Of a stretch of 43,770 bases of DNA, positions 1 to 43,770 are shown in pieces. The position numbers were made by a program, and so were the translations under genes. The notes below the pieces were generated by a model, which did not search any database, was not told the DNA's origin, and worked only from the letters and a program-made list of their open reading frames with translations. Origin of the DNA: Chiloscyllium plagiosum (Eukaryota); contig NC_057759.1 of assembly GCF_004010195.1 (NCBI RefSeq), forward strand, positions 3,566,397 through 3,610,166. Direction: 5' to 3'. How positions within the stretch are numbered: the first letter of the stretch is position 1; every line of letters starts with the position of its first letter.

Positions 1-156
1 TTTGGACTGTGGGAGGAAACCGGAGCACCCGGAGGAAACCCACGCAGACACGGGGAGAATGTGCAAACTCCACACAGTCAGTTGCCTGAGGCGGGAATTG
101 AACCCGGGTCTCCGGCGCTGTGAGGCAGCAGTGCTAACCACTGTACCACCGTGCCG
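1..156 (-). mobile_element. HE1-type tRNA-derived SINE (5' part; runs off window start)
   Basis: Reverse strand reads GGCACGGTGGTACAGTGGTTAGCACTGCTGCCTCACAGCGCC...GGGTTCAATTCCCGCC (Pol III A and B boxes). Homologous to copies at 11931-12230 and 33160-33468. Confidence 0.9.
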
Positions 157-615
157 TCCATTTTCCAGCCGGCCCTTTACCTGCGAACATCTGCCTCCAA
201 TGCCGCTTATTTCTCTGTCCACCCAAATAACTTCCCTGGATGTATTTCCAGGAATATCCTCCCTCAGCGCAGCTGTAATGCTATCCCTTATCAAAAATGC
301 CACTACCCCTCTTCTCTCGCCTCCCTTTCTAACCTTCCTGTAGCACTTGTATCCTGGAACATTAAGCTGCCAGTCCTGCCCATCCCTGAGCCATGTTTTT
401 GTAATTGCTATGATATCCCAGTCCCATGTTCCGAACCATGCCCTGAGTTTATCTGTCTTCCCTGTTCGGCCCCCAGCATTGAAATAAATGTAATTTAATT
501 TATTAGTCCTACCTGGTCCCTGCCTACCCTGACACACTTCTGTTCTCAAGTGTACCAGTCTCAGATTGATCTCTTTCCTCACTATCTCCCTGGATCCCAC
601 CGCCCTCCCCACCTG
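157..615 (-). mobile_element. CR1 LINE ORF2 APE-endonuclease fragment, decayed
   Basis: Minus strand encodes a GVVAFLIRD segment resembling the CR1 endonuclease of the copies near 22.1 kb and 38.0 kb. Confidence 0.75.
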
Positions 616-1756
616 TACTCTTTGAACTTTCCTGTTTCAACTGGTGACTTTGTGACCTCGTTACCATACAATCACGAAACATCCCAGGGTTTGTGTTCAG
701 TTCATTTACCTGAATTTCCATTGGCTTTTCAACCACAGTTGGCAGCACTCCAACCGGTGAATTAGCAACATCATTAGCAAGGACAAATTGTATTCCTGGA
801 GCTGAAAGTTTGTTCAGTACTCCGACTATGACTTCTCCACTCTTCACTAGATACTCTAACCTCATGTCTTATAATTGAGCATTTCTTATTTCAATGTGAA
901 TTCCTGTTACTCCTACTTTTTCTGGCAATAGTCCTTCAGAGGTACATATATCCTCATGTTTTAGCATTACAGATTGAGACGATCCTTGTATCTCTGAATA
1001 TTGTTACCTCTTTACCTGCTGCTCCTGGCCTATGCGAGTAAACTTTACCTTCACGGCGTATGGTTTAAGATGATCTGGCACTTCCTCCAAAAACAGCCTC
1101 CAACCAGTTTGTACATTCTGGTGCAGCTTTCTAGTCTCCACAGTGCTCTCTGTTACCACTGCAACAGAATTCACTGGCTTATCCTGTTTTCCTACATCTC
1201 AGTGCTTTTCCTAACCCATCAACACCGATTTCATGTGGCCTACTTTATTGCAGTGAGAACACCAGAGCTTTTTCACTTTTATTTTCCTTTCAAGGGTTTC
1301 CTTTTTACCCTGTGGTAAATCATCTTTATGATCTTCACCGAGATCTACTTTTCCCTTTTCAAGTGAGAATTTCTCTTCTGCATAATTATTATCCCTCATG
1401 GATTGAAATTGATTTTGGCAGGCCAATTTTGACTTATTGATCAACTCAATAATCAGCCATTTCCGATGCCAGTCTTGCTGTTTTAACTCTCTGCTCTTCC
1501 ACATGAGTTCTTATTATTTCAGGAAGTGAATTTTTGAACTCCAGTCTAAGCGCCAATTTCCAAAGTTCAAACTCCCTCTTTCTTCCTTTCCCCTCTCTCT
1601 CCTTTTCTCTCTCGTCTCCCTCTCTTCTGCTTTTAATCGTAATTCAAACTCTTTCATTTCTGTTGCCCTTTCCTTGACTTTTGCCTCTAACTCGAGTTGC
1701 TTCATTTTCAATTGAATGTTAGCCATCTTTCATGATTCTGGTGGCATTTCCAGCGA

Positions 1757-2014
1757 GCTGGGAATTTGTGTTGCAGACGTTTCATCCCCTGTCTAGGTGA
1801 CATCCTCAGTGCTTGGGAGCCTCCTGTGAAGCGCTTCTGTGATCTTTCCTCCGGCATTTGTATTAAAGATCACAGAAGCGCTTCACAGGAGGCTTCCAAG
1901 CACTGAGGATGTCACCTAGACAGGGGATGAAACGTCTGCAACACAAATTCCCAGCTCGGCGAACAGAACCACAACAACGAGCACCCGAGCTACAAATCTT
2001 CTCACAAACTTTGA
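1757..2014. mobile_element. Penelope-like terminal-repeat (pLTR) hairpin insertion
   Basis: About 90-bp inverted arms (1754-1847 vs 1866-1958). Flanked by an 11-bp target-site duplication ATTTCCAGCGA (1746-1756 and 2015-2025). Confidence 0.85.
1900..1939 (+). ncRNA. Minimal type I hammerhead ribozyme (PLE family A)
   Basis: GCA-CUGAGGA-U-GUCACCU/AGAC/AGGGGAU-GAAA-CG-UC-UGC. Catalytic core is intact, stem I is GCA/UGC and stem III is palindromic ACGU. A mirror copy lies on the minus strand at about 1773-1812. Confidence 0.7.
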
Positions 2015-2204
2015 ATTTCCAGCGAATTTAAATGTTGAGCTATTGCTGTAATTATCGCCCTTTTCCTCATAGAAGAATGCAGTTGAGCTCCAGCTTGTCT
2101 GCTAATTCCAGCAGCTTGGCCTTAATCACTTTTTGCAAAAATCTGAAGTCACTTCTTCCACACCCAGAAAACGCTTGATGACTCAAAGAGCCATTGCTAT
2201 CCCA

Positions 2205-2339
2205 AACACTGTTTCTTGATGAAGGGCTGATGCCCAAAACATTGATTCTCCTACTCCTCAGATGCTGCCTGACCTGCTTGCTTTTCCAGTACCACATTCT
2301 CGTCTCTGATCTCCAACATCTGCCATCCTCACTTTATCC
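2205..2339 (+). mobile_element. Short PLE-associated repeat (family B) with degenerate hammerhead
   Basis: Homologous to 10714-10923 and 16660-16826. The core is mutated (TTGATGA...CAAAAC). Confidence 0.7.
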
Positions 2340-2472
2340 AAGCGCTGCTTAAACCAATGAATTCAACACCCGGAACACAAAACGCTAATACTTACCACTC
2401 CCTGCCTTTGAGTCCAACAAACCAAATCCCAAATCAGAACTACAGAATAAAGCCTGCAAACAGCCCCCTATC

Positions 2473-3076
2473 TGTTATGGAAAAGGCCAGACCCCCTCCA
2501 AACATTTCAAGAAAGTAACCCAGACTCTAACTTCGCTAGTTGTTTTAAGCGAGTGTAAAAAAGATATTCCAGGAGGGATGCAGTTGGTCAAACCACGCAG
2601 TTTTAAACAAAACAGTTTGATTTACAAAATTACCGAATGATACACAAACAAAAGAGAACAAAATACTAAATAACTTAAAAATCTGAAAAAAACAACAGAT
2701 TTTACCAACTTAATGGTGTTTCCAACATTTACAACAATCCCCATAAATACCCCTTGGCACAAAAGGTAAAATCAAAAACATGATCTTACGGTAGAAATAT
2801 CAGAGAGAGGAGTACCATCATGGAGCTGCTTCTTTGGGTTCAGCAGCTTTTTCAACTGCCTGACAGCCAAAAACCAAATCAAACCAGAGAAAAGCTGAGC
2901 TGGGAAAACTGGGACATTCCCCTTTCATTGTACAAGTGTTCTTTTTAAAAATGTGGAAGCCTTTTGCCTGAGGCATTATCTGTTAACTATAATCAAAATG
3001 GCCCTAAAACCCATCAACTCCGGCTTTTCAGAGCCTGTGTCTTTTACAGGCTTGTTAAAGGAGCAGCAGCATCACA
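2473..3076 (-). mobile_element. 5' LTR of the Gypsy element
   Basis: TG...CA termini with a short inverted repeat (TGTGATG...CATAACA on minus). Followed by a degenerate tRNA-Pro-like PBS (AGGGGGCTG, cf. TGGGGGCTCG) and then gag. Confidence 0.7.
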
Positions 3077-3810
3077 GTAGACTGGTCCAAGAAGTAAAAG
3101 CCCATGGGATACAGGGTAATGTGTTGAATTGGATCCCAAGTTGGCTCAGTCACAGGAAAGAAAGGATAATGGTCAATGGTGGTGGTTGTGAATGGAAATC
3201 TGTTACAAGTCATGCTCTGCATGACTCAGTGTTGGGACCGCTGCTGTTTGTTTTATACATTAATGATTTGGAGTTGAATATGATTGGCAAATTTGTGAAA
3301 TTTACAAACGATACAAAAATTGGCTGAGTAGTGGATAGTGTGGAGTATAGCTGTAAGCTCCTAAACTATATAGATGGTTTGGTGGAGTGGGCAGGAAAGT
3401 GGCAGATGGAGTTCAGCTCTGAGAAGTGTGAGGGAATGCATTTTGGGAAGTCAGATGGTAAATGGGAATAGCTAATAAATGGGAATATGCTGAGAGGGGC
3501 AGGTGAAGTGAGAGATCTTAGTGTGTAAATGAACAGGTCCCTAAAGATAGGTAGGGTTGTAAAGAAGGCACATGGAATGCTCTCCCTCATTGTGGATACA
3601 GGGGTGAATACAAAAATAGGGAAATAACAATGAAACTGTATGAGGCACTGTTGGCTACACCAGGACTTTGTGTGCAGCCGGGTCACGACATTACAGGAAG
3701 GACGTCATTGCTGTGGAGAGAATGCAGAGGAGATTTACTAGAATGTTGCCAGAATTGTAGCTATCAGGAGAGACTGGAGTTGTATTCCTTGGAACAAAGA
3801 TGCCATAGCT
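3077..3810 (+). mobile_element. CR1 LINE RT fragment, decayed
   Basis: Reads DSVLGPLLFVLYINDL...KFTNDTKIG (CR1 RT motifs). Confidence 0.9.
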
Positions 3811-3816
3811 AAGGAA

Positions 3817-4022
3817 TACAGGGAGACCCCATATTTGCGAGTCTGGTTATAGCTGCATACCGTGGACCGGGTATATCAAAGGGAATGTTCCCGAACCACG
3901 GACCAGGAGGTTGCCGGGAAGGCATATTTCCCATTTAAATTAATGGTTTTGCACCTATCTGCGGTTTTGCGTTTCCGCTGTAGGTCCTGGAATATATCCC
4001 CACAGGTACGGGGGGTCTACAG
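3817..4022. mobile_element. Tigger/Tc1-mariner-like MITE, degenerate
   Basis: Imperfect terminal inverted repeats (TACAGGGAGACCCC... / ...GGGGGGTCTACAG). The right end resembles Tigger-type TIRs (CCCCCCGTACCTGTGGGGATATATTCCAGGACC on minus). Confidence 0.55.
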
Positions 4023-4034
4023 AACTAAATAGTG

Positions 4035-4125
4035 AGCTAGCTGATGAAGGACGAGCACTCTGAAAGCGTGCACTTCCACATAAACCTGTTGAATCATAAC
4101 CTGATGTTGCATGATTTTTAACTAA
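4035..4125 (+). mobile_element. PLE terminal repeat fragment (family C) with degenerate hammerhead
   Basis: CTGATGAAGG...GAAAG followed by AAACCTGTTG..TAACCTG, homologous to 18611-18700. Confidence 0.65.
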
Positions 4126-4139
4126 CTCGTGAGAGGGAG

Positions 4140-4482
4140 ACATTAGACAGGAGGAGAGTTCAAAAACAGGGGATCACTGATTCAAACTCAGTGGTGTAGG
4201 ATTAGATGATATGTGGAAAAATGTTTTTTTTAATGTAGAGAGCAGTGGGTATCTGTAATTCGCTGCCTAATTTGGTGGTGCAGGCCGAGACCTTACATTT
4301 TTTTAAACACAAATTCACTGGAACTGCACCAAGTGTTGTAAACAGCAAGGTTATGGGCTGTGGCAGAAAGGTGGGATGAGAATGGGCACCTGGGTGTGTT
4401 GGCATTGGCATGGGCATGGACAAGATGGGCTGAATGTCACCCTCCAACCCCACGAATGCTGTATTATTTTTATGATTCTCTA
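4140..4482 (+). mobile_element. CR1 3' end, decayed
   Basis: Matches the CR1 ORF2 C-terminus and 3' UTR of other copies in the window. Confidence 0.65.
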
Positions 4483-4556
4483 GTTATCAATGAGACCAGA
4501 CTAGACCAGACCTGCTGGGTGAATATGTAAATATATTTTCCATATACCGAAAGTTA

Positions 4557-5590
4557 TGATTTGGAGATGCCGGTGTTGGACTGGGGTGTACAAAGTTAAA
4601 AATCACACAACACCAGGTTATAGTCCAACAGGTTTAATTGGAAGCACACTAGCTTTCGGAGNNNNNNNNNNNNNNNNNNNNNNNNNNNNNNNNNNNNNNN
4701 NNNNNNNNNNNNNNNNNNNNNNNNNNNNNNNNNNNNNNNNNNNNNNNNNNNNNNNNNNNNNNNNNNNNNNNNNNNNNNNNNNNNNNNNNNNNNNNNNNNN
4801 NNNNNNNNNNNNNNNNNNNNNNNNNNNNNNNNNNNNNNNNNNNNNNNNNNNNNNNNNNNNNNNNNNNNNNNNNNNNNNNNNNNNNNNNNNNNNNNNNNNN
4901 NNNNNNNNNNNGTGTGTGTGTGTGTGTGTGTAGGAATATCTGTGTCTGTGTGTGTGTAGTGCAATGGTGATCACCTGTAATGTGACATGAACCCAAGGTC
5001 CCGGTTGAGGCCCTCCCTATGGGTACCGAACTTAGCTATCAGCCTCTGCTCGGCTACTTTCCTCTGCTGCCTGTCCCGAAGTCCATCTTGGAGGATGGTC
5101 ACCCGAAGGTCCGAGGCTGAATGTCCTGGACCACTGAAGTGTTCCACAACTGGGAGGGAACCCTCCTGTCTGTTGATTGTTGTGCGGTGCCCATTCATCC
5201 ATTGTCATAGCCTTTGCTCGGTTTCCCCAATGTGCCATGCCTCCGGGCATCCTTGCCTGCAACATATAACATAGACAACGTTGGCTGAGTCACATGAGTA
5301 CCTACCATGTACAAGGTGGGAGGTGTTCCCATGCCTAATGGTATCCATGTCCACAATCTGACACGTCTCGCAGCGTCCACCGTGACAGGGTTGTATGGAG
5401 TTGTCCTGAGAGCCGGGCAGTTTGCTACGGACAATGATCTGTTTGAGGTTTGGCAGTGGTTTAAAGGCAAGTAGTGGAGGTGTGGGGAAGGTCTTGGTGA
5501 GGTGCTCATCCTCATTGATAATGTGTTGCAGGTCACGGAGAACATGGTGTAATTTTTCAGCCCCTGGGAAGTACTTAACAACGAAGGGTA
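4557..5590 (-). mobile_element. Penelope-like retroelement 3' half (GIY-YIG endonuclease region plus terminal repeat), spans a gap
   Basis: Minus ORF MNGHRTTINRQEGSLPVVEHFSGPGHS...LIAKFGTHREGLNRD is a typical PLE GIY-YIG C-terminus. Followed by (CA)n and the family C terminal repeat. Confidence 0.85.
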
Positions 5591-6254
5591 CCCTGCAAAA
5601 GTTACAGTTTGATAACTACACCCACACATTCACCAAGCAGGAACTGACAGGTATAGATCAATAACTAAACTCACATATCCACATACTCACTTGCATCATG
5701 TGGCCCCATTCATGGAGCTGTATGGGTGTTGTTTAGTTTCGGAATCTCACTCAACTGGTGATAGAATTTAAAGAAAAAAGTGGACAAGGAGCAGCTCGGA
5801 GCAGGAGTGGAATCAGACCTGTGGTTCTGTTTAAATTGCTGGCTTTAAACAACTAATCCTAATGATCATTAACTGAATGTTACATTGATGTTGCCAATCA
5901 CAACTTATGTTGATATATTGGAGGTATCGCTTCTGTCTTCCTCCAGGCAAGTACTCAAAGGACCAAGACAATGTAATATTCTCTCAGTACAGAGCCAAGT
6001 GTGACCAGCTGCTTCAAACAAACAGCAGGCATGTTACTGCTGTCAGAGCGAAGAACATCCTTTCCACAGTCACAGAGTGGATTGAGTCAGACTCACACTG
6101 AACTCCATTTCCAGAGAGATATGTTAAAACCAAGAGCCAAACACCACCAAGGAAATAGAAGTTTATATTTTTTATCTATATTCTCAATGAATGCTACCCA
6201 GTTCCAATCAATTTGAATGAATCGTCATCCGAAATGTACACTGCATTAAAATCT

Positions 6255-7540
6255 GAACATAGAATGGTCCAGCACAGGAATGGGTCCTTCAACCCACGAT
6301 GTTGTGCTGAACATGACGCTGAATGAAATTTAATCCCTTCTGCCTGCCCATTGTCCATATTCCTCCATTTCTTGCATGTTAATTTGCTTATTTTAAAGTC
6401 CCTTCAATACCTTTATCGTATCTGCCTCCATCACCACCCGTGGCAGTGTGTTCCACTCCTATGTTAAAAGAAACTGCACCTTCTGTCTCCTTTGAACTTT
6501 CCCTGTCTCACCTTGTATGCATGCCCCTTAGTTTTACACATTTCAACTCTTGGAAAAAGATTCTGACCATCAACCTTAAGCATGCATCTCATAATTTTAT
6601 AGACTTCTGGATGTAGGTTTGCTCACTGAGATGGAAGATGTGCTTTGAGACGTTTTGTAGGTAACATCATCAGTGAGCCTCTGGATGAAGCACTGGTGGT
6701 ATGGCCCACTTTCTGTTTATATGTTTAGGTTTCCTTGGGTTGGTGATGTCATTTCCTGTGGTGATGTCATTTAGTGTTCATTTTCTCTGGGGGTGGTAAA
6801 TGGAATCCAAGTCAATCTGTTTGTTGGAGTTCCAGTTGGAGTTCTATTGCATGTCTGGTTTGACCTGTCCTCGGGTGGATGTGTTGTCCCAGCCGAAGTG
6901 GTGTCCTTCCTCATCTGTATGTAAGGATACTCGTGAGAGTGGGAAATGTCTTTTTGTGGCTAGTTGATGTTCATATATCGTGTTGGCTAGTTTTCTGCCT
7001 GTTTGTCCAATGTAGTGGACACAAATAGAAAGTGGGCCACACCAGGAGTTCTATTGCATGTCTCGGTTTGACCTGTCCTCAGGTGGATGTGTTGTCCCAG
7101 CCGAAGTGGTGTCCTTCCTCATACTAGTGAGAGTGGGAAATGTCTTTTTGTGGCTAGTTGGTGTTCATATATCGTGTTGGCTAGTTTTCTGCCTGTTTGT
7201 CCAATGTAGTGGACACAAATAGAAAGTGGGCCACACCACCAGTGCTTCATCTGGAGGCTCACTGATAATGTTACCTAGTATGGTGACAAAACATCTGAAA
7301 ATGAACCTTCCAGCTTAGCGAGAAAACCTAGATCCAGAACCTCAACCTGAGCTACAACGCTTCTCAAAATTCTGCAGACTTCCATTAAGTCTGCCTTCAA
7401 TCTCTGCTGCTCAGAAGAAAACTATTTGGGTTTTTCTAGCTTCTCTTTATAGCTCATACCCGCTAGACAACATTCTGGCAAACGTCTTCTGCACCCTCTG
7501 TGAATCCTTCACATCCTTCTTGTAATGTGCCAACCACAAT
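6255..7540 (-). mobile_element. CR1 3' portion interrupted by a PLE insertion
   Basis: CR1 3' UTR and ORF2 end at 6255-6607, resuming at 7376. Confidence 0.75.
6608..7375. mobile_element. PLE insertion with inverted termini and internal ~200-bp tandem duplication
   Basis: TSD AGACTTC (6601-6607 and 7376-7382). Arms at 6608-6720 and 7215-7335 are inverted. Direct duplication at about 6838-7043 and 7046-7237. Related to family A. Confidence 0.75.
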
Positions 7541-7541
7541 T

Positions 7542-8305
7542 GAAAAATCACGCAACACCAGATTATAGTCCAGCAGGTTCATTTGGAAGTACTAGCTTTC
7601 ATAGCGCTGCTCCTTCATCAGGTAGCTGTGAAACAGGATCATGAAGCACAGAATCTACCGCAAAAGATTATAGTGTCATGCAACTGAAATGATATTTTGA
7701 AGAAACCCAGATTGCTGTTCAGTGTTTCATCTTTTAGAAAGGGTTGCAGGTTTCAGTTCATTAAACTTTTAAATCACATTCACAAGATAACTTCAGATTT
7801 TATTTAAAAAGAGTAACATCTCAGCTCAGACAATGTATTAAAGGTGTGAGGTTAGAGTCTGTCTGTATCCCAATCTTGAATTAGACTGGTTCTATAGCCA
7901 AAGTAGGAATTTATAAACTATTACATGGATTGACTGCCTGTAGATTGTGCTCTTTTTGAGCAAAATACAATGCATCTGCAAACATAATTCTGTAAATGCA
8001 AATTCTCCCCAGAGACTTGCATGTGTGCACTTGCGTGTGAGAGAGAGAGACAGAGACAGAGAGCATTTGAGTGTGAGTCGACATGCGAATGTGTGTATGT
8101 ATGCTTGGTAAAGTGTGTGTATGAGTGTGGTAGAATATAAGCCTGTGAGAGGTTGTGTGCTTGAGTGTGGGAGGTGCATGAATGTACGTATGAGGGAAAA
8201 CGTGTGGATAAGAGAGGGTCTGCGTGTGTGTGTGTATGTGTGTGTGTAGTGTGACAGGAACCCAAGGTCTCAATTTGAGGTTGTCCTCTCAGGTTCTGAA
8301 CTTGA
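7542..8305 (-). mobile_element. PLE terminal repeat/3' UTR (family C) with TG-rich simple repeat
   Basis: Homologous to 4590-4661 and 18265-18490. A hammerhead-like CUGAUGA...GAAAGCUA lies on the minus strand at 7591-7625. Confidence 0.75.
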
Positions 8306-8504
8306 GTAAGGATACTTTTAACGTGACAATCGAGGTGAACAAATAGACGATGCTGTTAGCTTGTAGTTATATGTGAGGTAGATAGTGAGCACATTGAAGG
8401 AAACATTTCTGCTATCAGTAACTGAGAAGGACAGAATTAATCTTTTGTCACAATACTCTAAGTATGGCCCAAGGAAAGTCAAACAATAAGGCAAGTGCGC
8501 CATA

Positions 8505-8795
8505 CGCCACCTTCTAGATACCACCCAATCTACCTGCATGGCCACTTTCAGGGAGCTATAGACTTGAACCCTAAAGATCCTTCTGTACGTCAATGTTGTT
8601 CAGAGTCCAGCCATTAACTGTATACCTTTCCTTAACATTTGATCTCCCAAAGTCCATCATCTTACACCTTGCCAGGTTAAACTCAATCTGTCATTTCTCC
8701 GCCCATATCTGCAAGTGATCTATATCCTGCTGTATCCTTTGACAAACTTCTACACTACCCACAAGTCCACCGATCTTTATATTGTCTGCATTTAG
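8505..8795 (-). mobile_element. CR1 RT fragment
   Basis: Minus reading ADNIKIGGLVGSVEVCQRIQQDIDHLQIWAEK. Confidence 0.8.
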
Positions 8796-9269
8796 TAATG
8801 ATAATTTAAATGTTACAATCAAGGTGAACAAATTGCTGATGTGATTACTTTGAACAACTATATGTAAAGTAGATATTGAGTACAAATTGAATTGAAGGAT
8901 ATATTTGTTATCAGTAACTGTGAAGGACAATGAATCTTTTGTCACATACACTGACAGAGCAATCAAATAATATGAATTCCAAATACACAATCTGTGTCAA
9001 AGCCTTACATAGAATGATTGATATGTAGGTACGCAACCAAACGTTTTCCCCAATCCCCCCACCCCCACCACACACACACACAGTCTCTCTCTCTCTCCGA
9101 CTTACGATGAGTTTCAAAAACATACACCATCCTGACACACAGTACAATGTCTAACAGCCATGCAGTTCCATTGACATTGCAAGTAACACAGAATGTTACA
9201 TTCAAAATTATTTCTACCCACAGATCCTTTGTCAGAGAGGCCAATGGATGGTATCAGCAATAACATTAG

Positions 9270-9963
9270 CAAATTTGCTGGGTGGCAGGGTGAAATGTGA
9301 TGAGGATGTTAGGAGATTACAGGGTGACCTGGACAAGTTAGCTGAGTGGGCAGATGCATGGCAGATGCAGTTTAATGTGGATAAATGTATGGTTATCCAC
9401 TTTGGTAGCAAGAACAGGAAGGCAGACTACTACCTCAATGGAATCAATTTATGTAAAGGGGCAGTACAGAGAGATCTGGAGTGCAGCGTAGATTCACGAG
9501 GTCAATTCCTGGAATAGCAGGATTACCTTACACTGAAAGACTGAAGCGACCCTTGAGTTTCGAAGATTGAGAGGGGATCTGATTGAGACATATAAGATTA
9601 TGAAAGGATTGGACACTCTGGCAGTAGGAAACATATTTCCACTGATGGGTGCGTGCTGAACCAGAGGACACAGCTTAAAAATACGGGGTAGACCATTTAG
9701 GACAGAGCTCAGGAGAAACTTCTTCACCCAGAGAGTGGTGGCTGTGTGGAATGCTCTGCCCCAGAGGGCAGTGGAGGCCCACTCTCTGGATTCATTTAAG
9801 AAAGAGTTGGATAGAGCTCTCAAAGATAGTGGAATCAAGGGTTATGGAGATAAGGCAGGAACAGGATACTGATTAGGAATGATCAGCCATGATTATATTG
9901 AATGGCGGTGCAAGCTCGAAGGGCTGAATGACCTACTCCTCCACCTATTTTCTATTGTCTATA
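9270..9963 (+). mobile_element. CR1 RT fragment and 3' end with internal deletion
   Basis: Reads LQGDLDKLAEWADAWQMQFNVDKC. The 3' UTR is closely similar to 13655-14015. Confidence 0.9.
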
Positions 9964-10713
9964 GCACACACTCAGGCCCTTTGAAACTTTTGAGTCTGCA
10001 CTGATCAGAAACAACCAGCTAACAATTTTCTTCCTGATCAGCCAGCATCTATTTGCATAAATGGATCATGGGTGCAGAGGAGCTTATCATCCCCATCTTT
10101 CTCACAACATCATTCTGCATTTCTTCATATTGCAGTAGAAGACTTTATTTTGTCTGTTTCAGTCCTCCCAGAAACTTTTTTTAGGTAATTATGTACTTCT
10201 TTCGTAAGTGTTGCAATTTTCTACAAGGAGCTCTGCATTCCTCACTCCCTCCTCCTCTCCCTGAAATGTCTCTCCAAAAAAGCATGAAATCTGGGTGCAA
10301 TTTTCACAATGCATCAATGGAATCTAATAACCAACCCCTCAAAGCAGTGGAGAAAAGTGGGAGGGGGGCGAAGCCAAAATTGGTAGACTTGTAGAATTGC
10401 ACATTTTATTTTCAAGCAGAGTTGAACAGTGTTGATTATTTCATAAATTGAATTTGACAGTTTACACATTCTACACTGCATGACAAAAAAAAAACAAGTC
10501 CTTTTCCTTTCCTCTTCCATACTTTAGAGCAACATAAAACTACTGCTAATGGTGTATCATCACACTACAGAGCAGGGTAATGTTCTGTTTACATCAGGAA
10601 ATAGAAGTGAATTAGCTAATTGTCTTTTTCGTACAAGGTCAGTCAGCTCCAATGCAGTTGAATTGTTTGTCACTTAGTTGCAAATGGATTCAGTTTACAC
10701 CGATTGTTACTTT

Positions 10714-10923
10714 GAGGAGAAAGTGAGGACTGCAGATGCTGGAATCAGAGCTGAAAATGTGTTGCTGGAAAAGCGCAGCAGGTCAGGCAGCATCCAAGGA
10801 GCAGGAGAATCGACGTTTAGGGCATGAGCCCTTCTTCAGGAATGCCCGAAACGTTGATTCTCCTGCTTCTTGGATGCTGCCTGACCTGCTGCGCTTTTCC
10901 AGCAACACATTTTCAGCACTGAT
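10714..10923. mobile_element. Palindromic PLE-associated repeat (family B)
   Basis: GAGAAAGTGAGGACTGCAGATGCTGG head. Inverted arms at 10743-10828 and 10843-10924. Confidence 0.8.
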
Positions 10924-11930
10924 TGGTACTTCACCAGTATTCATAAAAGAACATCACTTTGCACTGAAACAAAAGCTGATGGCTTTCTGGAGACCAACAT
11001 TTTACATCATTACTCTCTATTAGATTCCACACTATACAAGATACAAAAGGTCCATTGTGTTTCCTACCTGGCCTCTGAAGAACAGCACAGAATCCCTTCT
11101 GTTGCAGTGTGTTACATTTTCACTAGCACGTGATTCCTACAGGCACTAACAATTAAAGAACTTCGGCTGTTTCCCATTCACTACAGGAGACATGAACAGA
11201 GAAACAGAGTGGCAGCACAAGAGCAAACTCACACTCAGCCACTGGATGCTGAAAGGAAAAGAATAAAATTTGGCCTCAATTATTTCCAGATATGAATTGA
11301 TTCTCAACATTACTTATCACAGCTGAGGACATACAGTGCCCAACAGCGCCTGATAAAGTCTACTATACAGCATGCGCACACAATGTAAAAAAAACAGACT
11401 GAAATGCAATACAATTAAGCATCATTGAAAAAAGTTTATTTATAGAGTTTGTGCTACACTCAGACAAAACCACAACTGAACACACGTGAATGAGATCCAG
11501 GAAATCTCCAATGACTCTTCTCCAGAGCTTGAGGATCCTTCCTTAAATAAATTGCCCAGAACTGTGATCTGACCAACCAAGGACTACAGTTATTAAAAGT
11601 CAGCTGTCTACAGAACTGATGTCAAAGTGTCCTTTCCATATAGACACTGACAATGAGTGGATGAAGTTCACATTCCAACTATTACTGCAGANNNNNNNNN
11701 NNNNNNNNNNNNNNNNNNNNNNNNNNNNNNNNNNNNNNNNNNNNNNNNNNNNNNNNNNNNNNNNNNNNNNNNNNNNNNNNNNNNNNNNNNNNNNNNNNNN
11801 NNNNNNNNNNNNNNNNNNNNNNNNNNNNNNNNNNCTATATCTTCCATATCCTTTTCCACAGTAAATACTGATGCAAAATATTCATTTAGTATCTCCCTCA
11901 TTTTCTGTGGCTCCACACAAATTTTGTGTG

Positions 11931-12230
11931 CGGCACGGTGGCACAGTGGTTAGCAATGCTGCCTCACAACGCCAGAGACCCGGGTTCATTTCCCGCCTCA
12001 GGCGACTGACTGTGTGGAGTTTGCACGTTCTCCCTGTGTCTGCGTGGGTTTCCTCCGGGTGCTCCGGTTTCCTCCCACAGTCCAAAGATGTGCAGGTAAG
12101 GTGAATTGGCTATGCTAAATTGCCCGTAGTGTAAGGTAAGGGGTAAATGTAGGGGTGGGTTGTGCTTCGGCGGGTCGGCGTGGACTTGTGGGCTGAAGGG
12201 CCTGTTTCCACACTGTAATGTAATCTAAAC
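11931..12230 (+). mobile_element. HE1-type SINE, full length
   Basis: tRNA head, GTGTGGAGTTTGCACGTTCTCC core, CR1-like 3' tail and TGTAA repeats. Confidence 0.9.
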
Positions 12231-12234
12231 TACA

Positions 12235-13080
12235 TTGATTCTATAAATAATTAGGAGTTGGGTGTTAAGGACATAATCTCTAAATTGCAGTTGACACTAA
12301 CTCAGGGAGAGGAGTGAATTGTGAGGAGGATGCTGAGTGACTTCACAGGGAAATTGACAAGTTGGCCAAATGGGCAGAAATCTGGCAGATGAATTCCATT
12401 GCAGACAAATGAAATGAAATGCATTTTGGTAACAGAAACACAGAACAACAATACAGGGTCAATGGTACATCTTTGAGGGGAGCACTGGAACATAGGGACC
12501 TCCGAGTTCATGTGTATCATTCTCTGAAGGTGGCCAGACAAGCTGAAACTGTTGTGAAGAAGGTTTATCGGATCCTTGCGGTTATAAATAAAGGCATTGA
12601 GTATAAAACTGAGGAACTGATGCTATACCCCTACAAATCATTGGTCAGACCACATTTGTGTTCAGTTCTATTTAAGGAAGGATCTTCAAGCTCTGGAGAG
12701 GGTCCATTGGAGATTTACTAAAATGATAACAGGAATGAAGGATTTTACATACAAGGAAGGATTAGTGACATCAGGCTTCTTCTCCTTGGAGCAGAGAAGA
12801 CTAAGAGGAGGACCTTATAGAGGTATTCAAAATTATGAAGAATTTTGACAGGGCAAAGAAGAATATTTTGTTACCATTACTTGGTATGTTAGTAACTAGG
12901 GGGTCACAATTTCAACACTGTCAGTAAGAAAGCTAGGAGTGACATGAAGAAAAATGTCTTTGCTCAGAGTTGTTAGGAGTTTGGATTGTGCAGCCTGGGA
13001 TCGTGGTGGAGATAGATTCCATATGAGGTATGATAATAAAGCTGGATGTGTGTTTTAAGTGATGAAGTTGGAGGGCAATG
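12235..13080 (+). mobile_element. CR1 RT C-terminal fragment, decayed
   Basis: Reads MHFGNRN...LYPYKSLVRPHL. Confidence 0.85.
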
Positions 13081-13503
13081 AAGATAGGGCGGATGAATGA
13101 TCCTGTCTTGAATTATTTCCAGCTCACCACAATTTAAATAAAAGATGTGCAGAGTACATTCAAACCATTGTCTAGTCTGCCTCGACCCATTCACCAGGAA
13201 ATCAAATGGATGCTCAAGTTAGGAAAGGACACCATAAAATCTCAAATCTCTGCCATCAACAGTTAGATTGTGCTACAGTGATATAAATTGACCCACTGAG
13301 ACTTCTGGGAGAGACCATAATTCAGATGGTTTCTCAAAACAAGTCCACCTTTGGAACTGCCATCTTGTTGAGTGAGTTGAGACAAAGCCTAGGAAGGCGC
13401 AGAAATGTGACATTGCTATGCCTTGGCCTCCTTATGTACTGGAAGATAGATTTGCTGTTGACCGATTTATGAAGCTTCGCAGGCTTTCTTCTGTGCTGTC
13501 TCA

Positions 13504-13630
13504 CTATGTCCGTAGAAGGTTGGCATAAACGTTTCCCTCTTAGTCTTGATCTGGTTCCTCATCCCTCCTGTATCTGTGTGCCTCAGGTGGCGTATGTGAT
13601 GCAGGGTGGTTGCTGTTCCGCTCGGTCAGC
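13504..13630 (-). pseudogene. Terminal coding exon with ITIM-like ITYAT(L) and NVYANL motifs, disrupted
   Basis: Acceptor TTCTTGTTGATCTGTTTTCAG. Phase-0 reading ADRAEQQPPCITYAT* (13583-85). A shifted frame gives DEEPDQD*EGNVYANLLRT* (stop 13504-06). Confidence 0.65.
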
Positions 13631-13654
13631 CTGAAAACAGATCAACAAGAAAAC

Positions 13655-14015
13655 ATATAAGATGATCAAAGGATTGGACACTCTGGCGGCAGGCAACATG
13701 TTTCCGCTGCGGGGTGAGTGCCGAAACAGAGGACACAGCTTAAAAATACGGGGTAGACCATTTAGGACAGAGATGAGGAGAAACATCTTCACCCAGAGAG
13801 TGGTGGCTGTGTGGAATGCTCTGCCCCAGAGGGCAGTGGAGGCACAGTCTCTGGATTCATTTAAGAAAGAGTTGGATAGAGCTCTCCAGGATAGTGGAAT
13901 CAAGGGTTATGGAGATAAGGCAGGAACAGGATACTGATTAAGGATGATCAGCCATGATCATATTGAATGGTGGTGCAGGCTCGAAGAGCAGAATGGCCTA
14001 CTCCTGCACCTATTG
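13655..14015 (+). mobile_element. CR1 3' end
   Basis: Reads RGHSLKIRGRPFRTEMRRNIFTQRVVAVWNALP; same subfamily as 9590-9960. Confidence 0.9.
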
Positions 14016-14029
14016 TAGTAGGAGCAGGA

Positions 14030-14915
14030 CCAAAATTGGTGGCATTTTGGACAGAGGAGAAGGTTTTCTAAGAGGACAATGGAAATTTGATCAACTGGGC
14101 CAGTGGGTCAGGGAATGGCTGATGAAGTTTAATTTAGATAAATGCGAGGTGTTGTATTTTGGTCAGGCAAACCAGGGCAGGACCTATACTGTTAATAGTA
14201 CAAGTTTGAGGAGTGTTTCTGAACAAACAAACCTAGGGGTGCAGAAAGACAGTTCCTTAAATGTGGCATTGCAGCAAGACACTGTAGTGAAGTAAGTATT
14301 TGGCACGCTTCCCTTCATTGGTCACAGCATTGACGACAGAAGTTGGGGCATCATTGTTGCAGCTGTACAGGATGTTGGTGAGGGCACTTTTAGAATACTG
14401 CGTGCAGTTCGGTCAACCTGCTGTAGAAAGGATGTTGTTAAGCTAGAAAGGTTACAGAAAAGGTTTACAAAGATGTTACCAAGATTGCAGGGTTTGAGTT
14501 ATAAGGAGAAGCTTATAACTCAATGGCCTTCTCCTGTTCCCCTGGAGCGTTGGAGTCTGAGGGGTGACCATAGGCAGGTTATAAAATCACGAGGGGCACA
14601 GAAAAGGTAAATAGGAATGGTCTTTTACCCAGGGTAGGGGTGTCCAAAGCTCGTGGGCATAGGTTTAAGGTGAGAGGGGAAAGATTAAAACAGGAGCTGA
14701 GAGGCAAATCTATCCCACAGAAGGCAGTGTGTATATGGAATGAGCTGCCAGAGGAAGTGGTAGAGGCAGGTAAAATTACACTTAAAAGACATTTGGAAAG
14801 GTACATGGATAAGGAAGGATTAGAGATATGGGCCAAATGCAGTTGAGTTTGGGAAACCAGGTCTGCATGGGCGAGTTGGACTGAAGGGCCTGTTTCTGTG
14901 CTGCATGACTCTATG
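14030..14915 (+). mobile_element. CR1 RT C-terminus and 3' UTR
   Basis: Reads TKIGG...WLMKFNLDKCEVL...RGHRFKVRG. Confidence 0.85.
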
Positions 14916-15046
14916 AAAACGGATGAGAAGAACAAACTTTGCCTCAAATACAAACAGTGTACAGGAGGAGCTGTGAAAATCTGGGGTCATTTTACAGACC
15001 AGTTTCTCTTGGCAAAGCACATGACTAGAACAAGCCTAAAACTGAC

Positions 15047-15120
15047 CTTAACAAATGTTATTTCTCTGTACTCTGAACAGGACGTGGCCATCTCTGCCAA
15101 GGTGGGAAGTGGTTCCAATT
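15047..15120 (-). pseudogene. Cytoplasmic exon (74 nt, phase 1-0) with ITIM-like SEYREI
   Basis: CATTTCAG|AATTGG...GTTAAG|GTCAGT. Reads LEPLPTLAEMATSCSEYREITFVK, and its exit phase fits the terminal exon. The pyrimidine tract is weak. Confidence 0.5.
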
Positions 15121-15239
15121 CTGAAATGTCCTTAAACCAATCGACTTGCTCAGCCAGAGGCAGTGAAGAATTTGCAAAGGGTTAGGAGTCAAGAAGACCA
15201 GGTAAGGACGGCAGATTTCATTCCCTTAAGGACAATCAC

Positions 15240-15490
15240 AGACAGGAACAGGAGAAGGCCATTCAGCCCCTCAAGCCTGCTCAGCTATTCAATCACATCA
15301 TGGCTGATGCCCGATTCCTCACGCTCACTTTCCTGCACTGAACATGTAATCCGCAATGCCCTGACTGATCAAGAATCTATCTATCCCAGCCTTAAACCTA
15401 TTCACTGTCCCCACACACAGCTCTCTGTTGCAAGGAATTCCAAAGACTCTCAACCTCAGATAAGAAATTCCTCCTCACCTCAGTCTTCAA
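15240..15490 (-). mobile_element. CR1 3' end, decayed
   Basis: Minus reading KLKTEVRRNFLS..LWNSL. Confidence 0.65.
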
Positions 15491-15749
15491 TTTTGAACCA
15501 GATGGTTGTTTGTTCCTGACAACAGTCATTATTAGAGTCTTAACTCCAGATCTGTTTTTGTTTAAAATCAAATTCCAAATCCACCACCTGCCACAGCAAA
15601 ATTCAAAATCACATCTGCAGGGCATACCCTGGGGAGCTGAAAACAGGATTTTGCTTCCCCATTATTTCAGAAACTCAAAGTGAATCTCTTCAAAATTGAT
15701 ATCAGAATAAATTGCCTCACACCATTGAGTTAAACATTGATGTCCACAG

Positions 15750-16610
15750 AATCCATATACAAGGAAGTGTACCGACAACTGAACAACCAGGAACACTACA
15801 GGCAACTACCAGCTGATCCGACCAAAGAACACACCCGAGAATTAAACACACTGATCAAAACTTTGGATCCAGTCCTTCGCGCCCTCATCCCACGTACCTC
15901 TCGTGTAGGCGACTTCTACTGCCTTCCAAAGGTACACAAAGCCAACACACCGAGACGTCCCATCGTGTCAGGCAATGGGACCCTATGTGAGAATCTCTCT
16001 GGCTATGTGGAAGGCATCTTGAAACCTATTGTACAGGGGATCTCCAGCTTCTGTCGCGACACTACGGATTTCTTACAGAAACTCAGCACCCATGGACCAG
16101 TTGAACGGGGAATATTCCTCGTCATAATGGACGTTTCCGCACTCTACACCAGCATCCCCCACAAGGATGGCATCGCAGCAACAGTCTCAGTACTCAACAC
16201 CAACAACTGCCAGTCTCCAAACACCATCCTACAACTCATCAGCTTTATCCTCGATCATATCGTCTTCACCTTTGACAACCAATTCTTCATCCAGACTCAC
16301 GGAACAGCCATGGGGATCAACTTTGCACCCCAATATGCCAAAACTTTTATGCACAGGCTCGAGAACAGCCATGGGATCAACTTTGCACCCCAATATGCCA
16401 AAACTTTTATGCACAGGCTCGAACAAGATTTCTTCTCTATGCAGGATCTCCAACCGACATTGTACACCAGGTACATTGATGACATTTTCTTCCTCTGGAC
16501 CCATGGCAAGGAGTCACTGATAAAACTACACAGTGACATCAACAAGTTTCATCCCACCATCAAACTCACCATGGACTACTCTCGACTGTCTGTCTCATTC
16601 TTGGACACGG
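15750..16610 (+). mobile_element. Penelope-like reverse transcriptase fragment (open frame within ORF 15737-16699)
   Basis: PLE RT motifs YCLPKVHK, RPIVS, MDVSALYTSI, QTHGTAMG and RYIDDIF. Internal 60-nt tandem duplication. Confidence 0.9.
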
Positions 16611-16659
16611 ACAGACACAGGTACACACAGACACCCACACATACCCTTATAGACACTCA

Positions 16660-16826
16660 GGAGAAAGTGAGGACTGCAGATGCTGGAGTTCAGAGCTGAA
16701 AATATGTTGCTGGAAAAGCGCAGCAGGTCAGGCAGCATCCAAGGAACAGGAGAATCGACGTTTCGGGCATAAGCCCTTCTTCAGGAATCCTGAAGAAGGG
16801 CTTATGCCCGAAACGTCGATTCTCCT
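16660..16826. mobile_element. Palindromic PLE-associated repeat (family B)
   Basis: Perfect inverted arms at 16748-16785 and 16789-16826 around AAT. Confidence 0.85.
16784..16823 (+). ncRNA. Minimal type I hammerhead ribozyme (family B), mirrored on minus strand
   Basis: GGAAUC-CUGAAGA-A-GGGC/UUAU/GCCC-GAAA-CG-UC-GAUUCU. Core intact, 6-bp stem I, predicted cleavage after C16817. Confidence 0.75.
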
Positions 16827-17758
16827 CATTTGTCCTAGCAAGTACAAGATGAGAAACTTTGGAAACCTGTCTCTTTTTTTTCCCAGCAATGTTCAAATTA
16901 AAAAATATCAATGATAAATTAATAATAGCACTGTGCTGATCTGACAGCTCACTTAAAAGACCACAGTGCAAACTCCACTCCTCTGCTGTTAATCCTTGTA
17001 ATAATCAGGGCAGGGACAAACACTATGCCATTCTCCACCTAGAAATTCCCATCAGACACTGGTGGAACACAAACATTGAACCGATTCCTCAGCATAAGTA
17101 GGATAGGGCGATTCAACTTTAGATGCCTTCAAGCTGTCACTAATCTGGTCCTCTGCAAGTCCTCATAACTGCGAATGATGTATGATAGAAGGAGACAGGG
17201 TCAAAAAGAAATATGTTAACAGGCTGATCCAGCAAAGAAAGCCCTATTCATGTTTCATGAGGTTGCCTGGTGTGATGACAGATTTAATAGACAGGAATAT
17301 TCAATCGGTTTTAATCACACTCTGCCCAGTCTCACATATCTCGGATTTAGTTAAAACTCTCAACATACTTAACATTACCAATAACATTTTTGGACTAAAC
17401 AAGGCCCTATTTTGAATTGCCCTAAAGTTTCCAAAATGCAAAACTAAACACCAAACATACCTGTTTACTAAAAGAAAATAAAAGCCTCATTCCCCATGTA
17501 TGACTCATGGGCAGTTGGTGGACGTGTTTCGCAACGAGGCTTGAAAAGCGTTTAATTAGCACCAAGAGAACCCAGGATTTGATCGCTCACTTGCTCCTCT
17601 TTAATCCTGCTTCCCTTTCCTGTGTGATCCTGTATCCACTGCCAAACCCCGTCACTCCTAGCCCACTCTGTCCATACTTATCCCACAACTCATGTTAGCA
17701 TTTTGGCAGAGATGTTACACGTGGGTGAAGCTGGCTGAGTCTGCCTCTTCTGAGTTAC

Positions 17759-17865
17759 CTGGAACCCCGAACTTTAGCCAAATCCCTGCGGGAGCAAAAC
17801 GTACACATCTGAATCCTGGACAACTGCAACTTGCGGCTGTGAAGTTCCACTGCTTTCGCCAGTCC
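17759..17865 (-). pseudogene. Cytoplasmic exon (107 nt) with in-frame stop
   Basis: CTTTTATTTCAG|GGACTGG...CCAG|GTAACT. Phase-1 reading TGESSGTSQPQVAVVQDSDVYVLLPQGFG* (TAA at 17774-17776). Confidence 0.55.
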
Positions 17866-18264
17866 CTGAAATAAAAGTTGGGAATTAATTCTTTTCTTAA
17901 AATGCATTCAGTTCACTATAAATCGAGTTATTTTTAGCACAGTGTTACTAATGTACAGACCAAATTGTGATACTCACTTGGTTTAAACTATATATAACTC
18001 AACAGAATAAAACCTTGCTTCATGTGTTTCCAATCAGGCCTGACCCCGATTTCTGACTCTTTGAGTGTGTTCATGTGAAATTCAGTCAATGATACACACA
18101 CCCGTCTATAACTAAACTGCAGCCATCTAAACACATGCACAATCAAAACACACTGACCAGCCTGAATGCAGAGGAGAAAAGGCAGCGATGGCCTCGGATG
18201 TAGCATTAAGAGCCTCTCACTACACTGCCATCTACGGGACTGTGAAGCATACAATTCAAACTTG

Positions 18265-18702
18265 GTTAAAAATCACACAACACCAGGTTATAGTCCTACA
18301 GGTTTAATTGGAAGCACACTAGCTTTCGGAGCGACGTTCCTTCATCAGGTGATTGTGGAGGGCTCGATCGTAACACAGAATTTATAGCAAACGTTTGCAG
18401 TGTGATGTAACTGAAATTATACATTGAAGAATTGGTTGTCTGTTAAGCCTTTCATCTGTTAGAATACAGTGATAGTTTCACTTCTTTCATGAAAGATCTG
18501 TATTCTAACAGATGAAAGGCTTAACAGACAATCAATTCTTCAATGTATAATTTCAGTTACATCACACTGCAAATTTTTGCTATAAATTCTGTGTTACGAT
18601 CGAGCCCTCCACAATCACCTGATGAAGGAGCGTCACTCCGAAAGCTAGTGTGCTTCCAATTAAACCTGTTGGACTATAACCTGGTGTTGTGTGATTTTTA
18701 AC
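18265..18702. mobile_element. Fold-back PLE terminal repeat (family C), ~205-bp inverted arms
   Basis: 18265-18469 is a near-perfect reverse complement of 18498-18702. Confidence 0.9.
18616..18650 (+). ncRNA. Minimal type I hammerhead ribozyme (family C), mirrored on minus strand ~18317-18352
   Basis: CAC-CUGAUGA-A-GGAG/CGUCA/CUCC-GAAA-GC-UA-GUG. Palindromic AGCU stem III, predicted cleavage after A18647. Confidence 0.75.
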
Positions 18703-18859
18703 AGAATCCATATAGTGTGTAAAGAGAGCATTCAGCCCATCCCATCTGTCCCAAGCCAGTGAAGAGGATCCCACCCAGACCCCAACCCTACTCCTGTAAC
18801 TATGCAGTAACCATGGCCAATCCCCCTCAGCTGTACATGGAAGCTGGCATTTCAGCCAA

Positions 18860-19147
18860 TCGAGTCCATATACTGACCCTCTGAATGTCATCCCACTCCG
18901 ACCCACCACCCTCTCTAATCCCTGTAACCCTGCATTTACCATGGCTAATCCTCCTAGCCTGCATAACTCTCACTATTAAACTGCACATCTTTGGACTGTG
19001 GGAGGAAACCGGAGCACCCGGAGAAAACTCACGCAGAGAAGGGGAGAACATGCAAACTCCCAATAGACAAGTCGCCCAAGGCTGGAATTGCTCCTGAGTC
19101 CCTGGTGCTGAGGCAGCAATGCCAACCACTGAGCCACTGTGCCACCC
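18860..19147 (-). mobile_element. HE1-type SINE, diverged
   Basis: Homology to 11931-12230 on the reverse strand. Confidence 0.85.
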
Positions 19148-19169
19148 AATGATTTTACCACTGGCCATG

Positions 19170-19390
19170 TAGGGGTTGGTTAGCTCAGTTGATTCTACAG
19201 TTGGCTTACAATGTATAGTCAGGCTGACAGCTTGCGGTTCAATTGCTGCTCTGGTTGAGATTGCTGTGAATGATCATTCCCTGTGCCTTCGATGTGGTGA
19301 CCCTCAGGTTAAACCATAAACAGTTGTTGCTTTTTCTCTCTCTTTCTCCCCCACACCTCTCTCTCTCTCTCTCTCTCATGAGACAATGGT
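19170..19390 (+). mobile_element. Second tRNA-derived SINE family, diverged
   Basis: TAGCTCAGTTG A box, GGTTCAATT B box and GGTGACCCTCAGGTTAAACC core shared with 27885-28075. Confidence 0.6.
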
Positions 19391-19473
19391 GAACTTACAT
19401 TAACCGCCTGGTAAAAACATAACTTTGCTGATTAAAAATTAACTGCTGTCTTTTTCACTGCAATATAACTTAC

Positions 19474-19505
19474 GTGATTCTTTCCTGCTGCACCATGAGA
19501 GGGAC
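19474..19505 (-). pseudogene. Cytoplasmic micro-exon (32 nt)
   Basis: GTCTTTTCTTTCATTTACAG|GTCCCTCTC...AATCAC|GTAAGT. Strong splice sites in a short non-repeat island. Confidence 0.6.
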
Positions 19506-19544
19506 CTGTAAATGAAAGAAAAGACATTTTACCAACAGTACGTA

Positions 19545-22500
19545 TAGAATTTAGAAACGTACAGCACAGAACAGGCTCTTTGGCCCACGATGTTGTGCCA
19601 AGATTTAATCCTAATGTAAAATACAGTAACTTAACCTACAGACCCCTCAACTCACTGCTATCCATGTGCATGTCTAGCAGTCGCTTAAATGTCCTCAGTG
19701 ACTCTGCTTCCACCGTCACAGCTGGCAATGCATTCCATGCATTCACAACTCTCCGCATAAAGAACCTACCTCTGACGTGTCCTTTATACCTTCCTCCTAA
19801 TATCTTCAAACAATGACTTCTCGTACCAGTCAATCTGCCCTGGGGAAAAGTCTCTGGCTATTGACTCTATCTATTCCTCTCATTATTTTGTACACCTCGT
19901 TCGGGTCTCCTCTCTTCCGAGAGAAAAGTCCAAGCTTATTCAACCTTTCTTCATAAGGCAAGCCCTCCAGTCCGGGCAGCATCCTGGTGAACCTTCTTTG
20001 CACGCTCTCCAAAGTCTCTGCATCTTTCCTATAGTAAGGCGACCAGAACTGGACACAATATTCCAAGTGTGGTCTCACCAGGGACTTGTAGAGCTGCAGC
20101 AAAACCTCGCGGCTCTTAAACTCGATCCCCCTGTTAATGAAAGCCAAAACACCATATGCTTTCTTAATAACCCTATCCACTTGGGTGGCAACTTTGAGGG
20201 ATCTATGCACTTGCATACCCAGATCCCTGTGTTCCTCCACACTGCCAAGAATCCTGTCTTTAATCCTATATTCAGCAAAGCATCACTTTGCATTTATCCA
20301 GTTTGAACTCCATCTGCCATTTCTCAGCCCAGCTCTGCGCTGCAGCCTACAGTAGCCTCTATAACCATCGATAACACCTCCAACTTTTGTGTCATCTGCA
20401 AATTTACTAAACCACCCCTCAACCTCCTCATCCAAGTCATTTATAAAAACTACAAAGAGCAGAGGCCCAAGAACAGAGCCTTCAGGGAACCCACTCAACA
20501 CTTAACCTCCAAGCACAATACTTTCCATCTACAACCACACTCTGCCTTCTGTCAGCCAGCCAATTCTGAATCCAGATAGCCAAATCTCCCTGTATCCTAT
20601 ACTTCCTGACTTTATGAATAAACCTACCATGGGGAACCCTATCAAATTCCTTGCTGAAGTCCATATACACCACATCCACTGCTCGACTGTCGTTAACCTG
20701 TCAACTCAATAAGATTTGCGAGGCATGACTTGCCCCTCACAAAGCCATGCTGACTGCCTTTAATCACACTATGCTTTGCCAACTAGTCATAAATCCTATC
20801 CCTCAGAATTCTTTCCAAAACTTTGCTGACCACAGACGCAAGACTGACTGGTCTGTAATTGCCAGGGATTTCCATATTACCCTTCTTGAAAAGAGAAACA
20901 ACATCCGCCTCCTTCCAATCCTCCAGTACGACTTCCATGGAGACTGAGGAGGCAAATATCCTAGCCAGCGGCTTAGCAACCTCCTTTCTCACTTCCCAGA
21001 GCAGCCTAGGATAAATTGGTCTGGCCCTGGGGACTTATCAATCTTAATGTTTTCCAAAATTTCTGGCATATCAACTTCATCAATCTTAATCTGGTCAAGC
21101 ATGTGTCCCAGCTCCTCTAAGTTTTCAATTACAAGAAGTTCCTTTTCCTTGGTGAAAACTGAAGCAAAAAACTAATTTAGTGCTTCACCTAGCTGCTTAG
21201 ACTCCATGCACAAGTTCCCTCCTCTATCCCTGATTGGCCCTGCCTTCTCCCTAATCATTCTCTTATTCATCACATATGAGTAAAATGCCTTTAGGTTCTC
21301 CCTAATCCTTCTTGCCAACCTTTTTCGTGCCCCCTCCTGGCTCTCCTCAGTCCATTTCTGAACTCCTTTCTAGCAAGCCTGTAATCTTCTAAAGCTGTAC
21401 TAGACCCTTGCTTCCTCCACCTTACGTAAGCTGTCTTCTCATCCTTTTGACGAGAAGTTCCTCTGTTCTCGCCATCCAAGGTTCCTTAATCTTATCCCTT
21501 CTTACCTGTCTCAAAGGAACAAATTTGTGCATCACTCGCAACAACTGCTCTTTAAATAGTATCCACATGTCTGCTGTGTCCTTTCTGTGGAACAATTGCT
21601 CCCAGCCTGTATTTCCCAACTCCTGTCTGATAGCGCCATAATTTCCTTTTCCCCAATTAAATATCTTCCCTTGGTAACTACTCCTTTCACTTTCCAAGGC
21701 TATGCTAAATAGGAGTCGGTTGTGATCACTTTCACCGAAGTGCTCTCCCACTATGAGATCTGACAACGTTCCTGGCTCATTGCCGAGCACCAAATCCAAA
21801 ATGGCCTCTCCCCTCGTCTACATCCTGAGTAAGGAAACCCTCCTGAACGCACCTGATAAAAATGGTTCCATCCAAACCATCTGCACTTAGGAGGTTCTAG
21901 TCGATATTGGGAAAGTTGAAATCACCCATAACAACAACCTTGCTACTTTTGCATTTTCCAGAATTTGCCCGCCTATGAGATCTTCAATCTCTCTACTCCT
22001 ATTAGGTGGTTACCAAGGGAAGAAAACCCCCAATGCGGTGGCTGTCCCTTGCTGTTCCTAACTTCCACCCCATACTGACTCAGTAGACAAACATTCTTCA
22101 ATAACCTTCATTTCTGTAGCTGTGATGCACTCTCTGATTAGCAATGCTACACTCCCTCCTCTTTTTCCATCCTCCTTGTTCTTTTTAAATGTTCTAAACC
22201 CTGGAACATCAAGCAACCATTCGTGCCCCTGTGAAACCCATGTCTCCAATTATGACCACAACATCATAGTCCCCAAGTACTGATCCATGATCTAAGTTCA
22301 TCACTCATTATTTCAGATACTCCTTGCATTAAAGAAGACACACTTTAACCGATCCCGTTGTTTCATCACGTGAGAAACCTTCCCGATAGATTCAATATAT
22401 CCTGTCAATATCCCGTCAGCAACTGACCCCCTCTCAGACAAGTGGCTCTGATTCCCACCCCCCTGCCAAACTAGTTTAAACCCTCCCGAATCACACGAGC

Positions 22501-22690
22501 AAATCTCCCACCCAGGATATTTGTGCACCTCCAGTTCAGGTGCAATCCATCCCTCACGTACAGGTCCCACCTTCTCCCCAGAAGGTATCCCAATGGTCTA
22601 GGTATCTGAAGTCCTCCCTCCTGCACCAGCCTCGCAGCCACGTGTTAAGCTGCATTCGCTGACTGTTACTCATCTCACCATCTCGTGGAA
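19545..22690 (-). mobile_element. Long CR1 LINE (ORF1 end, endonuclease, RT, 3' UTR), decayed
   Basis: ORF1 esterase DGLHL-like motif near 22550. Then FNARSI, ETW, GGSVALLI, DLVLGN, PGNYRPVSL, YMDFSK, FADDTKVGG and YKSLVRPHLEYC, in collinear order. Confidence 0.92.
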
Positions 22691-22739
22691 TCTGAATGAA
22701 TTGTGCGGGGATGCACAGGGACATTTACCAGCATATTGC

Positions 22740-23640
22740 CTTGGGGGCAGGAGAGTTTCAATGATTGAGAGAGGTTGGACAGACTGGGGTTGTTGTCCTT
22801 ACAACAGAGTGGATTGAAAGAGAGGGATGTGTAAAATGATGAGGGGTGAAGATAGGGGAGGCAGGAAGAAACTTTCTCCCCTTGACGGAGGTGGGGGGAG
22901 GGGTATAAATTGAAGGTAAGGGCCAGGAGATTGAGGCGATGTGAGGAAAATCTTGTTCACACAGAGGGTGGTGGGGAATCTGGAAGTCACTGCCTGTAAG
23001 GGTGGGAGAGGCAGAAACCGTCATCACACTGATTTAGATGTGCACTCGTGACGCCAAGGCTATGGGGCCAAATACTGGGGAAATGGGATTAGAGAATATG
23101 AGGTGGTTGTTTCTGACCATTACAGGCTCGATTAGCCTTTTTCTGAGATGCAGACCACTCGGAAACTATGACTATGTATTTTACTTCCAAGATACCATCT
23201 AAAGTGATTTTGTATATTTCATGTTCAGAGATGAGGGGTTTGTCTTCAAAAGAGAGATTGAGCAGTTAAGGCCAATATGCTCTGAAGTTTAGAGGAATGA
23301 GGGGAGTTCCAACTGAGGGATATAGGGTGGTAAAGGAGGTGGGATTGACAAAGGAGACAGAGTGAGGATGTTTCCTCACGTGTGACAATTTAGAACGAGA
23401 GGGTCATTGTTTCAGGAGAAGGGGGTGGGGATTGAAAAGAAAGATGTTGAGAAATAGCTTCGGAATATCTGGGAATTCATCCCCCAGTGTGTGTGTGTGT
23501 GTGTGGCGGAGGGGGGGGGGGCGATGTCAGGACACTGGCAATATGTCTATCCCTTCCTTCAATTTATTCAATCAGTGAGGGGTTAAAGGGAGCAGGGGCA
23601 GGAAATTGGAGTTGAGGCTGGGATGAGAACAGTCACAGCC
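22740..23640 (+). mobile_element. Two decayed CR1 3' fragments
   Basis: CR1 ORF2 C-terminal similarity at 22740-23160 and 23225-23640. Confidence 0.65.
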
Positions 23641-23814
23641 ATAAGAAACAAGGGAAGCAGGCTCCCGTGGGTATCCTAGCCCATATGTTGTATTGGTCGT
23701 CCAGCTGCCTGCACATTTTTTAGTGTGGGTGCCTCATAGCACATGCTCAGAAAGCTCTGAATCTGAGGGCCTAAACTGTGTGATGCATCACAGTCTATTC
23801 GTCACTTAATAGCC

Positions 23815-24660
23815 AAGACCATAAGACAGAGCAGCCATTTGGCCCATCATGTCTGCTCCACCATTCTGTCATGGCTGATATGTTTGTTAACCCCATTCTC
23901 CTGCCTTCTCTCTGTAAAGGTCGATCCTCCTACTGGTCAAGAACCTATTTATCTCTGTCCTAAAGACATATTGACAGCCGTCTGCAGTAATGAGTTCCAT
24001 AGATTCCCCACTGTCTGGCTGAAGAAATTCCTCCTCATCTCAATTCTAGAGTTCCCTTCACTCTGAGGCTGTGCCTTCGAGTCTTCGTCTTTCCTACTCA
24101 TGGAAACATCTTCTCCATGTCCACTCTATCCGCGCCTCTCAGTATTCTCCAAGTTTCAATCAGATTCTTCCTCACCCTTCTAAACTCCATTGAGTCGAGA
24201 CTCAGAGACCACAACTTCTCCTCATGTGATAAGGTCTTCATCCCTGGCAGTTTTCTTGTAAACCCCCACTGGACCCCTTCCAAGTTCAGCACGTCCTTCC
24301 TCAGATAGGGGGCCCAAAACTGCTCACAATGTTCCAAACGTGGTCTGACCAGAGCGTTATACAGCTTCAGCAGTACATTCTTCCTCTTGTATTCTACACC
24401 TCCCAAAATGAATGCTGACATTATATTTGCCTTCCTAACTGCCAGCTGAACCTGCCTGTTAACCTAAACAGAATCCTGAGGTTGGACTCCCAAGTCCCTT
24501 CATGTTTAAGATTTCCGAAACCTTTCCCCATTTTGGAAACATTCGCTGTCTCTATTTTTCCTACTATAGTACATAACTTCCCATACTGTATTCCATCAGC
24601 CATTTCATTGCCCACTCTCCAAGCCTGTCAAATTCTTCTGCAGCCTCACCCCTCCCTCAA
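23815..24660 (-). mobile_element. CR1 RT C-terminus and 3' end
   Basis: Reads LYNALVRPRLEHCEQFWAPYLRKD. Confidence 0.88.
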
Positions 24661-25137
24661 CACTATGATCAAAGAAACACTCAAGACAATGAAATGGCAA
24701 TTCTTCTCATGTGAATGATGCTAGACCCAAAGTGAATGGCTCCTTGCCCCAAAGACCAAGGCCAGAGGGACCACTCTCAAACAATAAGCTGTTGTACTGA
24801 GGCAATCAACAGATTGATGTCCTAGGGTCTAAAATTTAGGCATCACCTCAAAACAAGATGTCAGATAAAGCAATTAGCCATCGGTGTAACGTTTCTTCTT
24901 CCAATTCACATTGCCCTGTTGTTAATTTATTGCCCAACTCATCCCTAGTTGTTCCCTTGAGAAGGTAGATATGAGCTACTTTCTTAAACTGCTGCAGTCC
25001 ATATGCTGTAGATAGACACACATTGGATGGAAAGCTGTCTTCAACAGGAAACAGTCAGTCCCCAGGTGGCAAACAATCTGCCCCTGCTGAGATTTTCCAA
25101 CGATTTCTGTGTTTCCTTTTATTTCTTACACTGAGTG

Positions 25138-25750
25138 CCTGAAGAAAGCTAATGAAATGTTGGCCTTTATATCGAGAGGATGAGAGTACAAGGATGCAGA
25201 AGGGATGCTGCAGTTATACAAAACCCTGGTTAGACCCCACTTGGAGCAGATCTGGGCACCACACCTGAGGAAGGATAGATTGGCCTGGGAGGGAGTACAG
25301 CGTGAGTTTACAAGAATGATACCTAGGCTTCAGGGGTTAAGTTATGTGGAGAGATTACACAAATTAAGCGTGTTCTGTCCAGAATTTACATGATTCAGGG
25401 ATGATCTGATTGAAGATATTAATAGGAAAAGACAGGGTGGATAAATTGAAAGTGTTTCGACTGTTTGGGGATCCTAGAAATAGGGAGGGCATAGCCGGAC
25501 AGTTAAGACCAGACTGTTCAGGAGAGATGTTAGGAAGTACTACTACGCATACTGGCTGGGGTAGGTTTGGAACTCTCTTCCACAAACAGCAGGCATTGCT
25601 GGATCAGTTGTTAGTTTTAAATCTTGAGAGATAAGTTTTTTTGTTTTTAAGGGGATAAGGACCAAAGGCAGGTCTATGGAGTCAGGTCACAGATCAGCCA
25701 TTGAATGGTGGAACAGGCTCAAGGGCCTTCTCCATGGCCTCCTCCTGCTC
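25138..25750 (+). mobile_element. CR1 3' fragment
   Basis: Reads LQLYKTLVRPHLEQIWAPHLRKD. Confidence 0.85.
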
Positions 25751-26004
25751 CTTTATACAAATATTCCACATTTATAAATCATGGAACCACCTGCAGTTCC
25801 AAAGTGGCAATCCCACACAATTAGTGATTTCAAACAGAAACTGAAAGTCCAAATATTTTATTTTCACACATTCCATCCTCTGGGTGAAACAATCCTCAAA
25901 TCACTCTCAAAACCTCTTACCCTTCACTTTAAAATGATATCCTCCTCGTTACTAACCCTTCGACTAACAGTTGCTTCCTGTCCTCCCTGTCCATGTCCCT
26001 CATA

Positions 26005-26715
26005 ATAGAGTCATAGAGTCACAGAGCAAGGAATCAGACCCTTCGGTCCAACTAGTCCATGCAGTTCATAATCTCAAACTAAACAATCCAACTTGTTTGC
26101 ACTTGGCCCTTATCTCTCCAACCTTTCCTATTCTTGTACTAATCTAAATGTCTTTTAAACATTGTAACTGACCCCGTAACTGCCACTTTCTCTGAAAGTT
26201 CAATCCACACGTGAACCACTCTCAATCAAAAAAGGTTACCCATCATGTCATTTTCAAAAATGTTTCTCTTCTCAACTGAAAAATATGTTGCCTGGTCTTG
26301 AAGTCCCCCACCCTAGGGAAAAGACACCTGCCATTCACCTCATCTATGCCCATCATGGTTTCATAAACCTCTATACCCCTCAAACTTCTACTCTCCAGTG
26401 AAAATTGTCCCAGTCCATCCAGCCTCTCCTTATAACTCAAACTCTCCATTTCAAACAAAATTCTGATATATCTTTTCTGAACCCTCTCAGCTGAATAATG
26501 TCCTTCCTCTAACAGAGCAACCAGAACTGGACACAATAAACCAGAACAGGCTTCACCAGTGTCCTGTACAGCCACAACAGGGTGTCCGAACTTCAACACT
26601 CAATGGGCTGAGCAATGAAGGCAAGTGTTCTAAACACCTTCTCAAACACAATGTGACACAAACTCCAAAGAATTATGGACCTGAACTCATCAGGCACTCT
26701 GCTCGACAACACTAC
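26005..26715 (-). mobile_element. CR1 3' fragment
   Basis: CR1 3' UTR and an ERVQKR-containing ORF2 C-terminus on the minus strand. Confidence 0.8.
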
Positions 26716-26908
26716 CAATCTTACACACCTCTGTCATGTCCCCCTCACCCATCAACCTTCTCTGTTGTAAAGGAAACAACGCAAACTTCCCTCCAACACT
26801 TCCAGGAAGACATTTGTTTTGCGGACCTTCCCAATCAGATAAATACCAGCATGAACGCTGACCAATAAGTGACGGTGTAGGATCAGCAGCTCACAGAATC
26901 ATACTCAC

Positions 26909-26999
26909 CGTTCAATCGGCTTGACCCGATCTGTGTATTCGAAATTTCTTGCAGGTCTGTCCTCACTCGCGCTCTCAGCTTGATCTTCCATCACCTCCC
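26909..26999 (-). pseudogene. Cytoplasmic exon (91 nt)
   Basis: TTTCATTCCAG|GGGAGG...GAACG|GTGAGT. Phase-1 reading EVMEDQAESASEDRPARNFEYTDRVKPIE. Confidence 0.65.
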
Positions 27000-27169
27000 C
27001 TGGAATGAAATATTTCCAGATCATTACCCAATCAAGTTCCAATCCTGCTCATGACAACAATTTACTGCTGTTTGTGTACATAAACCCCTGGCAGCGAGGT
27101 CACTGAGCTAAGGTCCCAAGGAATGACCTCCTGGAATTGTCCGGAATGTGGCTCAGAACTTGTACGTTC

Positions 27170-27670
27170 ATTGAATCATAAAATTTTACTGTACAGAAGG
27201 AGGCCACTCATGTCTGTACCAGCTCCTGAAAGAGCTACCCAGCTAGTCCCACCCTCCAGCCCTATCTCCATTGCCCTCTACTATCATCCCTTTCAAATTT
27301 ATATCCAGCTCTCTTTTCAAACCTCCTTTGGAATCCACCTCCAACATTCTCCCAAGCAGCACATTCCAAACCCAACAACTCAAATAAGTTTCTCCTTATC
27401 TCACTCTCTCACTGACAATCTTGAAATTCTGACCAGCCAGTTACTAATAGACCAATGAGTGGGAAATTCTGCTTTCCTGTCAGAATTGTTCAAACTTTCA
27501 ACATCTCAATAAGGTCAACATGTCATCTTCTCTGCTTGAAAGAGAATAAGCTCAATCTCTTGAACCTTTTCCGGAATCTAAAATCCCTCATCGTTGTGAT
27601 CATCCTTGTAAATCTCCTTCACACTGTCTCCAGGGTTTGAACATCCTTCCTTAAGTAAGGTGTCCAGAAC
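27170..27670 (-). mobile_element. Old CR1 3' fragment
   Basis: Degenerate similarity to CR1 3' ends elsewhere in the window. Confidence 0.6.
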
Positions 27671-27884
27671 AGAATAAAAACAGCCTGGGTAATAGAAGGC
27701 CAACTCCCTTTGTCAAATGTATTTCTAAATTCAGCTACTATTGCCTGTGAAGGTAAGGTGTTACACAGATACAAAGAAATACCCAATAGATCAAAGGCTT
27801 ATCTCCACTATGATCTAATATTCTCTATTCAGTGCTTGTGCTGTCACTGGAATTAATTTCTTTTCTGCTCTCTGCTTTGTGTTG

Positions 27885-28075
27885 TGTTCGTTAGCTCAGT
27901 TGGCTGGATGGCTGGTTTTAAATGTGGAGTAAAATCAACATCGTGGGTTTGAATCTCTCACTGACTGAGGTTACCATGAAGGACTGTCCTCCTCCGCTCA
28001 TCCCCTTATGAGAGGCATGGTAACCCTCAGGTTGAACCACCATCTAGCAGTTATCACTCTCTTCCCTCTCTCTCT
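27885..28075 (+). mobile_element. tRNA-derived SINE (same family as 19170-19390)
   Basis: A box TAGCTCAGTTGG, B box GGTTTGAATC and shared core. Confidence 0.6.
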
Positions 28076-28449
28076 GACACTCCAGCTGAGGTCCACAGGT
28101 GTCTTTTACAACTTCATCACCACCTCCTTGTTCTTGGACTCTATGCCCCTATTAATAAAGCCGAGGATGCTGTGTGTTTTATTCACTGCTCTCGCCCCTG
28201 TTACGCCGCCTTCACTGATCTGTGGATATATACCCCCAAATTCCTCTGCTCTTGCACCCCGTTTAGAATTTTACCCCCTACTTTGTATTGTCTTTTTGTT
28301 TCTTTCAACCAACAACCTTCACCAAATTTGTGTTGAATCACTTTTGTCTTTATTTTCCAATGTTCATGAATTAAAACCTATTTTGTTAAATCAAACTTGA
28401 TTTTCTCCCTCCTAGTAGTTTTGCTAAATAATAATATAACTCCATGAGA

Positions 28450-28747
28450 ACATGGACCATGAGAACCTTTTTCCACGTATGGAGAAGGGGGAATAACTTT
28501 AAATTAAGGGGTGGTAGGTATAGGACAGATGTTAGGGGTAGATTCTTTACTCAGCGAGTCGTGAGTTCATGGAATGCCCTGCCAGCAGCAGTGGTGGACT
28601 CTCCCTCTTTATGGGCATTTAAACGGGCATTGGATGGGCATATGGAGGGTAGTGGGCTAGTGTATGTTAAGTGGGCTTGGATCGGCGCAACATCGAGGGC
28701 CAAAGGGCCTGTACTGCCCTGTATTTTTCTATGTTCTATGTTCTATG
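28450..28747 (+). mobile_element. CR1 3' end with (TTCTATG)n tail
   Basis: Reads FKLRGGRYRTDVRGRFFTQRVVSSWNALP, followed by a microsatellite tail. Confidence 0.88.
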
Positions 28748-28749
28748 TC

Positions 28750-29580
28750 CACAAGAACATGCAGGCTAGGATCAGGTTGAGTCCATTTGGTCCATCAGGA
28801 ACCTGCTCCACTATTCCATATGATTGCAGCTGATCCCATCTCAGCCTCAACTCCACTTTCCTGCAAACACTCCCTCTGAGCCATCACTGATTAATAACCT
28901 GTCTGTCTCCTCCTCCAATTTATGCAGTGTGGGGGTTGGGAGGAGTGATCCCACAGATTTACAACCCTGTCCTCATTTGAGAGAATTCATTCCCTCTGTA
29001 TTCAGTCTGCCCAGCCCCTTACCCTCAAATGATAACCTCTTGTTCTATATTCTCCCACATGAGCAAATATCCTCTCTCCAACTCCTTTGTCAATACCCCT
29101 TTTAGCATCTTATAACCCTCAGTTAGATCTCCTCTCTTATAAACCCCAGAGAAACTGCTCAATCTCTCATCTAAGACAAACCCTTCATCTCTGGAAATGA
29201 TTGAGTGAATCTCCTCTGAACTACCTCCAGTATAAACTGCATCTGTCCTCAAGTAAAGAGATCAAAATTGTACCAGTCTCTTCTCATAAGACTAAACTTT
29301 CATCTGGGCAATCAATTCGGTGATCTCCTTTGAACTTCCTCCAATTCAACTACATCCCTCCTCAAGTAATGAGACCAAAATTGTCTGCAGTATTCGGATG
29401 TGGAAACCCCAATCCCTTGTACAGTTGCAGTAACAATTACCTACTTCCATACTCCATTCCTTTCGCAATAAATGTCTTCCTTGTGACCTGCTGTAGCCTG
29501 TGCACTGATATTTTTGAACTTTCTCTCCTATTCAGATGATAAGTTCCCTTTTTTAATTCTTCCAACTGCAATGGATAACC
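28750..29580 (-). mobile_element. Old CR1 fragments
   Basis: Minus reading RGDLTEGYKMLKG; partial internal duplication. Confidence 0.6.
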
Positions 29581-29814
29581 TCACCGCTAATGGGACTGAC
29601 CAACGCTCAGTTCACTGTCTAACAGAAATTGTGAGTGTGTCGTCAATTTGAACTGTTGTGCTTTAGATTTGCAAATTGTCAGACACAACAGTTCATTTGC
29701 TCTAATTTGTCTAACAAATGTAAAGTTGCTGGCTTTGCACCCAGAGTGATTTTTCAGCCCATTCAAATAGTGTTTGAATGCTGTTTGAAGTTGCTAACCA
29801 CCTCACTAATTTAC

Positions 29815-29845
29815 CTGTGCCACCGGGAACTGTTGGAAGAATCAG
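29815..29845 (-). pseudogene. Cytoplasmic micro-exon (31 nt)
   Basis: CTTTCTCTCTTATTTTCCCCAG|CTGATTCTTCC...GGCACAG|GTAAAT. Reads ADSSNSSRWH after the TM exon. Confidence 0.55.
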
Positions 29846-30104
29846 CTGGGGAAAATAAGAGAGAAAGAACATGGGAAATTTTTACTGCAAATATTCAGCT
29901 TCTCCTGCTATCAAATAAATCTGGATTCTTTGACTGATGCGCAAACAACAATAATTCCAATTTTAACCTTTAGTTTATATCTGTGCTGACTATTCCTCTG
30001 AACACTGCACATTACTTTGTATGTCTCCCCAAGTAATTTCGTCTGCTACTTGTTCAGCCTGTCCACACCCTCACAAAGCACTTTTCCAAATAGTGCTTTA
30101 TTTC

Positions 30105-30555
30105 TTTTTTAATTCACTGGTGGGATGTGAAAATCACTGGCTGGGCCGAGAATTTATTATCCATCTCTCGTTGACCCCTTTAGAAGGAGGTAGTGAGCTG
30201 CCTTCTTGAACCACTGCAGTCCCTGTGCCGTAGGTAGACCCACGATATCATTAGAGAGGGAACTACAGGATTTTGACCCAGTGACACTAAATGAGTGGCT
30301 GATATATTTCCAAGTTGGGATGGTGAGTGGCTTAGAGGGAAACTTGCAGGACGTGGTTTTCTCATGTATCTGCTGTGCTTGTCCTTCTAGATGGACCTGG
30401 TTGTGGGTTTGGAAGGTGCTGCCTGAGAATCTTTGGTGAATTTTTGCAGGGCATCTCGTAGCTGCTACTGAGGACAGGTGGTGGATGGAGTGGATGTGGT
30501 GCCAGTCAAGCAGGGGCTGCATTGTCCCTGGACTGTGTTCGGCTTCTCAAGTGTG
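30105..30555 (-). mobile_element. L2-type LINE 3' end, decayed
   Basis: Minus reading HIHSIHH...GLQWFKKAAHYLLLKG resembles L2-clade C-termini and their 3' tail. Confidence 0.6.
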
Positions 30556-30821
30556 GTCTACATGACTGACTGACTGACTGTGTGTGTGCCCATGTGTGTG
30601 CCCATGTGAAACTATGCGTAAGTGTCAATGAGAATATGTCTCTCTCTCTCTCACACACACACAGACATGTACACTTTCATACTCTCACTCAAACGCACTC
30701 ACACACATACTCTCTCATACGCACACCCTCGTACACTATGTGAGCAACATTAGTTTGAAACCTACATCGAGTGCAGATTGGAGAACGATCGCCGGTGTTA
30801 CCTGCTGGAGGTCTCACTCAC

Positions 30822-30944
30822 CTTGTTTCCAATTCCGGAGTTTAATGGGAAGCAATGTGAGGAGAGAAAGGATCAGAAACAGTGGGACAATGAGTACTGC
30901 CATCTCAGTGCTGTGTGCCTGTGCTGGATTCTGAGAGGGATTAC
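30822..30944 (-). pseudogene. Transmembrane exon (open, phase 1-1, 123 nt)
   Basis: TTGACAG|GTAATCCC...AAACAAG|GTGAGT. Encodes GNPSQNPAQAHSTEMAVLIVPLFLILSLLTLLPIKLRNWKQ: a hydrophobic stretch followed by basic residues. Confidence 0.8.
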
Positions 30945-31274
30945 CTGTCAATAACATCATCTCTTCAGCAAATACCAACCCCAGTGTTTCCTGTTCCCTG
31001 TCGCCCTGACCCCCTGCCAACACTCGTGTCTGTAAAATCCCGCCCAAACCCTCAGCATTGCAGTAACATCATTGTTTCTGCGCAGCCTCTCTCATTAATA
31101 ACATCCCACCAATCCAACCCAAACTATTCGATGCTAAACTCAAAAGATCACTCTGCACTCACTCTCTCTCAATTGTCGACTAGAAATTACTGTCTCTCAT
31201 TGTTACGGCTTTCATATATTGAGGCAAAACTTCCCTTGTCCTCCACCTGTCAGCGGAAATGGGGCAATCACAGA

Positions 31275-31885
31275 GAAACATCAAAAATACCATTTGGTGG
31301 AGGCCATTCGGCCCCTCCAAACTGCACCGCCCACATAAAGGGATCATGGCTGATCACCCAACACACAGTCCCCTGTCTCTCTTTAACCCCAAAGAACTCA
31401 GTACAACTCCTTCCTGAACAACATTCAGTGTTCTGGCCCTGACTACTTTCTGTGGCAGAGAATTCTACAGGCGCCCCATTCTCTGCATGAAGATATTTCT
31501 CCCCATCTCAGTCCCACTCCATTTCGTTCTGACTGTTACCCCCTGGTTCTGGACTCTCCGCCCGGTCACCGGAAACACCCTCCCCCATGCTTACTCTGTC
31601 TTGTCCTTGTTCAATTTATAGGTTTCTAGGAGATTCCCCCTTAATTCTTCTAAACTCCAGTGAATATCATCCCAACCATTCCAGTCTCTCTCCATCTGTC
31701 AGTCCTGCCATCCGAGGAATCATTCTGGGAAAACTTTGCTGCACTCCCTCCATAGGCACAATATCATTCCTAAAATAAGGAAACCCCAAACTGCGCGCAG
31801 TTTTCCAGGGTGTGGTCTCACCTTGTCCATTTGTAACGAGACATCCCTGCACTTGGACTTGAATCCTCTCGCTATGGAGGCCTCC
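31275..31885 (-). mobile_element. CR1 3' fragment (intron between Ig and TM exons)
   Basis: Minus reading MEGVQQSFPRMIPRMAGLTDGERLEWLG. Confidence 0.75.
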
Positions 31886-32038
31886 CTTATCTGACGAATT
31901 ACTCTCACTCTCCCTTACCCCCACAGATGCTGCCGACTTGCTGAGCTTCTAAAGCAATCTTTTTAGAGTGTTCATGCCAAGACTTCAGCTGGACCCCAGT
32001 GAAGAACGAGCACAGATCAAATATGAAGAATGAATTAC

Positions 32039-32333
32039 CTGGCTCTGTGAGGTTGATGGAATTCCTGGTCACATTAAATATTGTTCCAACCCCTGTTGAT
32101 CGCAACAAGGTATCTGCCTTGGTGCTGGGACTGAAAGGATTCAATGGTCAGTTTTCAATGGTCTGAGCTAAAGTTGTAATTCCTGCTGGCATTGTTTAAG
32201 GCTTACCTTTGAAAGCACCATTGAAAGTACAGTCCTGTACCTTGACACAGTACACACTCTCAAACAAGATGATTCCCAAGCGGAGCCTCCATTTTATTGA
32301 CTCTGGGGGTGAGGAAAACCCCAGCAACAGGAA
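32039..32333 (-). pseudogene. Membrane-proximal Ig domain exon (FCRL/PECAM-like), disrupted
   Basis: Acceptor TTTGTCTTGTTTTGTTCCAG, donor CAG|GTAATT. Phase-1 reading VPVAGVFLTPRVNKMEAPLGNHLV*ECVLCQGTGLYFQWCFQR*ALNNASRNYNFSSDH*KLTIESFQSQHQGRY[fs]...GVGTIFNVTRNSINLTEP. Stops at 32260-62, 32203-05 and 32155-57. Length of 295 nt is not a multiple of 3. Confidence 0.8.
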
Positions 32334-32559
32334 CTGGAACAAAACAAGACAAAGAGGAAATAAAAGATTGGATGTTGAAATTGTCTTTCTTTTCGCAGAT
32401 GTTATCTTCTATGACAAGATAATAACTGACAGAAAGGAGAAATAAAACAACTGTGATTTTACATCGTCGCAAAGTTTCCATCTGTTGTAAAATCTACACT
32501 TCGACAGATTTGTGTAACTATGGATGGTCAAATGGTACATTATCCAACCATTGCCCTCT

Positions 32560-32905
32560 TGATGTTCAATGGTATTACTGTCACTGTCCCACCCCCCCAC
32601 AGTTTCAACATCCCGGGGGTTACTGTCACTGTCCCCACCCCCACACCACATTCAACATCCTGGGAGTTACCATCACTTTCCAGACCCCCATCCCACTGTC
32701 AACATCCTGGAGGTTACTGTCACAGTCCACCCCCACCCCAACCCCAACACTGTCAACATCCTGGGAGTTACCATCACTGATTCTACCCCCCCCCCATACT
32801 GTCAACATTCTAGGGGTTTCTGTCACTGTCCCCACCCCCACCTACTGTCAACATCCTGGGGTTATCATCACTGTTCCCATCCCTCACCCCACTTTGAACA
32901 TCTTC
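32560..32905. repeat. Minisatellite, ~37-45-bp unit, about 8 degenerate copies
   Basis: Recurrent CTGTCAACATCCTGGG(A/G)GTTAC(C/T)(A/G)TCACTGTCCCCACCCCC unit. Confidence 0.85.
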
Positions 32906-32954
32906 CATGCCAGTCAAAAGCAATCACCTCTCTGTTCTCTAACACCATACTCCC

Positions 32955-34075
32955 AGTCGTAAGGTCACAGAACGGAAATAGGCCCTTTGCCCTACCACGT
33001 CCATGCTAACCAAGTCTCCAAACAGAATTAGCCGCATTTGCTTGTGTTTGGCCCATATCCGTCAAAACCTTTCCTATCCATGTATCTTTCCAAATCTCTC
33101 TTAAAGGTTGTTATTGTACTCACTTCTACTACTTCCTCTGGCAGCTCATTACATTTTTTTTTTACATTACATTACATTAGTGTGGAAACAGGCCCTTCGG
33201 CCCAACAAGTCCACACCAACCCGCCGAAGCGCAACCCACCCATACCCCTACATTTACCCCATACCTAACACTACGGGCAATTTAGCATGGCCAATTCACC
33301 TGACCTGCACATCTTTGTGACTGTGGGAGGAAACCGGAACACCCGGAGGAAACCCACGCAGACACGGGGAGAACGTGCAAACTCCACACAGTCAGTCGCC
33401 TGAGGCGGGAATTGAACCCAGGTCTCTGGCGCTGTGAAGCAGCAGTGGTAACCACTGTGCCACCGTACCACCCAATCATTCCAAATACACACCAACCTCT
33501 GAAAACGTTACCCCTCAGGTCACTTTTATATCTTCCCCCTCTCACCTTAAAACAATGCCCTCAAGTTTTGGACTCCCTACCCTGGGGAAAAGATCTTGAC
33601 TATTCACCTAATACAAGCCCCAATGTCTGCAGCAATATACAGATGAAACATCAAAAGGCCATTTAATCTGAGTCTCGCCTTGGTTTGCAAGTACACATCT
33701 AAATCGTTCTTCAATGTGATCAGGATTTCTGCCTCTCCCACCCTTACAGGCAGTGAGTTCCAGATCTCCATCACCCATTGAGTGAAAATGTTTTCCCTCA
33801 CATTCCCCTGTGAACTTCCTGCCCCTTACCTTAAATCGAAATCCCTCCATCAAGGGGAAGAGGAGGTTTCTTCCTGTCTACACTATCTATGCTCCTCATC
33901 ATTTGATACATCTTAATCATGTCCCCACACTCTCAATCTGCTCTCCTCTAAGGAAAACAACCCCAGTCTGTCCAAACTCTCTCCATCACTGAAACTCTCC
34001 AGCCCCCAAGGCAACATCCTGGTAAATCTCCCTCTGCATGCTTTCCCCAGTGCTATCTCATTGCTCTGATAATGT
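32955..34075 (-). mobile_element. CR1 3' fragments, one interrupted by an HE1 SINE
   Basis: CR1 3' UTR at 32955-33150 resumes at 33476. A second copy lies at 33655-34075. Confidence 0.75.
33160..33468 (-). mobile_element. HE1-type SINE, full length
   Basis: Closely similar to 11931-12230. (TGTAA)n tail; possible short TSD TCATT. Confidence 0.92.
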
Positions 34076-34499
34076 CAATTTGTAGAGAGTTGCTTAAAAA
34101 CTCAACTACCTCATTTCCAGTGTGGGCAATCAGCTCTAGGACTAACACAGGGATGCCTGTGATTAAAGCAAACTGTTGGACACTTTTCTAAGGCAGGAGT
34201 TGTTGTTGTGTTCAGCAAGAAACAGTACTCCACCATACAGTCAGAGAGAGACACAGGGTCACAGAGAGGCAGGGAGAAACATAGACATACAGAGGGACAT
34301 AGAGTTTTAAAGAAACAGAGTCAGAAAGAGGCACAAAATCACAGCGTCATCGAGATTAACCGACAGAGTTAAAGCAAGTCATAGACAGGCAAACAGAGAG
34401 AGAGAGACAGAGATACATTAAAAAAAAGACCACGCGGTTTGTACAAGGTGCCTTACTGGGAGGGGGAATCCCTCCTGTCCCCCTCCACCCCCCAATAAC

Positions 34500-34730
34500 C
34501 ACCATCCTGACCCTCGGGAACGGGACATGTTGACACAGTCCGCTCTCCCTCGGCGCTTTTCCTTCCCGTGTGGCCCCGGCGCCATTTTAGCTTCAGGCCC
34601 CGCGCGAGATGGCGGTTAACGGCCGCCTCGTGCCCCAAGTGACCGTTAGCAGCTGCTTCAGGGGAAAGGCTCTTTAAAGGGACAACCCTTTCAGGAGAGA
34701 GAAACAACAGGGCCGGCTCCGGGACTCGCC
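34500..34730. promoter_or_regulatory. CpG-rich promoter-like patch with divergent YY1-like motifs
   Basis: Dense CpGs in an otherwise CpG-poor window. CGCCATTTT at 34580-34588, GAGATGGCGG at 34606-34615, overlapping CGCGAGA. Confidence 0.5.
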
Positions 34731-34924
34731 AAACTCAATAATAATGACAAATACACAGAGACAGAGAGGTGGGAGTGAACAAGAAATCGTGCGGCGGCAT
34801 ATCAAGACCAAAGGCCACTCTCCCGAAGGACGGCTGCCCTGGACTCGAAACGTTGACTCCGCTTTCTCTCTGTCTGTCTCTGGACAGATGCTGCCAGGCC
34901 TGAAGCACAAACAAGGTCCTCGGG

Positions 34925-36605
34925 GGTGAGTCCGAGTTCAGGATCCTATTAAGGTTCGGTTGGCAGATGGATGACAGTGTGGGAGGGTATGCAATGGGAT
35001 TAGAAGAATGGAGGCGGAAACTGGTTCCTAAATGGGGAAAGGTTTCAGAAATCTGAAGCCCAAAGGGACTTGGGAGTCCGAGTTCAGGATTCTCTTCAGG
35101 TTAACAGGCAGGTTCAGTTGGCAGTTAGGAAGGCAAATGTAATTGGGAGAAACGAAACTCACACGTCAATAATTTCAGTCCTACACAAAACCTGAATCAG
35201 TAGTGTCACAATGTTCCAAATGTGGTCTGACCAGAGCCTTATACACCGTCAGTAGTACATCCCTGCTCTTGTATTCTAACCCTCCCGAAATGAATGCTAA
35301 CGTTACGTGGGATAATAGGTAAAGTAGTGGTACTTCTGCAATCATATTTACTTATGCAAGGTAAGTGAACTCACACCAGTGTATAATTGTTTCAGCCAAG
35401 AGCTGAGTCAACAAGACTGAAAACTATGTGAAGGAAATACATAATTGTTTTTGTATTAGCTAAAATGTACATGCAAGAACGAAATGTGCCTGCAACAATG
35501 NNNNNNNNNNNNNNNNNNNNNNNNNNNNNNNNNNNNNNNNNNNNNNNNNNNNNNNNNNNNNNNNNNNNNNNNNNNNNNNNNNNNNNNNNNNNNNNNNNNN
35601 NNNNNNNNNNNNNNNNNNNNNNNNNNNNNNNNNNNNNNNNNNNNNNNNNNNNNNNNNNNNNNNNNNNNNNNNNNNNNNNNNNNNNNNNNNNNNNNNNNNN
35701 NNNNNNNNNNNNNNNNNNNNNNNNNNNNNNNNNNNNNNNNNNNNNNNNNNNNNNNNNNNNNNNNNNNNNNNNNNNNNNNNNNNNNNNNNNNNTGCTTATT
35801 TCTGGCCTCAAAGGGCCATTTGATCACATCCTGCTGTGGGCCATTGTTAGGTATATCCTCCCTTACTTGTTATGACCTTATGACCTCATGACTACTTGAT
35901 TGTGGTTTGTTCTTGTTTTTGCAGAAGCGGGAAACAGATGCTTATAACTACTGTTTGTAGAGGCATATCTAGCTTAACCCCCTCCCCTCACAGCACCTTA
36001 TCTATTTGTCTGTAACATCTACCATTGTTGCAGGCACATTTCGTTCTTGCATGTACATTTTAGCTAATACAAAAACAATTATGTATTTCCTTCACATAGT
36101 TTTCAGTCTTGTTGACTCAGCTCTTGGCTGAAACAATTATACACTGGTGTGAGTTCACTTACCTTGCATAAGTAAATATGATTGCAGAAGTACCACTTCT
36201 TTACCTATTATCCCACGTAATGTTAGCATTCATTTCGGGAGGGTTAGAATACAAGAGCAGGGATGTACTACTGACGGTGTGTAAGGCTCTGGTCAGACCA
36301 CATTTGGAACATTGTGAGCAGTTTTGGGCTCCCTATCTCAGGATGTGCTGAACTTGGAGGGGGTCCAGAGGGGGTTTACAAGAAAAATCCCAGGGATAAA
36401 GAACTTATCATATGAGGAGAGGTTGAGGACTCTGGTACTTAAATCGATGGAGTTTATAAAGGTGTGGGAGAATCTGATTGAAACTTGCAGATTATTGAGA
36501 GGCCCAGATAGAGTGGACATGGCGAAGATGTTTCAATGAGTAGGACGGACTAGGACCCAATGGCCCAACTTCAGATTGAAGGGACGTCCCTTTAGAACTG
36601 AGATA
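34925..36605 (+). mobile_element. CR1 RT C-terminal fragment split by an insertion
   Basis: ...GGAAGGCAAATGTAAT (35143) resumes at GTAATGTTAGCATTC (36217). Same subfamily as 23815-24660. Confidence 0.8.
35144..36216 (-). mobile_element. Candidate solo LTR inserted in CR1 (contains gap and inverted duplicate)
   Basis: Flanking duplication GTAAT (35139-43 and 36217-21). Short inverted ends TGGGAGAA / TTATCCCA. Confidence 0.5.
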
Positions 36606-39414
36606 CTGTTGGGGGAACGACTTACTGGGGGTAAGCAATGGGGTACAGGTCCCTGTCCCTATTGTTCGATAGGGAAGTGGGAAGAGAATCAGAGCATGTC
36701 ATTAGGGACTCCATAGTTAGGGGACAGACAGGACGTTCTGTGGGAACGAGAAAGACTCACGGTTGGTGTGTTGCCTTCCGGGTGCCAGAGTTCGTGATGT
36801 CTTTGATCTTGCTTTTGGGATCTTTGCAGGCGAGGCGGAGCAGTCCACATAGGCACTACCAACTTTGGTAGGAAGAGAGATGGGGATTTAAGGCAGAAAT
36901 TCAAAGAACTAGGATGGAAACTTCGAGCTAGGACAAACAGAGCTGTTATCTCTGGTTTGTCGCCCATGCCCCATGCGAGCGAGGCATGGAGTAGGGAAAA
37001 TGGGTGAGAAAGTTTATAGCCTTAAATGTTGTCCTTAATCGTTGAGACTAAAATGTAATTTTGAATTATGGAACACATTTGCTGCATACTAGAAAATGTC
37101 ATGGCAGGAGCGAGTCTGTATAAACAAGACACTGAGTGATAACATTCACGGCTGTTCCTTTGTGAATTTAATTTCACAATGTTTAATTCTGATCTCGGAA
37201 CGAAATTCTGTATCGATTAACTCATCTCCCAAATTGTTGTCCTTTGCTATTACCTGTCTAGTTCAGAATATGCAGTGCTTTTGTTAACTTTTGTGTTTGT
37301 GACAATAACTCCTTTGTAAATCTGTGTATAAGAATAGTCTGTTTTTGATAGTAGGACGGAGTAGCTGGCCAATATCCAGTTAGCTTGACTTATAGGTATC
37401 AATGTTATGTAACAGTGATGGTATTAGTAAATGAAGGGGATGATTAAAATTAAACTAAACTGTCTGTAAGAGTTTTTTTTAATGTTCCAGACCACCAAAG
37501 AGTATGATCTCTGGTACAAACCAAAAGAGAGGCTTACAGGTTGAATTCATAAGGAATTCCCTGTGCGGTCTCAAATGTGTACTTTAACAAGAGGAATAGT
37601 GCAGGAGGGAGGATTTTGGATTCCTGGATAACTGGGGCTCTTTCTGGGGTAGGTGGGACCTCTACAAACAGAGGTCGTCACTTGAACCACAGGGTTAACA
37701 ATATCCTGGAAGGGGAAATTTGCTAATGCACTTCGGATAGGTTTAAAATAATTCAGCAGGGGGATGGGAGCCTAAATTATAGTTCAAGTATAGAGGAAGT
37801 TGAGAGAAAGGAGGCCCGAAATAAGGTTTCAGGGTTTCAAGAAGGCACTGTCAGGCCAGTAGTTGGTTTGAAGTGTGTCTATTTCAATGCCAGGAGCATC
37901 CGGAATAAAGTAGGTGAACTTGCAGCATGGGTAGGTACCTGAGATTTCGATGTTGCGGCCATTTCAGAGGCATGGGTAGAGCAGGGACAGGAATAGTTGC
38001 TGCAGGTTCCGTGATTTAGATGTTTCAGTAAGATCAGAGAAAACGGCAAAAGAGATGGGGGTGTGGCATTGTTAGTCAAGGACAGTATTATGACTGAAGA
38101 AATGACATTTTGAGGATTCGTCAATTGAGGTAGTATGGGTTGAGATTAGAAACAGGAAAGGAGAGGTCACTCTGGTAGTTTTCTATAGGCCTCTTAATAT
38201 TTCCAGAGATTTAGAGGAAAGGATAGCAAAGATGATTCTCAATAAGAGCAAGAGTGACAGTAGTTGTTATGGAGGACTTCAATTTCCCAAATATTGACTG
38301 GGAATACTATCGTTGAAGTACTTTAGCTGGGTTAGTTTTTTGTCCATTGTGTGCAAAAGGGTTTTCTTCCACAGTATGTAGACAGTTCAACAGGGGGCAA
38401 AGCCACATTGGATTTGATACTGGATAATGGACCTGGCCAGGTGTTAGATTTGGAGGTAGCTGAGCACATTGGTGATAGTGATCACAAATCAGTTATGTTT
38501 ACTTTAGTGATGGAATGGGATACATATACACCGGAGGGCAAGAGCTACAGCTGGGGGAAAGTCACTTACAATGTGATTAGACAAGATTTAGGATGCATAG
38601 CATGGGGAAGAAACTGCAAGGGATGGGCACAATAGAAATGTGGAGCTTCTTCAAGGAACAGCTACACTGTGTCCTTGGTAAGTATGTAACTGTCAGGCAG
38701 GGATGAAGTTGTCGAGTCAGAGAAGATAAGGCAAACGCTAAATGATGATTTTTTCGTCAGTATTCACACTGGAAAAAGACAATGTTGTCAAGGAGAAGGC
38801 TGAGAAACAGTTACGAGACGAGTTAAGATCCAGTTTCATAAGGAGGAGGTACTAGAAATTTTGGGAAGTGTGAAAATAGATAAATACCTTGGACCAGATG
38901 GGATTCATCCGCGGATTCTCTGGGAAGCCACGGAGAAGATTGCCGAGACTTTGACTTTGATCTTTGTGTCGTCATTGTCTACAGGAATAGTACCAGAAGA
39001 CTGGAGATAGCAAATAGCGTTCCCTTGTTCAAGAAGGAGAGTAGAGCCAACCCTGGTAATTATAGACCAGTGAGCCTTACTTTGGTTGAGTAAAGTGTTG
39101 GAAAAGGCTAGAAGAGATAGGATTTATAATTATCGCAAAAGGAATAAGTTGATTAGTGATAGTCAACACGGTTTTGTGAAGGTACGTTGTGCCTCACAAA
39201 CCTTAGAGTTCCTTGAGAAGGTGACCATACTGGTGGATGAGAGTAAAGCCGTTGATGTGGTGTATGTGGATTTTGATAAGGCATTTGATAAGGTTCCACA
39301 TGGTAGGCTAGTGCACAACATATGGAGGCATGGGATTTAGGTCGATTTAGTGGTTTCAATCAGAAATTGGCTAGCTGAAAGACAACAGAGGGTAGTAGTT
39401 GATGGGAAATGTTC
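36606..39414 (+). mobile_element. Long CR1 LINE (ORF1 SGNH-esterase, endonuclease, RT N-terminus), decayed and 3'-truncated
   Basis: ORF1 DSIVRG motif. ORF2 YFNARSIRNK, GGVALLV, ATLDLIL, PGNYRPVSLT and DVVYVDFDKAFDKVPH. Confidence 0.9.
37005..37589 (+). mobile_element. Candidate solo LTR interrupting CR1 ORF1
   Basis: AT-rich 585-bp non-CR1 block with TGAGA...TTAACA ends, a TATAAG near 37328 and ATTAAA near 37443. No clear TSD. Confidence 0.4.
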
Positions 39415-40286
39415 AAGATCCTGTTGTAATCTGAGGTAACCCTCTTCGCTGTCCACTACACCTCCAATTTTGGTGTTGTCTGCAAACTTGCCTCTTACGC
39501 TCATGTCCAAATAATTTATGTAAACGACAAAAAGTTGAGGACCCAGCACTGATCCTTGTGGCACTCCACTGGTCAGAGGCCTCCAGTCTGAAAAACAAAC
39601 CCCCACCATCACCCTCTGTCTTCTACCTTTGAGCCAGTTCTGTATTCAAATGGCTAGTTCTCCCTGTATTCCGTGAGATCTAACCTTGCTAATCAGTCTT
39701 CTTTTGGGGAACCTTGTCAAATGCCTTACTGAAGTCCGGATAGATCACATCTATCGCTCTGCCCTCCTCAATCTTCTTTGTTACTTCCTCAAAAATCTCA
39801 ATCAAGTTTGTGAGACATGATTTCCCACGCACAAAGCCATGTTGACTATCCCAAATCAGCCCTTACCTTTCCAAATACATGTACATCCTGTCCTTCAAGA
39901 TTCCCTCCAACAACTTATCCACCACCGACGTCAGGCTCACTGGTCTATAGTTTCCTGGCTTGTCCTTACCACACTTCTTTAACAGTGGCACCACATTAGC
40001 GAACCTCCAGTCTTCTGGCACCGCACCTTTGACTATCAGTGATACAAATATTTCAGTAAGAGGCCCCAGCAATCACTTTCCTAGATTCCCACAGAGTTCT
40101 AGGGTACACCTGATCAGGTCCTGGGGATTTATCCACCATTAACCGTTTCAAGACATCCAGCACTTCCTCCTCTGTAATATAGACATTTTGCAAGATGTCA
40201 CCATCTATTTCCCTACCTTTTCCACAGTTAAATACTGATGCAAAATACTCATTTAGTAACTCCCCCATTTTCTGCAGCTCCACACA
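39413..40286 (-). mobile_element. CR1 RT segment (inverted 5' part of a single insertion?)
   Basis: Reads KSPGPDQVYPR, PGNYRPVSLTS, GVPQGSVLGP and FADNTKIGG. Confidence 0.9.
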
Positions 40287-41023
40287 ATGGGCTGAGAAGT
40301 GGCTGGCAGATGGAGTTTAATTCAGATAAATGAGAGATGCTGCATTTTGGGAAAGCAAATCTTAGCAGGACTTATACACTTAATGTAAGGTCCTAGGGAG
40401 TGTTGCTGAACAAAGCGACCTTGGAGTGCAGGTTCATAGCTCCTTGAAGATGGAGTTGCAGGTGGATAGGATAGTGAAGAAGGCGTTTGGTATGTTTTCC
40501 TTTATTGGTCAGAGTATTGAGTACAGGAGTTGGGAGGTCATGTTTCGGCTGTACAGGACATTGGTTAGGCCACTGTTGGAATATTGCATGCAATTCTGGT
40601 CCCCTTCCTTTCGGATAGATGCTATGAAACTTGAAAGGGTTCAGAAAGATTTACAAGGATGTTGCCAGGGTTGGAGGATTTGAGCTGTAGGGATAGGCTG
40701 AACAGGCTGGGGCTGTTTTCCCTGGAGCGTCGGAGACTGAGAGGTTTACAAAATTGAGGGGCATGGATAGGGTAAACGGGCAAAGTCATTTCCCTGTGGT
40801 CGGGGAGTCCAGAACTAGAGGGCATAGGTTTAGGGTGAGAGGGGAAAGATATAAAAGGGACCTAAGAGGCAACTTTTTCACGCAGAGGGTGGTATGTGTA
40901 TGGAATAAGCTGCCAGAGGAAGTGGTGGAGACTGGTACAATTGCAATATTTAACAGGCATTTGGATTGGTATATGAATAGGAAGTGTTTGGAGGGATACG
41001 GGCCGGGTGCTGGCAGGTGGGAC
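40287..41023 (+). mobile_element. CR1 RT C-terminus to near 3' end
   Basis: Reads LYRTLVRPLLEYCMQFWSP and RTRGHRFRVRG. Confidence 0.9.
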
Positions 41024-42177
41024 ATATCCCTCCAAACCCTTCCTATTCATATACCCATCTAAATGCCTCTTAAATGTTGCAATTGTACCAGCCTCCACCA
41101 CATCCTCTGGCAGCTCATTCCATGCACCTACCACGCTCTGCGTGAAAAAGTTGCCCCTTAGGTCTCTTTTCTATCTTTCTCCTCTCACCCTATACCTATG
41201 CCCTCTAGTTCTGGACTCCCCAACCCCAGGGTTTGCCTATTTATAGACTTTGCCTATTTATCCTATCCATGCCCCTCATAATTTTGTAAACCTCTATAAG
41301 GTCACCCCTACAGCCTCCGACGCTCAGGGAAAACAGCCGCAGACTGTTCAGCCCCTCCCTGTAGCTCTGATCCTCCAACCTTGGCTACATCCGTGTAAAT
41401 CTTTTCTGAACCCTTTCAAGTTTCACAACATCTTTCCGATAGGAAGGAGACCAGAATTGCACGCAATATTCCAACAGCGGCCTAACCAATGTCCTGTACA
41501 GCCGCAACATGACCTCCCAACTCCTGTACTCAATACTCTGACCAATAAAGGAAAGCGTACCAAATGCCTTCTTAACTATCATATCTACCTGCAACTCCAC
41601 TTTCAAGGAGCTATGAACCTGCACTCCAAGGTCTCTTTGTTCAGCAACACTCCCTAGGACCTTACCATGAAGTGTATAACTCCTGCTAAGATTTGCTTTC
41701 CCAAAATGCAGTACCTCGCATTTATCTGAATTCAACTCCATCTGCCACTTCTTGGCCCATTGGCCCATCTGCTCAAGATCCTGTTGTAATCTGAGGTAAC
41801 CTTCTTCGCTGTCCACTACACCTCCAATTTTGGTGTCATCTGCAAACTTACTAACTGTACCTCTTATGCTCGCATCCAAATCATTTATGTTAATAACAAA
41901 AAGTTGAGGGCCCAGCACCGATCCTTGTGGCACACCACTAGTCACAGGCCTCCAGTCTGAAAACCAACCCTCCTCCACCACCCTCTGTCTTCTACCTTTG
42001 AGCCAGATCCGTATCCAAATGGCTCGTTGTCCCTGTACTCCATGAGATCTAACCTTGCTAACCTCTCTCCCATGGGGAACCTTGTCGAACGCCTTACTGA
42101 AGTCCATATAGATCACATCTACTGCTCTGCCCTCATCAATCTTCTTTGTTACTTCTGCAAAAAACTCAATCAAGTTC
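41024..42177 (-). mobile_element. CR1 RT copy with 264-aa open frame (41385-42179)
   Basis: Reads YMDFSKAFDKVPH, GVPQGSVLGP, FADDTKIGG and LYRTLVRPLLEYC. Confidence 0.93.
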
Positions 42178-42654
42178 AATGAATTAAATTTGACAGTTTA
42201 AATATTCTTCACTACATGGCAAAATAAAAGTCCTTTTAGCCTTCCTCCTTCCTATCATAGAGCAACACAAGAGTACTGGTAATGGCTTGCACCAGATCGG
42301 TAGATAGAATAGAATTGGCCAATTCTCTTCCCTGCACAAAGAACCCTGCGGTCAGTCAGCTGCAATGCTGATGAATTGTTCATTGCCCTTTCACTTAGTT
42401 ACAAATGGCTTTACTTATTACTGATCAATAATTCATCAGTAAAGTATGTCTCTATGCAAATATTGATAGCATCCCACAATTCCCAGTTAGACTCTGCACT
42501 ATAGGAGTTGCAAAGGTCCATTGATTTTTCTCTCCTTGATTCTGAAGAGTAGCACAGATGCTCTCCTGCTGCAATGTGTTGTCTGTGCACCTTTCCATGG
42601 ATCCTGTAGGCAGTAAAACTAAAGAACATTGGCTGTGGAGGTTATCCAACTACA

Positions 42655-42878
42655 CAGAGTCATAGAGATGTACAGCATGGAAACAGACCCTTCGGTCCAA
42701 CTCGTCCATGCTGACCAGATATCCTAACCCAAACTAGTCCCACCTGCCAGAACCCGGCCCCTATCCCTCCAAACCCTTCCTATTTATATACCCATCCAAA
42801 TGCCTCTTAAATGTTGCAATTGTACCAGCCTCCACTTCCTCTGGCAGCTCATTCTATACACGTACCACCCTCTGCGTG
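42655..42878 (-). mobile_element. CR1 3' end
   Basis: Same 3' UTR as 41024-41145 plus the terminal portion. Confidence 0.88.
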
Positions 42879-43770
42879 GGAACTATAGACCAGTGAGCCT
42901 GACGTCAGTGGTGGGCAAGTTGTTGCAGGGAATCCTGAGGGACAGGATGTGTATATATATTTGGAACGCCAAGGACTAATTAGGGATAGTTGACATGGCT
43001 TTGTACATGGGAAATAATGTCTCACAAACTTGATTGAGTTTTTTGAAGAATTAACAAAGAGGATTGATGAGGATAGAGCGGTAGATGTGATCTATATGGA
43101 CTTCAGTAAGGCATTGACAAGGTTCCCCATGAGAGACAGGTTAGCAAGGTTAGATCTCTCAGAATACAGGGAGAACTAGCCATTTGAATACAGAACTGGC
43201 TCAAAGGAAGAAGACAGATGGTGATGGCGGAGGGTTGGTTTTCAGACTGGAGGCCTGTGCCCAGTGGAGTGTCACAAGGATCGGTACTGGGTCCTCTACA
43301 TTTTGTCATTTACATAAATGATTTGGATGCGAGCATAAGAGGTACAGTTAGTAAGTTTGCAGATGACACCAAAATTGGAGGTGTAGTGGACAGGTTACCT
43401 CCGATTACAACAGGATCTTGATCAGATGGGCTGAGAAGTGGTAGATGGAGTTGAATTCAGATAAATGCGAGGTACTGCATTTTGGGAAAGCAAATCTTAG
43501 CTGGACTTATACACTTAATGGTAAAGTCCTAGGGAATGTTGCTGAGCAAAGAGACCTTGGAGTGCAGGTTCATAGCTCCTTGAAAGTGGAGTTGCAGGTA
43601 GATAGGATCGTGAAGAAGGTGTTTGGTATGCTTTCCTTTATTGGTCAAAATATTGAGTACAGGAGTTGACAGGTCATGTTGGGGTTGTACAGGACATTGG
43701 TTAGACCATTGTTGGAATATTGTGTGCAATTCTGTTCTCCTTCCTATCGGAAAGATGTTGTGAAACTTGA
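42879..43770 (+). mobile_element. CR1 RT fragment running off window end
   Basis: Reads GNYRPVSLTS...FADDTKIGG; inverted relative to 41024-42177. Confidence 0.92.

Follow-up and report, generated by a model that had tools for sequence, protein, structure and literature searches.

The window analysed here, a 43,770-nt stretch of the genome of the bamboo shark Chiloscyllium plagiosum, raises the question of whether it conceals a gene for an Fc-receptor-like (FCRL) protein and, if so, what is left of that gene and to which family it belonged. The earlier note described eight minus-strand segments, bounded by AG/GT, as the Ig, transmembrane (TM), cytoplasmic and terminal exons of a decayed chondrichthyan FCRL-like gene. 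Judged by sequence comparison, the window very probably holds an unprocessed, 5'-truncated pseudogene, comprising an Ig4 remnant, Ig5, TM and four of the six tail exons of a shark receptor. The observations behind this reading are colinearity with the parent gene, lesions, dozens of sister copies and neutral substitution ratios.

The window copy and its intact parent gene

The parent is an intact 14-exon gene with five Ig domains (C50:2502959-2531147), located 1.07 Mb from the window on the same 8-Mb contig, and the RefSeq model P0019 ('PECAM-like') matches it exactly over 14 exons. It has a split leader, phase-1 Ig exons and six tail exons. The window DNA is colinear with the 3' half of the parent from 34305 to about 10000, at 65-87% identity. 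In the DNA alignment, homology begins only near 34305-34417, and no colinear match to the leader and Ig1-3 was found in the window by tblastn or by DNA alignment to the parent. A histone quintet adjoins the window. The remains are as follows:

34457..35143 (core 34540-34950), no strand: CpG-rich promoter-like block in the place of leader and Ig1-3, unrelated to the parent gene
34107..34156, minus strand: Ig4 remnant, first 50 bp of the exon (tblastn, 45-52% identity)
32392..32485, plus strand: about 94 bp absent from the parent (gap in the parent alignment), with AATAAA at 32441-32446
32039..32333, minus strand: Ig5 (membrane-proximal) exon, 295 bp, phase 1, AG/GT intact, 79% identical to the parent exon
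30822..30923, minus strand: TM exon, 102 bp, open frame, AG/GT intact, about 90% identical to the parent
29815..29845, minus strand: cytoplasmic exon 1, 31 bp, open (parent alignment)
26909..26999, minus strand: cytoplasmic exon 2, with NFEY where the parent has NFDYAEI (parent alignment)
24926..25026, minus strand: deletion junctions; parent cytoplasmic exons 3 (AVYSSV) and 4 (LLYSVV, strict ITIM) missing, no match
19474..19505, minus strand: cytoplasmic exon 5, 32 bp (parent alignment)
16827..18491, minus strand: foreign insert containing the DVYVLL segment (17759-17865), absent from the parent and not part of the receptor gene
15059..15076, minus strand: SEYREI, intron and not exon, aligned to the last intron of the parent
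13501..13630, minus strand: terminal exon (ITYAT, NVYANL), 86.6% identical to the parent, with two 1-bp deletions and stops
9989..13500, minus strand: patchy homology (72-80% blocks) to the parent's downstream region, probably 3' UTR, with AATAAA at 11435-11440

The Ig4 exon has lost about 236 bp (DNA breakpoints 34107/34104, against 2518249/2518012 in the parent), and Ig5 carries three stops in the parent frame, indels of -1, -2 and -5 and a lost second Cys. In cytoplasmic exon 2, the acceptor is moved by one base and 2 bp are deleted 3' of the Tyr. DNA alignment revealed no counterpart in the window of parent positions 2509053-2509790 and 2508322-2508955; one of the two ITIMs of the parent is thus deleted, and the other is frameshifted. 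A functional receptor gene has a leader, an intact Ig frame and an in-frame tail, from which the window copy departs. Since leader and Ig1-3 are missing, Ig4 is gutted, Ig5 has stops and a frameshift, the best ITIM exon is deleted, the tail is frameshifted and dN/dS is about 1 in sister copies, the window copy is dead and makes no receptor. Nevertheless, its exons and introns are homologous to, and colinear with, those of an annotated member, which places it in the shark five-Ig receptor family (FCRL-like or PECAM-like in RefSeq).

These data bear on what had been proposed from the letters alone. The eight segments were taken as the Ig and TM exons, 29815-29845, 26909-26999, 19474-19505, 17759-17865, the SEYREI stretch at 15076 and 13501-13630. 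AG/GT-bounded segments are present, and all five tyrosine strings occur in the minus-strand translations where they had been placed. Parent exons map colinearly to six of the eight segments, which together with the lesions supports the view that a gene of a chondrichthyan FCRL-like family has decayed here; however, DVYVLL lies in the foreign insert and SEYREI in an intron. The insert is, by its 99% identity to C36 over 1665 bp and to C15 over 1006 bp, recently copied foreign DNA. As for the ITIM-like consensus, SEYREI and ITYATL fit it, but DVYVLL, NFEYTD and NVYANL do not. The strict pattern [SIVL]xYxx[IVL] occurs 137 times in the six frames of the window, with 24 occurrences on the minus strand of 13504-30821, and given this background DVYVLL and SEYREI are explained as chance motifs. 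The Ig exon does contain VPVAGVFL, although 'L.C...G' and 'Q.H.GRY' fail literally (the text reads *ECVLCQG and QHQGRY). Pfam gave no Ig match for the read-through fragment of 32039-32333; the only match of an open sister exon was Ig_3, at an E of 0.003 that misses the cut-off. Two elements had been overlooked, the Ig4 remnant (34107-34156) and the CpG block (34540-34950).

Sister copies and the CpG block at their head

Three intact genes were seen among dozens of dead copies, and the receptor parts differ by 11-15% between copies, far above allelic levels. In the copies examined, one of 18 Ig4 exons and four of 27 Ig5 exons have open frames, and the TM exon is open with AG/GT in 11 of 21. Pairwise dN/dS among the headless copies, whose values share history and are given without a significance test, is 1.09 for the TM exon (21 copies), 1.21 for cytoplasmic exon 1 (17) and 1.00 for the terminal exon (14); values below 1 were obtained for Ig4 (0.71), Ig5 (0.77) and cytoplasmic exons 2 (0.60, 7 copies) and 4 (0.52, 8 copies). 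Frameshift counts in cytoplasmic exon 5 were set aside as an artefact of intron padding. A 10-nt deletion is common to all 16 Ig4 exons from copies without Ig2/Ig3 and absent in four of five copies bearing them; the Ig2/Ig3-bearing copy L070 has a 15-nt gap across the same site. The Ig5 tree gives weak support (66/40) to a single origin of the headless clade.

Twenty-three headless copies open with a 410-bp CpG block (CpG observed/expected 0.72-0.88), which differs by about 1% between copies, compared with 11-15% on both sides. At least 42 block matches were obtained, with 40 of 101 candidates scored. Among 13 copies the mean difference is 1.3%; it is 1.0% at non-CpG sites and 0.6% for transversions, whereas five flanking segments give 10-13% and 5-7%, respectively. 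As the gap persists at these sites, low CpG mutation was ruled out as the cause of the uniformity. Divergence of the block does not track that of Ig4 (rho -0.10 in nine copies), whereas that of other segments does (0.68-0.78). A distant family departs by only 4-5% from the block in a 160-bp core, but by 16-24% in its flanks. The block is likely a promoter, as its CpG composition and YY1-like words suggest. Distant copies on C4, C7 and C50 and on unplaced contigs were examined for a source gene, and the stretches read there showed neither a zinc-finger array nor any other host gene. A 40-nt part of the block resembles the 3' end of a histone at 77.5% identity (E 0.005 for 11 kb). Two weak Rfam matches within it are far below the gathering score and were dismissed.

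It is proposed that leader and Ig1-3 were lost from a single copy that had been damaged before, and that this copy would then have been fused to a promoter-like CpG block of another repeated family; the fused unit may have multiplied along the contig by segmental duplication, in a birth-and-death process. The receptor portion would since have drifted to the present divergence, while the block, as an active CpG promoter, could have been held about 1% apart by gene conversion among its copies, with additional selection acting on the 160-bp core. Promoter hotspots of meiotic breaks are described in dogs and birds (PMC11703093). This combination is the slightly favoured cause of the uniformity; selection alone is possible, if on the unlikely side, and an assembly effect is quite unlikely. 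The block offers a clean test case for promoter capture and local homogenisation within a duplicated array.

The antisense strand of the array is also represented in RNA. Forty-nine single-cell reads end in a loose poly(A) tail 13-14 nt after the AATAAA, at a site near 32459. The site is used by sister copies, as the read letters differ from the window copy, for example at two positions (31 of 31 and 44 of 44 reads). The aligned copies have no templated A-run there, and the poly(A)-bearing stretch occurs only in copies without Ig2/Ig3, the alignments of six of six Ig2/Ig3-bearing copies ending at or before 32407. Comparison of reads with 26800-33300 gave no exon-exon joint among the 15 joints listed (287 further), and RNA contigs span introns too. 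In a search of sequencing runs, none of the listed runs with the sequence is recorded as RNA, which weighs neither way.

Several other explanations of the copies have to be weighed. The headless copies could be a selected non-coding array, in which an active block, probably a promoter in both directions, would drive long antisense RNAs; the dead DNA would supply their body and poly(A) end, and they could regulate the intact genes. The tenfold lower divergence of the block relative to its flanks, its core near the distant family and the antisense reads, confined to copies without Ig2/Ig3, are consistent with this. However, no read spans both the block and the poly(A) site, and by their letters the reads derive from sister copies. 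The AATAAA may be accidental, being a splice-acceptor pyrimidine tract in reverse, and Rfam gave no match at the gathering score over the window; the proposal is unlikely. Its fuller version is more speculative still: a shark microchromosome array of more than 20 dead FCRL-like copies under one captured CpG promoter, kept near-identical by concerted evolution or selection, would make antisense transcripts with poly(A) tails, and these would tune the cluster's few intact B-cell receptors; this is unlikely. A short ectodomain-less membrane adaptor, translated from an ATG within the TM exon, is scarcely credible. The ATG does lie upstream of the hydrophobic stretch, and the window's TM exon has an open frame and good splice sites, as in the sister copies counted above, but the neutral dN/dS of the TM and terminal exons and the frame state reject it: the terminal exon is clean in only five of 14 copies and cytoplasmic exon 2 in one of seven, and in the window, where the adaptor is largely refuted, cytoplasmic exon 2 does not continue the frame of exon 1 and the exon encoding LLYSVV has been deleted. 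Finally, it is improbable that the uniformity of the block, and some of the copies, are artefacts of assembly (pasted consensus, haplotigs). The assembly has 101,977 contigs, with N gaps near many copies, so that mosaic variants of the block could be errors; one block pair is identical over 409 bp, and an unplaced contig scores exactly as a C50 copy. Nevertheless, only one of 78 pairs is identical and four of 78 differ at one site or fewer, copies carry private variants, and the receptor parts are too far apart for alleles. A duplicated, 5'-truncated pseudogene remains the preferred reading of the window.

FCRL-like or PECAM1-like: the family of the parent

The intact gene is already known. 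RefSeq carries it together with homologues in ten shark species, named FCRL-like or PECAM-like, and names FCRL-like models in many sharks. The gene is thus not hidden, as had been supposed, the window copy itself is an ordinary pseudogene, and for the early origin of such receptors it adds nothing beyond what the intact genes show better. These carry more weight: a formal demonstration that they are FCRL, which rests on the parent, would place the family at the base of jawed vertebrates. A 2014 survey (PMC4016189) and a 2026 review (PMC13337447) state that cartilaginous fish are without FCRL molecules, and in a 2024 single-cell paper fcrl3 and fcrl5 are reported in bamboo-shark B cells (PMC11372145). 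FCRL is not mentioned in PMC10751288. Among freely accessible papers, none was found on elasmobranch Fc receptor-like molecules, bamboo-shark Fc receptor pseudogenes or chondrichthyan FCRL evolution. LOC122544513 and LOC122544517, B-cell markers in Supplementary Data 2 of PMC11372145, probably belong to this cluster, to which they are tied by name and id neighbourhood only.

The best PDB matches of the parent are FCRL5 (E 2e-49), FCRL4 and FcgRI, with neither PECAM1 nor CD22 among the best 60 of 217, and its alignment to FCRL5 is colinear over five domains. Whole-protein BLAST gives 143 bits with turtle FCRL3 and 128, 125, 120, 113 and 88 with paddlefish, bilby, lion, squirrel and toad, versus 95 and 76 with PECAM1. 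The Ig domains are thus colinear with, and closest to, the FCRL/FcR series. In a tree of 90 of 104 cut domains (93 columns; the 14 others, near-duplicates and one false cut, omitted), Ig5 groups with the last domains of turtle, toad and paddlefish FCRL (99/89) and has the only starred link to FCRL alone, Ig1-4 being unresolved or mixed with PECAM1 domains. The PECAM1 tail is encoded by many short exons. That the family belongs with PECAM1 could be argued from the RefSeq name of the parent, from its six tail exons and 30-bp second leader exon and from shark Ig2, which falls in a starred set with FCRL and teleost PECAM1 first domains (96/84); against it stand the BLAST bits, the colinear FCRL5 alignment and the placement of Ig5. 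With PECAM1 neither the best match nor a domain-by-domain orthologue in tree, BLAST and PDB searches, this assignment is improbable. FCR/FCRL genes have a split leader (according to PMC2413239), whose second exon is 21 bp (PMC7940838). The signal peptide is split over two exons in the parent and in P0179, the genes checked, but the second exon is 30 bp in both; the family is therefore filed as FCRL-like, not FCRL. The parent probably encodes an inhibitory B-cell receptor of the Fc-receptor-like kind. By analogy with ITIM biology, it would bind a ligand through its five Ig domains and recruit an SHP-type phosphatase to LLYSVV and IIYATL, the consensus ITIMs in the P0019 tail; P0003, P0004 and P0026 also have two each.

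Compared with known systems, the window copy is nearest to the carpet-shark RefSeq models P0019/P0005 (Chiloscyllium plagiosum, 'PECAM-like'), P0003 (Stegostoma, 'FCRL4') and P0004 (Hemiscyllium), sharing the order of Ig5, TM and tail exons at 62-64% protein identity in Ig5, but it is frameshifted and without leader, Ig1-3 and two tail exons. Human FCRL5, FCRL4 and FcgRI (PDB 9loc, 9mbz, 8din) resemble the parent in the colinear Ig series, split leader, phase-1 Ig exons and ITIM tail, and the turtle, toad and paddlefish models (P0078, P0044, P0085) have the same membrane-proximal domain type, whereas the parent differs from FCRL in its second leader exon and in Ig1, which forms a clade of its own. 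PECAM1 (teleost models P0030, P0174) shares Ig C2-type domains, tyrosine motifs and interleaved domains in the tree, but scores lower over the whole protein. The Xenopus XFL family, as described in PMC2413239, is similar to the shark cluster in its lineage-specific expansion, gene fragments and two-exon leader, and only a fraction of its genes follow the 30/21-bp leader rule; it comprises at least 75 predicted genes, activating and inhibitory, whereas in the shark three intact genes stand among dozens of dead ones.

The dead receptor copy and its parent gene

The receptor remnant in the window is real, but it is an ordinary dead copy of a shark FCRL-like receptor that is already annotated, in agreement with the earlier note, which had proposed a decayed member of such a family on the minus strand. 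When the genome assembly was searched with the Ig exon of the window, 40 scored matches were obtained (from 55 candidates), the majority on C50, the window's own contig; searches with the TM exon, the terminal exon and the CpG block described below gave similar match lists. An open sister Ig exon, used as query, recovered shark proteins of full length, some called FCRL4-like and others PECAM-like. The RefSeq model P0019 (source label Chiloscyllium plagiosum) was placed exactly on C50:2502959-2531147 with 14 coding exons, of which two encode the leader, five Ig domains, one the TM segment and six the cytoplasmic part (cyt1-cyt6). The window is colinear with this parent gene from 34305 to ~10000, at 65-87% identity, and the expected colinear mapping of paralog exons was thus found. 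Since the colinearity covers introns, the copy is an unprocessed duplicate of the parent.

The Ig exon is damaged as follows:

32039-32333, minus strand: Ig5 exon, with three stops in the parent frame and indels of -1, -2 and -5

Through these indels the exon has lost its second cysteine and is thrown out of frame. No colinear match to the leader or Ig1-3 was found in the window, and 50 of the 285 bp of Ig4 are left. TM and cyt1 have kept open frames. In cyt2 the acceptor has shifted and 2 bp are deleted; the exons with AVYSSV (cyt3) and with LLYSVV, a strict ITIM (cyt4), are gone, and the terminal exon contains two 1-bp deletions and stops. Among the copies examined, Ig4 is open in 1/18, Ig5 in 4/27 and TM in 14/21. 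For TM, cyt1 and the terminal exon, headless copies (those without leader and Ig1-3) compared in pairs give dN/dS values of 1.09, 1.21 and 1.00; the values for Ig4, Ig5, cyt2 and cyt4 are 0.52-0.77. A short adaptor made from TM and tail was also considered; it is unlikely because of the damage to the copies and these ratios.

The five tyrosine strings (NFEY, DVYVLL, SEYREI, ITYAT(L), NVYANL) and the AG/GT-bounded segments are present where they had been reported. Six of the eight proposed exons align to parent exons, but those with DVYVLL and SEYREI do not: the latter lies at the position of the parent's last intron, and the former in DNA absent from the parent. Such strings are cheap, as the six frames of the window contain 137 strict ITIM-like hexamers. 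The DVYVLL DNA (window 16827-18702) comprises ~1.4 kb of otherwise unique sequence by inverted repeat ends, which we take to be Penelope-like on both sides, and recurs at 99% on contigs C36 and C15. A reverse-transcriptase fragment lies beside it (RVT_1, E 1.6e-6, just under the cut-off). It is likely a recent retroelement transduction carrying an exon-like segment.

Headless copies and a uniform CpG block

Upstream of Ig4, the window sequence changes to a CpG block without parent homology. The block precedes receptor exons in at least 23 copies (22 on C50, one on C24), a floor rather than a rate, since most of these loci were fetched for holding it. It was not seen in nine other copies without Ig2/Ig3 (10 kb fetched; seven of the nine with N gaps), nor in the stretches fetched for seven copies with Ig2 or Ig3. 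A 10-nt Ig4 deletion is common to all 16 Ig4 exons of copies lacking Ig2/Ig3; four of five Ig2/Ig3-bearing copies are without it, and the fifth has a 15-nt gap there. In the Ig5 tree the block is explained by one change, with weak support (66/40). The C24 copy (L087-L088, ~7.43-7.45 Mb) is one headless unit of block, Ig4 and tail exons that has moved to a different chromosome-scale contig.

Across 13 copies, block 34540-34950 differs by 1.3% (non-CpG sites 1.0%, transversions 0.6%); the five flanking segments differ by 11-15% (10-13% and 5-7%, respectively). Block distances do not track Ig4 distances (rho -0.10, Mantel p 0.71, nine copies); those of Ig5, intron 4 and intron 5 plus TM do (rho 0.68-0.78). 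Three block variants are common to two copies 17% apart in Ig4. A distant block family has the same upstream flank and other downstream DNA; it differs by 4-5% over 34540-34700 and by 16-24% outside that stretch. We infer that conversion among copies of a putative active promoter would keep the block uniform, with selection on its core in addition; gaps in the assembly might obscure the variants.

Window 34665-34701 (plus strand), inside the conserved block, has a 40-nt likeness to the histone mRNA stem-loop and downstream element (77.5%, E 0.005). Near distant block-family sequence on C100645 (L113-L114) lie open frames resembling parts of the gag, protease and envelope genes of an endogenous retrovirus. 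An exon 4.3 kb from a distant block copy (L040:9280-9690, C4) resembles a TNF-receptor family cysteine-rich exon, osteoprotegerin-like.

A probable antisense RNA and neighbouring sequences

In ~2% of one single-cell run, whose species code was not matched to that of the window, and with reads aligned to 26800-33300, 49 reads have a poly(A) end behind 32459, 13-14 nt past AATAAA. Their first mates map to the minus strand, as would be expected of a plus-strand transcript running antisense to the receptor. At the seven sites listed, letters of sister copies, and not of the window copy, occur in most of the reads or in about half of them. Two leads are worth keeping, the uniform cap that resembles a promoter and the antisense poly(A) site.

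A histone cluster lies inside the receptor cluster:

L120:2330-9494 and L026:320-630 (~3.548-3.557 Mb on C50), to the left of the window by 10-18 kb: complete histone quintet H3, H1, H2B, H2A, H4 with stem-loop 3' ends (H4 by eye)

A histone cluster adjoins human FCGR1A too. Within the window, sister copies lack 35144-36216, an insert that on inspection looks LTR-like and contains two inverted halves of 295 bp with an N gap between them; their inversion might stem from misassembly. Window 42179-42650 (minus strand) has a short match to region 10443-10552 and probably represents the 3' terminus of the neighbouring tandem copy on the upstream side.

Family placement

FCRL genes were said to be missing in cartilaginous fish in two papers (PMC4016189, PMC13337447), and fcrl3 and fcrl5 are listed for bamboo-shark B cells in a third (PMC11372145). 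In its Supplementary Data 2, the 'PECAM-like' LOC122544513 is a B-cell marker (48% of B cells vs 3%), as is LOC122544517, and both numbers fall among histone gene numbers. The name LOC122544517 is carried by one C50 isoform, P0188; because of this and the histone quintet flanking the window, both are probably genes of the receptor cluster, linked by name, numbering and histone neighbours, not coordinates. Searches of the openly available literature found no further papers on shark Fc receptor-like genes.

The parent is filed as FCRL-like. It aligns with human FCRL5 over five domains (E 2.3e-49), followed by FCRL4 and FcgRI, and PECAM1 and CD22 are absent from its best 60 of 217 matches. In BLAST, five of six FCRL models score 113-143 bits and a toad FCRL 88; two PECAM1 score 95 and 76. 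A tree of 90 domains, whose bootstrap had not settled, groups shark Ig5 with the last FCRL domain of turtle, toad and paddlefish (99/89); the other shark domains have no clear placement or mix with those of PECAM1. Two further annotated genes belong to a second subfamily, one at 7.06 Mb with six Ig domains and one at 3.85 Mb with seven, and annotated homologues occur in Heptranchias, Heterodontus, Scyliorhinus, Mustelus, Cetorhinus and Carcharodon. The split leader is common to FCR/FCRL genes and the shark parent, whereas the second leader exon is 21 bp in the former, according to PMC7940838 (a rule that holds for a fraction of Xenopus genes only, PMC2413239), and 30 bp in both the parent and the protein model P0179.
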